A stretch of 64,000 nucleotides of DNA from Dehalococcoidia bacterium (GTDB lineage Bacteria; Chloroflexota; Dehalococcoidia; Lucifugimonadales; UBA3495). Of the stretch, positions 1-64,000 are shown piece after piece. Each line of letters starts with the position of its first letter. Within the stretch, counting starts at the first letter, position 1. The notes beneath the pieces were generated by a model. That model saw only the letters and a list, made by a program, of their open reading frames with translations, had not been told where the DNA came from and ran no database searches. A program made the translations under genes and the position numbers. Location of the stretch: assembly GCA_965232835.1 (NCBI GenBank), contig OZ247426.1, positions 924,974 to 988,973 of the forward strand. The letters are read 5' to 3'.

Positions 1-1036
1 GCAAGAAGTACACCCCGATCATCCTTGACTCTATGTTTCTCTCGTCCTTGGTAACTGCCTTGCCCGGTCCGCTTAGGCATGGGTTGCCGCCGGCTCGAAC
101 AAGTGGCAACCATGACCCTTATGCCCGTCGGCCAAGGCCGAGGATGGGTTTATCAGTCTCACGAAAGGTACGTGGAACCAACCCTAATGTATGGTATGTG
201 CGACATGCATATTATTTCACCGCAGTTTTGTATTGGTTTGCATATGAACAATTACGAACCGATAATACTGATTCCACAATAACTTACTATTCTCGGTGAT
301 AACCGGTCTTCCAATGGTTGGAGCGGCATTCGGGCCGGGAAGATTCACGCAAGGCTTGCACCGCGGGTGCAGGGTTCAGGAGAAACTTGAAGGAGTCATT
401 GTGGAGCGGAGGCGCCTTGGTTAAAAGATTCTCTGTGCACCGAGATGCCAGCGCAACCAAAGTAAGAGCCCCTGACTTGTGATCAGGAGCCTGCTGCCTC
501 CGTTCTTCAGGCACGTTGAAAAGACGGTAGAGTATTCTGCAAGAGCCAGCCTTATCAAGAGGGTTCTTGAATTATCCAGCACTGGATGCTGGCCAAGGGA
601 TAAGGGAAGGTAAGTTCACTCGACCCCGCAGAATGCAAGGGACCCGGCTAGGGATTGATCTCTCCGCCATTTCTGCAGGACCGAGATAGGAACGCCGCAA
701 CTTACGCAGTTGCGGCAGAGGACCTGGGGGTAGGCCCCGAGGGGATCTTTGTGCCGACCTCCGCTTCCGCGCGCCTCGTGCCATCAGCGATTCCTTCGCA
801 GGAGAAGTCCAGAGTGGGCCGGATGGAATCCTTGGGATGAACAGGAGGAGGCCGGATGCGCCACGCTTTGCGCCAAGTCTGCGGGGATCGGGACCCCATC
901 GGACCCTGTTGCCTGAGTCCTATGTCGGGGCACTGATCCCCGGCAGGTCCTGGTTGATCCGGAGTTCGCTTAGGCGCAGCAACAGGGCCTTGGACCGCAC
1001 AAAATCCGGTCAATAATTTGGCTTTGGTCTAGTTGG

Positions 1037-1806
1037 TTGGGCAAGGTCCCTTCATTCACGATAATTACAATTATCGTGGATCCCTCAATGAGCCCCGAGA
1101 CTACCTCCCAGCCCCCTATTTCTGCGAGCGGGTCCATGTTGCCGATGGAACGCCAACGCTCACCCAACACTTGCGCTTATCCGCGATTAACGCAACTCCC
1201 CGTCGGTCAAACGGCATGGCTCAGCCTGGCGGAACGGGCGTTATTACTGGCATACTCGGCCCGCAGGTTGCGAAAATCCCCTGAGTGGCGATTTGGTGCC
1301 AAGAAAGGTCCAGCAGATCCCCGATTACTTCACGCCTGAGGAGGCGGCCGCCCTGGTGGAGGGCGCGCCCAGCTACCCGACACGCATGGCCTTCCGGCTC
1401 ATGCTGAAGACCGGCCTGAGGGTCTCCGAGGTCCTGGCGCTCCGGCTCGTGGACCTGCGCCTGGACCAGGATCGGTCATTAGCGTTCGGGCGGTGGCCTC
1501 CGGTGGCGAGTCCCGTAAGGCGCGCGAGGTGCCGATCCCGGCGGATGTGCTTGAAAGCGTCGGGGAACTGGCATCATTTCATGTGAAGACAGGCACCGGC
1601 CCATTCTGGACATATCCGGGAAATGGGTTGCAGAAGCGATGAAGAAGGCGGCGCTGGAGGTGGGCCAAGACCCGGCGCAGCTACCTCCAACGCGTCGTTC
1701 CCATCCCGGTACTACGGCAGTGGTTACGGCACCAGTTCCTCAAGGGCACACAGCGCTACATGGAGCTGGCCGGGGAGTACTACGAATGGGTTAGCAGGCT
1801 GCAGGT
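1037..1806 (+). pseudogene. Degraded tyrosine recombinase / phage-type integrase (several frameshifts)
   Basis: ORF 1293-1586 reads IPDYFTPEEAAALVEGAPSYPTRMAFRLMLKTGLRVSEVLALRLVDLRLD, a typical start of a tyrosine-recombinase catalytic domain. The continuation (SRKAREVPIPADVLESVGELASFH; KWVAEAMKKAALEVGQDP; VLRQWLRHQFLKGTQRYMELAGEYY) is only recovered by changing frame. A possible N-terminal piece lies in ORF 1037-1339. The locus faces the 3' end of tRNA-Leu. Confidence 0.6.
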
Positions 1807-1969
1807 ACGGTCCAGGAGACTTCGCGAGCGGAGGTCTCAACTCTCGGACAGGGAGTCTATCTTCCCTAGTTCCGGGGACTGCAGGATTGACAACATCTCT
1901 GACCCATATGTTGTCAAGATGTCGCCAAAAGGCCCGATTTCTAAGGTGATTAGATACGGGAACAGGTGT

Positions 1970-2055
1970 TGGTGCCGAAGGTCAGATTCGAACTGACACG
2001 GGGTCTCCCCCACCGGTTTTTGAGACCGGCGCGTCTACCATTTCGCCACTTCGGC
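1970..2055 (-). tRNA. tRNA-Leu (anticodon CAA), class II with long variable arm, CCA encoded
   Basis: The reverse complement reads GCCGAAGTGGCGAAATGGTAGACGCGCCGGTCTCAAAAACCGGTGGGGGAGACCCCGTGTCAGTTCGAATCTGACCTTCGGCACCA. The acceptor stem is GCCGAAG/CTTCGGC, the anticodon loop is CT-CAA-AA, the T-loop is GTTCGAATC, and a long extra arm is present. Confidence 0.93.
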
Positions 2056-2987
2056 TCGGATACGAATTTGGCTGCCTCCGGGATCTGTGGCCCCGTCTGG
2101 CCAACGGGCCGCCAATCAGGCTCTCTAATGTCCCTCATGCCTCATCGCCGAAAGCGGGTGAGGCATGTCCAAAGACATCGGCCGTGGCCAAGATACCCTA
2201 GCGTCCCATCCGCCCCCGGGCTACGTGTTTTGAGTTCCTGCAGGCCATTCCCGGGTTTGCGGCGTGTGGCCAAGACCGTGAAACCTCACACAATGGACGC
2301 CACATCCATCCGTAATGGACCTACCTCGTAGAAACCCCGAGCTATACATCATTATACCACCGTCGGTTCTGGCGCAAACCTGCGAATGCTGCCGTCCGGG
2401 CTGCAGGCCAAGGCGGCGTGCCGCTCCTTGAGAGTAAGCACAACCTCCCTGTTGATGGGCACGGCTCTCCGAGACTAACGGGACTTCGGCTCTGGAAACA
2501 TGAACCCGGTCTACCTCTCGTGAAGGCATGATGCGGACTACCTTGTGTGTCGTGGCCCAAAGATAAACGTCCGACCATTGTGGTCTCGTCGCTAGGAATC
2601 CTGTTGCGTCGGGGCCCCTTCCAGGGATTCCAACCAGTTCCCGTTCAGGCACTCTTGGCTGAAACGGCCATTGGTAGCCTCTCCGAGTGCATTGTCCGCG
2701 GGCCCGCCGGTCGGCTGAGGTTCCGCCACACCCTGCTCAGGCAGGCCCGCTGATCCTGCCGCTACGAGGTGAAAATCGGACTATTGTCGTGCCGTGTGGC
2801 ACGTGCAGCCAGCTCTGCTCCCTGAGGCCCTGCAATAATTATTGGCGGCACATTCGCGCGGTGTGTTACAGTGGATACACGCGCTCGATACCGCACCAAG
2901 GCTTCACTACGGCCACGGACCACCATCTGTCCCGTCTCTTGTCTGGTGCCCTGCCCTGCGCCAGATTGACCATGCCGCCATAGCGGG

Positions 2988-4421
2988 ATGGATTTAGGAG
3001 TCCGTAGCCCTATGCCTACCAAAACCCTATCAGCTCGTCCAAGACTTTCTCGTCCTGTTCACAGGCACCAGGCTGTTTGCGCCGAGTGCGGCGCGCCCAC
3101 CACAGTCCCCTTCGTCCCCACCCAGAACCGCCCGGTCTACTGCTCCGCCTGCTTCAAGTCCCCTGCAAGGGCCACGGCTCCTGCAGGAACTGTTTCCGAA
3201 GAGAGGGCGTCCACCCGGGATGGAAATGTAGCAGATCCTGCACCCGGATTTGTTGAAATGGGCCTGGCTACCGCCACAAAGGAAGCGCTGGCCCGCATGA
3301 ACATATCAGATCCCACGCCCATCCAGGGAAAGGCCATCCCTCTTCTGCTCGCTGGCAAAGACGTGGTGGGACAGGCTCGTACCGGTTCCGGCAAGACCCT
3401 GGCATTTGCAGTCCCTATGGTGGAACGGTGCGACCCATCGGTCCGGCAGGTTCAGGCCCTGGTGCTGGTACCGACCCGGGAATTGGCGATGCAGGTGGCG
3501 GGAGTGACGGAAGCCCTGGCGTCGCGCCATGGGTTGCGTTGCACCCTCCTCTACGGCGGCCATTCATTGAAGCCGGAATACAGGGCATTGAAGGAAGGCG
3601 CCCAGATCGTCGTCGGCACTCCCGGACGGACACTGGACCATGTCCGGCAAGGCACGTTGAAACTACAATCGGTCCGCTTTCTCGTGCTTGACGAGGCTGA
3701 CGAGATGCTGGACCAGGGCTTTGCCCACGACGTGGAGGCCATACTTGACCGGACGCCTTCGAGCCGACAGACCGGGCTTTTTTCGGCGACGATGCCCCGT
3801 TGGGTTGCGAAGACTGCCGCCGGGCACCTGCGCAGCCCAGCCAGGGTGGAGGTGGACGCAGACCTGCAGAAACTGCCCACAGTGAAGCACCTGGTCTATT
3901 CCATTCAGAAGGACGCCAAGCTTGAAGCGCTACGCACCCTGTTGGATGGGCGCGACGACTATCCCGTCATCGTCTTCGGCAAGACCAAGCGCGGCGTGAA
4001 GAAGCTGGCTGGTCAGCTGGTCGAAATGGGCTATCCGGCAGGTGCGCTTCAAGGGAATCTCAGCCAGAAAGCCCGCGAAATAGTGATGGAGAACTTCCGT
4101 TCCGGCGCAAGGCCCATCCTTGTCGCAACCAATGTGGCCGCACGCGGTCTGGACGTCGAGGGAGTTGGCCAGGTCATCAATTTCGACCTGCCGGACTCAG
4201 AGTTACTGTTCACCCACAGGGCCGGGAGAACCGGACGCATGGGCCGCTACGGTGAGGCCGTTACCTTCATCACCCCGGATGAGGAGCGCAAGTGGCGGGA
4301 GATCGACCGGGGACTGGGCGGCCAGTTCGTGCGCAAGCCCTGGAAGGCGTCACGCTGGCAGGGACAGCGGCAGGACCGGATTGTAGAGCAGCGGCGACAG
4401 GCTTCCGGCGCCCCCGCCTAA
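2988..4421 (+). CDS. DEAD-box ATP-dependent RNA helicase with N-terminal CxxC-x17-CxxC zinc ribbon
   Basis: Q motif PTPIQ, motif I GQARTGSGKT, PTRELA, DEAD (VLDEADEM), SAT and HRAGRTGR are all present. The N-terminus has CAEC-x17-CSAC (nt 3078-3152). An alternative start at ATG 3012 has AGGAG upstream. Confidence 0.93.
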   Translation: MDLGVRSPMPTKTLSARPRLSRPVHRHQAVCAECGAPTTVPFVPTQNRPVYCSACFKSPARATAPAGTVSEERASTRDGNVADPAPGFVEMGLATATKEALARMNISDPTPIQGKAIPLLLAGKDVVGQARTGSGKTLAFAVPMVERCDPSVRQVQALVLVPTRELAMQVAGVTEALASRHGLRCTLLYGGHSLKPEYRALKEGAQIVVGTPGRTLDHVRQGTLKLQSVRFLVLDEADEMLDQGFAHDVEAILDRTPSSRQTGLFSATMPRWVAKTAAGHLRSPARVEVDADLQKLPTVKHLVYSIQKDAKLEALRTLLDGRDDYPVIVFGKTKRGVKKLAGQLVEMGYPAGALQGNLSQKAREIVMENFRSGARPILVATNVAARGLDVEGVGQVINFDLPDSELLFTHRAGRTGRMGRYGEAVTFITPDEERKWREIDRGLGGQFVRKPWKASRWQGQRQDRIVEQRRQASGAPA

Positions 4422-4930
4422 TGGGGATGATTGCCGGAGTATAGTCCTGAACCCTGGCTCCCGAAATTTCAGGAGGCCGCTGCGGTCATCCCTGGCCCGC
4501 CGGTCTCCTCCGCTCATCTGCTTTCCTTCGACAGGTTGGGCAACTAACCAGCCGGGTGGTGCACCGAGGCTACGCTAGGGTCGGCTCGATGGCGTGTCTG
4601 AATTTCACACACCATGGTCCACTTGCGGAATCACTGTCCTCTGGACGCAACCGATGGCGTAAGGAAAGAGCCGTGTGGCCGCACTTGGCCCATCCTGGGC
4701 CGGCGGTTTCGGAGCTACGAAGCGTCCCGCAGCTTGCCGTGACCGATGCTATTGACATCAGCGTCATTGACACCGACTATGCGTTTGCTGAGACGAAAGG
4801 GCTTCATTGCTAAGCTTCGTCAACCCACAGAATTCCAGAAGTCCATCAGACTGCACCGGTGCCTCGAACTACGACACGCGGTGCCTGAGTTCCAGTTCAG
4901 CACCCCTCTGGATGTAAGGAGATAGGGTCA

Positions 4931-6133
4931 ATGCCGAATTCGGGAAAGCATTCGAACATAGCCGTCGTCGGCGCGGGAATCCTCGGGGCCGCCATCGCGT
5001 TTAGGCTGGGACGGCGCGGCGTCAACGTCACCGTCATCGACAGTGGACAGCCGGGACAGGGAGCATCGAGCCACAGCTTCGCGTGGATCAATGCCGGAGC
5101 AAAGGAGCCCATCGGCTATCACAACCTGAATCGGCGTTCCCTCGAAATGTGGCACCGGTTCGCCACCTCCATCGGCGATGGCGGTGACCCTGACAGCGTC
5201 GGCCTGCGCTGGGGAGGCAAGGTCTCCTGGGAATCTGATCCCATTGCCGCCGAGGGCCTGCTCGCACGAGTCAAGCAGCTCCAGTCCTGGGGCTATCCCA
5301 CCCGCCTGATCGACGCCGGTGAGCTGCGAGAACTGGAGCCGTCCCTGGATCTCGGCCCGGTGGCCGCTGCGGAATACAGCCCCAACGAGGGGCAGTTGGA
5401 GCCGCAGATGGTGGTGGACGCCTGCCTGCGCCGCCTCAAGGAAATGGGCTGCGAGACAGTGCTGGATACCGAGGTCCTCGGCTTCGAGCGGGACGGAGCC
5501 GGGAGGATACATGGACTCGAAACGTCCTCCGGGGCCAGGCCAGTGGATGCGGTAGTTATCGCCGCGGGCACCGAGACCACTCGCGTGGCGTCCCTGGCCG
5601 GCGTGAACGTCTCCCAAGCAGAGAGCCCAGGCGTTGTGATCCGCACAAACCCAATGCCGACGCTGCTACAGCATGTGCCTATCGTCTACGCGCCACCGCT
5701 GGGCGATGGCCGCAGGGAGATACACCTCAGGCAATGCGCTGATGGCAGATTGATGATCGGCGAAGGCGACCAGGAGAGCCTCGCCGAGGACGACAGCCAG
5801 GCTCACGCCGATGACCTGCTGGCCCGGGCCTGTCGCTACCTGCCCGGGCTCAAGGGCGCGCAGGCTGTCCCGGTACCGGTCGGCTGGCGTCCCATGCCCC
5901 TGGACGGCTACCCGGTGCTGGGTTTCGCGTCAGAGGCGCCCAACCTGTACGTTGCCCTAACCCACAGCGGCGTCACCCTCGCGCCCGCCCTCAGCCAGCT
6001 GGCCGCGCAGGAAATCTGCGACGGCACTCCCGCCGACGCAGTGCTTGGCCCCTACCGTCCGCAGAGATTCGCCGGACTAACGGCTGTGGAGGCAGCGCAA
6101 GCCAGCCATCCCCGCGCCGCGAAAATGCGCTAG
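4931..6133 (+). CDS. FAD-dependent oxidoreductase (DAO family; D-amino-acid / glycine / sarcosine oxidase-like)
   Basis: N-terminal Rossmann motif IAVVGAGILGAAIAFRL, followed by GASSHSFAWINAG. RBS AAGGAG lies upstream of the ATG. Confidence 0.8.
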   Translation: MPNSGKHSNIAVVGAGILGAAIAFRLGRRGVNVTVIDSGQPGQGASSHSFAWINAGAKEPIGYHNLNRRSLEMWHRFATSIGDGGDPDSVGLRWGGKVSWESDPIAAEGLLARVKQLQSWGYPTRLIDAGELRELEPSLDLGPVAAAEYSPNEGQLEPQMVVDACLRRLKEMGCETVLDTEVLGFERDGAGRIHGLETSSGARPVDAVVIAAGTETTRVASLAGVNVSQAESPGVVIRTNPMPTLLQHVPIVYAPPLGDGRREIHLRQCADGRLMIGEGDQESLAEDDSQAHADDLLARACRYLPGLKGAQAVPVPVGWRPMPLDGYPVLGFASEAPNLYVALTHSGVTLAPALSQLAAQEICDGTPADAVLGPYRPQRFAGLTAVEAAQASHPRAAKMR

Positions 6134-6237
6134 CCCACCAGTCTTTCAGGAAGGCTGCTCTGCGTCTGTTCTGCAAGTCGCCGTGAGAACAGGTACCACG
6201 CGTCGGCACGGCACCATCCATTGAGTACTGTCGACGA

Positions 6238-6960
6238 TCAAGCCCGGCAGCAGACCGCACTGCATGCGCGCAGGCCGAACATGCAGGTGCCGCAGAAACA
6301 TACCCGGCGCTCGTGTTCCTCGTGGTCTCCGTGCTCGTCTTCATGAACAGGACCGCAGTGATCGTGGCCAGAGAAGTTCTCCAGTCCTTCCTTGATGAAA
6401 AAGGGAACGAGGAACAGGGCCACAACCGGGTCAGCCCACCACCACGCCAGCAGGCTGTTGAGTCCCAGTCCGATCAGGATAGTGACGTCCTGAAGATCGC
6501 AGAACAGGGACTCCAGCGCCTCGGCTCGCAGGGACCAGGACTGCATGCGGGTGGCGATACGCATCTTTCCGAAATACAGCACCGACATCACGACGGCGCT
6601 GGCCACCACCAGAACGATACCGGCCAAACTGGGCTCAGGCTCGGGGAAGAATCCCGCCAAGTTGGCCAGTGAGTGGATGACGATATAGGCCGCCAGGAGG
6701 AAAAAGCTGAGCGCCAGCAGCCTCCGGGCCTTTCCCTCAGCAGCCTCCGCTTCCGATTCCTCGAGCACAGTCCTCAGTCGCCACACCAGCACCCCGCCAG
6801 CCAGGATCTCAACGATGCTGTCAAGGCCATAGGCCAGCAGGGCCACGCTGCTCGATCCTGCCGCCGCCCAGAATGCGACTCCGGCCTCGAGCACGTTCCA
6901 GGCAAGGCCTGCCAAGACCAGAACCAGTGCTGTCTTGCGTAGCGCGCCTGATTCAAGCAT
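6238..6960 (-). CDS. Cation-efflux (CDF)-like membrane protein with Cys/His-rich C-terminal tail
   Basis: A multi-TM protein resembling a CDF transmembrane domain (LEAGVAFWAAAGSSSVALLAYGLDSIVEILAGG..). The tail reads HDHCGPVHEDEHGDHEEHERRVCFCGTCMFGLRACSAVCCRA. I chose the start at ATG 6960 because GGGGAGGTG lies 9 nt upstream; the track start 7008 has no RBS. Confidence 0.6.
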   Translation of the reverse strand: MLESGALRKTALVLVLAGLAWNVLEAGVAFWAAAGSSSVALLAYGLDSIVEILAGGVLVWRLRTVLEESEAEAAEGKARRLLALSFFLLAAYIVIHSLANLAGFFPEPEPSLAGIVLVVASAVVMSVLYFGKMRIATRMQSWSLRAEALESLFCDLQDVTILIGLGLNSLLAWWWADPVVALFLVPFFIKEGLENFSGHDHCGPVHEDEHGDHEEHERRVCFCGTCMFGLRACSAVCCRA

Positions 6961-7228
6961 TTGAATTGACACCTCCCCGTCCTTCGAGAATTTTCCGGAA
7001 AGGTACAAAGCACTCTGCAGCGCGGCCGCGTCTCAATGGCCCCCAGACCCACCCTGACCTAAGTCTCAATAGTGCGATGAGGTCAGCGGAGTATAACCGC
7101 TATTTCAAGAGCGCAAAAGGAGGCGCAGAAGGAGTTGATTAAACCGAAAGCTCGCCATGGGTCAGAAAAGCCTGTTCCAGGAATGCTGACGGGCAAAGGG
7201 ACTAGTAGGCCGACCGCTTTGAAATGAT

Positions 7229-7304
7229 GGGCAACCGGGGCGCCCACAAGGGTTGCCCCTACCAGTCCCAGCCGGTCCCGTAGGGGCGCCCCTTGTGGGC
7301 GCCC
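7229..7304. repeat. Inverted pair of GC-rich hairpin repeats (CCCCTAC family)
   Basis: GGGGCGCCCACAAGGGTTGCCCCTAC (7237-7262) and its inverted copy GTAGGGGCGCCCCTTGTGGGCGCCC (7280-7304) are separated by 17 nt. Related units occur at 10572, 37863, 38451 and 38494. Confidence 0.8.
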
Positions 7305-7381
7305 TGATCGCTACAGCCAAAGGCTACGCATCAATGCAAATGTTTCGCACTACTAGCGACGAATGAAATTAACGCCTGGGC

Positions 7382-7387
7382 TATAAT
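7382..7387 (+). promoter_or_regulatory. Candidate -10 box (TATAAT) upstream of the cysteine desulfurase gene
   Basis: A perfect TATAAT lies 43 nt upstream of ATG 7430. I found no convincing -35 element. Confidence 0.3.
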
Positions 7388-7429
7388 GTTTCGCACATCC
7401 ACTTGGAGACAACCTCCGGGGAGATAGTG

Positions 7430-8581
7430 ATGACCGGCATCTACCTTGACTACAACGCGACCACACCCATCGACCCGGAAGTCGCCGAGGCAATGCTTCC
7501 TTACGTCCATGGGCTCTACGGCAATCCCTCCAGTGGCCACTCTTTCGGACGTTCTGCCCGCGCCGGCGTCGATCACGCCCGGGCCCAAGTAGCCTCCCTA
7601 CTTGGCTGCGACACAGACGACCTTATGTTCACCAGCGGCGGCACCGAGGCCAACAATCACGCCATCAAGGGCGTCGCCGAGGCACACTGTCAACGCGGAA
7701 ACCACGTCATAACCTCGGCGGTGGAGCACCCGGCGGTGATTGAAGTCTGCCGGTACCTTGAAGGGCACGGCTTCCGCGTAACATACCTGCCCGTCGACGA
7801 GTTTGGAATGGTCCACCCGCAGCAGGTGGAGGACACCATCACCCCCGAAACGGTGCTGGTGAGCATCATGCACGCCAACAACGAGGTGGGGACCATACAG
7901 CCCATCGCGGAGATAGCGGAAATTGCGCACCGCAGCGGCGCCATGATGCACAGCGACTGCGCCCAGTCCGTGGGAAAGATCCCGGTGCGGGTGGATGAAC
8001 TCGGTGTCGACTTGCTCTCCATCGCGGGACACAAGCTTTACGCTCCCAAAGGCATCGGCGCGCTCTATATCCGCCCCGGCCTTCGCCTCGAGAAGTTCAT
8101 GCACGGCGCCGGCCACGAGGACGGCCGCCGGGCCGGGACCGAGAACATCATCGGAATGGCCGGCCTCGGCAAGGCCTGTGAACTGATTGAGCAGAACCTC
8201 ACCAGGTACGCCAACCAGATGTCACGCATGCGCGACCGGCTGGAGCACGGTCTGCTGTCCGCCTCTTCCGACAGGAAGGTCAACGGGCACCCCGATGAGC
8301 GGCTGCCAAACACGTCAAGCATCGCCTTCCGGGGCCTGGAGGCCGACCGCATCCTGGCCAGCCTGCCCAGCGTAGCGGCCTCGGCCGGGGCTGCCTGCCA
8401 CAGCGACAGGGTCGAGGTCTCCCACGTGCTGGCGGCGATGAATGTCCCGGAGGAGTACGCAATGGGCACCCTGAGAATGACAGTGGGTCGCTTCACGACG
8501 ACAGAGGAAATTGACCAGTCCATCGCCGAAGTCAACAAGGTGGTTGCCAGCATGACCCTGCTGCCCACTGCGGCAGACTGA
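7430..8581 (+). CDS. Cysteine desulfurase (NifS/IscS-type class V aminotransferase)
   Basis: IYLDYNATTP, GNPSSGHSFG, the PLP-lysine motif SIAGHKLYAPKGIGALYIR, and the catalytic Cys in SAGAACHS. ATG 7430 has GGGGAG 6 nt upstream; the track start 7403 is a TTG. Confidence 0.9.
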   Translation: MTGIYLDYNATTPIDPEVAEAMLPYVHGLYGNPSSGHSFGRSARAGVDHARAQVASLLGCDTDDLMFTSGGTEANNHAIKGVAEAHCQRGNHVITSAVEHPAVIEVCRYLEGHGFRVTYLPVDEFGMVHPQQVEDTITPETVLVSIMHANNEVGTIQPIAEIAEIAHRSGAMMHSDCAQSVGKIPVRVDELGVDLLSIAGHKLYAPKGIGALYIRPGLRLEKFMHGAGHEDGRRAGTENIIGMAGLGKACELIEQNLTRYANQMSRMRDRLEHGLLSASSDRKVNGHPDERLPNTSSIAFRGLEADRILASLPSVAASAGAACHSDRVEVSHVLAAMNVPEEYAMGTLRMTVGRFTTTEEIDQSIAEVNKVVASMTLLPTAAD

Positions 8582-8588
8582 ACGAAAC

Positions 8589-8681
8589 TGTCTGAATCGA
8601 GATTTTACAGGACTTAGGAATTTTAGGATGAATAATCTTAATCCTGTTCATCCTTGAATCCTGAAAATCCGGATTCAGACA
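8589..8681. repeat. 93-nt intergenic element bounded by terminal inverted repeats TGTCTGAATC / GATTCAGACA (MITE-like)
   Basis: It starts TGTCTGAATCGAGATTT and ends AAATCCGGATTCAGACA. A second copy with the same termini lies at 39368-39446. Confidence 0.6.
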
Positions 8682-8754
8682 ACGGCTCCAATTCAAGCCA
8701 ATCACACTCCAGACAATCACTGCAGCGAAAACGATATTAAGAAGGACGGAGCTT

Positions 8755-10104
8755 ATGACAACCCAGAGCAATCCGGGCGCCCTGGACTCGGCAACCCTCT
8801 CGGAGTTCAAGGAAATCTACGAGTCCCAGCCGGCACACAAGTTGATGCAGAACGTCGTGACCCAGCACGACGTGAACGACGTTGCCCTCAACCGGCAGAT
8901 CGTGTCGGAGGCGGTACACAGCTTCTCCACCGTTCTGGACGATTGGAGCGTCACCAACCAGGCGCGGTCGGGCCGCTGCTGGGCCTTCGCTGGTCTGAAC
9001 CTGTTCCGCTCTGAGACGCGGAACCTGCTCAACGTCAAGGAGTTCGAGTTCAGCCAGAGCTACGTCATGTTCTGGGACAAGATGGAACGGGCCAACTACG
9101 TCCTGGAGGCCATCATCGAGACCGCCGATCGCCCCGTCGATGACCGGGTGGTTGCCTGGCTGCTGCAGCAGCCCCTGGGCGATGGCGGACAGTGGGACAT
9201 GTTCGTCAGCCTGATCAGAAAGCACGGCGTTGTGCCCAAGACGGTCATGCCCGAAACGGAGAGCTCCGGCAACTCCATGCGGATGAACTCCGGCCTCAAC
9301 TACCAGGTGCGCCAGGGCGCCCTCAACATTCGCCGCATCTACGCCGCCGAGGGTGGTATCGATGCCATGCGGAAGGCCAAGCAGGAGTCCCTCGAAGCGA
9401 TCTACCGCATCCTCACCATCCATCTCGGCACGCCTCCCGACTCCTTCGACTGGCAGTGGAAGGACAAGGACGGAGAGTTCCACCGCGATGGCACCATGAC
9501 GCCCCTGGAGTTTGTGGATAAGTACATCTCCACTCCCATGGAAGAGTACGTCTGCCTTGTCCACGACCCACGGCAGGCCAATCCGCCCGGCCGCACCTAT
9601 ACCGTGCAGTACCTTGGCAACGTGGTCGACGGCACCCGCATCAAGTACCTGAACATCGACATCGACCAGATGAAGGACATCGCCGTGCGCATGCTGCAGG
9701 ACGGCAAGCCCGTCTGGATGGGCTGCGATACTGGCAAGCAGATGCACCGGGACAAGGGGTTGTGGGACGCAGAATTGTTCGACTACGGCAGTGTCTACAA
9801 CGCCGATTTCTCGATGAACAAGGAGGAACGGCTGGAGTACCACCAGACCGCCATGACCCACGCCATGCTGTTCACCGGCGTGGATGTCGTCGACGGCAAG
9901 CCGCGACGCTGGCGGGTGGAAAACAGTTGGGACGACAAGGTCGGCGAGAAGGGTTTCTTCCTGATGAACGACTCCTGGTTCGCCGAGTACATGTTCGAGA
10001 TAGCTGCGCCAATGAGCTATCTGCCCGAGGAACTGCAGCAAGCCCTCGACCTCGAGCCGGTCGTCCTGCCCCCGTGGGACCCCATGGGTTCCCTGGCCTC
10101 GTAA
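8755..10104 (+). CDS. pepC: Aminopeptidase C / bleomycin hydrolase (C1 cysteine peptidase)
   Basis: The active-site context [14 protein letters not shown], the overall length and the C-terminal half are typical of PepC. RBS AAGGACGGAG. Confidence 0.88.
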
Positions 10105-10141
10105 ACGCCACTATACCCAATCAACGAAGGAAGGTGAAACC

Positions 10142-10516
10142 ATGGAGAGGTCCACCTACAACGAGCTAACGCCCCAGGAGAAGTACATCATCGAAATGAA
10201 GGGCACGGAGCGACCCTTCAGCGGCGAATACGAAAACTTCTACCAGGATGGTACATACATCTGCCGCCGCTGCAACGCCGAATTGTACCGCTCCGTCGAT
10301 AAGTTCGACGCGCATTGCGGTTGGCCCGCCTTCGACGACGAGGTGCCCGGCGCGGTCCGCCGCCTGCCCGACCCCGACGGCTGGCGCATCGAGATCGAAT
10401 GCGCCAACTGCGGTGGCCACCTGGGCCACGTGTTCCTCGGCGAGCGACTGACGCGCAAGAACACCCGCCACTGCGTCAACTCAATCTCCATGCGCTTCGT
10501 GCCCGCGGCCAAGTAG
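10142..10516 (+). CDS. msrB: Peptide-methionine (R)-S-oxide reductase MsrB
   Basis: Zn-binding CxxC pairs (RCNAEL..., [12 protein letters not shown]) and the catalytic RHCVNS motif. RBS GGAAGGTGA. Confidence 0.93.
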
Positions 10517-10571
10517 CCCAAACGGCACCGCCCGATAGCAGCTACTACGGCAACTCGCGACGATTCAAAAT

Positions 10572-10597
10572 GTAGGGGCAAGCCTTGTGGTTGCCCC
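10572..10597. repeat. CCCCTAC-family hairpin repeat (single unit)
   Basis: GTAGGGGCAAGCCTTGTGGTTGCCCC. It is intergenic, between msrB and the dehalogenase-like gene. Confidence 0.75.
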
Positions 10598-10609
10598 GGA
10601 CAAAAAACT

Positions 10610-10647
10610 CCCTCCCCCTCAGGGGGAGGGCTGGGGTGGGGGTGAAC
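10610..10647. repeat. GGGAGAGGG-family hairpin repeat (reverse orientation)
   Basis: CCCTCCCCC-tca-GGGGGAGGG followed by CTGGGGTGGGGGTGA, which is the complement of the CACCC-rich flank seen in the other copies. Confidence 0.75.
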
Positions 10648-10754
10648 CGCCGCTGGCGCGGTCATTGGGCGGTGATGGTCGTTGCCACCGGGGAAATGCC
10701 GGATGAACCGTCGCCTGGACAGCTTTTCGCCAATCCGACTGCCTCGAGAACCGG

Positions 10755-11645
10755 CTACGTCTCGCCCAAAAACGCCAGTATCTCCGCTGCCGTTTCCTCC
10801 GGCGCCTCCTCGGCGAGGAAGTGGCCGCAGTCGATAGCACGGCCCCTCACGTTCTCCGCTCGCTCCCTCCACACCGTCAGCATGTCCAGGGCCCTCCCCG
10901 TCTGCCAACCCGGACGCTTGGCCATGTTGCTGCCCCACAGCGCCAGCACCGAGCAGGTCAGCTTCCGGCCCCGGTCAAGCGCGTCGTGGGCCAGGTCCAC
11001 GTCGATGGCGCGGTAGTCGGCGCACGACGCCCGAATCGTTTCAGGGTCGGAAAAACAGCGCAGATACTCGGCGTATGCCTCGTCGGTAATCGCCCCCTCC
11101 ACAGCCGTCCATCGTTCCAGCAGAAAGTCCAGGTAGAACTTGGCGTTGCTCCCGATCAGTGTCTCCGGGAACGGTTCGGGCTGCCGCATAAGGTGCCAGT
11201 GAAACCAGGCAAAGGCGAGGCTGCTGTCCATAGCCTCGAAAGCCGCCTGCGACGGCGCTACGTCCAGTGTCGTGAAGCTGAGCACCCGCTCAGGTGCATC
11301 CAGGGCCATCCGATGACCGACCCGCGAGCCCCGGTCGTGGCCCACGACGTGAAACGCCGGGTACCCCAGGGCCGTCATCACCCCGAGCTGGTCTTTCGCA
11401 GTCCGTCGCTTGCTATACCGTTCAGGATCGTCGCCCACGAGTGGCTTGCCGCTGTCCCCGTAGCCTCTGAGATCAGGGGCTATGACCGTGTATTTTTCAG
11501 CGAGCAGCGGCGCAACCTTGTGCCACATCACATGGGTCTGGGGATAGCCATGCAACAGCAGCACGGGAAGCCCACTGCCTCCGTGCACCAGCTTGATGGA
11601 CGTCTCCGACGTCTCTATCCGGGTACTGGTAAATCCTTCAAACAC
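10755..11645 (-). CDS. Alpha/beta hydrolase, haloacetate (fluoroacetate) dehalogenase / epoxide hydrolase-like
   Basis: LLLHGYPQTHVMWHKVAPLLAEKYTVIAPDLRGYGDSGKP, and the Asp nucleophile motif VVGHDRGSRVGHRMALD. The GTG start lies 13 nt after the SEC-C ORF stop. Confidence 0.85.
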   Translation of the reverse strand: MFEGFTSTRIETSETSIKLVHGGSGLPVLLLHGYPQTHVMWHKVAPLLAEKYTVIAPDLRGYGDSGKPLVGDDPERYSKRRTAKDQLGVMTALGYPAFHVVGHDRGSRVGHRMALDAPERVLSFTTLDVAPSQAAFEAMDSSLAFAWFHWHLMRQPEPFPETLIGSNAKFYLDFLLERWTAVEGAITDEAYAEYLRCFSDPETIRASCADYRAIDVDLAHDALDRGRKLTCSVLALWGSNMAKRPGWQTGRALDMLTVWRERAENVRGRAIDCGHFLAEEAPEETAAEILAFLGET

Positions 11646-11658
11646 CGAAGCTTCCCTG

Positions 11659-11820
11659 TCAGTCGCCGTGGCAGCGCTTCCACTTCTTGCCGCTGCCGCA
11701 GGGGCATTTCTCGTTGCGTCCGATCTTGGTCCGCTCGCCTCGCACCGTGCGTTTGTCCTGGCATCTCGCGCAGGTGCAGGCCGGAGGGTGTTCGCTGTGC
11801 CAATTGGTTCTTGTGGTCAT
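11659..11820 (-). CDS. Small SEC-C metal-binding motif protein (53 aa; absent from the ORF track)
   Basis: My own translation is [53 protein letters not shown]. The C-terminus is the canonical SEC-C motif [14 protein letters not shown]. Confidence 0.7.
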
Positions 11821-11871
11821 CGAAACCAAATCCTTTCTCGAATTGATAAGCGAGGAGGGCGGGGATTGGGG

Positions 11872-12285
11872 CTAGACTTCTGCCAGATCCTCAATGGCAA
11901 CGATGCCACCCTCGCGCGCCTCCATGCTGAGGCGGCTGCCCCAGAGCATTGCCATTCCCAACAGCGGGGGCCGTGTTTCGGTTTGGAGGATTCCTATTTC
12001 CCTGTGTCGGCCATTCCAAAGAACTGTTGCTCGGTAAAACCTGAACTCCCTGAATTCGCTATCAGCCAATTCAGCCGTCCCAAATCCCTCGGGAGTCAAC
12101 TGAAGTGATTCTACGGCCGACCTAGGTAAGGTGAGATGACCATCAAACCCGGTGTCCAGGATGAATTCAAAGTCGTGAAAGACTCCCAAGTAATTTGCAA
12201 CAGCCAGGACCACTCTTATTTCACCGGTGCGCAAGGGACCGGGAAGAGGATGAACGCGCCCTTCAATCATTCTTCGGCTCTGCAT
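11872..12285 (-). CDS. Retropepsin-like (clan AA) aspartic protease
   Basis: Single-domain retropepsin layout with the catalytic FILDTGFDGHLTLP (DTG) and a C-terminal LLGMAMLWG. An alternative start at ATG 12270 overlaps the upstream stop (ATGATTGA). Confidence 0.75.
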   Translation of the reverse strand: MQSRRMIEGRVHPLPGPLRTGEIRVVLAVANYLGVFHDFEFILDTGFDGHLTLPRSAVESLQLTPEGFGTAELADSEFREFRFYRATVLWNGRHREIGILQTETRPPLLGMAMLWGSRLSMEAREGGIVAIEDLAEV

Positions 12286-12589
12286 TCACGTCCTTAATGA
12301 ATGAGGTCGCATCATCATCAAAATGTAATCGTCCATACGTGGCTCGCCAGCCCATACGGGAAATTGGCTGGCCGTGAAACTCGATTGTCCATGTGCGGGC
12401 TTCCGGCTTCCGGCGCAACAACCTATCCACGGCTTTTCTCTCTACGGCGTCCACTTCGTAGTCCCCACTGTCCACATCGATTGCCACCATCTTTCCCTTG
12501 TCCTCGTCGACTAGTTTCCACACGACACTGGACCGATATAAGGCCTGACCGGCATCGGCAATTTCCGTTTCATTTCTTTCGATTGCCAT
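12263..12589 (-). CDS. Hypothetical protein, translationally coupled partner of the retropepsin-like protease
   Basis: A 108-aa ORF overlapping the protease start. The central KGKMVAIDVDSGDYEVD segment resembles small antitoxin-like beta domains, but I cannot assign a family. Confidence 0.5.
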   Translation of the reverse strand: MAIERNETEIADAGQALYRSSVVWKLVDEDKGKMVAIDVDSGDYEVDAVERKAVDRLLRRKPEARTWTIEFHGQPISRMGWRATYGRLHFDDDATSFIKDVNAEPKND

Positions 12590-12718
12590 AGCTTCCCCGC
12601 GCCTGCCCGCTGTTGAGATTGAATTGTATCACCGCGTCAATTCCGAGGTAGCAGGCGCCTTGACGAATCCTGTCTCCGGCATAGAATAACCGCTAGCCCT
12701 CGTGATGGTCAGTGATGA

Positions 12719-13978
12719 ATGCCAGATAATTCCGAAACCCTGCTGTTGAGTCCCTACCGCGTGCTCGACCTCACCGACGAGCGCGGCCTGCTCTGCGGCA
12801 AGATCCTGGGCGACCTCGGTGCGGATGTAATTCAGGTGGAGCCGCCGGGCGGTAGTAGCGCGCGGCACGTCGGGCCCTTCTACGCCGACGATCCGTCTCC
12901 CGAAAAAAGCCTGTATTGGTGGGCCTACTCCGGCAACAAGCGTGGCATCACCCTGGACGTCGCGCACCCCGACGGCAGAGCGCTGCTTGAGCGGTTGGCG
13001 TCCAAGGCCGATTTCGTGATCGAGTCTTCCGATCCCGGCTATCTCGATAGCGTAGGACTGGGGTACTCGCGTCTTTCCGAAATCAACCCGGGGCTGGTGA
13101 TGGTCTCGATAACCGCCTTCGGACAGGACGGTCCCTACGCCGGCTACCATGCCTCCGACATTACCGGGATGGCGATGGGTGGCTTCATGCACCTAACCGG
13201 GGATCCCGACCGAGCGCCGCTGCGGCCCAGTTTCCCGCACTTCTACCTGCACGGCTCGGCCGCTGGAGCAGCGGCCGCCATGCTGGCCCACACTCACCGG
13301 GCCCTCACTGGCGAGGGGCAGTTCGTTGGCGTCTCATGCCAACAGGCGGTGGCGCGGACGCTGGCACATGCCCCACAGATCTGGGACATCGAGGGCGCCA
13401 TCCTCCAGCGCATGGGCGTGTACCGGCAGACGTCGGGCGACAACCGGGTGCGCATCAACTGGCCCTGTGCCGACGGTTATGTCAACTACATGCTGCAGGG
13501 CGGCGGTGTTGCTCCCAGCACCCGCAATCTGTTCCAGTGGATGGAGGAGGACGGGATCGACGTTACCGACCTCCAGGCCTTCGAGTGGGAGACTATGGGC
13601 TACGGGCGTATCACGCCCGAAGTGATGGATACGGTAGTGGGTCCCATGGCCGAGTTTTTCCTCCGCCACACGCGCGAGGAGCTGACCCGCGGCAGCGTCG
13701 ATCGGCGCATCCTGCTCTTCCCCGTGGCCACCCCGTCGGACCTGCGGCAGCACCCTCAGCTGGAGGCTCGCGGATACTTCACCTCCATCGAGCACCCCGA
13801 CCTCGGAACGACCATCGACTATCCCGGCGCGTTCATCAAGGGAGGCGACGGCGCGCAGGTCGCCCCGCTTCGCCGCCGCGCTCCCAATGTGGGCGAGCAC
13901 AACCTCGAGATTTACGGCGGGGAATTGGGCCTGGCGCCCTCCGAAATAGAGTCCCTCAGGCGAGTGGGAGCCATCTGA
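12719..13978 (+). CDS. Family III CoA-transferase (CaiB/BaiF), A-type subunit
   Basis: YRVLDLTDERGLLCGKILGDLGADVIQVEPPGG, then LVMVSITAFGQDGPY and GMAMGGFMHLTG. The position aligned by eye to the catalytic Asp is Tyr (HFYLHG). Confidence 0.88.
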   Translation: MPDNSETLLLSPYRVLDLTDERGLLCGKILGDLGADVIQVEPPGGSSARHVGPFYADDPSPEKSLYWWAYSGNKRGITLDVAHPDGRALLERLASKADFVIESSDPGYLDSVGLGYSRLSEINPGLVMVSITAFGQDGPYAGYHASDITGMAMGGFMHLTGDPDRAPLRPSFPHFYLHGSAAGAAAAMLAHTHRALTGEGQFVGVSCQQAVARTLAHAPQIWDIEGAILQRMGVYRQTSGDNRVRINWPCADGYVNYMLQGGGVAPSTRNLFQWMEEDGIDVTDLQAFEWETMGYGRITPEVMDTVVGPMAEFFLRHTREELTRGSVDRRILLFPVATPSDLRQHPQLEARGYFTSIEHPDLGTTIDYPGAFIKGGDGAQVAPLRRRAPNVGEHNLEIYGGELGLAPSEIESLRRVGAI

Positions 13979-15195
13979 TGTCGACAAAGCCACTGGATGG
14001 AGTAAATGTACTGGACTTCTGCTGGGTCGCCGTGGGGCCCATGACCACGAAGTACCTGGGCGAATACGGCGCAACAGTTGTCCGGGTGGAGTCGGCCAAA
14101 CGCCCCGGCACCCTGCGGTCCGCCGCACCGTTCCCGGACGGCATAGCGGGCATCAACCGCAGCGCCTACTTTGCCAGCTACAACGCCAACAAGATGGGCA
14201 TCACCATCGACATGCGCCATCCCCGGGCACGGGACCTGATGCTTCGCCTCGCCGGATGGGCCAACATAGTGACCGAGAATTTCACTCCCGGAACCATGGA
14301 AAGCTGGGGCCTCGGGTTCAAGGAACTGAGCGAGATCAACCCCGCTCTTGTCATGTTCAGCGCATCAATGATGGGCAGGGGAGGGCCACTGGAGCGGCAG
14401 CCCGGATTCGGTCCTGTGCTGTCCTCACTGGTGGGCCTGACCAATGTCACGGGCTGGCCCGATCGCACTCCGGTCAACCCCTACGGCGCCTACACCGACT
14501 TCATCGTTCCCAAGTTCGCCGTGGCAGCCATCCTGGCCGCCCTCGATCGCAGCCGTCGGACCGGAGAGGGAATACACCTGGACCTATCGCAGCTGGAAAC
14601 GTCCATGCACTTCGTTTCGCCGCTGCTCCTGGACTACACGGCCAACGGGCGCGAGCAGGGCCGTCTAGGCAACCGCGATCATGGCGGCGCTCCCCACGGC
14701 GTCTACCCCTGCGCCGGGGTAGACCGCTGGCTGGCCATAGCCTGTTCATCAGATCACCACTGGCAGGGACTGCTCAAAGTGGCCGAACCTGACGGCGGGC
14801 CGCTGCATTCCGACCAGTTCGCCACCCTGCTGGGCCGTAAGGCCAACGAGGACGAGCTGGACCGCCTGGTAACCCAGTGGACGATCCAGCACGACCGACA
14901 CCAGCTGATGCAGGCCCTTCAGGAGGCTGGCGTTCCGTCAGGGGTGATCAACGACCCTCGGGACCTGTTCGAGGACCCGCAACTGCAGCACCGCAACCAC
15001 TTCCAATGGCTCGACCACCCCGAGATCGGCCCCTACGCCACCGACCGAAGCGAGTTCGAACTCTCGCTGACGCCAGGCGGCCTGGACACACCCGCTCCCC
15101 TCTTGGGCCAGCACACCGAACACTTCCTGCGGAAGATAATCGGCCTCAGCGAAGAGGAGTACGCCTCGCTGGAAAGCGACGGCGTACTGGAATAG
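13978..15195 (+). CDS. Family III CoA-transferase (CaiB/BaiF), B-type subunit
   Basis: The ATG overlaps the upstream stop (TGATG). It has LDGVNVLDFCWVAVGPMTTKYLGEYGATVVRVES and retains the Asp motif AYTDFIVPKFAVAAILAAL...TGEG. The 619-aa track ORF from 13336 is an artefactual upstream extension. Confidence 0.88.
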   Translation: MSTKPLDGVNVLDFCWVAVGPMTTKYLGEYGATVVRVESAKRPGTLRSAAPFPDGIAGINRSAYFASYNANKMGITIDMRHPRARDLMLRLAGWANIVTENFTPGTMESWGLGFKELSEINPALVMFSASMMGRGGPLERQPGFGPVLSSLVGLTNVTGWPDRTPVNPYGAYTDFIVPKFAVAAILAALDRSRRTGEGIHLDLSQLETSMHFVSPLLLDYTANGREQGRLGNRDHGGAPHGVYPCAGVDRWLAIACSSDHHWQGLLKVAEPDGGPLHSDQFATLLGRKANEDELDRLVTQWTIQHDRHQLMQALQEAGVPSGVINDPRDLFEDPQLQHRNHFQWLDHPEIGPYATDRSEFELSLTPGGLDTPAPLLGQHTEHFLRKIIGLSEEEYASLESDGVLE

Positions 15196-15207
15196 CTCCC
15201 GTAACCG

Positions 15208-16725
15208 TTACATCGTTTCCCAGTCGCACGACTGCTCGAATGCATGGGCGGCCCGGAGCACGGTTGCGTCATCGAACCTACGCCCGACAAGCATCAGCCC
15301 GATAGGCAGGCCCTCCGACGTCTTGCCGCACGGCACGCTGATGGCCGGGTGGCCCGACATGTCGAAGGGTGCCGTGTTGTGCAGCATGTCCCAGGCATGG
15401 TCAATTACTGCCTTGGGGTCGCCTCCGGCGTCGTTGCGATGGGCCGGCATCGGCGTGGTCGGCATCAGCAGCAGGTCGCACTGCGATAGCGCCTGGTCGT
15501 ATCCGGCCCGCATGTCGCGGCGCAGGTTCTGGGCCTTGGCATACATTACGCTGTTGTACTCCTCGGTCATGTAGTTGCCGATAATCAGCGTCAGCTTCAC
15601 CGTGGGCGGCAGGTCGTTGGCCTGCGCCCTGAGCCCCTGCCCCAACGCCTGCGCGAACCCGGGGCTGTACTGCCCTTCGAAGTGCCTGCCCGTCCCGCTC
15701 ATTTGCAACAGCGAGGCGGCGCCCTCTGCGATCAGTCCCCACGATATGGCGCCCGCTTTGGCGTGCCAGGGCACGGACAGATCTTCAACTGTCGCTCCCA
15801 GCTCGGCCAGCCGGTTGGCGGCCTGCCTGACCTTGGCATCGACCTCGGTGTGGGACTGCTCCAACCCGAAGCCCTCCGGTACCACTCCGATTCTCAGCCC
15901 ACTGGCGCCCGTGGCCAGCGCCCCGACGTAGTCCTGCATCACAACGTCCCCCTGCCTCGGATCCAGGGGGTCCTTTCCGGCTATGACCTGCAACAGCAGC
16001 GCCGCATCGGCGACGGTCCGGGTCATCGGCCCGGTGTGGTCGAAAGTATTGTCGATGCCGATGATCCCGGTGTACGGCACCAGGCCGTGGGTCGGCTTGT
16101 GCCCGACGATGCCGCAGAAGGACGCTGGGATGCGGATGGATCCCCCCTGGTCGCCCCCGATGGTCATGTCGATATCATCGTAGAACAGCGCCGCAGCCGA
16201 ACCTCCGGATGATCCGCCGGCCAGATGATCGGGGCTGTGGGGATTGAGCGTCGGTCCGAAGGCGCTTGTGTCGCCCGCTCCCGAAAATGCGAAGTTGTCG
16301 AGGTTGAGCAGAGAGTTGATCTCTGCCCCCTCGTCCAGAATCCGCGTCACGATGGTGGCATCGCTGTCGGCAACATAGTGCTCGAGGATGCGGGAGCCGC
16401 ACGTCAGCGGGAAACCCGAGACGCTGATGTTGTTTTTCAGCCCGATACGCTTTCCTGCCAGCAGTCCTCCCGTCGCTCCGCGAATGTAGCAGCGGCGCAG
16501 GATGGCGTTGTAGGGGTCATCCTCAGGACTGGGACGGGACCCAGGCTCGCGGTTGGGGTAACGCAGGGGCGGGCGTTGCTCCGGTAGTTGCGCCAGGTCG
16601 TCGAATGAGTCGAACACTCCGGGGATCAGCGCCTCGAACGCACCCATCTCGGCATCAGTCAGGTCGATGTTGTTGGCCTCGGCGAGTCGCTGCACATCCT
16701 GGGGTGTTGGTCTTCGAATAGTCAT
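15208..16725 (-). CDS. Amidase (amidase-signature family, GatA-like)
   Basis: The AS signature GGSSGGSAAA sits in a Gly/Ser-rich core with GGDQGGSIRIPASFCG. RBS GAGGTG. Confidence 0.92.
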   Translation of the reverse strand: MTIRRPTPQDVQRLAEANNIDLTDAEMGAFEALIPGVFDSFDDLAQLPEQRPPLRYPNREPGSRPSPEDDPYNAILRRCYIRGATGGLLAGKRIGLKNNISVSGFPLTCGSRILEHYVADSDATIVTRILDEGAEINSLLNLDNFAFSGAGDTSAFGPTLNPHSPDHLAGGSSGGSAAALFYDDIDMTIGGDQGGSIRIPASFCGIVGHKPTHGLVPYTGIIGIDNTFDHTGPMTRTVADAALLLQVIAGKDPLDPRQGDVVMQDYVGALATGASGLRIGVVPEGFGLEQSHTEVDAKVRQAANRLAELGATVEDLSVPWHAKAGAISWGLIAEGAASLLQMSGTGRHFEGQYSPGFAQALGQGLRAQANDLPPTVKLTLIIGNYMTEEYNSVMYAKAQNLRRDMRAGYDQALSQCDLLLMPTTPMPAHRNDAGGDPKAVIDHAWDMLHNTAPFDMSGHPAISVPCGKTSEGLPIGLMLVGRRFDDATVLRAAHAFEQSCDWETM

Positions 16726-16807
16726 TTCGCACCTCGTCTGGTAGATAGGGTTCTAATAGACCAGTCATTCATCCAGGTTAACCATGACCCACTGGCAAGC
16801 CTTCCGT

Positions 16808-18028
16808 TCAGTCGCTGGCGGCCGGCGCTGGCGTACGTTCCCTGCCAAAACTCAGCGTGGTCCCGGCGACCACCAGGGACAGGGGCGTGAAACAGGCTAT
16901 GAACATGGCAAGGAACAGGTTTCCGGTGGCCTCCTCCAGGAACCCGATGAACAGGGGCCCCAGGGCCTGTCCGGTTGAGATGAGCATCATCACGACGGAG
17001 AAAGCCACCGCCAGTTGCCGGGGCTGGATACCCCGCAGGTTGAATGGCACCGTGATCAGGATGGGGAAAAACGTCCAGGTCACCCCGTTGATGATAGACA
17101 TCACGTAGATCATCACTACCGACCCGGTAACGATCATGCCGACGAACGATCCCACCATAACCACGCCGAGGATCTGCAGGAACAAGCCCTCCTTGCGCCA
17201 GGTTGCGGCGTAGTAGCCGATGGCCAGGCCTCCGATGCCTCCCAGCACCACATCCAGGGCCAAGGCCAGGCCGCTGACGCGCAGGGAGATGTCATATTCC
17301 TGCAGCATCAGCGTGGGGAAGAAGGCCAGGAAAGCGGAAAAGGCCATGGTGGCGCCGCAGAAACCGCCTCCGCAGAGCCACAGGTCGCGATGGCTGAGGG
17401 CACTGCGAAGCAACGGCAGTAGTGGCTGAGATTCACTCCTGGAGAATTCCTCGGTCACGCGGTCGCGCCCCATCACCAGCCAGATTAGTGTCAGCGCAAC
17501 ATAGTAGAAGGCAAAAATGCGAAGCGTCCCCCGCCAGTCGTCCCCGAGAATTATGAGAATCACAGGCGACAGTGCCAGCCCTCCGCCCACCACCAGGCCG
17601 AAAAAGACGTTCGAAAGCCCGTTGACCAGCACTACTTCCCGGGGCGGAAACCACTGCCTCGTAAGGATCGCCCGCGCCGGCTGCTGGGCAATGGTGAAAA
17701 TCCCGAACAGCAAGCGGCCCAGCAGCAGCAAGGCAAACACCGGGGCCCAACCTTGCAGGAAAAGGCAAAGGGCGCAACCCACCAGCGTGATCGCCGTCAG
17801 CCACTTGGGAGACAGGCGCGACCCTAACCACGCGATCGGGATCGCCAGCAATATGGTGCTCCAGAAGGGCGCAGAGCCCAGCAGTCCCTGCTCCGATGGC
17901 GAAAGGTCGAGGCTCTCAGCGATGGATGGCAGCAGGATGCCCAGCGTGTTGATGACCATCTGCGCGGATACGTTGGACATCAGGTAGAGGCATATCAACA
18001 CCCAGCGATAGGTCGGGAAACTAGACAT
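16808..18028 (-). CDS. MFS transporter
   Basis: About 12 predicted TM segments in a two-halves layout. ATG 18028 lies directly after the track's TTG at 18031. Confidence 0.85.
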   Translation of the reverse strand: MSSFPTYRWVLICLYLMSNVSAQMVINTLGILLPSIAESLDLSPSEQGLLGSAPFWSTILLAIPIAWLGSRLSPKWLTAITLVGCALCLFLQGWAPVFALLLLGRLLFGIFTIAQQPARAILTRQWFPPREVVLVNGLSNVFFGLVVGGGLALSPVILIILGDDWRGTLRIFAFYYVALTLIWLVMGRDRVTEEFSRSESQPLLPLLRSALSHRDLWLCGGGFCGATMAFSAFLAFFPTLMLQEYDISLRVSGLALALDVVLGGIGGLAIGYYAATWRKEGLFLQILGVVMVGSFVGMIVTGSVVMIYVMSIINGVTWTFFPILITVPFNLRGIQPRQLAVAFSVVMMLISTGQALGPLFIGFLEEATGNLFLAMFIACFTPLSLVVAGTTLSFGRERTPAPAASD

Positions 18029-18203
18029 CAATTACCCTTGGAGCAATGTGCACAACGGAACCCGTTCTGTTCTTGCCGTCGTGGAATAGGCTTGGAAATT
18101 TGGCATATCATAGTCCTTCGGGATACCATCCCGCCAATCGGAAATCGCAAGAGTCCCAAAATCAAGTGCGTCTCCCTTCATGGGAGGCGAGGTGAGAGTG
18201 AAT

Positions 18204-19202
18204 ATGGAGCGGATAGGTGTCGGCTTCTCCGGGGGGATGTCTCCCCCGGACATCGTCGAGTGCGTGAAACTGGCCGAGGAGTTGGGCTACGAGTCGGCTT
18301 GGGTGGCCGAGGGGCACGGCGGCGACCAGTTCGCCATCCTGACGGCCTGCGCGGTCGCCACGAATCGGATCAAGCTTGGTACCAGCATCACCAGCGTATT
18401 CGTGCGCACCGCGCCAACCATCGCCATGGCAGCGGCCACGGTCGACCACTTCTCCAACGGGCGCTTCATCCTCGGCCTCGGCAGCAGCCACAAGGTGCAG
18501 GTTGAGCCGGAGCACGGGCTGGAGTTCATCCGCCCCATCGAAAGAATGCGGGAATGCACCGACATCGTGCGGCAGATCCTGCGCGACGGCGACGTCAACT
18601 TCCATGGCGAGGTCTACAACATCGAGCGCTTTGACCTGTGGTTCGAGCCCGTCCGCCGTCAGATGCCCATCTATTACGCCGCGGTTAGGCCCCGGATGCT
18701 GGAAATCTGTGGCGAGGTATCCGACGGGGTCATCCTGACCTGGTGCACCCTCGACCACGCGGCGACCGCCGTTGATCACATCCGGATTGGTGCGGAGCGG
18801 GCCGGGCGAAACCCCGAGGACGTGGACGTCACCACCCTGATCGCCTGTGCCGTCTCTGACGACCGGGACTCGGCGAGGGACGAACTGAGGCGCTACATCG
18901 CGTCCTACGTCTGGCGATTCCCGCGCTACCGCCGGCTGGTGGAAGAGGCGGGCTTCGCTGAGGAAGTCGAGGCCGTGGCCCAAGCATGGCGGGAAGGACG
19001 CATCGAGGACGCCCTGAACCTCGCGCCTGCCGGTCTCGTCGACACCGTGGCTCTCGCAGGCTCTCCGGAGGAGTGCCGCGAGCGTCTGCAGCTGTACCGG
19101 GACGCGGGAATCAGTATGCCGATCATTTCTCCCCGCGCCTCGGGTCCCGCCGCCAGGGAACGGGCCATGGCCGTTATCAGAGCCTGCGCCCCCGGGCAAT
19201 AA
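18204..19202 (+). CDS. LLM-class (luciferase-like) flavin/F420-dependent oxidoreductase
   Basis: LAEELGYESAWVAEGHGGDQFAILTACA...RFILGLGSSH. ATG 18204 is preceded by GAGGTGAGAG. Confidence 0.85.
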   Translation: MERIGVGFSGGMSPPDIVECVKLAEELGYESAWVAEGHGGDQFAILTACAVATNRIKLGTSITSVFVRTAPTIAMAAATVDHFSNGRFILGLGSSHKVQVEPEHGLEFIRPIERMRECTDIVRQILRDGDVNFHGEVYNIERFDLWFEPVRRQMPIYYAAVRPRMLEICGEVSDGVILTWCTLDHAATAVDHIRIGAERAGRNPEDVDVTTLIACAVSDDRDSARDELRRYIASYVWRFPRYRRLVEEAGFAEEVEAVAQAWREGRIEDALNLAPAGLVDTVALAGSPEECRERLQLYRDAGISMPIISPRASGPAARERAMAVIRACAPGQ

Positions 19203-19222
19203 CATTCCTTTTCCCGGACTGT

Positions 19223-19246
19223 CCCCTCCTCCAGCGGGGGAGGGTC
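19223..19246. repeat. GGGAGAGGG-family hairpin repeat (degenerate copy)
   Basis: CCCCTCCTCC-agc-GGGGGAGGG, between the LLM gene and the RraA-like gene. Confidence 0.55.
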
Positions 19247-19293
19247 AGAGCGGGGAAGAAATTTCCAGAACTAAGTACCAACGGAGGCCCTCA

Positions 19294-20019
19294 ATGACCA
19301 CGGTGCCTGAAATCACCGCCGATACGCTGCAAACCCTCAAGGAAATCCCCACACAGACACTGATCGACGGCCTCTGGGTTATGGGATGGCCCATGAGCTT
19401 CATCCACGGCGCCAAGCCGCTACAGCCTGGGCAGCACATGGCCGGCCGGGCCGTTACCCTACGGTTCGTGCCACACCGTCCCGATCTCGCATCAGACAAG
19501 CCCAAGGGCGCCGACTCCGCGGAGTACGTGGCCTTCGAGCTCTGCGGCCCCGAAAACGTATTGGTCATCGACGCAATGGGCTGGGAATACAGCTCCATCG
19601 GCGGCGACATCAAGTTCATGCGCCTGATGCAGCGCATGGTGGGCGGACTGGTGACCGACGGCGCGGTGCGCGACAGCAACGCGCTCAAAGAGTACGGCTT
19701 CCCGGTCTACGCCGCCAACACCACCGCCAAGCAAGGGCCCGCCGAGTTCTGGCCCTGGCAGGTGAACGACGCCGTGCAGTGCGGCGGCGTCCTGGTCCGC
19801 CCCGGCGACGCCATCGTCGGCGACGACGACGGCGCGGTGGTGGTTCCCGCCGCCGCGGTCGACGAGGTGATACGCATAGCTCACGAGCGTGAGGATGTAG
19901 AAGCGGTGATCAAGGCCCAGTTGGAGGTGGAGCAGTGCAGCCCCGGCAAGTACTACCCCTTCAACGACCGCACATGGCAACTCTACGAAGAAAAGACCGG
20001 CAGAAAACGGGGAGGGTGA
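19294..20019 (+). CDS. RraA-family protein / 4-hydroxy-4-methyl-2-oxoglutarate aldolase-like
   Basis: GGDIKFMRLMQRMVGGLVTDGAVRDSNALKEYGFPVYAANTTAKQG and GDAIVGDDDGAVVVP. RBS GGAGG. Confidence 0.85.
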   Translation: MTTVPEITADTLQTLKEIPTQTLIDGLWVMGWPMSFIHGAKPLQPGQHMAGRAVTLRFVPHRPDLASDKPKGADSAEYVAFELCGPENVLVIDAMGWEYSSIGGDIKFMRLMQRMVGGLVTDGAVRDSNALKEYGFPVYAANTTAKQGPAEFWPWQVNDAVQCGGVLVRPGDAIVGDDDGAVVVPAAAVDEVIRIAHEREDVEAVIKAQLEVEQCSPGKYYPFNDRTWQLYEEKTGRKRGG

Positions 20020-20148
20020 GGTCCCACTCAGGAATCCAGCAAGCACACCATTTCCCGGCGGAAAGGAGAGCTCCAGGAAAAATCGAAAGTCGGCGCAGAT
20101 TGACTTGCTCTCGAGTATTCACAATTCCTTGAAATCGTCCGATTAGAC

Positions 20149-20856
20149 TTGTGGTGCGAGAAGCCGGGAGGAGGTACAGGGAGTTTGGCAGAAACTGGCA
20201 CGGCAGGGAGCGTTGGCAATTCGTCGCCCTTGGGGGCAGTGCTGAAGGTCGTCAATTCGTCTTACTTCTTCTGGACAGTTTTGGCCGTCCCTTCAATCCC
20301 CCTGATTTTGCAGCTCGTTGAAGGGAGCCAAGGATCCAGGGGCAGATCACCGGCCCACGAAATCGTGGAACTTTCCGGTGTAGTCGCGACGCTGCTTCTG
20401 TTGGCTGCACTGGCGCTGTCGCCGCTGCAGACGATTTTTCCAAGGTCGGGCGTGCTGGCCTGGTTTGTCAAACGCCGTCGTTATCTCGGGGTCGCGGCTT
20501 TTTCCTACTCGGTTGTTCATGTGGTGTTCTATTTTATCGACCTTGGCAGCCTGCGGGAGGTGCTGGCGGAGTTCTCAACCCCGCTCATCCTCACCGGATG
20601 GGTTGCCCTGTTCGTGTTCGTTCCGCTGGCAATTACGTCAAACGCGGTCATGGTGAGGGCCATGGGTTGGCGCAGGTGGAAGACGGTCCAGCGCGGCGCT
20701 TACGTGGCAGCGGTACTGGTGTTGGCGCACTGGCTCATTGTCGAACCGGAACCCGGACCGATGATCTTTTTCGGTGTAGTGGCAGCGCTGGAAGCGTACC
20801 GGCTCTGGCGATACCTCGCGAACCGGAACGCCAATGCGAGTCCTGTCCGTTCCTGA
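20149..20856 (+). CDS. Ferric-reductase-like / MsrQ (YedZ)-like heme-binding membrane protein; start uncertain
   Basis: TM helices carry conserved His residues (AFSYSVVHVVFYFID, VLVLAHWLIV) and RRWKTVQRGAY. The track start is a TTG; GTG 20239 is an alternative. No MsrP partner is present. Confidence 0.5.
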   Translation: MWCEKPGGGTGSLAETGTAGSVGNSSPLGAVLKVVNSSYFFWTVLAVPSIPLILQLVEGSQGSRGRSPAHEIVELSGVVATLLLLAALALSPLQTIFPRSGVLAWFVKRRRYLGVAAFSYSVVHVVFYFIDLGSLREVLAEFSTPLILTGWVALFVFVPLAITSNAVMVRAMGWRRWKTVQRGAYVAAVLVLAHWLIVEPEPGPMIFFGVVAALEAYRLWRYLANRNANASPVRS

Positions 20857-20890
20857 AATGTCCCCTGCAATTCAACGGGAGCTGAAGAAG

Positions 20891-20920
20891 AATGGGCCCC
20901 TTCGCAATGAGGGGCCCATT
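20891..20920. terminator. Hairpin between convergent genes (putative bidirectional terminator)
   Basis: An 11-bp perfect stem AATGGGCCCCT / AGGGGCCCATT with an 8-nt loop. No clear U-tract follows. Confidence 0.45.
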
Positions 20921-20949
20921 GATATCTACAACACTGCGCTTGCCTGGAA

Positions 20950-22053
20950 CTACGGCGCGGTAGTGCCGCCGAAGGCGCCCCAGCCGGCGGGTATCTGGAC
21001 GACACCCGACTCCAGGTTATTCACGTCGGTCTGCCCGCAGTAGCCCAGCGCGCGGGAAACCTCCTCGCGCAGCAGCTCAAGGACACCGTGCACGCCTTCG
21101 GCGCCGTCAAGGGCCAGGCCCCAGAACAACGGTCGCCCGATGGCCACTGCCTTGGCCCCCAGGGCCAGAGCCTTGATGACGTCGCTGCCACGGCGTACGC
21201 CCGAATCCACATACACCTCGGCCTGCCCACGCGATGCCGCGACGATTTCCGGGACCATCTCGATGGCGCCCATGGTCATGTCCAGCTGCCGCCCGCCGTG
21301 GGTGGAGACCAGGATGCCCTCAACCCCGTGCTCGACGGCCTCGTGGGCGTCCTCGGCAGTGCGCACACCCTTCAGCACCAGCGGAAGGGAGGTCATGCCC
21401 CGCAGTCGCTCCAGTTCGCGCCAAGTGATCGAGGGAGACTGAGAGACATCCCACCCGGGTGTCTCGTCGGTGCCGCTGATGGCGGAGCGGTCCGCATCCA
21501 TCCCACGGAAGTTGCCCAGGTCGTTCTCGCGCTGATAGCGGTTCCGCAGGTCGCGCTCCTTGGGACTGGGCAGCGGCGTGTCGACCGTCAGCACGATGGC
21601 TTTGAATCCGGCCTCCTCGGCTCGGTGCACCAGCGTCTCGGTGAAATGCCAGCCGCGGTGATAGAGCTGGAACCACAGCGGCCCGCCAGCGGCATCGGAC
21701 ACCTCCTCCATGCTGTAGTTGGAGGATGTGCTAAGCATCATCAGGGTATCGGACATGCCGGTTCCCCGCGCAGTGGCCACCTCGCCGTCGGGGTGGGCCA
21801 GCATGTGGCTGCCCGCTGGGGCGACCATGACGGGCATGCTGATCTCCTGTCCCAGGACGGTGGTGGATATGTTGCGCTCACTCACGTCGCGCATGAATCG
21901 GGGCCGCAGCTTGAGATCCTCAAAGGCCGAGCGGTTGCGGTTGGTGGTGAACTCGTCCATCGCACCGGCCTCGATGAACTCCCAATTGTTGTGGGGAAGT
22001 ACAAGCTTCGCCCTTGATTCGTAGTCGTAGAGATTGATGGGATCGTTGGCCAT
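20950..22053 (-). CDS. FMN-dependent alpha-hydroxy-acid oxidase/dehydrogenase (LldD / glycolate oxidase family)
   Basis: LYDYESRAKLVLPHNNWEFIEAGA..., TVDTPLPSPKERDLRN, VSTHGGRQLD and the GRPLFWGLA C-terminus. ATG 22053 is preceded by GGAGG. The track's 469-aa ORF includes an unrelated in-frame upstream piece. Confidence 0.88.
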   Translation of the reverse strand: MANDPINLYDYESRAKLVLPHNNWEFIEAGAMDEFTTNRNRSAFEDLKLRPRFMRDVSERNISTTVLGQEISMPVMVAPAGSHMLAHPDGEVATARGTGMSDTLMMLSTSSNYSMEEVSDAAGGPLWFQLYHRGWHFTETLVHRAEEAGFKAIVLTVDTPLPSPKERDLRNRYQRENDLGNFRGMDADRSAISGTDETPGWDVSQSPSITWRELERLRGMTSLPLVLKGVRTAEDAHEAVEHGVEGILVSTHGGRQLDMTMGAIEMVPEIVAASRGQAEVYVDSGVRRGSDVIKALALGAKAVAIGRPLFWGLALDGAEGVHGVLELLREEVSRALGYCGQTDVNNLESGVVQIPAGWGAFGGTTAP

Positions 22054-22332
22054 GGAGCCTCCTAGTATCTTGGTTGCAGGTACTCTATTCCGGTAATGAG
22101 CGTGTGGCAAGAGCTTGGGTTTTTCACCTTTAGTTGTAGACCGCGAAACTCGCGATTGGTCCGATTGGCGGAAATTCTTGAAAATGAGCGGAAGTACCTC
22201 GGAGGCTGAGCTAGCTCCACGAAACCACTCAGCATCGAGCTCGAAAGAGTCCGGATCGGACAATATATCTGCGGTGACCGCTGCGTCTTCCTCAGGAGTC
22301 AGGGGTTTATCCCCGGGTTTAAGCCTGGGCAT
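22054..22332 (-). pseudogene. BrnA-like antitoxin remnant: N-terminal part only, no stop codon of its own, in frame with the downstream oxidase gene
   Basis: MPRLKPGDKPLTPEEDAAVTADILSDPDSFELDAEWFRGASSASEVLP... matches BrnA N-termini. The expected C-terminal part (vsLRlD.dvl..f....GyQTrIN) is missing. RBS GGAGGG precedes ATG 22332, which overlaps the brnT stop. Confidence 0.55.
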
Positions 22333-22579
22333 ATTCCCTCCTCTCACTGTTGTTGGCAATTCTCAGACTGATTATCCGACAACGGTCTTGCCGTTCAGTA
22401 AATATTACCACGTGTAACCGGTCTCCGATGTACCCTATCGCCAACCATCTAGGTTCATCGAAGCGGTCAGACCGCCGTATTTTGGCATGGTCCCAGTCGA
22501 AGTCCTCTACCATAGAAAAATCGAGTTGTCGCCTTTGAACATGGGCCCGGTTCTTTTCCGGATCCCACTCGTACTCCAC
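22319..22579 (-). CDS. brnT: BrnT-family (DUF497) type II toxin
   Basis: MEYEWDPEKNRAHVQRRQLDFSMVEDFDWD....LHVVIFTERQDRCRIISLRIANNSERREY follows the FEWD..K...N..KH..sF pattern of BrnT. GC is visibly lower than in the flanks. Confidence 0.8.
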   Translation of the reverse strand: MEYEWDPEKNRAHVQRRQLDFSMVEDFDWDHAKIRRSDRFDEPRWLAIGYIGDRLHVVIFTERQDRCRIISLRIANNSERREYAQA

Positions 22580-22588
22580 GTGAAAGTC

Positions 22589-25500
22589 TTACTCGTACCG
22601 GAGCGCCTCGGCAGGGTATATGCGGCTGGCCTGCCGCGCGGGGAGGAAGGTGGTCAGCAGGGAGAATACATAGGCGACGGCTACGATTATGACAATCTGC
22701 AGCCATGGGAACGTGAACCTGATAGTTTCCACATCTTCACGAATCTCTCTGACTATTAGATATGAAATCGCCGTTCCCAGGCCAACGCCAATGGCCACTC
22801 CCAGCAGCACCACGAATGATGACTCCAGCAGGAACGAGAGCTGCACCATATTGCGCCGGTACCCGATGGCCCGCAGCACTCCGATCTGTTGCCTGCGCTC
22901 GACCACCGCCCTGAGGCTCACGACTCCCAGTGAGGCCACGCCCACCATCAGGCCGAGGCCCATAAACCCGGTGAGCAGGTAGTTGAAGGCGCGATTGGCC
23001 GAGACCGACTCCTCGACCAGGTCGGCCAGCACATCGCTCTCCAGACCGTTCTGCCGGAACGTGGTTTCCAGGTCCCGGGATATCTGCGCAACGTCCATTC
23101 CCTCGGTCACCTTGATCCGGTAGTTGGTGACCGGTATTGGAAACGGCGACAGGTCCTCGAGCCGTTCCCGCGCCATGATCATGCCCCCTCCCAGTGTCCC
23201 GAAGGCATCGGCGGTCTCATCGAGGATGGCGATCACGGTCAGCTCGGCCTCGATGCCGGTGGATGGCTCCCACACCTCGATAGGGATGGCACGCATTGAC
23301 TCGTCCTCGTAGAAAACGCCCTCCACCTGGAACTCGGGCACGTTCTCTCCGCCCCGAAAGCCGTTCTGCAAGGGCACCGCAAGGACATCGACCACCACTA
23401 GGGTGGGATCGTTCTTGAGGGCATTCCACACCTCATCGGCGGTCGTACCGTAGCCCTCCGCGATCAGGTGGAATTCGGTCTCGGTCCCTTCCAGGTAATC
23501 ATTGTCCGCCGCCCTCACCGAATACGATCGCCAGCTCTGATTCTCGGCACCCGGCTGACGTACCTGCAGAGGAACTTGTGTGTAATTCCCCACGGCCTCG
23601 AAATGCTCGGGATTCAGGTGCGGACTTTCCTCTATGGCTCCCTGAAAATCCTCAATTGGAGTGCTGGGATTGACCCTGGCCGCAATGTCCCAGCCGCCCA
23701 CAACGGAGGCGTCGTCCGCCGCCGTGGTGCCAAATGCCTCTGTGAGGATGGACATCACGATCATGGTGAATATGACCAGGGCGAACATGGCCAGGGTCAA
23801 CCCCGTGCGAAACCGGGCGCTCATCGGATAGGCCACGGCCGTGACCAGGACCGGACGCAGGCTGCCAATTCTGGACGTGGCGGTGGTGAGAATTTTCAGC
23901 AGGACATCGGCGTTGAACATGACGGTGCATACCGCCGCCGCGACCATGGTGATGCCCGAAATGAAGAACATTTCGATGCCAGCGTTGAGCTCGCCGAAAA
24001 ACGATTCCAGGACGCTGAATGGGATGAACCAGTACACCAGCGTCACCGCTCCGATGAACGTATACGCGATGCGGTCAGACCTCTCCGGACGCACCCGGTT
24101 CACGTTCAAGATGGACCGCAACAGCAGGCCGAGACCGATTATGGTCGACGTAACTCCTATTCGTACCCAGAAAGCATCACTGGTCTGCGCGCCTAACCAG
24201 GACAATGAGATGCCGATGGCCACTACTGTGATTGACAGCACCATTCTTACCACCACCATCCAGCCCTGGCGATAGGGGCTGAGCAGAAGCTGAAAGGCCG
24301 TGTATACGAACACGAACGGCGCCGCGAGCAACGACAGTGGCGCAATCAGCAGCAGGGCCAAGCCGCGCTTCCATAACCCTCGCCGCATCGACATTGCGCT
24401 CGAATACAGCACTCGGAACGGCAATAGCAGGAGGCCCGACATCAGCAGCCTGGCCAACAGTTGCAGGGCACTGGCGTTGTTGGTCTCCTGCGGCGTGGGC
24501 AGGTCCCGGATGGCAGCCACGATGTTCATGCGGCTGACGCGGTAGGCGGAAATGGCTACGGTTACAAAGGTGATGACCATGCCGAGGCAGTAGGCAACGA
24601 CCGCGCTCCGCAATTCGAAGTGCCGCGTCAACTGGAAGTCGCCATCACCGGCCCCGGCTCCTCCACCGGCGAATATCTGGTTAATGATGCCAACGATCAG
24701 ACCGCTGGCCAACAGGCCCAGGGCCACGCCGACCACTCCCGAAACCAGGGCGTAGGCGGTGCCCTCAAAGACAAACATCTGGACCAGGTGCCACCGTTTC
24801 GCGCCCACCGCCCTGGCCATCCCGAGTTCGGACCGCCGTGCCGCCGCCAGCATTACGAATATGAGGAAAATCAGCAGTATCCCCACCATTATGGAAAACA
24901 GGCCGAACAGGATGAAAAAGCTGGTGACCACATTGCCCACCAGTTCCGCCGTACCGAGGAGGCTGCGCTTTATGTCAATGACCAGGAATTCCGCCAGCGT
25001 CACCACCAGCGTGTTGACCTCGCGCACCAGCTCACCGTCACCCGTTGCGGCGACGGCCTCCAGGAACTCGTCCCTGATGTCTTCATCAGAGAACAGGGCT
25101 ACGAGCGTTTCGCTGAGGTCGGGCTTGGCAAGTTCTTCGCGGAGGAGAATCAAGTCGGACTGCAGGGTCTCAGCGATTAGCGGTCGCTCGGCCCGGAGCC
25201 CGAGTTGCTCCATTACCGCGGGGCGCGAGAGCGCGGCCTTCAGATCAGAGGCCGCCTCCCGGTCAGTGAACAGCACCCGGAGAGTCCTGGTGACCTCCTC
25301 GCTCAGCTCCGCACCCTCGTATTCATCCCCCCGGTTGGATACGACAATGGAGTTGACGTAGCCCTCCTTGCCGAACAAAAGCTGCGCGTCGGCAAGGTCC
25401 AGGAGCAGTGTGGGCTCGGTGCCCACCGGGCCTCCACCGGACACCACCCCTCGGACCGTTAACGAGACCGACTCGCCGTAGACGAATACCGACAGGGTGT

Positions 25501-26113
25501 CACCAGGGCGGGCCTCCAGGTCCTCGGCGGCGCTGGAGTTGATGAATACCTCGTTCTGACCCAGGTTTTCGACCCGCACCTCGCCGCCGTCGACCAGGGT
25601 GAACCCGCCAAATCCACCCAGGGTGTCAGGGTCAACTCCGGCAATCTGCATCCGCCCCTCGGTGAGCGAGTTGCGTTCGTTCACCGTGGGCGCGGTCTCC
25701 GCCAGTCCTGCAGCCAGGCCGTCGATGATATCGACGCCGGCCAACTCCTGTTGCAGGCGGGTGAATCGCTCTATGGGAACATAGGCGGCCCCTCCGAACT
25801 GATCATTCTCACCCGCTCGGGTCGATATGACGAATTCGTCGATGGTGCCAAGGCCGTCGATTACCGACTTGCTGATGGAGAAGGTGAGGGTGTCTCCGGT
25901 GCCGAATGAGGCGGACATGATCAGCGTAGAGATCATGATGCCGACAATGATGAGAATGGTCTGCGTCTTGCGCCGGGGAATGTTCCGCAGCGCCATTTTG
26001 AGCATGACCCGACTGCGAAGCGCCAGGATACAGATCACGATCAGGGAGGGCACGAATATTGCCAAAAGGACCAGCATGATGTGGTCCATCCTGACGCCGA
26101 ACAGGTCTTCCAT
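22589..26113 (-). CDS. Very large ABC transporter permease with two FtsX/MacB-type domains (1174 aa)
   Basis: Two FtsX-type 4-TM bundles, each preceded by a large extracytoplasmic domain (N-terminal half and C-terminal half), plus an extra central TM cluster. It lies immediately downstream of a MacB/LolD-type ATPase gene. Confidence 0.85.
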   Translation of the reverse strand: MEDLFGVRMDHIMLVLLAIFVPSLIVICILALRSRVMLKMALRNIPRRKTQTILIIVGIMISTLIMSASFGTGDTLTFSISKSVIDGLGTIDEFVISTRAGENDQFGGAAYVPIERFTRLQQELAGVDIIDGLAAGLAETAPTVNERNSLTEGRMQIAGVDPDTLGGFGGFTLVDGGEVRVENLGQNEVFINSSAAEDLEARPGDTLSVFVYGESVSLTVRGVVSGGGPVGTEPTLLLDLADAQLLFGKEGYVNSIVVSNRGDEYEGAELSEEVTRTLRVLFTDREAASDLKAALSRPAVMEQLGLRAERPLIAETLQSDLILLREELAKPDLSETLVALFSDEDIRDEFLEAVAATGDGELVREVNTLVVTLAEFLVIDIKRSLLGTAELVGNVVTSFFILFGLFSIMVGILLIFLIFVMLAAARRSELGMARAVGAKRWHLVQMFVFEGTAYALVSGVVGVALGLLASGLIVGIINQIFAGGGAGAGDGDFQLTRHFELRSAVVAYCLGMVITFVTVAISAYRVSRMNIVAAIRDLPTPQETNNASALQLLARLLMSGLLLLPFRVLYSSAMSMRRGLWKRGLALLLIAPLSLLAAPFVFVYTAFQLLLSPYRQGWMVVVRMVLSITVVAIGISLSWLGAQTSDAFWVRIGVTSTIIGLGLLLRSILNVNRVRPERSDRIAYTFIGAVTLVYWFIPFSVLESFFGELNAGIEMFFISGITMVAAAVCTVMFNADVLLKILTTATSRIGSLRPVLVTAVAYPMSARFRTGLTLAMFALVIFTMIVMSILTEAFGTTAADDASVVGGWDIAARVNPSTPIEDFQGAIEESPHLNPEHFEAVGNYTQVPLQVRQPGAENQSWRSYSVRAADNDYLEGTETEFHLIAEGYGTTADEVWNALKNDPTLVVVDVLAVPLQNGFRGGENVPEFQVEGVFYEDESMRAIPIEVWEPSTGIEAELTVIAILDETADAFGTLGGGMIMARERLEDLSPFPIPVTNYRIKVTEGMDVAQISRDLETTFRQNGLESDVLADLVEESVSANRAFNYLLTGFMGLGLMVGVASLGVVSLRAVVERRQQIGVLRAIGYRRNMVQLSFLLESSFVVLLGVAIGVGLGTAISYLIVREIREDVETIRFTFPWLQIVIIVAVAYVFSLLTTFLPARQASRIYPAEALRYE

Positions 26114-26177
26114 CAGGCGACGATTCCGGTAGCAGGATTATCAGAGCCTTCTTGCACTGACGCAGACCGGCCCATGC

Positions 26178-26873
26178 TTAGCCGGCTCCCAGACCATCGT
26201 CCACTATGGTGCCATCGCGCATGCGAACTATTCGGTGCGCCATCAGTCCCACTGCCTCAGAGTGTGTGACGAGAATGAAGGTCTGTTGATTGGCCTGGTT
26301 CAGATCAATGATCAGATCCATAATCTCTACTGTGGTCTCGCTGTCCAGGTCTCCTGTGGGTTCGTCCGCCCATATGATGGAGGGCTGGTTGACCAGGGCT
26401 CGGGCGATGGTAACCCGCTGACGCTGACCGCCGGAGAGTTCACTGGGCAGGTGGCCGGCCCGGTCGGCAAGTCCAACCCGTTCCAGCATCTCGAGGGACC
26501 TCTTGCGGGCATCCGTGGCGCCGACGCCCGAGAGCAGCAGTGGCATCTCCACGTTTTCCACGGCAGTGAGCACGGGCAACAGGTTGTAGAGCTGGAAGAC
26601 GAACCCCATATTCCTGGCCCGGTAGTCACTGCGCTCGTCATCCGGCAGGTCGTGAAGCACCACTCCTTCGACGGTAACTTGGCCTTCGTCAATGTCATCC
26701 AGACCGGACAGGCAGTTCAGCATGGTAGTCTTGCCGCAACCGCTAGGACCCATGATTGCCACCATCTCACCCCGCCCTACGGACAGGTCCACGCCACGCA
26801 GCGCATTTACTTGCACTTTTCCCGTGTCGTATGTCTTGAAGATGCCCGAGGCGCGGACAATGGGTTCTTGCAT
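26178..26873 (-). CDS. ABC transporter ATP-binding protein (MacB/LolD type)
   Basis: Walker [10 protein letters not shown], signature [15 protein letters not shown], Walker [16 protein letters not shown] 26873 has GGAG upstream; the track start 26921 lacks an RBS. Confidence 0.93.
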
Positions 26874-27058
26874 GAATGCTCCGGGAGTAGCCGACTCCCG
26901 GATTTCCCAAGGGTCGACCATACGGTTTTGTTTTCAACTCAGGAGTATACCGCCAATCGCTCTGTCGGAGAGCGGCAATAATCCAACAGTGTCTCGAAGC
27001 CACTGGGAGGATAATCAATCAGTGGAACAAGAGGAGGAAGCCGAGGGACGCAGCCTGG

Positions 27059-27319
27059 TCACTCTCTCGATTCATCCATCGGCAGGCGCAGCTTCAGTTG
27101 CTCCAGCCACCACCAGAGGCGGCTCCAGACCATCCTGCGCTCCGAGTCTGTGAGTTGCCGTCCCAGGTGTCGCCGGGTGGCTGCAACTCCCTGTCCGGCC
27201 AGGAAACCCCAAGCGCCCTTCTCGTTGCGAATCCACGACCAGACCTTGTCACCGTGCTCGCTAAGCACCTGGCGCAGGACTGGGTCAAGGGTCTCAAGGT
27301 CCAGTCGGGCGGGTTCCAC
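27059..27319 (-). CDS. Hypothetical Trp-rich small protein
   Basis: An 86-aa ORF (GTG start, GGGTGGA upstream) downstream of thiS. I recognise no motif in it. Confidence 0.35.
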   Translation of the reverse strand: MEPARLDLETLDPVLRQVLSEHGDKVWSWIRNEKGAWGFLAGQGVAATRRHLGRQLTDSERRMVWSRLWWWLEQLKLRLPMDESRE

Positions 27320-27392
27320 TGCTCAGTCCACCCTCTGCGACAAGGGGACCAGCGAGCTTCCGCAGAGGTCAATGCCGCACGGGAGCACGACG

Positions 27393-27596
27393 TCAGCCGC
27401 CGCCGACAGGTCGGACGATTTCCAGGATGTCGCCATCCTGCAGGGTCACATCCGGGTACTGCTCCGGCTTGAGCACATCTCCGTTGTATCCCACCGCCAC
27501 GTGCTTCAGGTCGAGGCCAAAGGAAATCAGGTAGGACTCGAGGTCCTGGCTATCGTCGATGGGACGCGGCTTGCCATTCACCATCAGGTTGATCAT
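27393..27596 (-). CDS. thiS: Sulfur-carrier protein ThiS
   Basis: A 67-aa ubiquitin-like protein ending in ...ILEIVRPVGGG (C-terminal GG). GGAGG lies 11 nt upstream of ATG 27596. Confidence 0.88.
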   Translation of the reverse strand: MINLMVNGKPRPIDDSQDLESYLISFGLDLKHVAVGYNGDVLKPEQYPDVTLQDGDILEIVRPVGGG

Positions 27597-27614
27597 AGAA
27601 ATCACGGCCTCCGA

Positions 27615-28301
27615 TCAGGTTGAGCGGCCGACACCGGGTTTGACACCATTATCCAACAACGCCCGGTGTCTTTGCCACGATTCCTCCAGCACTGATCGCA
27701 TTTCCGCCGATGCCGACCGTGGATCATCCGCTGTCAGTATGCTGCGAATCACTGCGACTCCCGATGCGCCAGCGGCGATGACGACATCGACGTTTGCCGG
27801 CGTGATACCGCCAATACCGATCAGCGGCAGCTTGCAGCGGCTTGCAACGTCCTTCATCAGTGTCGGGCCCGCAGGTTCCTCTCCAGGATGGGAACTCGTG
27901 GCGAACATGGTGCCCACAACCAGAAAATCGGCGCCGTCGGCCATTGCCTGCGCGGCCCCATCCTCGGAGTGGACCGAGCGACCGACCAGGGCCCCCGGCG
28001 GCAGCAGTTGCCTCGCTGCCCCGGCGGGCAATGCCTGTTCCCCAAGCTGCACACCAGAGGCGCCTGCAATTGCGGCAACGTCCACTCGTTCATTGACCAG
28101 CAGCACAGCTCTACCACCAACGGTACGGAGCAGGTCGTTGGTGAGGGAAAGCATTTGGCCGCCGGGCATTTCCTTGGCCCGGAGCTGCACCAGGGAAACC
28201 CCGCCGTCAACAGCCTCGGCGACCCGGTCGGTCAACTCATGGGGACTGACAACGGAGCAGTCGGCCACGAGACAGAGACACGGCAGCCTGAGTTCAGCCA
28301 T
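27615..28301 (-). CDS. thiE: Thiamine-phosphate synthase ThiE
   Basis: VSLVQLRAKE..., GASGVQLGEQ, GADFLVVGTMFATSSHPG and LIGIGGITPANV. Located between thiG and thiS. Confidence 0.9.
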   Translation of the reverse strand: MAELRLPCLCLVADCSVVSPHELTDRVAEAVDGGVSLVQLRAKEMPGGQMLSLTNDLLRTVGGRAVLLVNERVDVAAIAGASGVQLGEQALPAGAARQLLPPGALVGRSVHSEDGAAQAMADGADFLVVGTMFATSSHPGEEPAGPTLMKDVASRCKLPLIGIGGITPANVDVVIAAGASGVAVIRSILTADDPRSASAEMRSVLEESWQRHRALLDNGVKPGVGRST

Positions 28302-28345
28302 CAATATACGGCTACCCGAAAAGGCTCAAGTAGGGGATGCCCCTG

Positions 28346-29137
28346 CTAGGCCGTGGCCCCGGCGGGCTGGGGAACGTCGGTGGTGGGGCTGCTGGCAGCG
28401 GCGTACTGCCGGATGCCGATGCGACCGGCGATGAACGCCTTTCGACCGGCCTCGACACCTGCTTTGAAGGCCTCGCCCATCATGGCGGGGTCGTTGGCCT
28501 GGGCGATGGCGGTGTTGACCAGCACGGCGTCTGCGCCCATCTCCAGGGCCTGAGAGGCGTCTGAGGGCACGGCCAGGCCCGCATCCACGACCACCGGAAC
28601 GTTGGCCTGCTCGATGATGATGCGCACTTCCTCGCGGGTGTGTATCCCTTGCCCGGAGCCTATGGCGGAGCCGAGGGGCATGACTGTGGCGCACCCTACA
28701 TCCTCGAGGTTCTTGGCCAGGACAGGGTCAGCGTGGATGTAAGGAAGGACGATGAAGCCCTCTTCGACCAGACGGCGAGCGGCCTCCAGGGTGGCAGCCC
28801 CGTCGGGAAAGAGGTACTTGTGGTCGGGGATTACCTCCAGCTTTACGAAGTCGGTCTGGCCAACCTGGCGTCCCAGCCGGGCCACGAACATGGCCTCCTC
28901 GACGGTGGCACAGCCGGCGGTGTTGGGGAGCATCTGGTACTTGCCCCAGTCGATGTAGTCGAGCAGCGTCTTGGCGGTGGGATCGTCGAGGTCCAGGCGC
29001 CGGATGGCCACTGTGATCATCTCGGTTCCGGAGGCCTCAACGGCCGCGACCATTTCCTCCATGGTGCGGTAGCGTCCGGTGCCCACGATCAGCCGCGAGT
29101 TGAATGTCTTGCCGCCAATGACCAGTTCGTCCGACAT
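28346..29137 (-). CDS. thiG: Thiazole synthase ThiG
   Basis: [92 protein letters not shown]. Confidence 0.95.
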
Positions 29138-29165
29138 GATGACCCTGCTCCTAAAGACCTGCCGG

Positions 29166-29204
29166 CCCTGAAATAAATGGCCGCCGGGAAGGTTCCGGGC
29201 GGCC
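29166..29204 (-). terminator. Leader terminator/attenuator hairpin between the candidate TPP aptamer and thiG
   Basis: On the minus strand, GGCCGCCCGGAACCTTCCCGGCGGCC (12-bp arms with one mismatch) is followed by ATTTATTTC. It lies about 30 nt upstream of the thiG RBS. Confidence 0.55.
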
Positions 29205-29256
29205 TCTGAGCATTACAAATTCACGCGTCTTGTCCCTGCGCCGGGCCGCCTCCTAT

Positions 29257-29334
29257 GGGCAATCCTCTGCTGCGGTCGGTCCAGGTACAAACGGTCGGTG
29301 GCGCTATCTGCCGCCCTCTCAGCCTGGCTCGCCC
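29257..29334 (-). ncRNA. Candidate TPP (THI-box) riboswitch aptamer
   Basis: The minus strand reads GGGCGAGCCAGGCUGAGAGGGCGGCAGAUAGCGCCACCGACCGUUUGUACCUGGACCGACCGCAGCAGAGGAUUGCCC. It contains GGCUGAGA, ACCUG and a GCAGAGGA (GCGUAGGGA-like) element. The ends pair as GGGCGA/UUGCCC. The P4/P5 region is a weak match. Confidence 0.45.
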
Positions 29335-29690
29335 AAGCTCCCGCCAAGTCTATTTTTTCGTATGGATTCTCCGCACAATTTACCATCGCCCAGCATGACG
29401 CGTCAACGACAGCATCGGCGTCCGATGGTCGCAATCCCCGGGCTAGTGATCATTCCGGATTCAGAAAGCACGCCCCCTCGGAGCAGTCAATCTTTTCGTG
29501 GGAATCGTTCTTTCCCGCCGCGCAGATCCCCCTTAATATAAAGAGAATTCAAGGAAGAAATTACTTTCCAGCCAGCCGCTTGGCTGCCTCACGCCCGGGG
29601 TGACACCTGTCGATTGCGAGTTACCAATTTGTCCACTATCGTATTGGTAGAAGCAAACCAAGCTCAATCCAACCCCGTGAGAGAATCGCA

Positions 29691-30821
29691 ATGGCGTTTG
29701 GCGGATCAAGCTACGGTCAGGACGCTTCGGCAATTCAGAGAAGGCTCGATCTCCTATTGAATACGATCCAGGAGGCGGCTTCTCACCAAATTGGGTATCC
29801 CACCAACCAGAATTTCGACTTCTCCGCCCTCACTCCGTTTCTGGATTACTCAATCAACAACATCGGCGACCCATTTCACGAAAGCAACTTTCGCTCCAAT
29901 TCCCACGAGATCGAAAGGGAAGTGATCTCGCGATTCGCCGAATTCACCCGCATCGACCCCGACGACGCCTGGGGTTATGTGACCTCCGGTGGCACCGAGG
30001 GGAACATGTACGGCCTCTACCTGGCGAGAGAACTGTTCCCCAACGCAATGTTCTATTTCTCGGAGGATACCCATTACAGCGTACTGAAGAATGTAAGGGT
30101 ACTGAACGCCAGGTACATCATGATCAAGCGCCAGGAGAATGGCGAAATCGATTACCAGGATCTCTATGACATGGTCAAGGTCCATCGCGACCTGCCCGCT
30201 GTGATCATGGCCAATATCGGTACCACCATGCGGGGTGCGATTGACGACTTGGAAAACATCAAGGGTATCCTGCACGATTTGAGAATCACCAATTCCTACA
30301 TCCACGCCGACGCTGCTCTCAGCGGCCTGATACTGCCCTTCGTTCCGGAGCCTCAACCGTTCGGGTTCGACGCTGGCATCGACAGCATCTCCATCAGCGG
30401 CCACAAGCTGCTGGGCGCCCCGCTGCCTTGTGGCGTGGTGATCACTCGGAAGTCGTACGTTGAGCGAGTGGGGCGGGCCGTCGAGTACGTCGGGGTTCAG
30501 GACACGACACTGTCCGGGTCCCGGAGCGCATTCGCTCCCCTGATGATCTGGTACGCGCTTTCCAACTACGGAACAGAAGGGGTACGAGAGCTGGTGGAAG
30601 GAATGATCGACACCGCCGAATATGCCGTAACCCGGTTCAACGAACGGGGAATTCCCGCCTGGCGCAACAGGAATTCGGTAACCGTGGTTTTCCCCAAACC
30701 ACCACAGGATGTGTTCGCGAAATGGCAGATCGCCCCGGAGGGACAGGAGGCCCACATCATAACCATGCCCCACGTGACCCGCGAGATGATTGACGAGCTT
30801 GTTGAAGACTGCGCCGGGTGA
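29691..30821 (+). CDS. hdc: Pyridoxal-dependent histidine decarboxylase (group II)
   Basis: Resemblance along the full length to the Gram-negative PLP-HDC as I recall it: IGYP..NFDFS, WGYVTSGGTEGNMYGLYLAREL, THYSV, NGEIDYQDL, ANIGTTMRGAIDD, HADAALSGLILPFV, SISISGHKLLGAPLPCGVV (PLP Lys), SGSR, AWRNRNSVTVVF. Confidence 0.88.
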   Translation: MAFGGSSYGQDASAIQRRLDLLLNTIQEAASHQIGYPTNQNFDFSALTPFLDYSINNIGDPFHESNFRSNSHEIEREVISRFAEFTRIDPDDAWGYVTSGGTEGNMYGLYLARELFPNAMFYFSEDTHYSVLKNVRVLNARYIMIKRQENGEIDYQDLYDMVKVHRDLPAVIMANIGTTMRGAIDDLENIKGILHDLRITNSYIHADAALSGLILPFVPEPQPFGFDAGIDSISISGHKLLGAPLPCGVVITRKSYVERVGRAVEYVGVQDTTLSGSRSAFAPLMIWYALSNYGTEGVRELVEGMIDTAEYAVTRFNERGIPAWRNRNSVTVVFPKPPQDVFAKWQIAPEGQEAHIITMPHVTREMIDELVEDCAG

Positions 30822-30857
30822 CGTCCTACCGATATGCTGGCGCGGAGAGGTCATGGA

Positions 30858-31259
30858 ATGAGCGAGACTGAACGGATTGTAATAATAGTCGATAACCAGG
30901 TGGGAGTCCTGGCCGACATCACGGGCGTGCTGGCCGGAGCGGGCATCAACATCGAGTCCATGGACACCGAGGTTGCCGGTCAGCGCGGCGCTATCATTAT
31001 GACCGTCAACGAAACCGACCATGCCCTGTCCATGCTGAATCAGGCAGGTTACAAGGCGGTTGGAGAAGACACCGTCGTAATACGACTGAGGGATGAGCCT
31101 GGCAGCCTGGCTCGGGTAGCCGACCGTCTCAAACAGGCCGAGGTGAACATACAAAACCTGCACATCCTCGGCAGGCAGGACGGCTACTCCCTGATTGCGC
31201 TGACCACCAGCGACCACGCAGCGACGGAAATCGCCCTGAAGGAGGAGGAAGTCCTCTAA
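30858..31259 (+). CDS. Tandem ACT-domain protein (small-molecule-binding regulatory fold)
   Basis: There are two ACT-like units: IVIIVDNQVGVLADITGVLAGAGINIESM, and VVIRLRDEPGSLARVADRLKQAEVNIQNLH. ATG 30858 is preceded by GGAGAGG. Confidence 0.7.
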   Translation: MSETERIVIIVDNQVGVLADITGVLAGAGINIESMDTEVAGQRGAIIMTVNETDHALSMLNQAGYKAVGEDTVVIRLRDEPGSLARVADRLKQAEVNIQNLHILGRQDGYSLIALTTSDHAATEIALKEEEVL

Positions 31260-31296
31260 CCGCTCGTCATCGCAAGGCCAGCCAGATCCAAGAAAT

Positions 31297-31332
31297 AGCG
31301 CGGGAGCGATTACTCTCCCGCGCTTTGAGTTT
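31297..31332. terminator. Bidirectional intrinsic terminator
   Basis: A 10-bp perfect stem AGCGCGGGAG / CTCCCGCGCT with an 8-nt loop, flanked by AGAAAT on one side and TTTGAGTTT on the other. It lies between convergent genes. Confidence 0.75.
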
Positions 31333-31349
31333 CCCTCTTACGAGGCTCG

Positions 31350-32144
31350 CTAGTCCGCGGGAGCGCTGACGGTCTGCTCAGCCAGGATTCCGGCGAAAAA
31401 GGCTGCCAGGTGGCCGTTGAACTCGTCGGCCTTCTCGAAGTGCGCGGAGTGGGCCGCGCCTACCGCGACCTCCATACGGGAGCCGGGGATGATCTTCTGC
31501 GCTTCGGAGATGACACTGGGCGGGAAAATAGCGTCCTCATCGCCAACTATGAATAGCGTGGGGATCTGCCAACCGAAGAAGTCGGCCTCCTGCCGTCCAT
31601 CCTCTCGGCGGAACCCTGAGATCACGCCGTCCTCGCCGCGCTCCGGGTTCAGGCCCTGGATCTGCTGGTACAGGAATGTGAGGGCGGGTTGCTCGGCCAT
31701 GAACCCGGCGGCCAGGGACCGGGCCACGCCGTCGGGCGGGTTGGTCTTGGCCAGCTCGGCAAGCAGGCCCGGCGATACTACGCCACCGGTGGTGTCACCG
31801 AGCACCAGGCCCAGGGTCTGTTCCGGGCGGGCCAGGGCGAACTCGAGGCAGCTGAAGCCGCCCATGGACTGCGCCACAAGGAACGTCTCCTCCAATTCCA
31901 GGTAGTCGGCAAGAGCGACTATGTCGGCGGCGAAATTCTCGCGCAGCGGCGAGCCGTATGGCGCCACGGACTGTCCCCAGCCGCGGTGGTCAAAGGTGAT
32001 GCAACGGAATTCCCCGGAGAACCGAGCGACCTGCTGCCACCAGCTCATGTGGTTGCCGCCCCGACCGTGGGCGAAGATGATGGCCGGGCCACTGCCGTGG
32101 GACTCGTAGTAGAGCTCGATGCCGTTGATTGGCGCCTTGGGCAT
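31350..32144 (-). CDS. Alpha/beta hydrolase (3-oxoadipate enol-lactonase-like)
   Basis: IIFAHGRGGNHMSWWQQV, FDHRGWGQS and the nucleophile elbow VAQSMGGF. RBS GAGGAGG. Confidence 0.8.
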   Translation of the reverse strand: MPKAPINGIELYYESHGSGPAIIFAHGRGGNHMSWWQQVARFSGEFRCITFDHRGWGQSVAPYGSPLRENFAADIVALADYLELEETFLVAQSMGGFSCLEFALARPEQTLGLVLGDTTGGVVSPGLLAELAKTNPPDGVARSLAAGFMAEQPALTFLYQQIQGLNPERGEDGVISGFRREDGRQEADFFGWQIPTLFIVGDEDAIFPPSVISEAQKIIPGSRMEVAVGAAHSAHFEKADEFNGHLAAFFAGILAEQTVSAPAD

Positions 32145-32183
32145 GATGGAGACCTCCTCGGGTCAGTCTTGCTGGGATTTTAT

Positions 32184-32232
32184 CCTCACCCTCACCCTTG
32201 CCCTCTAGGAAGAGAGCAATTGGGGTTGGGGT
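32184..32232. repeat. GGGAGAGGG-family repeat (long form with both CACCC and GGGGT flanks)
   Basis: CCTCACCCTCACCCTTGCCCTCTAGGAAGAGAGCAATTGGGGTTGGGGTT. Confidence 0.7.
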
Positions 32233-32266
32233 TTTGTGGCTCATGATAAATTCGATTGTTGCTGGA

Positions 32267-32303
32267 CTCCACCCCTACCCCGCCCTCTCCCTGAGGGAGA
32301 GGG
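32267..32303. repeat. GGGAGAGGG-family hairpin repeat
   Basis: CTCCACCCCTACCCCG-CCCTCTCCC-tga-GGGAGAGGG: a perfect 9-bp stem. Confidence 0.8.
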
Positions 32304-32339
32304 GGCAAATGGGGGGATCGGAGAGCCATATTGTTGAAG

Positions 32340-32993
32340 CTAGACGGGCCAGCCCTCGCGACGGAATGCGGCGTCCCAGAACATCCACTCGTAGCGGCTG
32401 CTGGTCATGAAGGCCTGCCGCATTGCCTCCAGTTCCTCCGGAGAGGCATGCTCAGCCTGCCGGTCAACGAAGCTCCGCCACGCCTCTACGCTATCCTCCA
32501 GCAGGCCGGAGACATAGAAACTGGTCCACTGGCCGTAGAGCGGATGCTCCGACTGGCCCAGTTCCTCGCGAAGCATGTGGTAGGTCCACGGGCATGGGAG
32601 CATGGCGGCGGCGGTAGGGCCCAAACCCTCGCGGTTGGCGACGGCAAGCATGTGGTTCACATACCCCGCGTTGGTGGGTGATGGGATGGTCTTCGCCACC
32701 TCCGGCTCGCTGAGCCCGGCCTCGCCCAGCAGCTTGTGGTGCAGGGGACGCTCGATGGGTGTCATCACCCGCTTGGCCATTTCCTCGATGACCCCAATCG
32801 TGGGCGCCTTGGCCAGAGCGATGGCGACACAGCGCGCGAAGCCCTCCAGGTACAGGTAGTCCTGGCCGAGGTAGTACTGGAACGTTTCCAGGGGCAGAGT
32901 GCCGTCCTTGATGCCCTTCAGGAACGGGTGCGCAAAAATCTCGCGCCAAATGGGTTCCGCCTCGGCGCGGAGCTGGTCGCTGAAACTGTCCAT
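32340..32993 (-). CDS. tenA: TenA-family aminopyrimidine aminohydrolase (thiaminase II)
   Basis: W.EIFAHPFLKGIKDGTLPLETFQYYLGQDYLYLEGFAR. ATG 32993 has AAGGAG 5 nt upstream. Confidence 0.85.
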   Translation of the reverse strand: MDSFSDQLRAEAEPIWREIFAHPFLKGIKDGTLPLETFQYYLGQDYLYLEGFARCVAIALAKAPTIGVIEEMAKRVMTPIERPLHHKLLGEAGLSEPEVAKTIPSPTNAGYVNHMLAVANREGLGPTAAAMLPCPWTYHMLREELGQSEHPLYGQWTSFYVSGLLEDSVEAWRSFVDRQAEHASPEELEAMRQAFMTSSRYEWMFWDAAFRREGWPV

Positions 32994-33110
32994 GAGCACT
33001 CCTTGGCTGGGCTGGATTAAGGGAAAGTGTGCGCCTTGCCCTGTCCCTAACCACGTCGAATGGGAAGTTTACGGAAGGTGGGTAGTCGTGGTTTCTGTTT
33101 AATTCTATTT

Positions 33111-33149
33111 CACCCTCACCCCAACCCTCTCACTCATGGGAGAAGGGGG
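33111..33149. repeat. GGGAGAGGG-family hairpin repeat
   Basis: CACCCTCACCCCAA-CCCTCTC-actcat-GGGAGAAGGGGG. Confidence 0.7.
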
Positions 33150-33201
33150 TTTGGTCTTCCCTCAGGAATAGGGAACTTATCGATCGTTGTCGCAGACTCT
33201 G

Positions 33202-34875
33202 TCAGGACGGGCGGGAGCGTTCCAGCTCCATCTCCCGCAACTCGACGCGGCGGATTTTGCCGCTGACTGTCTTGGGCAGCTCGGTTACGAACTCGACAGA
33301 GCGCGGGTATTTGTAGGGCGCGGTGGTGCTGCGAACGTGGTCCTGGATGCTTAGAACGAGCTCATCGGACGGCACGTAATCAGGGGCCAGGATGACGAAC
33401 GCCTTGACGATCTCGCCGCGCACCGGGTCGGGGCTGGACACGACGGCAGACTCGGCAACCGCGGGGTGCTCGATCAGGGCGCTCTCAACCTCGAAGGGGC
33501 CGATGCGATACCCGGCGGAGATGATCACGTCATCGGCGCGACCTACGAACCAGTGGTAGCCGTCCTCGTCCTTGTACGCCTTGTCGCCGGTCAGGTACCA
33601 GTCGCCGACGAAGGAGCCGGCCGTGCCCTCCTCGTCCCGCCAGTATTCCTGGAATAACCCCAGGGGACGCTCGGGCTTGACCTTGACGCCGATCTGACCC
33701 TCCTCGCCCACCGGCACCTCGTTGCCGTCATCATCGACGATGCCGATGGTGAAGCCGGGCATCGGCTTGCCCATGGAGCCTGGGCGGACGGGCATGCAGC
33801 GGTAGTTGCCCACGATCAGGACTGTCTCTGTCTGACCATATCCGTCGTAGATGGTGAGGCCGGTACCGTCCTCCCACTGCTTCATGACCTCGGGGTTCAG
33901 GGGCTCCCCGGCACCTGTGCAGTGTCGCAGGCCGCTCAGGTCGTATTTCTTGAGGTCCTCTAGCACCATCATCCGGAATGCCGTTGGCGGGGCGCAGAAG
34001 GAGGTAACACCGTAGCTCTCCAGCATGCGCAGCGTCATCGTCGCATCGAATCGGCCGCGGGCGTCGTGCTGCATCACCGTGGCCCCCAGGGTCCACTGGC
34101 CGAACAGCTTGCCATAGGCGGCCTTGGCCCATCCGGTATCCGAGAGCGTCCAGTGCAGGTCGGTGGGCTTGAGGTCGTGCCAGTACTTGGCGGTGAGCGT
34201 GTGGCCGATGGCACAAGAGGCTTGGGTGTGCAGCACCATCTTGGGGTAGCCCACGGTCCCCGAGGTGAAGTAAATCAGCAGCGGGTCGTCGCTGCGCGTC
34301 GGCTCAACATCGCCGAGACTGGCCGAACCGTCGGCAACCATGCGCTCGTAGGAGCGCCAGCCGCGGCGTTCCTCGCCGGTGGCCACCAGGTGCTGCAGAG
34401 TGGGGCAGGCGCCAGCGGCGTTATCGACCTTGGAGGCGTTCTCGCCGTCGGTGATGGCCATGACCGCCTCTGCCCGGTTGATGCGGTACTCGATGTCGCC
34501 GGGAGTCAGCAGCGTGGTGGCGGGCATGGGCAGGGCGCCCAGCTTGAACAGCCCCAGCATGGCAACGTACCACTCCGGGATGCGGGGCAGCATGATGAAC
34601 ACGCGGTCTCCCTTCTTGATGCCCAGGTCCCGCAGGGAGTTGGCGAAGCGGTTAGAAAGGCTCTTCAGGTCCCAGAAGGTGTGATGTGTGGCCTTCTCTC
34701 CAGTGGGATCCACGGAAAGCAGGGCCAGCTTGGTGCGGTCCTCGGCCCACTTGTCGACGACGTCGAAGCCGAAGTTGAAGTACTCCGGGACTTCGAGCCT
34801 GTCGTTCAGGTAGGCGTGTTCGTAGTCGGTCATGTTGGGGGTATCGGACTTGGTTGTGCTTGCGCCGGTCGTCAT
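33202..34875 (-). CDS. AMP-forming acyl-CoA synthetase (medium-chain / aromatic acid-CoA ligase-like)
   Basis: The AMP-binding motif YFTSGTVGYPKMV, then GYGQTE, YLTGDKAY.DEDGY..GRADD and a C-terminal SGKIRR. RBS GAGGTGA. Confidence 0.92.
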   Translation of the reverse strand: MTTGASTTKSDTPNMTDYEHAYLNDRLEVPEYFNFGFDVVDKWAEDRTKLALLSVDPTGEKATHHTFWDLKSLSNRFANSLRDLGIKKGDRVFIMLPRIPEWYVAMLGLFKLGALPMPATTLLTPGDIEYRINRAEAVMAITDGENASKVDNAAGACPTLQHLVATGEERRGWRSYERMVADGSASLGDVEPTRSDDPLLIYFTSGTVGYPKMVLHTQASCAIGHTLTAKYWHDLKPTDLHWTLSDTGWAKAAYGKLFGQWTLGATVMQHDARGRFDATMTLRMLESYGVTSFCAPPTAFRMMVLEDLKKYDLSGLRHCTGAGEPLNPEVMKQWEDGTGLTIYDGYGQTETVLIVGNYRCMPVRPGSMGKPMPGFTIGIVDDDGNEVPVGEEGQIGVKVKPERPLGLFQEYWRDEEGTAGSFVGDWYLTGDKAYKDEDGYHWFVGRADDVIISAGYRIGPFEVESALIEHPAVAESAVVSSPDPVRGEIVKAFVILAPDYVPSDELVLSIQDHVRSTTAPYKYPRSVEFVTELPKTVSGKIRRVELREMELERSRPS

Positions 34876-34965
34876 CGTTTCACCTCAAATTGAGGTCTCG
34901 CCAGGGGCGGTTATCTGATTTTGGGTTCATTCTACCATCAAGGATTGCTGTAAGAGACTAGGGCC

Positions 34966-34994
34966 GTGATAGGCGTCTGAGGGACAGGTATAAT
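34966..34994 (+). promoter_or_regulatory. Candidate sigma70-type promoter for the SDR gene
   Basis: GTGATA, then 17 nt, then TATAAT (34989-34994). It lies 32 nt upstream of ATG 35026. Confidence 0.35.
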
Positions 34995-35025
34995 CTTGCT
35001 CACCATAGTCGATGGAGATGAAAGA

Positions 35026-35793
35026 ATGGCGGGACAGCTTGATGGCAAGACAGCCCTGGTAACCGGGGGAGGATCTGGAATCGGCAGGTCCGCGTCCCTG
35101 GCATACGCGCGGGAGGGAGCGCGGGTCGTGGTGGCGGATATGAACGTTGAGGGCGGCGAGGAGACGGTGCAGATGATCGTGGAGGCCGGGGGACAGGCCA
35201 TCCTGGTTCACGGCGACGTCTCGGACCCTGCGGGCACGCAACTGATGGTCGATCGGGCGGTCGAGGCCTTCGGCAGCCTGGACTGCGCCTTCAACAACGC
35301 GGGCATCTCAGGAGGACGGGAACGGCGCCGCACCGCCGATTACGAGGAGGAAGACTTCGACCGCGTAATACGCATCAACCTGAAAGGCGTTTGGCTCTCG
35401 ATGAAAGCGGAAATTCCGCAGATGCTGAAGCAGGGCAGCGGCGCCATCGTCAACACCGCCTCGATCATGGGCTTGATAGCCACCTCGGGCTCGGTGGCCT
35501 ACATGGCGGCCAAGCACGGGGTGAACGGGCTGACCAAGGCCGCGGCCCTGGAATACGCTCGGGATGGAATCCGGGTGAACTCGGTGTGCCCTGGCTACAT
35601 CAACACACCGCTGGTCCGTCCGCTCTTCGACAACTATCCTGACATGGAACAGACCATCGTTTCCCGGCACCCCGTGGGCCGGCTGGGCGAACCCGAGGAG
35701 ATCGCCGAGGCGGTGATTTGGCTGTCGTCGCCCGCTGCCAGCTTCGTAACCGGCCACAACATGGCAGTGGACGGCGGGTACGTGGCGCAGTAG
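35026..35793 (+). CDS. SDR-family oxidoreductase (FabG-like)
   Basis: KTALVTGGGSGIGRS, NNAG, and the catalytic YMAAKHG. ATG 35026 is preceded by GGAG. Confidence 0.92.
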   Translation: MAGQLDGKTALVTGGGSGIGRSASLAYAREGARVVVADMNVEGGEETVQMIVEAGGQAILVHGDVSDPAGTQLMVDRAVEAFGSLDCAFNNAGISGGRERRRTADYEEEDFDRVIRINLKGVWLSMKAEIPQMLKQGSGAIVNTASIMGLIATSGSVAYMAAKHGVNGLTKAAALEYARDGIRVNSVCPGYINTPLVRPLFDNYPDMEQTIVSRHPVGRLGEPEEIAEAVIWLSSPAASFVTGHNMAVDGGYVAQ

Positions 35794-35823
35794 GGCGTGA
35801 CCGCACTGTCGCAGTCCGGATTC

Positions 35824-36234
35824 CTACCGCAGTATGTCTAGCGCAGATCCATCGAAGAGCCGGTAAATGTAGAAGTCACCATCAACAGTAAACAGGCTAC
35901 GAATGAACCGGCTCTCTGCCACGGCTATCAGAGAGGCGTCTGCCAGAGCCATTGGCGTATCGCGGTATTGCGACATGAGTTCGGCCATACGGTCAGCTTC
36001 CGTTGTCGTCATCTCGTGCAGCACTAACCGGCCCTCAGCTCGCAAATCCCAGAGGGCGACTTGATAATGATAGCCTCCTATTGACCCAAGCAGGTGCATG
36101 GCTTCTGTGAAACAAACCCAAGTGGTGAGAAGGGGGACAGGTGGCAATTTCCTGGCCGCCTCGACACATTGGGCATGATGCTGGTCGTCAGCATTGAGCA
36201 GGGCTACCAGCGGGCCGGTGTCCGTTAGTATCAT
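35824..36234 (-). CDS. vapC: PIN-domain toxin (VapC-like)
   Basis: MILTDTGPLVALLNADDQHH... with the conserved acidic residues expected of a PIN fold. There is a 4-nt overlap with the upstream antitoxin ORF. Confidence 0.8.
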   Translation of the reverse strand: MILTDTGPLVALLNADDQHHAQCVEAARKLPPVPLLTTWVCFTEAMHLLGSIGGYHYQVALWDLRAEGRLVLHEMTTTEADRMAELMSQYRDTPMALADASLIAVAESRFIRSLFTVDGDFYIYRLFDGSALDILR

Positions 36235-36539
36235 TTTCCCGACTGGCGGCGCCGATATTCCTCGATAAGCATTGCCGAGTATTTGTCACTGCTAATGTCT
36301 GACATAGCGGCGCTGGCGGGATCTATTTCGTTGCTGTGAAGAACGCCGATATGGCCCAATAGAAAGTCAACCAGGGTTCCTTCCTGCTTTGGCTGTTGGA
36401 CTGGAGTAATCGCCGGCGTAAATCGTTCCCGTAGACTGTCTATGGCGAGTTGTTCGGGCGTGATGCCCAAATTTTGGGCCTGCTCAACCAGCCCGCTCTC
36501 GATGTCAGGCGTCAATGTGATTATCATGGGCCTAGGCAT
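36231..36539 (-). CDS. Putative antitoxin of the PIN toxin (possible ribbon-helix-helix N-terminus)
   Basis: A 102-aa ORF overlapping vapC by ATGA. The N-terminus MIITLTPDIESGLVEQAQNLGITPEQLAIDSLRERF is compatible with a strand-helix-helix fold. Confidence 0.6.
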   Translation of the reverse strand: MPRPMIITLTPDIESGLVEQAQNLGITPEQLAIDSLRERFTPAITPVQQPKQEGTLVDFLLGHIGVLHSNEIDPASAAMSDISSDKYSAMLIEEYRRRQSGK

Positions 36540-36606
36540 ACCTTAACCTCGTGCAACCAGGTTATTGGTCATATTATCTCATTCTTGTTCAGAGAGGCGA
36601 CAGTTC

Positions 36607-37701
36607 ATGACGTCAGTTGACCAACAGACGCAGCGGCGGGTCGGTCGCGTCGGCCTGACCGCCCATGACCCGGCGAAGGCTTGCCCCGGCTACGTTCTGT
36701 ACACGCCCATGGCCAGCCGGGGTGATGTTTACCTGATCGACGTTGACGGAAACGTGGCCCACCAGTGGCGGATGCCGTATCCGCCGGGCCTGTACGGCTA
36801 CCTGCTACCCAATGGCAACATATTCTACGGCGGCAAGGTCGTCGATGAGACCTGGGACCGTTTCCCATCGTGGAAGCGGTTCAAGGGCGGCGTGATGATA
36901 GAGGCCGACCGGCACGGCAACGTGGTCTGGGAGCATCGCGACCCCGAGCATCACCACGACCACCGGCGCACGGAATCTGGCGGCGCGCTCTACATGACGC
37001 TGGAGTTGATGGACCCTGACCTGGCGGCTAAAGTGCAGGGCGGAGTGCCGGATTCGGCGCCCGAGGGGATGTGGGAGGACGTGCTGGTGGAAGTGGACGC
37101 CCAGGGCAATCGCATTTGGGAGTGGCACGCCGCGGAGCACCTGGACCTGGAAAAGCACATTATCACCATGAACGACCGGCGCGACGAGTGGAGCCACGGC
37201 AACACAGTCGTGCCGCTGGGAAACGACCGGGTGATGTTCAGCTTCCGGAACATTTCCACCATAGGCATCATCGACAAGGCCAGCGGTGAAATCACCTGGC
37301 AACTGGGGTACGAGACCCTGGCCCAGCAGCACGATCCCAACATGCTGCCCAACGGCAACGTGCTGGTGTACGACAACGGCTCCCACCGCAGGAGCTCCGG
37401 CCTGCCCTTCTCGAGAGTTATCGAGGTGAATCCGGCGAACAACGAGATCGTCTGGGAATACACCGACAACCCGGCCTACAACTTCTTCAGCTCCTACATT
37501 TCGGGCGCCCGTCGCCTGCCCAACGGCAACACGCTGATCACCGAGGGGCAGTCCGGCCGGATGTTCCAGGTCACGCCGGAGTGTGAGGTGGTGTGGGAGT
37601 ACATCAACCCACACTTCCATGTGGACGCAGAGGATCAGGTCGTCAATCGGGTTTTCCGGGCGACGCACTACCTCAAGGAGGACATACCTTGGTTGGCATA
37701 A
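36607..37701 (+). CDS. Arylsulfotransferase (ASST)-like beta-propeller protein
   Basis: PGYVLYTP...VYLIDVDGNVAHQW, LPNGN repeated (LPNGNIFY, LPNGNVLV, LPNGNTLI) and SHGNTV. ATG 36607 is preceded by AGAGAGG. The family call is tentative. Confidence 0.5.
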   Translation: MTSVDQQTQRRVGRVGLTAHDPAKACPGYVLYTPMASRGDVYLIDVDGNVAHQWRMPYPPGLYGYLLPNGNIFYGGKVVDETWDRFPSWKRFKGGVMIEADRHGNVVWEHRDPEHHHDHRRTESGGALYMTLELMDPDLAAKVQGGVPDSAPEGMWEDVLVEVDAQGNRIWEWHAAEHLDLEKHIITMNDRRDEWSHGNTVVPLGNDRVMFSFRNISTIGIIDKASGEITWQLGYETLAQQHDPNMLPNGNVLVYDNGSHRRSSGLPFSRVIEVNPANNEIVWEYTDNPAYNFFSSYISGARRLPNGNTLITEGQSGRMFQVTPECEVVWEYINPHFHVDAEDQVVNRVFRATHYLKEDIPWLA

Positions 37702-37862
37702 TAAGGACTTCTGGAATGACGGAGAGGCATTCTCGAGGCCAATGAGAACCGGGTGGTGGTGAGCTTGTCGAACCATCAACGGATTGCAGGGAACAGTCTA
37801 TCTACAGGCGCTGGTCCAACGGTCTACTTCAACCAAAGGCTTAGAAGAAGCTATGAGCAGGC

Positions 37863-37886
37863 GGGCGCACGGCTGTGCGCCCCTAC
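37863..37886. repeat. CCCCTAC-family hairpin repeat (variant)
   Basis: GGGCGCAC-GGCT-GTGCGCCC followed by CTAC. Confidence 0.6.
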
Positions 37887-37932
37887 GATTTCGGGATACC
37901 CACGGCCCAGAGGGTGGGAGGGGAAATCAAGC

Positions 37933-38421
37933 ATGTATCAGGTACTGGTTCTCATACACCTAATCTCCGCCATAACGTGGCTTGGCGGGATGCTGTTCCT
38001 GCTGATGGTGATGATACCCCTGGCCCGGCGGAACGCAGACGTGGGTTTCGGAACCCTGCGAGCAGCCGCGGAGAAGTTCGTGCCCATTGCATGGGCAGCG
38101 AAACTGGTACTGGCAGGATCAGGCGCCTACCTCGCATGGGAGTACTGGAACGTCCGCCCGGACACGTTCTTCACTGGCAGCACAGACTTTCTCGATTACC
38201 TGCAGAGGAAGACCGGCGTTTTCCTAATCGTGATCATCCTCAGCTTCGTCCACGACTTCTGGCTGGGGCCGCGAATGATGGACAGACTGGAACAAGCACG
38301 AGCCATCGGCGCGGAGCTGCCCAGAGGAGTAGGCCGGCTATTCGTTCAGTGGGCCGCCCGCATCAACCTGCTGCTGGTGCTGTGGATCGTGGCATTTGCG
38401 GTGTGGATGACGCGATCTTAA
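37933..38421 (+). CDS. CopD-like / DUF-type integral membrane protein (162 aa)
   Basis: MYQVLVLIHLISAITWLGGMLFLLMV... with 4 TM segments. ATG 37933 is preceded by GGAGGGG. The track's N-terminal extension runs through a repeat. Confidence 0.45.
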   Translation: MYQVLVLIHLISAITWLGGMLFLLMVMIPLARRNADVGFGTLRAAAEKFVPIAWAAKLVLAGSGAYLAWEYWNVRPDTFFTGSTDFLDYLQRKTGVFLIVIILSFVHDFWLGPRMMDRLEQARAIGAELPRGVGRLFVQWAARINLLLVLWIVAFAVWMTRS

Positions 38422-38450
38422 TACCCAAAGCTGTGTCATTAATAGTCAAC

Positions 38451-38518
38451 GGGGCGCCCGCAAGGGACGCCCCTACCTCTTGAACGCTATTCCGCAGGGG
38501 CAACCCTTGCGGTTGCCC
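38451..38518. repeat. Inverted pair of CCCCTAC-family hairpin repeats
   Basis: GGGGCGCCCGCAAGGGACGCCCCTAC (38451-38476) and the inverted GCAGGGGCAACCCTTGCGGTTGCCC (38494-38518), separated by a 17-nt spacer. This is the same architecture as at 7237-7304. Confidence 0.8.
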
Positions 38519-38550
38519 TGCTCTCCCATCAATGCAACATCGGGAAACTA

Positions 38551-39351
38551 TTAGCGCGCGGAGGGGAAGTTCGGGTCACGTTTCTCTCGGACGGAATCGA
38601 GGCCCTCGCGGACATCGGGGCCCATGAAGTTGAGCATCTCGAGGGCCAGCGAATAGTCGAAGGCGGTGTGCTCGGCCATGCGCAGCCATTGGTTCAGCGA
38701 ACGCTTGGTGTATCGGATGGCCGGCTGGGGGCCGTCGGCGAGCTTCCGGGCGACGGTCATGGACCGCTCCATCAGCTCGTCGTGGGGCACGCAGAGGCTG
38801 ACGAGGCCCAAGCGTTCCGCCTCGGTGCCGTCCAGGAACTCGCAGGTCAGCAGGTAGTACTTGGCCTTGGCCATGCCCATCAGCAGGGGCCAGATGACGG
38901 CGGCATGGTCGCCAGCCGCCACGCCGAGGCGTACATGCCCGTCGGTGAAGCGCGCGCGTTCCGAGGCGATGGAGATGTCGGCCAGCAGCGCCACCGCCAG
39001 GCCTGCGCCCACGGCCACGCCGTTGATGGCGGAGATTACCGGCTTGTCCAGGTTGATCATGTTGTGAACGATGTCGCGGGCCTCCTGCATGGTGCCCGCA
39101 ATCACTTCAGCATTGCCGATGGACTGCTCGATCATGTCGAAGTCGCCGCCGGCGGAGAAGGCGTTGCCCGCGCCGGTGATGACGGTCACCCGCACCTCCG
39201 GATCCTTACCCAGGTCCAGCCATACCCGCGAGAGTTCGTTGTGCAGCGTGAACCCGGTGGCGTTGAAAACCTCGGGACGGTTCATGGTCAGGAGGGCGAT
39301 GCCGTCCTTCTTTTCGATGAGCAGGTCCTGGTAGCCGCTGTAATCAACCAT
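38551..39351 (-). CDS. Enoyl-CoA hydratase/isomerase (crotonase family)
   Basis: [48 protein letters not shown]. Confidence 0.92.
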
Positions 39352-39367
39352 TGATGGCAGTCCTTTT

Positions 39368-39446
39368 TGTCTGAATCGGGATTTGAGGATTCACCGGATG
39401 GTAAGAACTTGAAAATCATAGAATCCGGCAAATCAGGATTCAGACA
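39368..39446. repeat. 79-nt intergenic element with TGTCTGAATC / GATTCAGACA terminal inverted repeats (second copy)
   Basis: It starts TGTCTGAATCGGGATTT and ends ATCAGGATTCAGACA. Compare 8589-8681. Confidence 0.6.
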
Positions 39447-39455
39447 ATAGATTTA

Positions 39456-40688
39456 TCAGTAGAGTGAGCCGTCTTCTTTGAGGGCATCGATGCGCGATTC
39501 GGGCATACCGAGTATCTCGCTGAACACGTAGTCGTTGTCCTCGCCGACGTACCTGTAATCGCCGAATTCCATGGGCGTTTCGGATAGCCGCGCCGGGGTG
39601 GTCCAGGCCAGGCTGTCGCGCTTCTCCCATTCCCACGCAGGCGTGCCGCGCTCGGCGACGTAGTAGGGCGTGGGCCGGTAGAAGTCCCGAGCCTTCAGGT
39701 GTTCGCTGGAGTACAGGTCGTCGCCCTGGGAAACGATGCTGGCTGGGACACCCTCGGCCTGCATGCCTGCCATCACGTCATCGGCGGTACGCTGGGCAGT
39801 CCACACGCCGATGAGGGCGTCGAGGCGGTCCTGGTTGGCGATGCGGCTTTCCATCGTGCTGAACTCGGGCTCGCCGACCCAGTCGGGATTGCCCGTGGCC
39901 CGGCGGAAACCGTCCCACTCCTCGTCGGTTCGCACCGCGATGGCACACCAGCGGTCCTCGCCCTGGCACTGATACACGCCGTGGGGAGCGCTGTCGGTGC
40001 CGCGATTGGCGATGCGCTCCGGCATCCGCCCGTTGACCTGGTAGTCCAGTATGGCCGGGCCGGCGGTGAGGGCGCCGGACTTGAAAATTGAGGACTCCAT
40101 GGTCGTCGGTTCGCCCGTCATTCGGCGCCGCATCAGGGCTCCGATGATGGCCGACGGCTGGAACACTCCGGTGTGGTAGTCGGAATAGGACGTGTTGATT
40201 GCAGAGGGAGGTTCACCCTCATTGCCGGACATCAGCGAGACGCCGCCCATGTGCTGCACCAGGATACCGTATGACTTGTAGGTGTAGTAGGGGCCGATTC
40301 CTCCCAGCCCGGTCTGCCACATCAGGATTATGTCGGGACGGAGTTGCCGGACTGCCGGAAAGTCGATGCCCCATCGGCCGAGGATGTTGCGGCGGAAGTT
40401 GGTCATGAATACGTCGCTGACCTTGACCAGCTCCTGGAAGACCTCCAGTCCGCCGGGGGTGCGCACATCGATGGACACCCGCTTCTTGGCTCGCTGGAAG
40501 TCGGGTTGGCCCGCGCCACGGGACCACGCAGGGATGAAGGACATCTCATCGAGCACCTTGTTGGTCTCGACCTTGATCACCTCGGCGCCCATCGAGGCCA
40601 GGATGCGTCCGGTGAGGGGCAACGCGACGTATGGGCCCAGTTCCAGCACACGAATTCCCTGGAGGGCTTTCCTTCCGTTTTCGACCAC
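39456..40688 (-). CDS. Family III CoA-transferase (CaiB/BaiF), B-type subunit (paralog of 13978-15195)
   Basis: LQGIRVLELGPYVALPLTGRILASMGAEVIKVE. It retains the Asp motif SYSDYHTGVFQPSAIIGAL. The GTG start immediately follows the upstream TAG. Confidence 0.85.
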   Translation of the reverse strand: MVENGRKALQGIRVLELGPYVALPLTGRILASMGAEVIKVETNKVLDEMSFIPAWSRGAGQPDFQRAKKRVSIDVRTPGGLEVFQELVKVSDVFMTNFRRNILGRWGIDFPAVRQLRPDIILMWQTGLGGIGPYYTYKSYGILVQHMGGVSLMSGNEGEPPSAINTSYSDYHTGVFQPSAIIGALMRRRMTGEPTTMESSIFKSGALTAGPAILDYQVNGRMPERIANRGTDSAPHGVYQCQGEDRWCAIAVRTDEEWDGFRRATGNPDWVGEPEFSTMESRIANQDRLDALIGVWTAQRTADDVMAGMQAEGVPASIVSQGDDLYSSEHLKARDFYRPTPYYVAERGTPAWEWEKRDSLAWTTPARLSETPMEFGDYRYVGEDNDYVFSEILGMPESRIDALKEDGSLY

Positions 40689-41924
40689 CTAGATGACCCC
40701 CTCGCTCCTCAGTGATGCCAATTCTGCCTCAGTAAGCCCCAGCTCGCCCGCGTAAATGGCCTCGTTGTCCTGCCCCAGATCGGGCGCTGCCTGCGTACGC
40801 GGCGAGACCTCCTCGCTGTCGAACACGCCCTGCGGGTACTGCACCGTGCCCGTCTCCGGGTGGTCAATGCCGAACCAGAAATTGCTCTGCTCAAGCTGCG
40901 GGTCGGCCAGCAAATCGGAGACAGTGTTGACCGGCAGGACCACCAGGTTGCGGCGCTGGCCCTCGTGGAACAGGTACTCGCTGGTGTACCGCGTGGTGAA
41001 GTCAATGACCATGGCAGTGATGATGTCGTTGTATGGCGCTCGGTCCTGGTTGCCCCCCCGGTAGGCCTCGTTCAGGACCTCCTCGTTGCCGGTCACCTCG
41101 TAGATCCACTGGGCCAGGGTGTCCCACTCGCGGGGAGTGATGATCCCGGCTGAAATCCAGCCATCGGCGCTGGGGTAGGCTCCCAGGGGAATGACCAGGG
41201 TGGAGGTTGCGCCGACGCGGGTGACGTTGTCGCCCAGCAGCATCCAGGCCAGGGCAGGATGGGCATCGGTGTAGTAGGTGATCAACGCCTCCTGCAGTGA
41301 AACGTCGATGTGCTGGCCCTCGCCGCCGTTGAAGTCGCGGTGGTACAGGGCGCCGAGAATGGATGCGGCGGCGTACTGCGCCCCGGGGAAGTGGGACTGG
41401 TCGTTGCCCTGCCGCATGGGGGGCCCGTCTGGCTCCCCGGTGATCTGCATGAATCCGCTAGACGCCAGGGCGATGAGGTCGTTGGACTTGTAGTCCTTCC
41501 ACGGACCGGTCTGGCCGAAGGGCGTCACCGATGCCATCACGATGCCTGGATTTACCTGCCGCAGGCTCTCGAATCCGAGGCCGAGGGAGTCCAGGTAGCC
41601 TACGGGGTAACTCTCAACGATCACGTCGGAATCCGTGACAAGCCGCCGGAACAAGTCCCTACCTCGCTCCGTCCGGATATCCAGCGTAATGGAGCGCTTG
41701 TTGGTGTTATAAAAGAGGAAATACAGGCTCCGGTCCGGCCCTTCTTCGTCGCCGGCAAAGGGCCCCCGTGAGCGGGACGGATCACCGCCGGGCGGCTCAA
41801 CGCGCACCACGTCGGCGCCGTAGTCGGCCAGCAACTTGCCGCAGAAAACGGCCTCCGGACCGCTGAGGTCCAGCACCCGGTACGGTGGGAAGAGCCGGCC
41901 TTCGTCCGGCATTTGTAGGGGCAT
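40689..41924 (-). CDS. Family III CoA-transferase (CaiB/BaiF), A-type subunit (paralog of 12719-13978)
   Basis: YRVLDLSGPEAVFCGKLLADYGADVVRVEPPGG, IVMASVTPFGQTGPW, ASSGFMQITG. The position aligned to the catalytic Asp is Phe (SHFPGA). Confidence 0.88.
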   Translation of the reverse strand: MPLQMPDEGRLFPPYRVLDLSGPEAVFCGKLLADYGADVVRVEPPGGDPSRSRGPFAGDEEGPDRSLYFLFYNTNKRSITLDIRTERGRDLFRRLVTDSDVIVESYPVGYLDSLGLGFESLRQVNPGIVMASVTPFGQTGPWKDYKSNDLIALASSGFMQITGEPDGPPMRQGNDQSHFPGAQYAAASILGALYHRDFNGGEGQHIDVSLQEALITYYTDAHPALAWMLLGDNVTRVGATSTLVIPLGAYPSADGWISAGIITPREWDTLAQWIYEVTGNEEVLNEAYRGGNQDRAPYNDIITAMVIDFTTRYTSEYLFHEGQRRNLVVLPVNTVSDLLADPQLEQSNFWFGIDHPETGTVQYPQGVFDSEEVSPRTQAAPDLGQDNEAIYAGELGLTEAELASLRSEGVI

Positions 41925-42125
41925 AATGCAGCTGCGTTCCTTCTTTCATGTGCCATCTGGCCGCGATACGGAGCCAGAGCAGCCTTGGGATTGTAGGAAG
42001 GCAAGGTAATGGCGTCAAGTTGTGCGTCTCTTTCCGAGGACCGTTCGGGAAGCTGCACAGTCATCGAGCACTGTTATAATGCGGCTTCCGATTTATCGAC
42101 ACTTGACCACTGATCGGGGCTGCAC

Positions 42126-43391
42126 TTGACCTCTTACCTGGCCGCCACCAGAGACCGCTTCCTTCTCGGGCTGAAATACGCCGACTACCGCACCATGTGG
42201 ATCGCCACCACCTGCTCCGGGGCGGCGGCCTGGGCCCTCATCGTCATCCGGGGCTATCTGGCCTGGGAACTCACGGAGGCGTCCCTGTGGGTTGGGATCA
42301 TCACCTTTGCGGCGATGTTTCCCCGGGTGTTCTCGACGCCCTTCGTCGGATACCTCGCCGACCGCTTTGACCGACAGACTCTGCTGAGGGGGATATTCGC
42401 GCTCAACCTGGGCCACAACATCCTGCTTGGCTTCCTGGTGATGAACGATCTGGCAGGGCCGTGGGCGCTGACCTTCCTGGCCCTGTTCAACGGCACCCTC
42501 CGCGCTGGGCAGATGACTGTGTCCCAGGCCCTGATTCCCAACCTGGTGCCCCGTGAGCATCTTCTGAACGCGTTGGCGCTGAACCAGGCCACGCAGCAGG
42601 GCTCCAGGCTGGTCGGGCCCGCTCTGATACTCCCATTGCTGGCTTTCGTCAGCCTGGACGCCGCGTTCTGGTTCTGCAGCGTCTTTTACCTGATCGGGTT
42701 CATCCAGATGTCCCGCGTGAAGACCCGGTCGACAGGCAAGATCGACGAGTCCCGCACCTTCTGGAGCAACCTGATAGCCGGGTTTGAATACATCTACACC
42801 CGACCGCGACTGCTCTTCATGGTCCTGCTGGTGGTGGCCCACTGCGCCTTCGTGATGTCCTACGAATCGATTCTGCCGGCCATTTCCGAAGTTAAACTGG
42901 GCGCCGGGTCGGTCGGTGTGACTTACCTGATGGGCGGGGTGGGGGCTGGCGCGCTGATTTCGTCGGTCTTTCTGGCCGGAATTCGTGGGCCATCGGCGAG
43001 GGGCAAGATTTTCCTCCTGTTCGGCGTGCTCAGTGCCGCGGCGCCCATTCTGCTGGCCGCGTCCACCATGAGAGAGGTCTCGATCATAGCCACCGTGCTC
43101 ATCGGCGCGACGCAGGCCGGCTTCATGACCATCAGCCACACTGTAATCCAGATGCTGACCGACGACTCGGTGCGAGGGCGCGTCGCGGGCGTATACTCGG
43201 TGCACGTGGGAGGCAGCATGGCCATTACCAATATGATCGGGGCCGTCCTTTCCGACGTGTTTACCGCTCCGTCGGTGATGCTGGTGGGAGGACTGCTGTT
43301 CCTGGGCGCCATGGTCGTGAGCTTCGGCAGCGGCACGCTGCGCCGTGTCTACTTCCCGGTGCCCGCCGTCCCTGCCGCGGCCTCTGCCTGA
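42126..43391 (+). CDS. MFS transporter
   Basis: About 12 TM segments, with the loop motif GYLADRFDRQ after TM2. TTG start per the track; the exact start is uncertain. Confidence 0.85.
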   Translation: MTSYLAATRDRFLLGLKYADYRTMWIATTCSGAAAWALIVIRGYLAWELTEASLWVGIITFAAMFPRVFSTPFVGYLADRFDRQTLLRGIFALNLGHNILLGFLVMNDLAGPWALTFLALFNGTLRAGQMTVSQALIPNLVPREHLLNALALNQATQQGSRLVGPALILPLLAFVSLDAAFWFCSVFYLIGFIQMSRVKTRSTGKIDESRTFWSNLIAGFEYIYTRPRLLFMVLLVVAHCAFVMSYESILPAISEVKLGAGSVGVTYLMGGVGAGALISSVFLAGIRGPSARGKIFLLFGVLSAAAPILLAASTMREVSIIATVLIGATQAGFMTISHTVIQMLTDDSVRGRVAGVYSVHVGGSMAITNMIGAVLSDVFTAPSVMLVGGLLFLGAMVVSFGSGTLRRVYFPVPAVPAAASA

Positions 43392-43441
43392 TCCCGACTG
43401 AAATTCTTGGAATCCTGAAAGTATTTTCCGGAGGAACTTCC

Positions 43442-44761
43442 ATGGCCAATGAAGTTGACCGCTACATCGAAAGGACTACAAAGTCGAGGGAGGCTTGGGA
43501 GGAAGCGAAGCGCTACCTGCCCGGGGGCGACAGCCGGAACTCGATCTTCTGGAACCCGTACCCCATCTTTGTTGACCAGGCAAGCGGTGCCCACGTCGTC
43601 GACGCCGACGGCACCGACCGCTTGGACTTCATCGGCACCATGACGACGTTGATACTGGGGCACGCGCCGGAGCCGGTGATGGACGCGGTGCACGCGCAGC
43701 TGGACCAGGGCGTGGTGTACAACGCTCCCAACCGGCACCAGGTACGGCTGGCGAAGCTGCTGTGCGAGCGTATCCCGAGCTTCGACCTGGTGCGGTTCAC
43801 CAATTCCGGTACCGAAGCGACCCTGAACACCATACGAGCCGCCCGGGCTTTCACTAGCCGCAGCCTGATTGCCAAGGCGGAGGGCGGCTACCACGGCAGC
43901 CACGACGTCGTGAGCGTCAGTGTGCGGGTTGATCCGAGCAAAGCCGGGGAACGGCTGCATCCTGATGCCCTGCCAGCTACGGAAGGCCTGGCCGAGGGTG
44001 TTCTGGATTCGGTGGTGGTGATCCCCTTCAACGAGACTGCACCGGCGCGGGAAATACTGGAGCAGCACAAGGACGAACTGGCCGCCGTCATCGTGGAGCC
44101 CATGCTTGGCTCGGTGGGAATGCTGCCCGCCACCCACGAGTTCCTGGCCATGCTCCGTGAGTTCGCCACCGAGAACGGCGTGGTGCTGATATTCGACGAG
44201 GTCATCAGTTTCCGGGTTGCGCCAGGAGGGTCCCAGGAATACTACGGCGTCACGCCTGACATGACCTCGCTGGGCAAGATTGTCGGCGGCGGGTTCGCCG
44301 TGGGGGCCTTCGGAGGACGCGAGGACATCATGCAGCTGTACGACCCGACTACTGGCCCACGGGTGGCTCACGCCGGCACCTTCAACGCCAACCCGGCCAC
44401 CATGCTGGCGGGCGCGGTCACGCTGGAGCAGCTTACGCCCGAAGTCTACCGCCGCCTGGCCGAGGTCACCGAGCACTTGCGCTACGGGCTGAGGGAGGTG
44501 GGCCGGGAGCTGGAAGTGCCGGTGCAGGTGACCGGCTTGGGGTCGCTGTTCGGAATCCACTTCCAGGATGAGGACATCGTGGGCTACCGCGACATCGCCC
44601 GTGAGGATTCGGCGTTCCGGCACAACGTGTTCCTCGGCTTGCTGAACGAGGGCATCCTCATAGCCCCCAACCTGGTGGGCGCAATCTCAACGGTTCTCGG
44701 AGAGGACGAGGTGGACACCTTCGTCGACGCATTCCGGACGGTGCTGCAGCGGCAGGTTTAA
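43442..44761 (+). CDS. Class-III PLP aminotransferase (glutamate-1-semialdehyde aminomutase-like)
   Basis: LPGGDSRN, FTNSGTEA, IFDEVISFR, and the PLP-lysine context TSLGKIVGGGFAVGAFGG. RBS GGAGG. Confidence 0.9.
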   Translation: MANEVDRYIERTTKSREAWEEAKRYLPGGDSRNSIFWNPYPIFVDQASGAHVVDADGTDRLDFIGTMTTLILGHAPEPVMDAVHAQLDQGVVYNAPNRHQVRLAKLLCERIPSFDLVRFTNSGTEATLNTIRAARAFTSRSLIAKAEGGYHGSHDVVSVSVRVDPSKAGERLHPDALPATEGLAEGVLDSVVVIPFNETAPAREILEQHKDELAAVIVEPMLGSVGMLPATHEFLAMLREFATENGVVLIFDEVISFRVAPGGSQEYYGVTPDMTSLGKIVGGGFAVGAFGGREDIMQLYDPTTGPRVAHAGTFNANPATMLAGAVTLEQLTPEVYRRLAEVTEHLRYGLREVGRELEVPVQVTGLGSLFGIHFQDEDIVGYRDIAREDSAFRHNVFLGLLNEGILIAPNLVGAISTVLGEDEVDTFVDAFRTVLQRQV

Positions 44762-44785
44762 GTACGCGAGCGATCCGAAGACGAG

Positions 44786-44812
44786 AGACCCCGCCTTTGT
44801 CAGGCGGGGTCT
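44786..44812. terminator. Hairpin terminator between convergent genes
   Basis: A 10-bp perfect stem AGACCCCGCC / GGCGGGGTCT with a 7-nt loop, followed by ACGTGTTTCC. Confidence 0.6.
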
Positions 44813-44846
44813 ACGTGTTTCCGGGCAATCGGCTTGCCGCCACGAA

Positions 44847-45158
44847 CTATACGAAGTCCTCTCGGCGGAACAACGTGGTGGTCTCGATGCGCTGCGGGTC
44901 GCCGTCGAACCAGTCGCCAACGGCCTCGCGCCACGCCGCGTAGTGGGGCATGCCACGGTGGGCCGTCTCCCAGGCGTCGCGGTCCTCGTAGACCTCGTAG
45001 AGGTAGACGGTATTGGGGTCGTTGTTGTCAGCGAGCACATCGAATCGAATGCAGCGGGGCTCCTTGGTGTTCGAGCCCTCGGCGTCGCCCTTGGTGGCCG
45101 CGATGAACTCGTCTCGGTGGCCATCTTTGATCTTGACGGTAACGAACAGGGTGAACAT
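44847..45158 (-). CDS. Antibiotic-biosynthesis-monooxygenase (ABM) domain protein / putative quinol monooxygenase
   Basis: A 103-aa ferredoxin-like fold pattern: LFVTVKIKDGHRDEFIAA...C.RFDVL...DPNTVYLYEVYEDRDAWETH. RBS GGAGG. Confidence 0.8.
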   Translation of the reverse strand: MFTLFVTVKIKDGHRDEFIAATKGDAEGSNTKEPRCIRFDVLADNNDPNTVYLYEVYEDRDAWETAHRGMPHYAAWREAVGDWFDGDPQRIETTTLFRREDFV

Positions 45159-45395
45159 TGTTCCTCCATCCCCGGGGCCGGCCAGTTGGGGCGCGGCTGT
45201 GCCGGGCGGCAGAATTTTGTGGCTCGTCGAACCGCCTCGTTTTCATCAATGGGCGGGCCTACGGCGGTGTAATTATAGTCCGCGCATTCCGGCGTCGGCA
45301 ATCTGGGAGCAGGTTGGCGCAGCTTAATGGCGCGTTGTAGAATTGCCCTGCAGCAATGGCTTGGGAAGTGCCGCATCCTGCAGAGGAGGCCCCGA

Positions 45396-45611
45396 ATGGC
45401 CGACATACCGGTTGTTTACACCCTTACCGTTTGACCCGCCAGTGATGCTCTGCGCTTGGCGTGGAAACGGGAAGGCATTGAATACGAGGAAAAGCGTGTG
45501 GACCAGAGCCAGGACACGCTGGACGAGGCCCTGGACTACGGGGATGCCGTGCCCATCATCGTCTATCCGGACGGGAAGGTGGAGGTGGGATTCAGAGGCA
45601 TGACCGGTTGA
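45396..45611 (+). CDS. Glutaredoxin/NrdH-like protein with in-frame TGA at the active-site Cys position (candidate selenoprotein, or a recent pseudogene)
   Basis: GGAGG (45384-45388) lies 7 nt before the ATG. My translation is MADIPVVYTLTV[TGA 45432-45434]PASDALRLAWKREGIEYEEKRVDQSQDTLDEALDYGDAVPIIVYPDGKVEVGFRGMTG*. The TGA replaces the first Cys of the CPxC motif. The ORF is not in the track because the TGA splits it. Confidence 0.5.
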
Positions 45612-45650
45612 GAAATCGGCTGACGGGCCGTGTGCCCGGTTAAGGGAACG

Positions 45651-45683
45651 CCTCCATCCCAACCCTTTCCCGTAGGGAGAGGG
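45651..45683. repeat. GGGAGAGGG-family hairpin repeat
   Basis: CCTCCATCCCAA-CCCTTTCCC-gta-GGGAGAGGG, between the Grx-like and Trx-like genes. Confidence 0.8.
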
Positions 45684-45711
45684 TGCGAATCTATACTGAG
45701 AGAGGAGCGTT

Positions 45712-46296
45712 ATGGCGAGAGAAACAAGTGTGGTAACCCCGGAAAGGTATTCCCAGGGTTTTGACTACATGGCGTACATGAACGAGATCAAGGTCAACAA
45801 GGCACGAATGGAAGGGTTTTACGACGATTCAGTCCTTTCGGAAAGCGACGTAAACGCGTTCCGGGAGCTGACCTCGCGGCCCAACGGCCCCAAGAAGATG
45901 CTGGTGCTGGGAGAGGACTGGTGCGGCGACGTGGTCCGCGGCCTGCCTGTGCTGGCGCGCATCTGCGAGGCGGCGGGGATGGAGATGCGCATCTTCCCCC
46001 GGGACTCGCACCACGACATCATGAATGAGTTCCTCAAGGAAGGGCAGTGGATGTCAATCCCGGTGGCCGTGTTCTATACCGGCGACCACGACTACATCTG
46101 CCACTGGATCGAGCGGCCTGCGATTGCCGAGCGGGAAATGCACCAGATCGAGGTCGACATCCGCGCCGAGAATCCCGACATCGACGACCAGGCTTTCGGT
46201 CGAGAGCGCCGCCAGCGCACCGCCGCCAAGGCCGACGAGTGGATCGCGGCGACGGTCGTCGAGATCAGGGAGCTGCTGGAGAAGAGCATCTCGTAG
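45712..46296 (+). CDS. Thioredoxin-fold family protein (single-Cys WCGD type)
   Basis: KKMLVLGEDWCGDVVRGLPVLARI...RIFPRD...MSIPVAVFY is a thioredoxin-like layout. RBS GAGAGGAG. Confidence 0.7.
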   Translation: MARETSVVTPERYSQGFDYMAYMNEIKVNKARMEGFYDDSVLSESDVNAFRELTSRPNGPKKMLVLGEDWCGDVVRGLPVLARICEAAGMEMRIFPRDSHHDIMNEFLKEGQWMSIPVAVFYTGDHDYICHWIERPAIAEREMHQIEVDIRAENPDIDDQAFGRERRQRTAAKADEWIAATVVEIRELLEKSIS

Positions 46297-46337
46297 GTCG
46301 CGCTCAATACGCAGCTGTCCCAACTCGCTCCATCAAG

Positions 46338-46368
46338 ACCGCCCGGAGGTTCTATCTACCCGGGCGGT
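46338..46368. terminator. Hairpin between convergent genes
   Basis: A 9-bp stem ACCGCCCGG / CCGGGCGGT with a 12-nt loop, followed by TTGCCTTTG. Confidence 0.5.
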
Positions 46369-46381
46369 TTGCCTTTGCCTC

Positions 46382-47707
46382 TCAGTCCGCATGGCTGGCT
46401 TGCACCGCAGCAGCTGCCCGGCGCCTCCGGCTCTCCCTCGCCGCCTCCGGAGATCCCAGGAACAGGAACAGTGAGGAACCAGCCAGGCTGACGACCGCGA
46501 CCACGGCCATCGGGATAGTGTAGCTCTGGGTGGCGTCGAACATGATGCCGGCGAACAGCGGGGATGCGAGGAGCATTACGTTCATCGGGATCATGGACAT
46601 CCCGGTTATGCTGGCGAAGGCCTTGCGCCCGAAATAAACGCCCCGGATGGCCGTCGTCAATGGGTTGCGTCCACCGAACCCGATGCCCATCAGCACGGCG
46701 AACAGATAGGCCATCCACAGGTTATCCGCAAACATCAACACCACCACCGACCCCGACTGAATCACCGAGAACCCAAACAGCGCCAGCCGGATCGGGAGGC
46801 GGTCCCCCACGTACCCACCGACGAGGGTGAACACTGCGGCCACTCCGGTATACGCTCCCACAACCCAACCAATGGTCTGCAGCGAGAATCCGCGGTCGTC
46901 CAGCATCGGCCCCAGGTGCACGGTCAGGGTTACTATCACGATGGACGAGCACGCATGACCCATGGTTATGATCCAGAAGGTGCTGGTGCGAACCGCCTCC
47001 TGCCAGGTGAAGTCGGGCTCATCGCTGTCAGGCGCAGAGGAGGCGGAGGACTGCCTGGGACGGGCCGTCGGCTCGCCGTCGGGGAACAGCCCGTAGGGTT
47101 CGGGTGCGTTTCGAATGAGACGAGATACAGGAAGTGCCACAACCACCAGAAATATGCCAATGGCCAGCGCGGTCACACGCCATCCGGGGCGTCCCGGCAC
47201 GTCGGGGTCGATGACGAAGGCGAGCAGCGGCACCAGGGCCATCCCGCCCACCAGGAATCCCTCCATCGCCAGGGCCATGGCCGTCGACCGGTTGCGGACG
47301 AACCAGTTGTTCAGCACGGTCATCATGGGCATCCAGGTGCCGAGACCAACGCCCATGCTCATCACCACGAAGGCGATGTAGAAGTGCCAGATGTTCTGCA
47401 TCTGGCTCATGATGACGAAGCCACCGCCGGCCACCACCAGCCCGATGAGCACCATTCGTCGGGAGCCCAGCCTGTCGATCAGGTAGCCGCTGATGGGGCC
47501 CATTATCGAGCCCTCCACCCGGCTGAGGGAGAAGGCAATTGAGAGCTGGGTCCGCGACCAGTTGAAATGGCTCTCCAGTACCACGAACCACGCGGTCATT
47601 CCCTGGAACAGCGGGACGGTGCCGATGACCATGACGAAGGCCGCGACGCCCACCAGCGTCCAGCCGTAGAAGAGCCCGCGCGGCGAAAATGAGCGCCCCA
47701 TGTTCAT
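46382..47707 (-). CDS. MFS transporter (oxalate/formate-antiporter-like), tandem paralog 1
   Basis: FYGWTLVGVAAFVMVIG..., GYLIDRLGSRRMVLIGL, 12 TM segments. Clear similarity to the adjacent 47783-49162 product. Confidence 0.88.
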   Translation of the reverse strand: MNMGRSFSPRGLFYGWTLVGVAAFVMVIGTVPLFQGMTAWFVVLESHFNWSRTQLSIAFSLSRVEGSIMGPISGYLIDRLGSRRMVLIGLVVAGGGFVIMSQMQNIWHFYIAFVVMSMGVGLGTWMPMMTVLNNWFVRNRSTAMALAMEGFLVGGMALVPLLAFVIDPDVPGRPGWRVTALAIGIFLVVVALPVSRLIRNAPEPYGLFPDGEPTARPRQSSASSAPDSDEPDFTWQEAVRTSTFWIITMGHACSSIVIVTLTVHLGPMLDDRGFSLQTIGWVVGAYTGVAAVFTLVGGYVGDRLPIRLALFGFSVIQSGSVVVLMFADNLWMAYLFAVLMGIGFGGRNPLTTAIRGVYFGRKAFASITGMSMIPMNVMLLASPLFAGIMFDATQSYTIPMAVVAVVSLAGSSLFLFLGSPEAARESRRRRAAAAVQASHAD

Positions 47708-47782
47708 GAATTGTCCACTGGGATAAACGGCGATTCCGTGAGGCAGGAAACGCTGAATGTCTCAAGGCTGCAAGTGGCCATC

Positions 47783-49162
47783 CTAGGAATCGCCCGCTGC
47801 CGCGCTGGCAACCCCGTCTTCATTCACAGAGACAGGAGCGGGCTGGGTTCCCGAAAGCCTGGGCCGCCGCGCTATTAGGAACAGCAGGGCGCCAATGCCA
47901 TTCAGTCCGGCCAGGGAAATGAAGGCCAGGTCATAGTCTCCAAGCTGATCCCGCATGAATCCTGCCATGGGGCCGGCTACAAGGAGCATGGCGTTCATCG
48001 GCAGTGTCGAGATCCCCAGTATTTTCCCGAAAGATGCCCGACCGAAATAGTCGCCCCTGATGGCAGTGGTCAGCGGAGTCCGCCCTCCAAAACCTATGCC
48101 GAACAGGACGGCGAACAGGAAAATCATTGCCAAATTCGGCGCAAGTACCAGTACGACAACAGCCACGGCCTGGAGTGCCGTGAAAGCAAACAGGGCCACG
48201 TTTTTCGGAACGCGATCTCCGATGTATCCACCAGCAAACTGGAACACAATGGATACTGCGGTGTAGACGATCACCAAGCTGGCGGTGACCTGAACCCCGT
48301 AGCCCAGGTCCTTCATCAGAAGACCGAGCTGGGACATGATGGCGAGGATTATCATTGAACCAAGCCCGTGGCCAAAGGAGATGCACCAGAAGGCTTGAGT
48401 ACGCAACGCCTGGCGAACGGTGAGACCGTCCTCAACCTCAACGGGATCAGGGCCCGGGTCATCCCCAGAGACTGCGGAACGAGTTTCTCTATAGTCTCCG
48501 TCCGGGTTCAATCCCCGGTCTTCCGGCCTGCTGAAAATGAATCTCGGCAGTATCAGGGCGCAGACGAATACGATGCAGGCGACGAGCAGCCCAGTGTTGC
48601 GCCAACCCAGCCGCCCCTCTGTATCCTCCCCGTCCCACGGGAAGGACGGGAGCCAATCCAGCCGCAAGACCTCCGGGTCGATAGCCCAGGCGATGGCCGG
48701 AACGATGGTCATGGCACCGACGCCCATACCGACCATCACGATTCCCATGGCGGTCCCGCGCTGCCTGACGAACCAATGGTTCATCAGGGTCATGAGGGGA
48801 ACCCAGCCGCCCAACCCCTGGCCCATTGACAGAAGGATAAACGCGACCAGAAACCACCAGAAGCTATGAGTGAAGGCAAAGAATACAAAGGCGGCGGAAA
48901 GGGCCAGCAGCCCGATCATCACCATTCGTCGAGCACCGAAGCGGTCAGCCAGGTATCCCTCGAGCACTCCAAACAGACCGCCTTCGACCCTCGTCATGGT
49001 CAGTGCCAGGCTGAGCTGAAACCTGGACCATTCCGGGAACGTGGACTGAATGGCGACGACCCAGACCGCGTTGGCGTGGAACACCGGGACCGAAGTGATA
49101 GCCATTACTATGCCGGCGACTACAGTGAGCCACCAGCCGTAGAAAATCTTACGTTCCCTCAA
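47783..49162 (-). CDS. MFS transporter (oxalate/formate-antiporter-like), tandem paralog 2
   Basis: FYGWWLTVVAGIVMAIT..., GYLADRFGARRMVMIGL, 12 TM segments. Confidence 0.88.
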   Translation of the reverse strand: MRERKIFYGWWLTVVAGIVMAITSVPVFHANAVWVVAIQSTFPEWSRFQLSLALTMTRVEGGLFGVLEGYLADRFGARRMVMIGLLALSAAFVFFAFTHSFWWFLVAFILLSMGQGLGGWVPLMTLMNHWFVRQRGTAMGIVMVGMGVGAMTIVPAIAWAIDPEVLRLDWLPSFPWDGEDTEGRLGWRNTGLLVACIVFVCALILPRFIFSRPEDRGLNPDGDYRETRSAVSGDDPGPDPVEVEDGLTVRQALRTQAFWCISFGHGLGSMIILAIMSQLGLLMKDLGYGVQVTASLVIVYTAVSIVFQFAGGYIGDRVPKNVALFAFTALQAVAVVVLVLAPNLAMIFLFAVLFGIGFGGRTPLTTAIRGDYFGRASFGKILGISTLPMNAMLLVAGPMAGFMRDQLGDYDLAFISLAGLNGIGALLFLIARRPRLSGTQPAPVSVNEDGVASAAAGDS

Positions 49163-49530
49163 TTGTTCTCACTGCGGGGACGATTTTGCCATCTTCAGCA
49201 AACGCGAGCGGGCAAATCACAACGTTCGGTTGCGAGACGTTTTTCTCACCGGGAACTGGAGAAATCCATACTATTGGAGCGAAGTTATCATAGTGCACAA
49301 TACAGTCCGCTTCAAGGGTGTCGGTGCGCCTCTACTTCCATCTCGACGGCGACCAAAGTGAGTGGTTGTGACGGATTTACGCACTCGTTGCCAAGATTCC
49401 CAACCGGTGTGCGACATGGTAAATTAGCGGTCAACATCAACGAGTGGATTTGGCGGCCCCGGCCGTCTGAACCAAAGCGTGGGCCGGAATCGCGAAATCG
49501 CCCGGTGCTTACAGGCTTAACGGAGGGCCA

Positions 49531-50616
49531 ATGAAATACGGAATGTTTATGATGCCTTCGCATCCGCCGGAACGGCAGCTTTACGAGGCCCATCAGTGGG
49601 ATCTGGACTGTTTGCAGATGGGCGACGAGTTGGGCTTCTCGGAGGCGTGGATCGGAGAGCACTTCACCTCCCCGTGGGAACCTATCCCCGCCCCAGACCT
49701 GATGATCGCCCAGGCGCTTATGAGGACCAAGAACATCAAGCTGTGCACCGGCGTTCACCTCCTGCCCTACCACCATCCCGCCGAGTTGGCCTGCCGCGTG
49801 GCCTACCTAGACCACATGGCCCAGGGCCGGTTCATGTTTGGCATCGGCTCCAGCGGCCTGCCCACCGACTACCGCCTGTTCGACGTCGACGGGATGAACG
49901 GCCAGCACCGGCGCATGACCCGCGAGTCCATCGATATCATCCTCAAACTCTGGGAGAGTGATGAGCCTTTCGAGTACAAGGGCGATTTCTGGGACGTCAA
50001 CTACCCGGAGCCCATGCTGGACACGCTGCGGTTCTTCATCAAGCCGTACCAGAAGCCGCACCCGCCCGTGGGCGTGGCTTCCGTCAGCATAGGCTCGGAG
50101 ACACTAAAGATCGCCGGGGAGCGCGGCTTCATCCCCATGAGCCTGGCTTTCAACCAGGACTACGTCATCAGCCACTGGGACGCCATCGCGGAGGGCGCCG
50201 CCCGGGGTGGGCGGATCCCGAAGCGTTCGGATTGGCGCATCACCCGCGACGTGTGGGTTGCCGACTCAGACGACGAGGCCATGGACGGCGCGGTCAACGG
50301 GATGCTGGGCCGCGTCTGGGGCGACTACCTGCTGCCGCTGTTCAGCGCCTTCGGCCTGCTCCACGTCATCAAGCACGACTCCAGCGTGCCCGACGAGGCG
50401 GTGACGCCCGAATACATGGCGGAACACGTGTGGCTTGTCGGCTCCCCCGACACAGTGGAAAAGAGGCTGCTCAACCTCTACGAGATGTGCGGCGGATTCG
50501 GGACCTTGCTCACCCTGATATACGACAACATCGAAAACCAGAAGGCCTGGGAAAAGTCCATGAACCTCTTCGCCAACGACGTAATGCCCAGGCTTGCCGA
50601 ACTGAACCCCGACTAG
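49531..50616 (+). CDS. LLM-class (luciferase-like) flavin-dependent monooxygenase
   Basis: MKYGMFMMPSHPP..., LGFSEAWIGEHFTSPWEPIPAPDLMIAQAL, GRFMFGIGSSG. Confidence 0.88.
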   Translation: MKYGMFMMPSHPPERQLYEAHQWDLDCLQMGDELGFSEAWIGEHFTSPWEPIPAPDLMIAQALMRTKNIKLCTGVHLLPYHHPAELACRVAYLDHMAQGRFMFGIGSSGLPTDYRLFDVDGMNGQHRRMTRESIDIILKLWESDEPFEYKGDFWDVNYPEPMLDTLRFFIKPYQKPHPPVGVASVSIGSETLKIAGERGFIPMSLAFNQDYVISHWDAIAEGAARGGRIPKRSDWRITRDVWVADSDDEAMDGAVNGMLGRVWGDYLLPLFSAFGLLHVIKHDSSVPDEAVTPEYMAEHVWLVGSPDTVEKRLLNLYEMCGGFGTLLTLIYDNIENQKAWEKSMNLFANDVMPRLAELNPD

Positions 50617-50645
50617 ACCCGCAGGGTCTGATCGAACAAACAACG

Positions 50646-50678
50646 CGGGCCGTCCGAAATTCGGACGGCCCGTTTGCG
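50646..50678. terminator. Intrinsic terminator between convergent genes
   Basis: A roughly 12-bp GC-rich stem CGGGCCGTCCGA / TCGGACGGCCCG followed by TTTGCG. Confidence 0.7.
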
Positions 50679-50720
50679 TATCCAGGGTCGTAGGGTGCGG
50701 ATCGGCAGGTGGGCCATGAG

Positions 50721-51104
50721 TCAGCGTGCGTCGGCCAGTCCTTCGATCAGGTCAACGTAGTCGGCAACACCGCGGATCAAGTCGGGAATATCATCGTGCC
50801 AAACGCCTCCATAGAAGGCCTCGATATGCAGGTGATAGACCACATCGGAGAACAGTTGGCGCATCAGAATCCACTCAGCTCCCTGTTCTCTGGCCAGTGC
50901 TCGGATCCCCGCATCTATGTTTGTGCTCCTGGGGCTTTGCGTTCCGTAGATTTCCAGAACAACAGCCTGGGTCGCGTTGCGGGTGGCGCACCAAGCCTTC
51001 TCGGCGGCGTCACGCCAGTCGCCCGCCTCCAGCCGTGCCAGTGCCTCACGGTGGATAGCACGGGCGTCGCTAATCAGGTCTCTTGCCGAAGCGTTCTTGA
51101 GCAT
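50721..51104 (-). CDS. PaREP1/HEPN-like helical protein (orphan)
   Basis: DWRDAAEKAWCATRNATQAVVLEIYG......HLHIEAFYGG resembles the PaREP1-type pattern (AAEKxWGA...LH..FY). No nucleotidyltransferase partner ORF was found nearby. Confidence 0.45.
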   Translation of the reverse strand: MLKNASARDLISDARAIHREALARLEAGDWRDAAEKAWCATRNATQAVVLEIYGTQSPRSTNIDAGIRALAREQGAEWILMRQLFSDVVYHLHIEAFYGGVWHDDIPDLIRGVADYVDLIEGLADAR

Positions 51105-51305
51105 TACGTTTGCGTCTTGACCAGTACAATTGTTGGGGTCTATCTACAGGATAGAGCCGACCACGGAAATCGGCAACGGTCTAGGACCGGCGACGCTGAG
51201 CCCTGTCGATGTTACCCGTGCGACGCCCGGAGTTAATGCCGCCGTAACAAAACCGCCTCATAATGGAAGAAGCAATCGTTAACGCAACCGGAAAGGATAG
51301 ACGGA

Positions 51306-52688
51306 GTGGTTACTGTCTCAGATGCCAGATCTTTGGAATTTTACAACGAGTGGCAGGATGCCAACGGCGGCCTGAGGCCCCACTACCAGGGCCTGTCGGG
51401 GGCGATTGAGTCGGCGGGTTTCGAGAATCTCGCCTCCCGCTTCGCCGATGCCGGAAGGCGCGTCGGCCTGGACTCGGTCACCTTCTACCTGGATCCGGGC
51501 AGCTACCGGAACATGCCCACCGACTTTGTGCCCAGAGTGATTCCACTGGAGCACTGGGAGACCATAGCCGCCGGCGTTGAGCAGCGGCTCAGGTCAATCA
51601 ACAGGTTCCTGGCGGACCTCTACACCGGCCAGCAGGACATCGTTCCGGACGACGTCATCTACTCGTCCCAGCACTTCTATCCCGAAGTGCAGGGATTCCG
51701 CCCGCCGAAAGACATCTTCGTCCACATTTACGGCATTGATCTGGTGCACCTCGGGGACGGCCACTACGTGGTCCTGGAAGACAACCTGCGCATCCCCTCC
51801 GGCATCTCATACCAGCTGAAGGCCAGGGAGATGGCCGAAGAGCTGTTTCCGGAATTCACCAGCGCCTACAACATCGTGCCCTACGACATCCGGGACGCCT
51901 ACCTCGGGATGTTCCAGTCGCTGACGGACAATCCGGACCCGGTGGTGGTACTGCTGACCGATGGCAAATACGGATCGGCTTTTTTCGAGCACCGCTACCT
52001 GTCGGAATTGCTGGACATCCCGTTGGTGGAGGGTCCGGACCTGTACGTGGCACCTGACGGGTACGTTTACGCTCGCACCCTGGACGCCGACGTGAAGGTG
52101 GACATCATCTACCGCAGGGTGGAGGACCTGGACCTATTTGTTCCTGGGCTGGGCGATGCCTATCTCGACGGCAAGGTGGTCCTGGTTAATGGCATCGGCA
52201 CGGGGGCCGCAGACGACAAGCTGGTGTTTCTCTGGGTCCCGGACATGATCCGGCACTATCTGGGCCAGGAGGCAATTCTTACCCAGGCAACCAGCTACAA
52301 TCCGGCCGATGCGGAGAGCCGACGGTTCATGCTGGAAAACCTGGAGAGCCTCGTCATCAAGACCCGCCAGGGTTACGGCGGCCTGGGCGTTTTCGTTATG
52401 CCTGACTTGGGCGAGGGGTACAAGGCCAGGGTCGCCAACAACATTCTGCAAAATCCACTATCTTTCATTGCCCAGGAGACCTTGGATTTTTCGCAGCACA
52501 TGGTTTTTAATGAGGAGACTCGCAGTCTGGAGCCCCACCACGTCGACCTCCGCGTGTTCGCGGTGCAGAGCGGCGACGGGACGGTCTCGGTTTTTCCTGG
52601 CGGCCTTACGCGAGTTGCCCAGGCAGGCAGCAGAATCACAAACAACTCATCCGGCGGATTATGCAAACCAACGTGGGTAGTCCGATAG
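51306..52688 (+). CDS. Circularly permuted ATP-grasp type 2 protein (COG2308 / DUF404-DUF407 family)
   Basis: YNEWQDANGGLRPHYQGL..., the length, and the C-terminal LRVFAV..G....VFPGGLTRVA....ITNNSSGG are typical of this family. GTG start per the track. Confidence 0.8.
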   Translation: MVTVSDARSLEFYNEWQDANGGLRPHYQGLSGAIESAGFENLASRFADAGRRVGLDSVTFYLDPGSYRNMPTDFVPRVIPLEHWETIAAGVEQRLRSINRFLADLYTGQQDIVPDDVIYSSQHFYPEVQGFRPPKDIFVHIYGIDLVHLGDGHYVVLEDNLRIPSGISYQLKAREMAEELFPEFTSAYNIVPYDIRDAYLGMFQSLTDNPDPVVVLLTDGKYGSAFFEHRYLSELLDIPLVEGPDLYVAPDGYVYARTLDADVKVDIIYRRVEDLDLFVPGLGDAYLDGKVVLVNGIGTGAADDKLVFLWVPDMIRHYLGQEAILTQATSYNPADAESRRFMLENLESLVIKTRQGYGGLGVFVMPDLGEGYKARVANNILQNPLSFIAQETLDFSQHMVFNEETRSLEPHHVDLRVFAVQSGDGTVSVFPGGLTRVAQAGSRITNNSSGGLCKPTWVVR

Positions 52689-52708
52689 AAACTGTCACTG
52701 CATCGTTT

Positions 52709-53617
52709 ATGTATGCGGTCAGATACGGCTACTCGGATCCGGTGATCAATAACGACAATCAGCTGAGGATTTTCCCTCGCGAGGGAGAGGGCCAGACCAG
52801 TTCGTCCTCCCAGGTCTGGTCCATTCCAAGCGGCCGGGGTGTGGAGTTCAAGGACAGATTCGGCAACCGGGTCCACCGACTGCGTGTCATGCAACCTCAT
52901 ACCACCTTCATAGTCGCCGCCGCAGGAACTGTGCATCTTTCCCACGAGCCTCCGGCCCGGACGGAATTGCCAATCGCCGACCTGCTGGACCTGCCCGAAA
53001 GCTTTGAATATACGGCCATATCACCCCTCGTAGACCCGGAGACCGTGTCCGGCCCCGCGTACAACATTGCCGGAGGGACCGAATCGCTGCTCTCAGCCGT
53101 CGATGGAGTGGTGCAGTGGGTGTATGAGAACATTGTCTACAGGCGAGGGACCACCACGATTTCCACCACCGCTGACCAGGTGTTGGAATCCGGGGCGGGA
53201 GTATGCCAGGACAAGACTCATCTGGCTCTGGGCATGCTGCGGGCCTTGAAAATACCCTGCCGATACGTCAGTGGCCTGATCTGCGGTCAGACCGGTGAAA
53301 CCCATTCATGGGTTGAGTTCTACCATCCGCAGCAGGGGTGGCTGGGAGCCGACCCGACCAGGGGAGGCACTCTGCCGCCGGCGAGCGATTACGTCAAACT
53401 GGGAGTGGGGCGGGACTACACCGACGTTTCCCCGGTAACCGGTTCGTTTCTCTCCACCGGCGCCGCCGTGGATATCGCCGCCATCGCCGATGTGCGGCTG
53501 TCAGACACCATGCCCTCCCTTGAGGATGCCCTTCAACTGCTGGAACAGGCATACATAGTAAACAACCAACGCGGGACCTCAGGTCACTCGCTGGAAAACC
53601 CGGAGAAGGATTTATGA
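52709..53617 (+). CDS. Transglutaminase-like cysteine protease family protein (N-terminal Bact_transglu_N plus TGase core)
   Basis: N-terminus YAVRYGYSDPVINNDNQLRIFPR. The core has GAGVCQDKTHLALGMLRALKIPCRYVSG and ETHSWVEFY...GWLGADPT (a Cys-His-Asp triad). ATG 52709 is preferred; the track start 52661 would overlap the ATP-grasp gene by 28 nt. Confidence 0.85.
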   Translation: MYAVRYGYSDPVINNDNQLRIFPREGEGQTSSSSQVWSIPSGRGVEFKDRFGNRVHRLRVMQPHTTFIVAAAGTVHLSHEPPARTELPIADLLDLPESFEYTAISPLVDPETVSGPAYNIAGGTESLLSAVDGVVQWVYENIVYRRGTTTISTTADQVLESGAGVCQDKTHLALGMLRALKIPCRYVSGLICGQTGETHSWVEFYHPQQGWLGADPTRGGTLPPASDYVKLGVGRDYTDVSPVTGSFLSTGAAVDIAAIADVRLSDTMPSLEDALQLLEQAYIVNNQRGTSGHSLENPEKDL

Positions 53618-54147
53618 CAAACGCGGCCGATCCCAGGGCGGTATCTCGTGGTGCGGACCGATGGCTGACGGACTCCAGGGTCTACAACCTGGTGTGGCTG
53701 GGGCGCTGGATCGAGCGGGCTCAGACCATCGCCCGCGTGGTGCGATGGGCAGCAATGCAGGACACGGGAGCCACCCGGCACGACATTGAAGGCGTGCTGG
53801 AAATGGCAGCCAACATCAGGGGCCTCTCAGTGGGACATTCCGACACAGCACTGGACCTGCTGCTTACGCGTGACAGCAGCGCGTCCCTGCGCGGATGCCT
53901 GGAGGCTGCCAGGTTCAACGCAACTCACGTGGCTCCCGTCGAGGTACTGCAGATACTCGGCGAAGCGGTAGACGCGGTGCAGAAGGAAGGGCCGGCCATT
54001 ACCACCGCCGAAGAGGTCATCGGCTTTATGGACCGTTTGCTGCCCATCCTCGACAGGCTGCATTCGGCCATAGAGGAATCGTGGTTTCACTCGGCGCCAA
54101 TGTCGGAAGAGGAAGTCTATCGCCGCTTCGTGCAGCAACAGCAGTAA
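53614..54147 (+). CDS. Alpha-E domain protein (COG2307 / DUF403), short form (177 aa)
   Basis: VYNLVWLGRWIERAQTIARVV matches the alpha-E N-terminal signature (LYWmgRYlERAEntaR). There is a 4-nt overlap with the TGase gene. Confidence 0.65.
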   Translation: MTNAADPRAVSRGADRWLTDSRVYNLVWLGRWIERAQTIARVVRWAAMQDTGATRHDIEGVLEMAANIRGLSVGHSDTALDLLLTRDSSASLRGCLEAARFNATHVAPVEVLQILGEAVDAVQKEGPAITTAEEVIGFMDRLLPILDRLHSAIEESWFHSAPMSEEEVYRRFVQQQQ

Positions 54148-54280
54148 CCTTCCCGTATCCCGGTCCCACAGGCAGCCCGGTTCATGACCGGAGGGTGTTT
54201 ACTTCTCGCTCCCCACAGGAGAAAGGGCCGATTTGGAGCGAGGTCCTGCGTCAGCAGGCTGGCACCGAAAGAAGGGGGCT

Positions 54281-54313
54281 CCCTCACCCTAACCCTTTCC
54301 CAGAGGGAGAGGG
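54281..54313. repeat. GGGAGAGGG-family hairpin repeat
   Basis: CCCTCACCCTAA-CCCTTTCCC-aga-GGGAGAGGG. Confidence 0.8.
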
Positions 54314-54329
54314 AATTTGTAGCACCCGC

Positions 54330-55376
54330 CTACGGCGCCTGGGCGCTCGGCGCTCCTCGGGTCCGCCGGCGCAGTGGGGCGCTCACCTCGTGCATGTAGC
54401 CCAGTATCTCCCGGTGTGACCGCCAGAAGCCGGTCTCGTGATACGGAATGCCATTTTCGAGGCAGAAGTCCTTCACCACCTCACGGGCCTTCCTCAGCTG
54501 GTTGCGCGGCATGTTTGGGAAGAGATGGTGCTCAATCTGGTAGTTCAGTCCGCCGTAGGCGAAATCGATTACCGGATTGGGAATCACGTCGCGGGAAGTC
54601 AGCGCCTGCTGACGCATGTAGTCCAACTTCATTCCCGGTTCCAGGACGGGCATGCCCTTGTGATTGGGAGCGAACACGGACCCCATGTACAGCCCTCCCA
54701 GCGCTCGGTGCACCACTATGAAAACCACCGCCTGCCAAGCAGGCAGAAAGGCAAACAGCAAACCGGCGTAGAGGCCAACGCCTGCCAGGACCACAGTGAT
54801 CTCCGCCAACGGGTACCGCACCCGCTTCCTGCGCGCCAGGTAGACCAACCCGCCTCCCAGCAGGCTCAGTGAAGTAAGTAGCAGCATGGGGTAGAACAGG
54901 AAGGCCTGGTACGCGACAAGTAGACGCAGTGGCCATTTGGTCTTCAGGGCCTGCTCCTCCGTGAAAGCGAAGACCGACACGTCAATGTCCCCGTCCATGT
55001 CCAACTGGTTTGGATTGCGGTGGTGGGCGTTGTGCTTGTCCTGCCACCAGCTGGGGGTCATGCCGGTAACCAGCCCGGCCAGCAGCATGACGAGGTCGTT
55101 CCTGAAGGCCGAGTGAAACATCTGCCGGTGTCCTGAATCATGGCCAATGAACCCGAACTGGGCGAACACAATGGCCAGGAACACGGCATTCAGCATCTGC
55201 ACCCAGAACTGGTCGAAGAGCACCAGCACAGCGATGCCCACGCCCAGTGCCGCCAATGTGCCAAGCACTTTGACAGCGTAGTACAGGTACTGACGGTCCA
55301 GCAGTCCTCGCTCGGCAACCATACGGCGAAGGTGCAGGTATTCCTTGCTTTCCGAGTTTCGCTGGGACTCTTCCAC
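54330..55376 (-). CDS. Membrane fatty-acid desaturase
   Basis: Three His boxes: HDSGHRQ, HNAHHRNPN and QIEHHLFP. Confidence 0.9.
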   Translation of the reverse strand: MEESQRNSESKEYLHLRRMVAERGLLDRQYLYYAVKVLGTLAALGVGIAVLVLFDQFWVQMLNAVFLAIVFAQFGFIGHDSGHRQMFHSAFRNDLVMLLAGLVTGMTPSWWQDKHNAHHRNPNQLDMDGDIDVSVFAFTEEQALKTKWPLRLLVAYQAFLFYPMLLLTSLSLLGGGLVYLARRKRVRYPLAEITVVLAGVGLYAGLLFAFLPAWQAVVFIVVHRALGGLYMGSVFAPNHKGMPVLEPGMKLDYMRQQALTSRDVIPNPVIDFAYGGLNYQIEHHLFPNMPRNQLRKAREVVKDFCLENGIPYHETGFWRSHREILGYMHEVSAPLRRRTRGAPSAQAP

Positions 55377-55509
55377 CGCCGCTTCAACGAACTGACGGTT
55401 TATGGCAATGCTTGGAATCCCGTGGGCCAGTTTTTGAGTAGCTATGCAGAGGTCTCCATTGTTCTAATGTAGTCGCCCCTCTCGGAGGCTGTCTTCCGGC
55501 AAGCGTGCG

Positions 55510-56310
55510 CTAGGCCACAGGAGCCCTGGCCGTTTCCTCTCGGATTCGGGCTGCCGAATCGCGCAGGGCGTTCAGTACGATGGTCTGCGGAGCGGGCGCC
55601 ACGGAGGTGTAGTTCACGCCCATCTCCAGCAGTTCCTGCGGAGAGAGCCGTAGGGCAGAGTGATTGACCGGAATGTATACCTTGGCCTTGCCTACGGAAT
55701 TAATCCGGGCAGCAAGGTCCACGAATGTCTGCCGCAGCCGAGGATCGTTGGGATCGGTCATGCCCAGGGCGGTGGAAATGTCCGTAGGTCCAAGCGAGAT
55801 CAGATCCACGCCGTCCAGGGCCGCGATCTCCTCCAGTTCATCGAGCCCCCGCTGGTCCTCGGTCATGATGATCAGCAGGATCTCTTCGTTGGAGGTACGC
55901 ATGTGTTCCTGCCACGGCACTGCGCCATAGCCTGCGGCCCGGGTGCTGCCGGCACCGCCCCGTTCTCCCTCGGGAGGGTATCGAACGGCGGCGACGGCCC
56001 TTCTTGCTCCCTCAACTCCTTCGATGTGGGGCACCTGGATGCCCTGGGCCCCCGCGTCTAGGATGCGGAGGATGGTCTTGGGGTTGTTTTCGGGAACCCG
56101 GACGATGGGAGTGATGCCGCACAGGTCAGCCACCCGTATCATCTCCCCAACCGTCCCGATGTCGAAAGCCGAGTGTTCCATGTCGATGAAGGCGCCATCG
56201 AATCCCGCAGCCGCAATGATCTCCACGACCGCCGGATCGGCGAAACCGACGTGGCTGACAATGGCCAGACCGCCCTCTCGCATGACCCGTTTCACCCGGT
56301 TTTCTTTCAT
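55510..56310 (-). CDS. HpcH/HpaI-family aldolase (2-keto-3-deoxy-acid aldolase / citrate-lyase-beta-like)
   Basis: GFDGAFIDMEHSAFD, VRVPENNPKTILRILDAGAQGIQVPHIE, EDQRGLDELEEIAALDGVD. Confidence 0.88.
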   Translation of the reverse strand: MKENRVKRVMREGGLAIVSHVGFADPAVVEIIAAAGFDGAFIDMEHSAFDIGTVGEMIRVADLCGITPIVRVPENNPKTILRILDAGAQGIQVPHIEGVEGARRAVAAVRYPPEGERGGAGSTRAAGYGAVPWQEHMRTSNEEILLIIMTEDQRGLDELEEIAALDGVDLISLGPTDISTALGMTDPNDPRLRQTFVDLAARINSVGKAKVYIPVNHSALRLSPQELLEMGVNYTSVAPAPQTIVLNALRDSAARIREETARAPVA

Positions 56311-56462
56311 ATCAATGACCTCTGATTCAAGGTACCGCTGCAGGTTGCGTTAGAGTGTAGATAGAGGCGAGCGAACCTGTCAAACGGGCGCATGCGGACA
56401 AGGAGTATTGGCCGATTGTGTCAGCCCGGGTGACAGCCGGAGGCTCGCTGCCAGTGGACTCG

Positions 56463-57260
56463 CTACTGTGACGACGGAAGAGCGACGACCTCAACGCTAT
56501 CACCGACGCTGACGGTACCAGGGTTCGCCACCGCAGCGTACACGCCGAAATACGGTGCCCTGGATGCGGGACGATACGCCAGCAGAAACCTTGGCGTGTC
56601 GAAGTCACGCTGGCCCGTGTCGGGGTCTATGGTGGTGATGGCGCACCTCGGGTCAGGGGCCACAATCCTCAGCCTTACCTCAGGACCGATGGCCACCACG
56701 CCGCCCAGCCAGGAGTCCTCCTCGTGCGGCGAGCATCCGTCAAGCAGGAAATTTGGTCGGAAGCGCCGTCCATCGAAGGGCCGGGCGTTCTCAGCGAGCT
56801 GACTGAGGAGGTCGACGGAGGCCTGCGACAGGAGTGACATCGGGTATTCGTCGTAGGACAGCCCAACCTGGTCGGTCTTGACCAGCCGGACGGGCCCACC
56901 GCACAGGGCGGACAGGGCCTCGTTCCACTCCCCGAGCACCTCACGTCCCGGGACCGTGCGCCCGAAAATCGGGGTGCTGACGGCCTGTCCTTCCTCCACC
57001 GAGCCAGCAACCACCTTGCCATCTGGAAAGGTCAGTGCCAGTTGCAAGGACTCCGGAACGAAGCTGGCCTTTACCTGGGAGAGCTGCGGACGCTGCCGCT
57101 GCGTCAGCAGACGACCACCGCCGTCGATCATGTGAAATCGGCGGTCTTCGGCAATCCCGGCGGGTCCTACCGGTATCGATTCTCTATCCTGTAGGGCCAG
57201 GGATTTGACGGGCGCAGTAAATATTGCAGCGACGGTGGGCAAACGGCTTTCCTGCAACAA
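56463..57260 (-). CDS. MOSC-domain protein (YcbX-like; MOSC_N beta-barrel plus MOSC)
   Basis: FTAPVKSLALQ...GIAEDRRF, RFRPNFLLDG, and the conserved Cys in APDPRCAITTIDPDTG. Confidence 0.85.
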   Translation of the reverse strand: MLQESRLPTVAAIFTAPVKSLALQDRESIPVGPAGIAEDRRFHMIDGGGRLLTQRQRPQLSQVKASFVPESLQLALTFPDGKVVAGSVEEGQAVSTPIFGRTVPGREVLGEWNEALSALCGGPVRLVKTDQVGLSYDEYPMSLLSQASVDLLSQLAENARPFDGRRFRPNFLLDGCSPHEEDSWLGGVVAIGPEVRLRIVAPDPRCAITTIDPDTGQRDFDTPRFLLAYRPASRAPYFGVYAAVANPGTVSVGDSVEVVALPSSQ

Positions 57261-57270
57261 CTCCTGGGCA

Positions 57271-58647
57271 TTACGGGCTGGTTGGTCGCTGGCCCAGAGT
57301 AACCTCTATCTCCTCTTGCTGTCCATCCCTCAGCACGGTCAGGGTGACCTCGTCGCGCGGGCTGTTGTGGTACAGCAGGTGCGCGATCAACCCGCTGGAG
57401 TCGGATACCTCGTGGGAGTTAATGGCCAAGATTATGTCACCGCCCACGGGGTACGGCACTCCGTTCAACTCTAGCGAGGAATCGGAGCCGCGCAAGCCGG
57501 CCCTCTCCGCCGGGCTTCCGTCCACCACGGATATGACAATCGCGCCAGCAGTACCCTCCGGAAGGTCAAGTTCCATAATGTAGTTGGATGTCGCAGTGGC
57601 TATGCTCACTCCCAGCCAGGGATAGTTGAACTCTCCATCCTCAATCAGGGGCGCCACCACTCGCTTGGCGATGTTGACGGGCACCGCCATTCCCACGCCC
57701 GAGAAGCTGCCGGAACGGCTGATGATCTGCGTGTTGATGCCGATAACCTGCCCAAGGCGGTCCAGCAAGGGGCCGCCGGAGTTTCCCGGGTTGATGGCGG
57801 CGTCCGTCTGGATCACCTCCGGAATTGTGAACTGGCTCTGGCCGCTGATGTTGCGTCCCACTGCGCTGACGATGCCCGAGGTCATGGTGAATTCCTGCCC
57901 GAACGGGGCGCCGATGGCCACAGTAAGCTGGCCTGCCTCGACGGCGCTGCTGTCGCCCAGGGTCACCGGCTGCAAATCCCAATCATCTCCCTGCAGCTTG
58001 ATCACCGCGAGGTCGGAATGCGGGTCGCTGCCGACCACCCGACCGGTCGCCCGGGTGGAGTCGGCAAAGATCACTGTTACTTCGCTCGAACCACCCACCA
58101 GGTCCTCCACGACGTGGTGATTGGTCACGATATGACCTTCTTCGTCCCATACGAATCCCGAGCCCGCGCCCCACAGCAGCTCATCCGGTACACCCTGCAG
58201 ACCTTGCAGCGCTGAGGTGGCCGGATTGGGAACCCTGATGTATACCACCGACGGCAGAACGCCTTCGTAAATGTCGTTCAGTACCTTTTCGAACGCCGCC
58301 AGCACTAGCTGGGCATCTGATTCCGCCACTGCCGGCGGATCGCTGCTGTCTTGCTGGACCGGGGACTGCTCAACCGATTCATTGGTTTTACTGCCGTTAT
58401 CGGCGGAGGTGGCAACCTGTCCGGCAGCAACCTGTCCGACAGCGACAGGAACCGCCACAGCCTCCTGCGTTGGCGGTTCCGCAGGCGGTGAGGACGTGCT
58501 GGTGGGCTCAGGGGCTATGGTGATTGACTCCCTGTCAGCCTCCTGATTCGAGGAGCCATTGCAGGCTGCCAGAACGCCAATCACGACGGCGAGGACCAGA
58601 ACACCAACGACCCACCGCGAAAAAAGGCGCGCCGATTTTCGCATCAC
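57271..58647 (-). CDS. htrA: HtrA/DegP-family serine protease with PDZ domain; probable lipoprotein signal
   Basis: Catalytic His in HIVTNHHVV and Ser in GNSGGPLLD, with a C-terminal PDZ (PAERAGLRGSD). The N-terminus VLAVVIGVLAACNGSS is lipobox-like. Confidence 0.92.
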   Translation of the reverse strand: MMRKSARLFSRWVVGVLVLAVVIGVLAACNGSSNQEADRESITIAPEPTSTSSPPAEPPTQEAVAVPVAVGQVAAGQVATSADNGSKTNESVEQSPVQQDSSDPPAVAESDAQLVLAAFEKVLNDIYEGVLPSVVYIRVPNPATSALQGLQGVPDELLWGAGSGFVWDEEGHIVTNHHVVEDLVGGSSEVTVIFADSTRATGRVVGSDPHSDLAVIKLQGDDWDLQPVTLGDSSAVEAGQLTVAIGAPFGQEFTMTSGIVSAVGRNISGQSQFTIPEVIQTDAAINPGNSGGPLLDRLGQVIGINTQIISRSGSFSGVGMAVPVNIAKRVVAPLIEDGEFNYPWLGVSIATATSNYIMELDLPEGTAGAIVISVVDGSPAERAGLRGSDSSLELNGVPYPVGGDIILAINSHEVSDSSGLIAHLLYHNSPRDEVTLTVLRDGQQEEIEVTLGQRPTSP

Positions 58648-58913
58648 AGAATTCTCCTGAAGGATAGAAGATTACCCCCGAATACCAATACGACGGTTGC
58701 GAATGTCCGGATTCTAATCCTGAATATTGAAAGAATTTGGAAGACTTCCGCGAGTCGCCCTTCCACGGAATGCATCCTTGACGTCAAATGTCCCGGGCGG
58801 TTCTCGGTTTGGCTCATTTGTTACCCGTCCTCGTCTTCACGAGCCCGTTCGGGGGCACACTGCACATGCCTACTGGTTTGGAATGAACTGGTTCCCTTTG
58901 CCTGAAAATATTC

Positions 58914-58919
58914 TATAAT
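58914..58919 (+). promoter_or_regulatory. Candidate -10 box (TATAAT) in the AT-rich htrA/nfeD divergent region
   Basis: TATAAT lies 50 nt upstream of the nfeD ATG, and a second TATAAA sits 6 nt downstream. The -35 is weak. Confidence 0.3.
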
Positions 58920-58968
58920 TGATATTATAAATTCCGATTGTCATTCCCGAGCCAGAGCGATCAGAGCA

Positions 58969-60342
58969 ATGTCGATACCGCGAGAAAAGTTGTTGAATGG
59001 GGTGAAACGCCTCTTTCTGCTGTGCTCCGTCCTAGCCTTGCTCCTCGGCATGGCGGGGCCGCTGGCTGGCACCGCCCTTGCCCAGTCTCCGTCTGGCCCG
59101 CACGCCCTGGTGATCAACATCGACGGCGTTATCAACCCGGTCAAAGAGCGGTTTATCCAGAGGGCCCTGGACGAGGCTCAGGAGACCAAGGCAGTCCTTC
59201 TCTTAATCCGCCTCGACACTCCGGGAGGGCTACTGACCTCCACCAGGGAAATCGTGGAGCTGTTGCTGGGCTCTCCTGTGCCCACGGCAGTCTACGTCTC
59301 CCCAAGCGGTGCCCGAGCCGGTTCAGCGGGCACTTTCCTGACGGCGGCAGCGAATTTCGCCGTAATGGCGCCGGGCTCAAACATCGGCGCGGCCACTCCG
59401 GTCTCCGGTTCAGGACAGGACCTCGACGAGACCCTGGCCAGCAAGGTGGAAAACGACGCGGCGGCCCTCATACGCAGTATCGCCCAGGAACGCGGGCGCA
59501 ACGCCGAACTGCTGGAGGACACGGTCCGCGAGGCCGCCTCCTACAGCTCCCAGGAAGCCGTTGACGGCAACGTGGTGGACTTCATCGCCGAAGACATCGA
59601 GGGCCTCCTGGCGCAAATCGACGGCATGATGGCCGACACCAGCGAGGGCCAGGTTGTGATGGAGACTCTCGGAATTTCCTCGACAGAGTTCGAAAAGAGC
59701 TTCCTGGAAAATCTGCTTGAGTTCCTGTCTGACCCCAACGTGTCGTTCCTGCTGTTCACCCTGGGAGGGCTCGGAATAATCATCGAGCTGTTCAACCCGG
59801 GCCTGCTGGTTCCTGTGATAGTTGGAGTGATTTGCCTGATACTTGCCTTCGTCGGCGTGGGCAATCTGCCGGTCAACTGGGCCGGCGTCGCCCTGATCCT
59901 GCTGGCCATCGCTCTCGGCGCCGGCGAGGTTGTGGTTGCCGGCTTTGGTGTTCTCGGAGTCGCCTCAGCGGTGAGCCTGATCATAGGCGGGCTGCTGCTG
60001 TTCGCCCAGTTCGGAGAGTCGTCCCCGACGCTGCCCTACATCGGGGTGAACCGTTGGCTACTGGTGGGCGTCTCCGTAGTATCCGGAACCACCGTGATAT
60101 ACTTGGCGCGGCAGGCCATGAAGTCTCGCCGGGACCGCCCCGAGGAAGCATCTTCGGCGATCGTGGGCCAAACGGGCTCCGTCACCATCGCCATGCAGCC
60201 CAGGGGGGCGGTCCGCGTAGCCAACGATACGTGGAGTGCGATGAGTGCCGATGGCAGCCACATATACGCAGGCGAACAGGTGAGGGTGGTGTCGGTCGAT
60301 GGCTTGGTGCTGATTGTAGCCAGGCACGATCCAACCAGCTGA
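58969..60342 (+). CDS. nfeD: NfeD-family membrane-bound ClpP-class serine protease
   Basis: N-terminal signal, then VINIDGVINPVKERFIQRALDEA (ClpP-like domain), a central TM cluster and a C-terminal OB-fold segment (GQTGSV...RGAVRVANDTWSAMS...GEQVRVVSVDGLVL). Confidence 0.88.
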   Translation: MSIPREKLLNGVKRLFLLCSVLALLLGMAGPLAGTALAQSPSGPHALVINIDGVINPVKERFIQRALDEAQETKAVLLLIRLDTPGGLLTSTREIVELLLGSPVPTAVYVSPSGARAGSAGTFLTAAANFAVMAPGSNIGAATPVSGSGQDLDETLASKVENDAAALIRSIAQERGRNAELLEDTVREAASYSSQEAVDGNVVDFIAEDIEGLLAQIDGMMADTSEGQVVMETLGISSTEFEKSFLENLLEFLSDPNVSFLLFTLGGLGIIIELFNPGLLVPVIVGVICLILAFVGVGNLPVNWAGVALILLAIALGAGEVVVAGFGVLGVASAVSLIIGGLLLFAQFGESSPTLPYIGVNRWLLVGVSVVSGTTVIYLARQAMKSRRDRPEEASSAIVGQTGSVTIAMQPRGAVRVANDTWSAMSADGSHIYAGEQVRVVSVDGLVLIVARHDPTS

Positions 60343-60394
60343 CGGGTACGTACTACAGGCATGGGGGATTCTTGAGAATTCCAAGGAGGCCAAT

Positions 60395-61258
60395 ATGTCG
60401 GCAGGCCTGATCATGGTACAGCAGTATCAAAGGATGGTTATCCAGCGATTCGGAACCTATACAGGTACCAAGTCATCCGGGTTGCATTTTCTGATGCCTT
60501 TCGTATATCACGGTACAAAAGTGGACCTCAGGGAACGCGTGGCGCGTGTTCCCACCCAGAAATACATCACCGCGGACAACGTGGTGGTCGACATGGACTT
60601 CGTGATCTACTACCGCGTGATGGAAGACCTGGCGGACCGCGCCGTGCTGGAGGTTCAGAACTTCGAGCTGGCAGTTGTCAACCTGGCTTTCGCCACGTTG
60701 CGTGCGGTCATCGGCTCCACGACGCTGACAGATGCTCTCGCCGAGCGTGAAAGGATCCGGGATTCCATGCAGGTCCGGATGGATGAGGTCACGGAACGAT
60801 GGGGCGTGAAGGTCTCGCAGGTGGAGATCAACGAGATTGATCCGCCTCCCGGTGTGAAAGCCGCGATGGAGCGGGAGAAGTCCGCAGAGGCGATCAAGAC
60901 CGCCGATATCACCGAGTCCGAGGGCGCCAGGCAGGCGGCCATCAACCGGGCCGAGGGCGAGAAGCAGTCGGCTATCCTGAAAGCGGAGGGCGAGCGGGAG
61001 GCTGAGATCCTGCAGGCGGAAGGCGAGCAGCAAGCCGCAGTGCTCCGCGCGATGGGTTTCAGCGAGGCTTTGGAGCGGATTAACGCGGTGGCTAACCAGG
61101 CCGACGGCCGCACCATGAGCCTCCAATACTTTGATACGCTGAAGTCTCTGGGCGACTCACCGTCGACTAAGTGGATCTTCCCGATGGAATTCACCTCCAT
61201 GCTCGGAAACTTCATGTCCATGGGCGGCAACGACCGCCAGAGTAACGGATCTGGGTAA
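60395..61258 (+). CDS. SPFH/band-7 (stomatin-like) protein
   Basis: QRMVIQRFGTY......DLRE........ITADNV.V.MD.V.YYRV, and an EGE/A-rich coiled-coil C-terminus. RBS AAGGAGG. This is the classic nfeD-stomatin gene pair. Confidence 0.92.
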   Translation: MSAGLIMVQQYQRMVIQRFGTYTGTKSSGLHFLMPFVYHGTKVDLRERVARVPTQKYITADNVVVDMDFVIYYRVMEDLADRAVLEVQNFELAVVNLAFATLRAVIGSTTLTDALAERERIRDSMQVRMDEVTERWGVKVSQVEINEIDPPPGVKAAMEREKSAEAIKTADITESEGARQAAINRAEGEKQSAILKAEGEREAEILQAEGEQQAAVLRAMGFSEALERINAVANQADGRTMSLQYFDTLKSLGDSPSTKWIFPMEFTSMLGNFMSMGGNDRQSNGSG

Positions 61259-61281
61259 GCGCATTTCGCACCAGAAAAGGG

Positions 61282-61313
61282 AAAGGCCGGTCGAATCGAC
61301 CGGCCTTTCTTTA
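61282..61313. terminator. Bidirectional intrinsic terminator
   Basis: AAAGGCCGGTCGA-at-TCGACCGGCCTTT followed by CTTTAT. The flanks are A-rich and T-rich. It lies between the convergent SPFH and hpf genes. Confidence 0.8.
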
Positions 61314-61365
61314 TCCTGTCCGCGGATAGCCGCCTCCGGTTGCTGAGACGGTGAGCTTCCCAGAC

Positions 61366-61953
61366 CTATCCTTCGGCGGGCTGGATCATTCCGAAGTTAT
61401 CGTCGCCGCGCCGGTAGAGAACACTGTACCGATCGGTGTCGGCGTCGAGAAACATGTAGAAGTCGTGGTCGAGGTACTGCATCTGCAGGGCGGCTTCCTC
61501 CACAGACATCGGCTCCATGCTGAACCGCTTGATGCGTACCAGGTCCCCTGTGGGGGCCAGCACCTCTTCGCCCTCACCGATTGACTCGGGTTCCACCGCG
61601 GACAGTTCCGCAACCACCGCGTCGGCGTCGGGCGCATGCCTGGACTGTCGCTCGCTGCGGTAGGTGTGGGCCTTCCAGCGGTTGAGTTGGCGGTCCAGCG
61701 CGTCCACCGTGGCGTTTACTGCCGCCCTGGCATTGCCCGCCCTGCGCTGGGCTCGCAGCAGGTCCCCGCCGACGTTCAGCGACACCTGCACCACAACCCT
61801 GTCCTGCTGAGAGCGGGTGGACTCCGTGGCCATCTCCACCTCGGCCCTGGCGATGGCAGGCAGGTGGCGGTCCAGTGAGGCAAGCTTGGCGGTCACGTGC
61901 TCCCTTACCGAGCGGGTGATCTCGATATTCCTCCCCTGAATGCGCAGGTCCAT
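61366..61953 (-). CDS. hpf: Ribosome hibernation-promoting factor, long form (HPF/RaiA)
   Basis: MDLRIQGRNIEITRSVREHVTAKL at the N-terminus, and the C-terminal dimerisation domain IKRFSMEPMSVEEAALQMQYLDHDFYMFLD. RBS AAGGGAGGTG. Confidence 0.93.
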   Translation of the reverse strand: MDLRIQGRNIEITRSVREHVTAKLASLDRHLPAIARAEVEMATESTRSQQDRVVVQVSLNVGGDLLRAQRRAGNARAAVNATVDALDRQLNRWKAHTYRSERQSRHAPDADAVVAELSAVEPESIGEGEEVLAPTGDLVRIKRFSMEPMSVEEAALQMQYLDHDFYMFLDADTDRYSVLYRRGDDNFGMIQPAEG

Positions 61954-61957
61954 TTTG

Positions 61958-61992
61958 CACCTCCCTTATCCCTCTCCCGTTAATGGAGAGGG
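61958..61992. repeat. GGGAGAGGG-family hairpin repeat abutting the hpf Shine-Dalgarno sequence
   Basis: CACCTCCCTTAT-CCCTCTCC-cgttaat-GGAGAGGG. Its CACCTCCC flank is the complement of the hpf RBS. Confidence 0.8.
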
Positions 61993-62102
61993 CCTGAGAC
62001 TCGCTTCCCGGAAGGGGCCGCGATAATAACACAAATATGCGTTCACAGCATGACGGAAAGAAGCAGCGAAGGGTCTGACCTCGGTTTCCGAGGAACGGAC
62101 GT

Positions 62103-63089
62103 CTATCGCGCCCCGGCAGAAAGGGACTTGGGAGCCAGGTCCGACGAGCCGAGGAATTCGATGGCGGCCGAGTAGGGTTCGGCCTCCCTGGAAGCAACCT
62201 GGTCCATCACGGACAAGAGGCCGGGATCGGTCTGCACCAGGCGCCGGAGGCGTCGCACCAGTTCCTCTTCCACCACCTCCAGGAATTCCTGCGTCCTGTG
62301 CTCACCTCGGCGTTTCGCCAGGGTGCCGCTGGACTCCAGGAAAGCTCGGTGTTCCTCCAGCTTACCCCACATTTCGACGATTCCCCCTCCGGTGTGCGCG
62401 GAGGTCAGCATCACCGGGGGGGCCCACTCGGGCGTAGTCAGGGCCATGTGGAGCATCGCGGTAACGGAGGCGGCCATCTGGTCTGCTCCGTCGCGGTCGG
62501 CTTTGTTCACCACGTAGATATCGGCGATCTCCATTATGCCGGCCTTCAGGGCCTGTATCGAGTCGCCGGCCTCGGGTATCAGGGCCACGGCGACTGTATC
62601 GGCGACGCCCATTATCCCCAGCTCGGTTTGGCCGACCCCCACGGTCTCCACGATGACCACGTCGTAGCCTGCCGCATCCAGGGCCCGGGCCACGCCCTTG
62701 ACAATTCGGGGCAGTCCCCCGGCCTGTCCGCGCGTGGCGATGCTACGGATGAAAACGCCGGTGTCCAGGTAGTGGCGCTGCATCCTGATGCGGTCTCCCA
62801 GGAGGGCGCCACCGCTGAAGGGACTGGTGGGGTCCACGGCCACAATGCCGACCCGCTTGCCCTGTTCGCGGAGGTGGCGCGTCAGCTGGTCGACGATGGT
62901 ACTCTTTCCGGCGCCGGGTGGCCCAGTGATGCCCAGCGTATATGCGTGGCCGGTCCGGGAGTCAACGTCGCGCATCACGTCGACGGCAGCCGAATCTCCG
63001 CGTTCCAGCATGGAAATAACACGGGAGAGAGCACGCTGCTCACCGGCCAGCAATCTGTCTGCCAGTTCATTCAAGGGAGACGCCTCCAC
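62103..63089 (-). CDS. meaB: Methylmalonyl-CoA-mutase-associated G-protein chaperone MeaB/ArgK
   Basis: GITGPPGAGKST, ETVGVGQTE, VVNKADRDGA. GTG start. Confidence 0.92.
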   Translation of the reverse strand: MEASPLNELADRLLAGEQRALSRVISMLERGDSAAVDVMRDVDSRTGHAYTLGITGPPGAGKSTIVDQLTRHLREQGKRVGIVAVDPTSPFSGGALLGDRIRMQRHYLDTGVFIRSIATRGQAGGLPRIVKGVARALDAAGYDVVIVETVGVGQTELGIMGVADTVAVALIPEAGDSIQALKAGIMEIADIYVVNKADRDGADQMAASVTAMLHMALTTPEWAPPVMLTSAHTGGGIVEMWGKLEEHRAFLESSGTLAKRRGEHRTQEFLEVVEEELVRRLRRLVQTDPGLLSVMDQVASREAEPYSAAIEFLGSSDLAPKSLSAGAR

Positions 63090-63115
63090 CCTAGCCCTTC
63101 CCGGAAGGGAGAGGG
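63083..63115. repeat. GGGAGAGGG-family hairpin repeat overlapping the meaB start
   Basis: CCTCCACCCTAG-CCCTTCCC-gga-AGGGAGAGGG. Confidence 0.75.
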
Positions 63116-63158
63116 AATAAAGCGGATATGCAAGGGAGGCAAAGCAATGGGGCCTGGT

Positions 63159-63968
63159 TCAGCGATTGAATCCGCCGGCGAAACCCCTGGCTCCCGCCGT
63201 TATCAGCAGGTCGGGCCGGTTGCCCCAGCGCTTCAGGAAGCGGCCGAAGTTCTTGCGTGAGAGCTCGTCCCGCTGGTTGTCGTCCAGCTCGGTCCACTGC
63301 CGATGCTCGTGCCGGACGATGGGCAGGGACGAGTCGGCCAACACGCGGTACCCTTTGTCCTTGAACTGGAAACAATAGTCGATGTCCAGGTTGCGATAGA
63401 AGCGGAACACCTCGCGCATCAGGCCGACGGTGTTCACCGCCTCTCTGCGGAAGGACATGCAGTAGGCCTGCATGGCGTCGGCATCGCCCTCGTCCACCTC
63501 TTCGTGGAAGTGCTGCATGTCGTCGGTGGTCAACCCGTAGGGGCCGAAGATGCCCACCGACGGGTCACTGAGCTTGTCCCTGACGGTGCCCAGGATATCA
63601 CCGACGATTTCTGCCGAGCCGTCCACGATGATAATGTGCTGTCCGAGGCTCTGCTTGACGCCGATGTTCTTGCTGGCAGCGTCACCGATGACGTGGTCGC
63701 AGTGGAACACGCGAAGGATTTCGTGCTCCTGCTTCATTTCCTCCAGCATCTCACCGGTGCCGTCGGTGGAGCCGCTGTCGATGACAATCACTTCAGCCGA
63801 GTAGCCCTGCGAGTGTCGCAGCATCCCTTCCACGCAGCGACGCACGTCCTCGGGGTAGCCGTACGCGTTGAGGATGAAGGTGAAATCGCAAGTGGGCTCC
63901 TCGTCCAGCAGCGAGGCCACCTCACGGGACGACGAAACGGCGTCCCACTTTTCCATGCGCTGCTCCAT
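63159..63968 (-). CDS. Family-2 glycosyltransferase
   Basis: FTFILNAYGYPEDVRRCVEGML...AEVIVIDSGSTDGTGEMLEE, and IIIVDGSAE (DxD-like). Confidence 0.85.
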   Translation of the reverse strand: MEQRMEKWDAVSSSREVASLLDEEPTCDFTFILNAYGYPEDVRRCVEGMLRHSQGYSAEVIVIDSGSTDGTGEMLEEMKQEHEILRVFHCDHVIGDAASKNIGVKQSLGQHIIIVDGSAEIVGDILGTVRDKLSDPSVGIFGPYGLTTDDMQHFHEEVDEGDADAMQAYCMSFRREAVNTVGLMREVFRFYRNLDIDYCFQFKDKGYRVLADSSLPIVRHEHRQWTELDDNQRDELSRKNFGRFLKRWGNRPDLLITAGARGFAGGFNR

Positions 63969-64000
63969 GAGCGTCTTGGGGCGAGCGCGCGATCCGTCGG

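What the first reader, a model, noticed from the sequence alone, without database searches (positions are those of the whole stretch)
12719..15195. Duplicated two-gene module of divergent family-III CoA-transferases in which only one partner keeps the catalytic Asp
- **Arrangement.** The window holds four CaiB/BaiF-type genes in two abutting pairs: 12719-13978 with 13978-15195 (start and stop overlap as TGATG), and 41924-40689 with 40688-39456 (a GTG directly after a TAG).
- **Two types.** The first gene of each pair is mutually similar (A-type: YRVLDL...GADV..VEPPGG). The second genes are mutually similar (B-type). So an A-B module has been duplicated, rather than single genes.
- **Catalytic residue (alignment by eye).** I anchored on the conserved helix ..(I/L)(L/I)(A/G)AL.. 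and the following TG.G motif. I used the known catalytic Asp of formyl-CoA transferase (LGDSNTG) and CaiB (TADYFSG) as reference.
  - Both B-types keep the Asp: AYTDFIVP and SYSDYHTG.
  - Both A-types have an aromatic residue there: HFYLHG and SHFPGA.
- **Interpretation.** Family III enzymes are normally interlocked homodimers. A known heteromeric exception, benzylsuccinate CoA-transferase BbsEF, is encoded by adjacent genes. The pattern here suggests obligate A/B heteromers with one catalytic and one non-catalytic (or mechanistically different) subunit.
Basis: partly seen in the sequence, partly recalled or inferred. Interest (0 to 1): 0.55.

Follow-up and report, generated by a model that had tools for sequence, protein, structure and literature searches.

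The report
Two BbsEF-type two-subunit CoA-transferases
The window carries two copies of a known kind of two-subunit CoA-transferase, of the benzylsuccinate (BbsEF) type.

Summary
The window holds exactly four family III CoA-transferase genes (PF02515), in two abutting pairs. At the catalytic Asp column (Frc/CaiB D169), A1 has Tyr176 and A2 has His178. B1 keeps Asp174 and B2 keeps Asp170.

A-types match chain A of the solved benzylsuccinate CoA-transferase BbsEF (PDB 9fn0). B-types match chain B, whose D178 carries the CoA adduct in entry 9fol.

- **Clades.** In 80 genome loci and 12 plasmid loci, Asp-less A sequences form one clade (bootstrap 98). Their Asp-bearing partners form another (bootstrap 91).
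- **Pairing.** A and B are almost always adjacent, and they co-evolve (mirror-tree r = 0.90).
- **Fusions.** A and B are often fused as one A–B protein of about 810-850 aa. A fused homologue models with pTM 0.94.
- **Second characterised member.** The phthalate CoA-transferase pair of Aromatoleum EbN1 shows the same pattern.

The host resembles a SAR202/Dehalococcoidia bacterium. There is no toluene or phthalate context, so the substrates are unknown. Pair 2 sits with an MFS transporter and an enoyl-CoA hydratase. Pair 1 sits with an MFS transporter, a luciferase-like oxidoreductase and an RraA-like protein.

Verdict: new members of a known kind, of modest interest.

The parts
12719..13978 (+). 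A1: BbsE-like, Asp-less subunit of pair 1 (419 aa). Tyr176 (codon 13244-13246) sits in the catalytic Asp column.
   Evidence: PF02515 E 3e-72. Best PDB hit 9fn0_A, E 2.4e-66. Column checked. Falls in the A clade.
13978..15195 (+). B1: BbsF-like catalytic subunit of pair 1 (405 aa). Asp174 (codon 14497-14499) is the predicted nucleophile. Its start overlaps the A1 stop (TGATG).
   Evidence: PF02515 E 2e-99. Best PDB hit 9fn0_B, E 1.9e-88. Column checked. Falls in the B clade.
40689..41924 (-). A2: BbsE-like, Asp-less subunit of pair 2 (411 aa). His178 (codon 41391-41393) sits in the Asp column.
   Evidence: PF02515 E 3e-85. Best PDB hit 9fn0_A, E 2.5e-58.. Orthologues L060-62, L065, L068-70.
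39456..40688 (-). B2: divergent BbsF-like catalytic subunit of pair 2 (410 aa, GTG start directly after the A2 TAG). Asp170 (codon 40179-40181).
   Evidence: PF02515 E 1.6e-78. Best PDB hit 9fn0_B, E 4.9e-45.. Included in the B clade.
38551..39351 (-). Enoyl-CoA hydratase/isomerase family gene 104 nt downstream of B2. It is probably the next step acting on the CoA ester made by A2B2.
   Evidence: ECH_1 E 2.5e-51. NCBIfam PRK07327 above its cutoff. An ECH-sized ORF follows most pair-2 orthologues, and ECH is the commonest downstream family.
42126..43391 (+). MFS transporter divergent from pair 2. It is a candidate importer of the carboxylate substrate.
   Evidence: MFS_3/MFS_1. MFS is the commonest upstream neighbour of the modules, 9 of 68.
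16808..18031 (-). MFS transporter convergent with pair 1.
   Evidence: MFS_1 E 9e-38. Conserved next to A1B1 orthologues at 92% and 72% identity.
18180..19202 (+). Luciferase-like (LLM, F420/FMN class) oxidoreductase conserved with pair 1.
   Evidence: Bac_luciferase E 4e-80. LLM F420 families match but below their cutoffs. Conserved in L083-L085.
19294..20019 (+). RraA-like aldolase/decarboxylase family protein conserved with pair 1.
   Evidence: RraA-like E 7e-31. Conserved in L083-L085.
15208..16725 (-). Amidase convergent with B1. It is found only in close relatives, so it is loosely associated.
   Evidence: Amidase E 6e-100. PRK07235 above its cutoff. Present in L083 but absent in L084 and L085.
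12660..12687 (+). Sigma-70-like promoter motif (TTGACG-16-TAGAAT) 32 nt upstream of the A1 start. Weak evidence only.
   Evidence: One site was found where about 0.8 is expected by chance.
41990..42018 (-). Sigma-70-like promoter motif (TTGACG-17-TACAAT) 66 nt upstream of the A2 start. Weak evidence only.
   Evidence: One site was found where about 0.9 is expected by chance.

Best explanation
Each pair encodes a BbsEF-type heteromeric family III CoA-transferase.

**Roles of the subunits.** The downstream B subunit (BbsF-like) carries the nucleophilic Asp: B1 D174 and B2 D170. By the established family III mechanism, this Asp attacks a donor acyl-CoA to form a mixed anhydride. It then forms an aspartyl-CoA thioester, which is transferred to the acceptor carboxylate. 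The upstream A subunit (BbsE-like) has the same fold but an aromatic or imidazole residue in place of the Asp. It serves as the obligatory interlocking partner, so each A-B protomer has one working active site.

**Expression.** The two genes are translationally coupled.

**Place in metabolism.** The modules are generic carboxylate-activation units plugged into different catabolic clusters.
- Pair 2 probably works with a divergent MFS importer and a downstream enoyl-CoA hydratase.
- Pair 1 probably works with an MFS transporter, a luciferase-like oxidoreductase and an RraA-like lyase.

**What is shown and what is inferred.**
- Shown: gene structure, homology, residue pattern, clade structure, co-occurrence, co-evolution and fusions.
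- Inferred: heteromer formation by the window proteins, succinyl-CoA as donor (by analogy with BbsEF and the phthalate enzyme), and the pathway roles.
- Unknown: the substrates.
For: - **Best PDB matches.** A1 and A2 match 9fn0_A. B1 and B2 match 9fn0_B. [quoted passage not shown]
- **Experimental anchor.** The title of 9fol reads 'D178-CoA adduct'. D178 is the YTD Asp of chain B in the alignment.
- **Asp column.** B has D in 85 of 85 sequences and A in 0 of 86. With extra references the Asp-less set of 89 is exactly one NJ clade. Bootstrap support is A 98, B 91 and A+B 64, with SUGCT, 4ed9, Frc and CaiB as outgroups.
- **Wider sample.** Among 150 representatives clustered at 50% identity, B domains have D in 95 of 95 complete cases. 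A domains have an acidic residue in only 8 of 151.
- **Adjacency and fusion.** About 74 of 80 A-seeded loci have B adjacent or fused, and three more have B nearby. The reverse test gives 8 of 8.
- **Co-evolution.** Mirror-tree r = 0.90.
- **A is not decaying.** Mean within-clade distance is 0.608 for A and 0.606 for B. A has many clade-specific invariant positions.
- **Fusions are real.** They have true linkers that replace the C-terminal helix of A. They include RefSeq-annotated isolates.
- **Model of a fused homologue.** pLDDT 93.7 and pTM 0.94. Its halves superpose on 9fn0 chains B/D (TM 0.93) and A/C (TM 0.85).
- **Second characterised heteromer.** The Aromatoleum EbN1 phthalate cluster pair shows Tyr upstream and Asp downstream. 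The literature describes it as a two-subunit enzyme homologous to BbsEF (10.1101/2022.07.29.502009, PMC11659651).
- **Context.**
Against: - No biochemical or structural data exist for the window proteins themselves.
- A/B, A/A and B/B complexes could not be modelled with these tools.
- B2 is divergent: 29% identical to 9fn0_B, with a best-hit margin over 4ed9 of only about 11 bits.
- The outgroup sample for the trees is small, at 8 sequences. The trees are NJ, not ML.
- About 5% of A domains in the wide sample carry Asp or Glu in the column, so 'non-catalytic' is not universal for the clade.
- A keeps the N-terminal family motifs (VLD, GADV..VE, NKR). It may therefore still bind CoA, which means 'inert' is not established.
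- The neighbouring genes give only weak hints about substrates.
Confidence: 0.8

Rival explanations
1. The Asp-less A subunit is not merely a scaffold. It either contributes residues to a composite site or keeps a remodelled second pocket that binds a CoA ester or acid, or uses another nucleophile. On this reading the heteromer has two functionally different sites rather than one live and one dead site.
For: - A is as constrained as B: within-clade distances are 0.608 and 0.606.
- A has many clade-specific invariant residues and keeps the N-terminal family motifs.
- There is a reciprocal pattern at the Frc Y139-E140 columns. A keeps the acidic residue (D in 84 of 89) but has lost the Tyr. B keeps Tyr/Phe but has an almost invariant Gly (83 of 84).
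- A few A domains have regained Asp or Glu in the column.
Against: - No conserved alternative acidic residue lies near the Asp column in A.
- The only adduct reported in the PDB titles is on D178 of the B-type chain.
- The residue in the A column varies (Y, H, F, W, A, M...), as expected for a position that has lost a chemical role.
Confidence: 0.12
2. A and B form separate homodimers with different jobs, and their adjacency reflects a shared pathway rather than a complex. For example, B would be the transferase and A a CoA-ester-binding or isomerase-like protein.
For: Family III enzymes are normally homodimers (established knowledge, and the PDB entries listed). Adjacency alone does not prove a complex.
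Against: - The closest solved relative contains both chain types in one entry named BbsEF.
- Repeated independent A-B fusions with short linkers exist.
- The fused model has pTM 0.94.
- Co-evolution is strong, r = 0.90.
- Start and stop codons overlap or abut.
- Non-B-clade relatives stand alone, whereas B-clade genes always have an A partner.
Confidence: 0.05
3. The pairs are genuine benzylsuccinate CoA-transferases (or phthalate CoA-transferases) of an anaerobic aromatic degradation pathway, as automatic annotation suggests.
For: - JGI names a 79%-identical homologue of A1 'benzylsuccinate CoA-transferase BbsE subunit'.
- NCBI names the Variovorax fused protein 'BbsF'.
- The best PDB hit is BbsEF.
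Against: - Identity to BbsEF chains is only 29-41%, and to the EbN1 phthalate pair 31-41%.
- No bss or bbs genes (acyl-CoA dehydrogenase, Zn-ribbon thiolase, BbsCD-type dehydrogenase pair adjacent to the transferase genes) and no UbiD/UbiX lie near either pair.
- Neighbours of the modules across genomes are very diverse.
- The host is SAR202/Dehalococcoidia-like.
Confidence: 0.02

Closest known systems
[quoted passage not shown]
   Same: - It has two adjacent genes in the order E then F.
- The A-types are the best match to chain A and the B-types to chain B.
- The residue pattern is the same: chain A has Tyr and chain B has Asp178 in the catalytic column.
- The fold is family III.
   Different: - Identity is only 34-36% for A and 29-41% for B.
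- There is no toluene-pathway context, so the substrate is almost certainly different.
- The host is an uncultured Dehalococcoidia/SAR202-like bacterium, not one of the cultured toluene degraders from which BbsEF is known.
Succinyl-CoA:o-phthalate CoA-transferase (PhtSa/PhtSb, SptAB) of Aromatoleum/Azoarcus/Thauera
   Same: - It is a two-subunit family III enzyme encoded by overlapping genes.
- The EbN1 upstream subunit falls in the A clade (Tyr) and the downstream subunit in the B clade (Asp).
- A1 is 40% and B1 is 41% identical to these subunits.
   Different: - That enzyme is linked to a UbiD/UbiX phthaloyl-CoA decarboxylase.
- No such genes lie near the window pairs.
Fused A-B family III proteins (about 800-880 aa, two PF02515 domains), including possibly the DMSP CoA-transferase/lyase DddD
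   Same: - The domain order and residue pattern are the same: Asp-less N-domain and Asp-bearing C-domain.
- L019, a fused Dehalococcoidia locus, is among the nearest neighbours of A1.
- DddD is described as having two CaiB domains (PMC7174347). Some SAR202 CaiB-type proteins have DddD as their best Swiss-Prot hit (PMC5395668).
   Different: - In the window the two domains are separate genes.
- Whether DddD belongs to the A-B clades was not tested, because no DddD sequence was available. My recollection that only its C-terminal Asp is catalytic is from memory, not from a tool.
Homodimeric family III CoA-transferases (Frc/YfdW, CaiB, YfdE, SUGCT)
   Same: - They share the Pfam family, the fold and the catalytic Asp position of the B-types.
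   Different: - They are single genes with two identical active sites.
- In the plasmid sample, relatives outside the B clade stand alone.
BbsCD, a heterotetrameric dehydrogenase with inactive pseudoenzyme subunits (cited in PMC10818641, ref. 26)
   Same: The concept is the same: a paralogous pair in which one subunit has lost its catalytic residues but remains an obligatory partner.
   Different: It belongs to an unrelated protein family (short-chain dehydrogenases).

Membership tests
Family III CoA-transferases (Pfam PF02515, CaiB/BaiF/Frc) | Full-length match to PF02515 above the gathering score | tested here: met
   All four proteins score 244-334 bits against a cutoff of 23.3.
Family III CoA-transferases (Pfam PF02515, CaiB/BaiF/Frc) | Catalytic Asp at the Frc/CaiB D169 position | tested here: met
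   Met for B1 (D174) and B2 (D170). Not met for A1 (Y176) or A2 (H178).
Family III CoA-transferases (Pfam PF02515, CaiB/BaiF/Frc) | Interlocked dimer fold | tested here: inconclusive
   No multimer modelling was possible. A fused homologue, not a window protein, models with pTM 0.94. Its halves superpose on 9fn0 chains at TM 0.85-0.93.
BbsEF-type heteromeric family III CoA-transferases | Two adjacent, co-oriented genes with the E-like gene first and the F-like gene second | tested here: met
   TGATG overlap in pair 1 and TAG-GTG abutment in pair 2.
BbsEF-type heteromeric family III CoA-transferases | Each subunit is most similar to the corresponding chain of solved BbsEF | tested here: met
   A1 and A2 match 9fn0_A at E 2e-66 and 2.5e-58, against 4e-25 and 4e-32 for chain B. 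B1 and B2 match 9fn0_B at 2e-88 and 5e-45. B1 matches chain A only at 5.5e-28, and chain A does not appear in B2's hit list.
BbsEF-type heteromeric family III CoA-transferases | Placement in the Asp-less (E-like) and Asp-bearing (F-like) clades | tested here: met
   NJ tree of 110 taxa: A clade bootstrap 98 and B clade 91. The window proteins fall inside these clades.
BbsEF-type heteromeric family III CoA-transferases | Catalytic Asp only in the F-like subunit | tested here: met
   The 9fol title reads 'D178-CoA adduct', and D178 is the chain B YTD Asp.
BbsEF-type heteromeric family III CoA-transferases | Physical alpha2-beta2 (or alpha-beta) complex | not testable with these tools
   Indirect support only: fusions, co-evolution and adjacency.
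Benzylsuccinate CoA-transferase proper (toluene pathway, EC 2.8.3.15) | Located in a bbs beta-oxidation operon (acyl-CoA dehydrogenase, hydratase, BbsCD, Zn-ribbon thiolase) in a genome with bss | tested here: not met
   The neighbours are amidase, MFS, LLM and RraA-like for pair 1, and ECH, MFS and aminotransferase for pair 2. The rest of the genome is not available.
Benzylsuccinate CoA-transferase proper (toluene pathway, EC 2.8.3.15) | Activity with (R)-benzylsuccinate and succinyl-CoA | not testable with these tools
   Identity to the BbsEF chains is only 29-41%.
[quoted passage not shown] | Linked to UbiD/UbiX phthaloyl-CoA decarboxylase genes | tested here: not met
   No UbiD or UbiX lies near either pair. 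Compare the EbN1 cluster.
DddD-like fused tandem family III proteins | Two CaiB-type domains in one polypeptide | tested here: not met
   The window has separate genes. Relatives are fused. Homology of DddD to the A/B clades was not tested.

The most novel reading that the evidence does not exclude
The Asp-less A subunit or domain is not a passive scaffold. A and B appear to have partitioned ancestral active-site residues.
- A keeps the acidic residue at the Frc E140 column, which B has replaced by a near-invariant Gly.
- B keeps the Tyr139 and Asp169 equivalents and has a near-invariant N...PHG.Y loop where Frc has its glycine loop.

Each A-B unit would then have one catalytic site plus one remodelled, conserved second pocket with a binding or gating role. 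This asymmetric design, more often fused than split in the sample taken here, would be a major and largely uncharacterised carboxylate-activation device. It would operate in SAR202 and other degraders of complex organic matter, on substrates unrelated to toluene or phthalate.
Probability: 0.15. Interest if true: 0.55.

Novelty: new member of a known kind. Interest (0 to 1): 0.3.

Why it matters
- **Annotation.** These genes are currently labelled either 'CaiB-like' or, misleadingly, 'BbsE/BbsF benzylsuccinate CoA-transferase'. They are better described as BbsEF-type heteromeric CoA-transferases of unknown substrate. The A gene should not be counted as an independent enzyme.
- **SAR202 biology.** The large CaiB/BaiF expansion has been read as many separate transferases for recalcitrant organic matter (PMC5395668). 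If many of them are A/B pairs, the number of distinct activities is overestimated. The pairs, or their fusions, are the units to express.
- **A practical rule.** The survey gives a simple test. An Asp-less family III gene (Tyr, His, Phe or Trp in the column) predicts an Asp-bearing partner next to it or fused to it.
- **Limits.** The design principle itself is already documented by the BbsEF structures, so the finding is not a new mechanism.

Tried and rejected
- **Literature on the BbsEF structure.** I found no paper describing the BbsEF structure or the BbsE Asp loss in the held library. Leutwein & Heider 2001 (PMC95319) is not held. I therefore cannot say whether the clade-wide Asp pattern has been published. 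I rely on the PDB sequences and entry titles.
- **DddD.** No DddD sequence or residue-level statement could be obtained. NCBIfam returned no DddD family for the four window proteins. The link stays a lead.
- **Wasted search.** The paper search was too loose and gave nothing useful.
- **Exact look-up of A2.** The look-up of encoding contigs with A2 found nothing on record. I took the pair-2 context from loci L060-L070 instead.
- **Bootstrap error.** The first bootstrap run had invalid distances because of an uncapped Kimura correction. I repeated it with a cap and report only the second run.
- **Column error.** The first read of the Asp column in the hmmalign output was off by one. I corrected it.
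- **Artefact check on a fusion.** I considered that fusions such as L019 might be frameshift artefacts of long-read MAGs. I rejected this because the junction has a real 20-30 aa linker replacing the last helix of A, and because fused CDSs exist in RefSeq isolates.
- **Recent tandem duplication.** I rejected this because A1-A2 are only 39% identical and each pair has its own orthologues.
- **Promoter and terminator scans.** These gave one promoter-like site per pair, which equals chance expectation.


Full report
**1. What is in the window**

ORF listing confirms four genes at the stated coordinates:

| Gene | Coordinates | Strand | Length |
|---|---|---|---|
| A1 | 12719-13978 | + | 419 aa |
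| B1 | 13978-15195 | + | 405 aa |
| A2 | 41924-40689 | - | 411 aa |
| B2 | 40688-39456 | - | 410 aa (GTG start) |

- The A1 stop and B1 start overlap as TGATG. The B2 GTG follows the A2 TAG directly. Both B starts have a purine-rich stretch a few bases upstream.
- All four proteins are full-length PF02515 (family III CoA-transferase) members. None reaches the cutoff of any NCBIfam equivalog.
- A profile scan of all window ORFs finds no fifth member.
- The window is 61% G+C. The closest homologues come from Dehalococcoidia and SAR202 MAGs.

**2. The catalytic column**

I aligned the four proteins with E. coli Frc and CaiB, taken from NC_000913.3. The catalytic Asp169 of both is established by mutant and intermediate structures listed. 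I also included both chains of PDB 9fn0. The result:

| Has Asp | Lacks Asp |
|---|---|
| B1 D174 | A1 Y176 |
| B2 D170 | A2 H178 |
| 9fn0_B | 9fn0_A (Tyr) |

HMMER pairwise alignments to SUGCT and 9fn0 and two independent profile alignments give the same register. The only corrections are that A2 has His in the column, and that B1 and B2 are not convincingly 'mutually similar' in pairwise terms (28% identity, no better than B1-A2).

**3. What the pairs are**

- Against all PDB sequences, A1 and A2 hit chain A of 9fn0 best (E 2.4e-66 and 2.5e-58). B1 and B2 hit chain B best (1.9e-88 and 4.9e-45). Cross-hits are tens of orders of magnitude weaker.
[quoted passage not shown] It names 9fol 'D178-CoA adduct'. 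Counting along the chain B alignment, D178 is the YTD Asp that aligns with B1 D174 and B2 D170. Chain A has Ala at position 178 and Tyr in the catalytic column.
- JGI annotation already calls an A1 homologue 'BbsE subunit'.

**4. How general the pattern is**

*Scan seeded on the A type.* A scan of one genome per GTDB species with an A-type alignment returned 80 loci from Dehalococcoidia, NC10, Binatia, Burkholderiales, Tectimicrobiota, Myxococcota, Acidimicrobiia and others.
- In about 74 loci the A gene is immediately followed by, or fused with, a B gene. In three more a B gene lies nearby: one gene away in L038, and upstream in L046 and L056. The rest are contig ends, plus one locus with no B gene within 4 kb (L079).
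- At the Asp column, 85 of 85 B units have Asp and 0 of 86 A units do. The A residues are Y 42, H 12, F 11, W 6, A 5, M 3, R 2, E 2, and L, G and P once each.
- After adding the EbN1 phthalate pair and Variovorax proteins, the 89 Asp-less sequences form exactly one NJ clade. All partners form another.
- With SUGCT, 4ed9, Frc, CaiB and four neighbouring family III genes as outgroups, bootstrap support is 98 for A, 91 for B and 64 for A+B as sisters.
- Distances among A proteins correlate with distances among their partners: r = 0.90, against a maximum of 0.15 in 300 permutations.
- A is as conserved as B (0.608 against 0.606). It has its own invariant positions, so it is not a decaying gene.

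*Wider sample.* A profile search of 1.84 billion representatives gave 150 diverse A-type hits. Of these, 95 are proteins of at least 700 aa, and 97 have the A-B domain order. B domains have Asp in 95 of 95 complete cases. A domains have Asp or Glu in 8 of 151. The ranking favours fused proteins, because they collect score from two domains.

*Reverse test, seeded on B1.* I searched PLSDB plasmids with B1 and sampled 12 loci.
- Eight hits fall in the B clade.
- Seven of these have an A-clade partner adjacent or fused, one of them in B-then-A order.
- One, on Rhodococcus opacus pLP414, has its A gene about 9 kb away across a transposase.
- The four hits outside the B clade are stand-alone genes with Asp.

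**5. Fusions**

- In 24 of the 80 loci (25 ORFs), A and B are one ORF of about 770-860 aa, at many separate positions in the tree.
- The junction is a real 20-30 aa linker that replaces the last helix of A.
- Fused CDSs are annotated in RefSeq isolates: Variovorax, Bosea and Mycolicibacterium.
- More than 120 clusters of fused homologues of the Variovorax protein exist.
- An AlphaFold2 model of that protein has mean pLDDT 93.7 and pTM 0.94. Its C-half superposes on 9fn0 chains B/D (TM 0.93) and its N-half on chains A/C (TM 0.85-0.86).
- Fusion of two proteins in some lineages is classical evidence that they interact where they are separate.

**6. Other characterised members**

The Aromatoleum aromaticum EbN1 plasmid cluster with UbiD/UbiX decarboxylase genes contains two overlapping CoA-transferase genes. 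The upstream one falls in the A clade (Tyr) and the downstream one in the B clade (Asp). The literature describes this enzyme type as a two-subunit succinyl-CoA:phthalate CoA-transferase homologous to BbsEF (10.1101/2022.07.29.502009, PMC11659651).

**7. Likely function here**

Neither pair sits in a toluene or phthalate context.

- *Pair 2.* It is followed after 104 nt by an enoyl-CoA hydratase family gene and preceded by a divergent MFS transporter and a class III aminotransferase. Most of its orthologues have an ECH-sized ORF downstream. ECH and MFS are the commonest downstream and upstream families across the modules.
- *Pair 1.* It keeps an MFS transporter, a luciferase-like oxidoreductase and an RraA-like protein across orthologues down to 72% identity. 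The amidase is present only in close relatives.
- *Across genomes.* Neighbours of the module are very diverse: ECH, MFS, UbiD, SDR, amidase, dehydratases. The module therefore behaves as a general carboxylate-activation unit.

My best reading is import of an organic acid, CoA transfer at the B-subunit Asp, then processing of the CoA ester. The donor is probably succinyl-CoA, by analogy. The substrates remain unknown.

**8. Comparison with what is known, and novelty**

- This is the BbsEF design, now structurally documented. The window adds two divergent members in a SAR202-like genome.
- The survey results may or may not be published. These are the single Asp-less clade, strict pairing, co-evolution and frequent fusion. 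I found no paper on them in the held library.
- SAR202 genomes are known for a large CaiB/BaiF expansion, some members of which resemble DddD (PMC5395668). DddD has two CaiB domains (PMC7174347). Whether DddD belongs to the A-B fused clade could not be tested.

**9. Verdict**

- Novelty: new member of a known kind.
- Interest is modest, at 0.3. The value lies in correct annotation and in treating A/B pairs as single enzymes when studying SAR202 carboxylate metabolism.

Noticed in passing
window 11872-12285 (-) and 12263-12589 (-): A 137-aa retropepsin-like (clan AA, DTG motif) aspartic protease homologue matches TIGR03698 at E 8e-13, below its cutoff. It overlaps a 108-aa upstream ORF that has no family match. 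The pair lies just upstream of A1 and is conserved there in L083.
   Followed up: partly
window 35824-36234 (-) and 36231-36539 (-): A PIN-domain toxin gene has an overlapping 102-aa partner with no family match. This looks like a VapBC-like toxin-antitoxin pair.
   Followed up: no
window 39352-39455: The 104-nt AT-rich spacer between the B2 stop and the hydratase start contains repeated GAATCC...GATTC-like motifs. It could be an operator or an internal promoter.
   Followed up: no
alignment columns at Frc Y139-E140 (A1 S146-D147; B1 F144-G145): There is a reciprocal residue pattern between the clades. A keeps an acidic residue at the Frc E140 column (D in 84 of 89) but has Ser or Asn in the window and reference sequences where Frc has Tyr139. 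B has Tyr or Phe there in those sequences, followed by a near-invariant Gly (83 of 84). B also has a near-invariant N...PHG.Y.C loop where Frc has its GGGGQ loop, while the A loop is variable.
   Followed up: partly
L055 191-2509 and L071 3956-6481; representatives P0246, P0272, P0298, P0335, P0344, P0365, P0388: A minority of A domains, about 5%, have Glu or Asp in the catalytic column. L055 and L071 are fused A-B proteins followed by a third, Frc-like CoA-transferase gene.
   Followed up: partly
L091 2047-4134 and L097 1318-4134 (Novosphingobium and Croceicoccus plasmids): These fused proteins have a truncated A domain of about 270 aa and a full B domain. In L097 the next gene belongs to the 2-hydroxyacyl-CoA dehydratase family; L091 has no annotation.
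   Followed up: no
L100 (Rhodococcus opacus pLP414) 13149-24263: This is a Bbs-like cluster: B-type transferase, frameshifted hydratase pseudogene, Zn-ribbon protein, thiolase and two SDRs. Its A-type gene is displaced about 9 kb onto the other strand, beyond a transposase.
   Followed up: yes
L087 (Variovorax sp. SRS16 plasmid 3) 3980-9819: One operon holds a fused A-B protein (847 aa), a hydratase, a second separate A/B pair and a thiolase. Fused and split forms therefore coexist side by side.
   Followed up: partly
L090 (Rhodococcus sp. DMU1 plasmid) 2947-5432; representatives P0267 and P0362: A few modules have the reverse order, with B upstream of A or a B-A fusion.
   Followed up: no

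What the first reader, a model, noticed from the sequence alone, without database searches (positions are those of the whole stretch)
51306..54147. Uncharacterised ATP-grasp / transglutaminase / alpha-E module in a non-canonical order with a half-length alpha-E protein
- **Genes.** Three tightly packed, co-oriented genes encode a circularly permuted type-2 ATP-grasp (51306-52688), a transglutaminase-like Cys-His-Asp protein with the Bact_transglu_N extension (52709-53617), and an alpha-E domain protein (53614-54147, 4-nt overlap).
- **Known background.** The association of these three families (COG2308/COG2307/COG1305) is widely conserved. Comparative genomics has predicted it to be a peptide-ligation or peptide-modification system. 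As far as I know, no substrate or physiological role has been shown experimentally.
- **What differs here.** In my recollection the usual arrangement is grasp, then alpha-E, then TGase, with an alpha-E protein of about 300 aa. Here the order is grasp, then TGase, then alpha-E. The alpha-E protein is only 177 aa and keeps the N-terminal LVWLGRWIERAQTIARVV signature.
- **Neighbourhood.** The module is bracketed by a PaREP1/HEPN-like orphan upstream and a hairpin repeat downstream.
Basis: partly seen in the sequence, partly recalled or inferred. Interest (0 to 1): 0.6.

Follow-up and report, generated by a model that had tools for sequence, protein, structure and literature searches.

The report
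Minimal ATP-grasp/transglutaminase module, single-repeat Alpha-E
A known but still function-less bacterial three-enzyme system appears here in a conserved, stripped-down form whose helper protein is one copy of a normally duplicated domain and ends in a strictly conserved glutamine tail, which suggests a concrete substrate to test.

Summary
**Observation and interpretation.** Both hold. Three co-oriented genes encode:
- a circularly permuted ATP-grasp (51306-52688);
- a Cys-His-Asp transglutaminase-like protein (52709-53617);
- a 177-aa Alpha-E protein (53614-54147).

**Canonical layout.** In nine sampled loci from six lineages the order was ATP-grasp, Alpha-E, TGase. Alpha-E had two units in eight of them.

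**What I add.**
1. The roughly 300-aa Alpha-E is an internal duplication, and this protein is exactly one unit, not a truncation.
2. The short form is a family under purifying selection, found in 62 species-level genomes (Dehalococcoidia plus one nested clade labelled Spirochaetia). In 59 of the 62 it follows the TGase gene. No fourth gene is conserved and there is no Anbu.
3. Most members end in ...SEEEVYRRFVQQ(Q)n with 2-7 terminal Gln. This tail is the most constrained segment of the gene and is absent from canonical Alpha-E.
4. A conserved 18-bp direct repeat with a −10-like box precedes the operon in the close clade.
5. The PaREP1 gene and the downstream hairpin are incidental.

**Function.** No function is assigned to any form of the system in the literature I could reach.

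**Verdict.** New variant of a known kind, of moderate interest. The Gln tail as a built-in substrate for the two enzymes is a testable but unproven idea.

The parts
51232..51264 (+). Conserved upstream cis element: direct repeat GTTAAT-N6-GTAACA (51232-51249), then 9 nt, then a −10-like CATAAT (51259-51264). It is a probable activator-dependent promoter or operator of the operon.
   Evidence: - It is alignable in otherwise unalignable upstream sequence.
- It lies 74-120 nt upstream of the grasp start in 25 close-clade loci. There are 4 unrelated hits in 1.75 Mb searched, plus displaced copies in L005 (-390) and L059.
- The 64-kb window has a single hit, against 0.07 expected.
- The function is inferred from geometry only.
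51306..52688 (+). Circularly permuted type-2 ATP-grasp, 460 aa, GTG start preceded by GGAAAGGA. Predicted ATP-dependent carboxylate-amine ligase.
   Evidence: - Pfam PF14403, E 7e-106, full profile; PF04174, E 7e-84.
- PDB 3N6X, E 1e-88, a structural-genomics entry with no shown function.
- A single uninterrupted hit of more than 400 residues in 50 related loci.
52709..53617 (+). Transglutaminase-like (papain-fold) thiol enzyme, 302 aa, with the Bact_transglu_N extension.
   Evidence: - Pfam PF01841, E 7e-23; PF08379, E 4.5e-13.
- Cys166-His199-Asp215 is invariant in 59 of 59 sequences.
- PDB 3ISR, E 1.5e-18, and TgpA 6G49, E 1e-4.
53614..54147 (+). Single-repeat Alpha-E protein, 177 aa. The ER motif (E34-R35) lies in the helix LVWLGRWIERA, at 53689-53721.
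   Evidence: - Pfam PF04168, E 4e-11.
- hhalign against the N-half of long Alpha-E: 98.9% probability, E 1e-17. Against the C-half: 97.9%, E 5e-13.
- The AF2 helix pattern equals one of the two repeats in the canonical model.
- dN/dS 0.12.
54091..54144 (+). C-terminal tail of Alpha-E, SAPMSEEEVYRRFVQQQQ (residues 160-177), ending in four Gln (54133-54144). Candidate substrate, pseudo-substrate or docking peptide.
   Evidence: - E165-E167, R170, R171, F172, Q174 and Q175 are invariant.
- 117 of 134 full-length family members end in Gln, with 1-7 terminal Q.
- 57 of 62 genome copies end in 2-7 Q, using mixed CAG and CAA codons.
- dN/dS is 0.05, the lowest of any segment.
- The tail is absent from long Alpha-E proteins.

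Best explanation
**What it is.** This is a three-gene operon encoding a minimal, lineage-specific variant of the ATP-grasp / Alpha-E / transglutaminase-like amidoligase system.

**Shown by sequence**
- The ATP-grasp is a full-length family member.
- The TGase keeps an invariant Cys-His-Asp triad.
- Alpha-E is exactly one unit of a domain that is tandemly duplicated in canonical proteins.
- The order grasp, TGase, Alpha-E and the tight gene junctions are conserved.
- No fourth gene is conserved with the module.

**Inferred**
- The genes are co-transcribed from an activator-type promoter. TGase and Alpha-E are translationally coupled through the ATGA overlap.
- The single-unit Alpha-E homodimerises, recreating the pseudo-dimeric two-unit fold. 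It serves as the non-catalytic partner of the two enzymes.
- The ATP-grasp activates a carboxylate as an acyl-phosphate and ligates it to an amine.
- The thiol enzyme hydrolyses or transfers the corresponding amide.

**Most speculative step, about 30-40% on its own**
- The strictly conserved, flexible C-terminal tail ...EEEVYRRFVQQ(Q)n is what Alpha-E presents to the active sites.
- In that reading, its terminal Gln carboxamide or alpha-carboxylate is the substrate or pseudo-substrate of the TGase and the ligase.
For: **Domains and catalytic residues**
- Domain matches.
- Catalytic triad invariant in 59 of 59 sequences.

**Single unit of a duplicated domain**
- The short-form profile hits both halves of long Alpha-E proteins.
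- N-half against C-half: 98.4% probability, E 5e-15. The short protein aligns end to end with either half.
- The canonical model (pLDDT 93.7) repeats its helix pattern twice. The short model shows the pattern once, plus a tail helix.

**Conservation**
- 372 homolog clusters and 62 genomes.
- TGase directly precedes Alpha-E in 59 of 62 loci. The same holds in the most divergent members: P0125, P0145, P0153, P0162.
- No compensating extra domain in the grasp or the TGase, and no conserved fourth gene.

**Tail**
- Conservation and terminal Gln counts.
- dN/dS 0.05 against 0.12 for the whole gene.
- Low pLDDT (54-56) over the last 20 residues, consistent with a flexible segment.

**Family-level chemistry and published model**
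- A Yersinia homolog of the grasp protein releases Pi from ATP (PMC6376114).
- The published model is ligase plus tag-reversing peptidase (PMC3495828).

**Upstream element**
-.
Against: **No direct functional evidence**
- No experiment exists for this or any form of the system.
- The Yersinia study detected no stable complexes. Only Anbu was used as bait.
- Homodimerisation is inferred, not modelled, because no multimer tool was available.

**The tail may not be essential**
- A tail-less short subtype of 150-160 aa has the same gene order. So the tail is not needed for the core function.
- The number of Gln varies from 2 to 7, so tail length is not tightly constrained.
- Orphan Alpha-E genes with intact tails persist where the enzyme genes were deleted (L040, L045).

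**Other weaknesses**
- The AF2 monomer model is of only moderate confidence (pLDDT 75).
- The promoter reading rests on geometry alone. The sigma-70 scan found nothing.
Confidence: 0.65

Rival explanations
1. The system makes or recycles a small molecule or a short free peptide, for example a gamma-glutamyl or polyamine amide. Alpha-E is only a regulatory or scaffolding subunit, and its tail is a docking or auto-inhibitory peptide rather than a substrate.
For: - Many ATP-grasp enzymes ligate small molecules. The closest solved structure, 3N6X, was deposited as 'putative glutathionylspermidine synthase'.
- The tail-less subtype keeps the same operon.
- No target protein gene is conserved nearby.
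- The canonical operon is induced under nitrogen limitation in P. putida (PMC3235984), which fits metabolite or nitrogen handling.
Against: - The 3N6X name is an unverified structural-genomics label.
- No transporter or biosynthetic gene is conserved with the module.
- This reading does not explain why the extreme C-terminus must be Gln in 117 of 134 members, nor why the tail is the most constrained segment.
Confidence: 0.3
2. Alpha-E is a protein tag. By analogy with Pup (C-terminal Gln, deamidase, ATP-dependent ligase), the TGase-like enzyme deamidates or activates the terminal Gln. The ATP-grasp then ligates the tail to lysines of target proteins.
For: - Terminal Gln is near-universal, and one member ends in QQE.
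- The operon pairs an enzyme fold that acts on Gln carboxamides with a carboxylate-amine ligase.
- Protein tagging is the published prediction for the system.
Against: - A folded 177-aa helical bundle is large for a tag.
- There is no Gly-Gly motif, no glutamine-synthetase-like ligase, and no proteasome or Anbu nearby.
- The tail-less subtype exists.
- There is no experimental support of any kind.
Confidence: 0.12
3. The short Alpha-E is a truncated, decaying or mis-called remnant of a canonical operon, and the unusual gene order is a meaningless rearrangement.
For: - Some related loci are visibly decaying. The grasp is split or reduced in L017, L026, L031, L049 and L059, and Alpha-E is orphaned in L040, L045 and L061.
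- Pfam matches only the first third of its profile.
Against: - Full-length conservation in 62 species-level genomes, down to 38% identity.
- dN/dS 0.12.
- The protein aligns end to end with a complete repeat unit.
- The order is fixed across the whole family.
- In-situ loss of one unit would leave grasp, Alpha-E, TGase, as in Acinetobacter, not the order seen here.
Confidence: 0.03

Closest known systems
Canonical ATP-grasp / Alpha-E / transglutaminase-like operon (COG2308-COG2307-COG1305), with or without Anbu. Described by Valas & Bourne 2008 and Iyer et al. 2009.
   Same: - The same three protein families, co-oriented and tightly packed.
- Full-length CP ATP-grasp.
- TGase with the Bact_transglu_N extension and a Cys-His-Asp triad.
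- Alpha-E with the ER motif.
- Function unknown in both.
   Different: - The order is grasp, TGase, Alpha-E instead of grasp, Alpha-E, TGase (then Anbu) (PMC6376114).
- Alpha-E has one repeat unit (177 aa) instead of two (about 310 aa).
- It carries a conserved ...EEEVYRRFVQQ(Q)n tail.
- It never has Anbu or any conserved fourth gene.
- It is restricted mainly to Dehalococcoidia MAGs.
Fused ATP-grasp-Alpha-E proteins, seen here in Ralstonia L076 (871 aa) and Tsukamurella L077 (949 aa). From memory, M. tuberculosis Rv2567 and Rv2411c are of this type.
   Same: The same ATP-grasp and Alpha-E families, followed by a TGase gene.
   Different: - There, Alpha-E has two units and is covalently fused after the ligase.
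- Here it has one unit, is a separate gene, and lies after the TGase.
Reduced Alpha-E in the Acinetobacter baumannii Anbu operon (L074)
   Same: A shortened Alpha-E of about 198 aa, in which only one unit is recognisable.
   Different: - An independent event: canonical order with an Anbu gene, the ER motif degenerated to MR, and no Gln tail.
- It is not detectably related to the short-form family beyond the shared domain (hhalign 7% probability against the short profile, 96% against the N-half).
Pup / Dop / PafA pupylation
   Same: - A partner protein whose extreme C-terminus is Gln.
- A Gln-directed amidase-type enzyme paired with an ATP-dependent carboxylate-amine ligase.
- This is analogy only.
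   Different: - The ligase fold is ATP-grasp, not glutamine-synthetase-like.
- The amidase fold is papain/transglutaminase, not Dop.
- There is no GGQ motif.
- Alpha-E is a folded 177-aa bundle.
- No proteasome is linked.
C-terminal tail ligases RimK (ribosomal protein S6) and TTL/TTLL (tubulin)
   Same: - ATP-grasp ligases that act on acidic C-terminal tails.
- PMC3495828 explicitly compares the bacterial ATP-grasp/TGL system to TTL plus a tag-removing peptidase.
- The tail here is acidic (EEE) and C-terminal.
   Different: - The ligase is circularly permuted and gives no RimK or TTL Pfam match at E < 0.1.
- No evidence of tail extension exists.

Membership tests
ATP-grasp / Alpha-E / TGL conserved neighbourhood (COG2308/COG2307/COG1305) | Circularly permuted ATP-grasp (PF14403 / PF04174) | tested here: met
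   E 7e-106, profile positions 1-374 of 374. PDB 3N6X, E 1e-88.
ATP-grasp / Alpha-E / TGL conserved neighbourhood (COG2308/COG2307/COG1305) | Alpha-E domain protein with the conserved ER motif (PF04168) | tested here: met
   - 43.5 bits against a cut-off of 20.8.
- E34-R35 are invariant.
- Profile-profile matches to both halves of canonical Alpha-E.
ATP-grasp / Alpha-E / TGL conserved neighbourhood (COG2308/COG2307/COG1305) | Transglutaminase-like protein with the Cys-His-Asp triad and the Bact_transglu_N extension | tested here: met
   for both domains; triad invariant in 59 of 59 sequences.
ATP-grasp / Alpha-E / TGL conserved neighbourhood (COG2308/COG2307/COG1305) | Conserved gene order ATP-grasp, Alpha-E, TGase (then Anbu) | tested here: not met
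   - The window and 59 of 62 related loci have grasp, TGase, Alpha-E.
- Nine canonical loci have the standard order.
- PMC6376114 states the standard order.
ATP-grasp / Alpha-E / TGL conserved neighbourhood (COG2308/COG2307/COG1305) | Alpha-E of about 300 aa comprising two homologous units | tested here: not met
   The protein is 177 aa and has one unit.
Anbu operon (the subset of the above with a proteasome-like Ntn hydrolase) | An Anbu / proteasome-family gene adjacent to the module | tested here: not met
   - The flanking genes are PaREP1 and a fatty-acid desaturase.
- No conserved fourth gene across 62 loci.
- Positive control: an Anbu gene was found in Acinetobacter L074.
Pupylation (Pup / Dop / PafA) | Small modifier ending in GGQ or GGE, with glutamine-synthetase-like ligase and deamidase genes | tested here: not met
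   - A terminal Gln is present, but there is no GG.
- The ligase is an ATP-grasp and the amidase has the papain fold.
- Considered as an analogy only.
RimK / TTL C-terminal tail ligases | Non-permuted ATP-grasp of the RimK or TTL family acting on an acidic C-terminal tail | tested here: not met
   - No RimK or TTL Pfam hit at E < 0.1. Only weak YheCD and ST ATP-grasp hits, below their cut-offs.
- Whether the tail is modified is not testable with these tools.
PaREP1 / HEPN-T (the upstream neighbour, considered as a possible module part) | PF05942 match and consistent linkage with the module | tested here: not met
   - The Pfam match passes (28.3 bits against 24.4).
- The gene is present in only 9 of 29 syntenic loci. 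It lies in a variable slot on the opposite strand.

The most novel reading that the evidence does not exclude
The single-unit Alpha-E is itself the substrate of its two neighbours.
- Its invariant Gln-terminated tail is processed by the transglutaminase-like enzyme, by deamidation, trimming or thioester capture.
- It is then re-ligated or conjugated by the ATP-grasp.
- That would make this a self-contained C-terminal tail-modification or tagging cycle. It would reveal the long-sought biochemical activity of the whole ATP-grasp / Alpha-E / TGL (Anbu-operon) system.
Probability: 0.15. Interest if true: 0.8.

Novelty: new variant of a known kind. Interest (0 to 1): 0.5.

Why it matters
**The open question.** The ATP-grasp / Alpha-E / transglutaminase system, often with Anbu, is widespread in bacteria. 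It is strongly induced by nitrogen limitation in Pseudomonas and has been discussed in proteasome evolution. After more than 15 years it still has no known substrate.

**What this variant offers.**
- It is the smallest coherent form of the system: three genes, no Anbu, and a single-unit Alpha-E.
- It shows that Alpha-E is built from a duplicated unit of about 150 aa. That implies a two-fold symmetric partner for the enzymes.
- It carries a highly constrained C-terminal Gln tail. The tail gives a specific, cheap biochemical hypothesis: test tail peptide against ATPase activity, NH3 release and mass shift.
- If the tail is the substrate, the result should transfer to the canonical system.

**If the tail is not the substrate.** The finding remains a tidy example of domain-unit reduction coupled to operon rearrangement in uncultured Dehalococcoidia.

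Tried and rejected
**Structure searches**
- Foldseek against the PDB gave only generic helical bundles. Best E was 0.27 for the short model and 1.3 for the high-confidence canonical model.
- A sequence search of the PDB with the Alpha-E profile gave nothing meaningful.

**RNA and promoter scans**
- Rfam found nothing in 49000-56000.
- The sigma-70 scan found no promoter, and the terminator hits were at background level.

**Neighbouring features rejected as parts**
- The downstream hairpin belongs to a dispersed repeat found at other sites in related genomes. The intergenic fold is not unusually stable.
- PaREP1 is sporadic.
- No conserved fourth gene.
- No second copy of any component in the window.

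**Annotation and literature**
- NCBIfam has no model for any of the three proteins.
- Iyer et al. 2009 (PMC3268129) is not held. So I could not check whether the internal duplication of Alpha-E was already described there.
- The 2026 M. tuberculosis preprint looked promising. It shows only that Rv2411c and Rv2567 do not make GABA-trehalose.

**Hypothesis tests that led nowhere**
- I looked for a different partner next to the orphan Alpha-E genes in L040 and L045. L045 has a TGase remnant, so these loci arose by deletion.
- A multimer prediction could not be run with the tools offered.
Full report
**1. Observation**

The three ORFs are present as described. Pfam confirms every assignment.
- 51306-52688 is a full-length circularly permuted ATP-grasp. 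It matches PF14403 at E 7e-106 over profile positions 1-374 of 374, and PF04174 at E 7e-84.
- The next gene carries Transglut_core (E 7e-23) and Bact_transglu_N (E 4.5e-13).
- 53614-54147 matches Alpha-E (PF04168, 43.5 bits against a cut-off of 20.8). Only profile positions 8-94 of 294 are matched.

The starts and junctions also hold.
It leaves 20 nt after the grasp stop, and homologs align from residue 1 with gaps of typically 20-26 nt.
- The ATGA overlap between the TGase stop and the Alpha-E start is real. It recurs in 20 related loci.
- NCBIfam has no model for any of the three proteins.

**2. Is the arrangement really non-canonical?**

- Annotated plasmid records from Deinococcus, Agrobacterium and Caballeronia show grasp followed by Alpha-E of 310-354 aa. 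A TGase gene follows in Deinococcus and lies further downstream in Caballeronia.
- I annotated those three and six more loci uniformly with my own profiles: Paenibacillus, Klebsiella, Acinetobacter, Sinorhizobium, Ralstonia and Tsukamurella.
- All nine give grasp, then Alpha-E, then TGase where one is present. Alpha-E is a separate gene or is fused to the ligase.
- PMC6376114 states that the Anbu operon has a conserved order: ATP-grasp, alphaE, transglutaminase-like, Anbu.

So the order here, grasp, TGase, Alpha-E, differs from the norm.

**3. The short Alpha-E is a conserved family**

- A search of 5.8 billion clustered proteins returned 372 clusters. The best 120 are mostly 168-200 aa and 57-99% identical.
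- A scan of one genome per species found 62 loci. Most are Dehalococcoidia MAGs. Twelve are MAGs labelled Spirochaetia.
- The Spirochaetia-labelled grasp proteins form one clade nested inside the Dehalococcoidia diversity. Their local GC is 65-71%, against 55-66%. This fits one lateral transfer or a labelling issue.
- In 59 of the 62 loci the TGase gene lies directly upstream of Alpha-E, with a grasp gene upstream of that. In 50 of them the grasp is a single uninterrupted hit of more than 400 residues.
- The order holds down to 38-43% Alpha-E identity. It also holds in the most divergent members found by exhaustive profile search: P0125, P0145, P0153 and P0162.
- Globally the family is rare. 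Only 106 of 1.84 billion representative proteins match the short-form profile at E ≤ 0.001, and many of these are fragments.
- dN/dS across the close clade is 0.12.

**4. 'Half-length' is literally one repeat unit**

- Long Alpha-E proteins matched the short-form profile in two stretches.
- A direct hmmsearch places the profile (positions about 20-160) on residues about 3-150 and again on about 150-310. Both matches are significant in P0195, P0200, P0201, P0215 and P0221.
- Profile-profile comparison of N-halves against C-halves of 15 long proteins gives 98.4% probability (E 5e-15).
- The short family aligns end to end with the N-half (98.9%, E 1e-17, residues 24-154). It does the same with the C-half (97.9%, E 5e-13, residues 20-161).
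- Both halves carry their own G-R-x-x-E-R-A helix.
- An AF2 model of a canonical protein (pLDDT 93.7, pTM 0.92) repeats one helix pattern twice, in residues 2-150 and 155-305. The pattern is one long helix, two or three short helices, two medium helices and one long helix.
- The 177-aa protein (pLDDT 75) shows this pattern once, plus an extra C-terminal helix.
- Neither the grasp (460 aa) nor the TGase (302 aa) has gained a domain that could replace the missing unit.

The simplest inference is a homodimer that recreates the pseudo-dimer. I could not model this. Neither model has a fold relative in the PDB, and the Alpha-E profile finds no meaningful sequence match there.

**5. A conserved Gln-terminated tail**

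The alignment ends in WFHSxPLSEEEVYRRFVQQ(Q)n. Residues E165-E167, R170, R171, F172, Q174 and Q175 are invariant.

Of 134 full-length family members, 117 end in Gln, with 1-7 terminal Q. The other 17 are:
- five members of a tail-less subtype of 150-160 aa;
- five frameshifted or cut sequences;
- six with a poly-Q run followed by a short extension;
- one that ends in QQE.

Further observations on the tail:
- In the 62 genomes, 57 copies end in 2-7 Q, with mixed codons (165 CAG, 59 CAA). So this is not a pure slippage tract.
- The two intact genes with a residue after the poly-Q (L031, L049) are the two loci where the grasp gene is reduced to a remnant. With only two cases this is suggestive and no more.
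- The tail is the most constrained segment: dN/dS is 0.05, against 0.12-0.16 elsewhere.
- It is predicted with low confidence (pLDDT 54-56), consistent with a flexible segment.
- Canonical Alpha-E proteins end a few residues after the equivalent [WY]-[FY] motif and have unrelated C-termini.

**6. The enzymes look active**

- The TGase triad Cys166-His199-Asp215 is invariant in 59 of 59 sequences.
- Its nearest solved relatives are 3ISR (a putative cysteine protease) and, more weakly, P. aeruginosa TgpA, a protein-glutamine gamma-glutamyltransferase.
- The grasp protein matches 3N6X at E 1e-88. That is a structural-genomics entry without a demonstrated activity.

**7. Boundaries of the module**

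- Clustering all neighbouring ORFs across the 62 loci finds only the three module genes (and their shadow ORFs) in 54 or more loci. Everything else is clade-specific synteny in 29 loci or fewer: LLM oxidoreductase, desaturase, aldolase and MOSC.
- There is no Anbu, no peptidase and no candidate substrate gene. The window holds no second copy of any component.
- The PaREP1 gene passes Pfam. But it occurs in only 9 of 29 syntenic loci, on the opposite strand, in a slot whose length varies from about 190 to about 3000 nt.
- The downstream hairpin (54280-54314) is a single weak inverted repeat between convergent genes. The same motif, CCCTCACCCTAACCCTCTCCC...GGGAGAGGG, recurs at unrelated intergenic sites in L003, L032 and L051. 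It is therefore a dispersed REP-like element and not part of the module.

**8. A conserved upstream element**

- The sequence upstream of the grasp start is otherwise unalignable between genomes. Within it, the 18-bp direct repeat GTTAAT-N6-GTAACA (window 51232-51249) is conserved, with a −10-like box 9-10 nt downstream.
- It lies 74-120 nt upstream of the grasp start in 25 close-clade loci. There are 4 unrelated hits in 1.75 Mb searched, plus displaced copies in L005 and L059.
- It occurs once in the 64-kb window, against 0.07 expected.
- It is absent from the distant clades.
- Two hexamers 12 bp apart that overlap the −35 position is the geometry of OmpR/PhoB/GlnR-type activator sites. From memory it resembles actinobacterial GlnR boxes.
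- That would fit the nitrogen-limitation induction of the canonical operon in P. putida (PMC3235984). It remains an untested lead.

**9. Mechanism**

The published prediction has two parts.
- The ATP-grasp ligates peptide tags, comparable to the TTL enzymes.
- The TGL domain reverses them (PMC3495828).

The only biochemistry reported is Pi release from ATP by the Yersinia grasp protein. Its authors state that no hypothesis has been confirmed. A 2026 preprint adds only that two mycobacterial homologs do not make GABA-trehalose.

My best explanation is a co-transcribed minimal version of that system.
- A homodimeric single-unit Alpha-E acts as the non-catalytic partner.
- The grasp protein carries out acyl-phosphate-mediated amide ligation.
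- The TGase carries out thiol-mediated amide hydrolysis or transfer.

The tail gives a specific add-on hypothesis: it is the substrate or pseudo-substrate presented to the enzymes.

The arguments against this are:
- the tail-less subtype has the same operon;
- the number of Gln is variable;
- orphan tailed genes persist without the enzymes (L040, L045);
- there is no experimental or multimer evidence.

**10. Verdict**

It is a new variant of a known but uncharacterised kind of system, not a new kind. Its value is as a minimal form with a candidate built-in substrate, which could make an old open question testable.

Noticed in passing
window 51232-51264: Conserved direct repeat GTTAAT-N6-GTAACA plus a −10-like CATAAT upstream of the operon. 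It is present at -74 to -120 in 25 related genomes and is otherwise very rare. The geometry is that of a response-regulator (OmpR/PhoB/GlnR-type) activator site, so it may be a link to nitrogen control.
   Followed up: partly
It is found in either orientation at unrelated intergenic sites in related Dehalococcoidia genomes, and only once in this window.
   Followed up: partly
window 50721-51104 (minus strand): An orphan PaREP1 (HEPN-T family, mostly archaeal) gene with no adjacent nucleotidyltransferase partner. It sits in a variable-length slot between the LLM oxidoreductase and the operon, and is present in only 9 of 29 syntenic genomes.
   Followed up: partly
L074 6394-8565 (Acinetobacter baumannii, NZ_CP077849.1): A canonical-order Anbu operon with an independently reduced Alpha-E of about 198 aa. 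Only the N-unit is recognisable and the ER motif has degenerated to MR. A TGase gene and a proteasome-family (Anbu) gene follow it.
   Followed up: partly
L029, L031, L034, L038, L039, L041, L046, L048, L049, L053, L055, L061: Copies of the module in MAGs labelled Spirochaetia. Those with an intact grasp form one clade nested within the Dehalococcoidia copies. Local GC in all twelve is higher (65-71%). This suggests one lateral transfer or a taxonomic labelling issue.
   Followed up: partly
L017, L026, L031, L049, L059 (grasp split or reduced); L040, L045, L061 (orphan Alpha-E); L046 (about 3.6 kb inserted between grasp and TGase): Several genomes carry decaying or disrupted modules. L045 keeps a TGase C-terminal remnant just upstream of an intact, tailed Alpha-E. 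Some splits may be long-read assembly errors.
   Followed up: partly
P0145, P0153, P0156, P0162, P0163 (L069-L071): A second short Alpha-E subtype of 150-160 aa. It ends about 7 residues after the WFH motif, has no Gln tail, and shows the same TGase-then-Alpha-E arrangement. Pfam barely detects these proteins (E 6e-5 to 3e-3).
   Followed up: partly
P0121 (267 aa): A chimeric ORF that joins a short ATP-grasp fragment, the TGase C-terminus and a short Alpha-E. It is probably a deletion-scarred module rather than a natural fusion.
   Followed up: no
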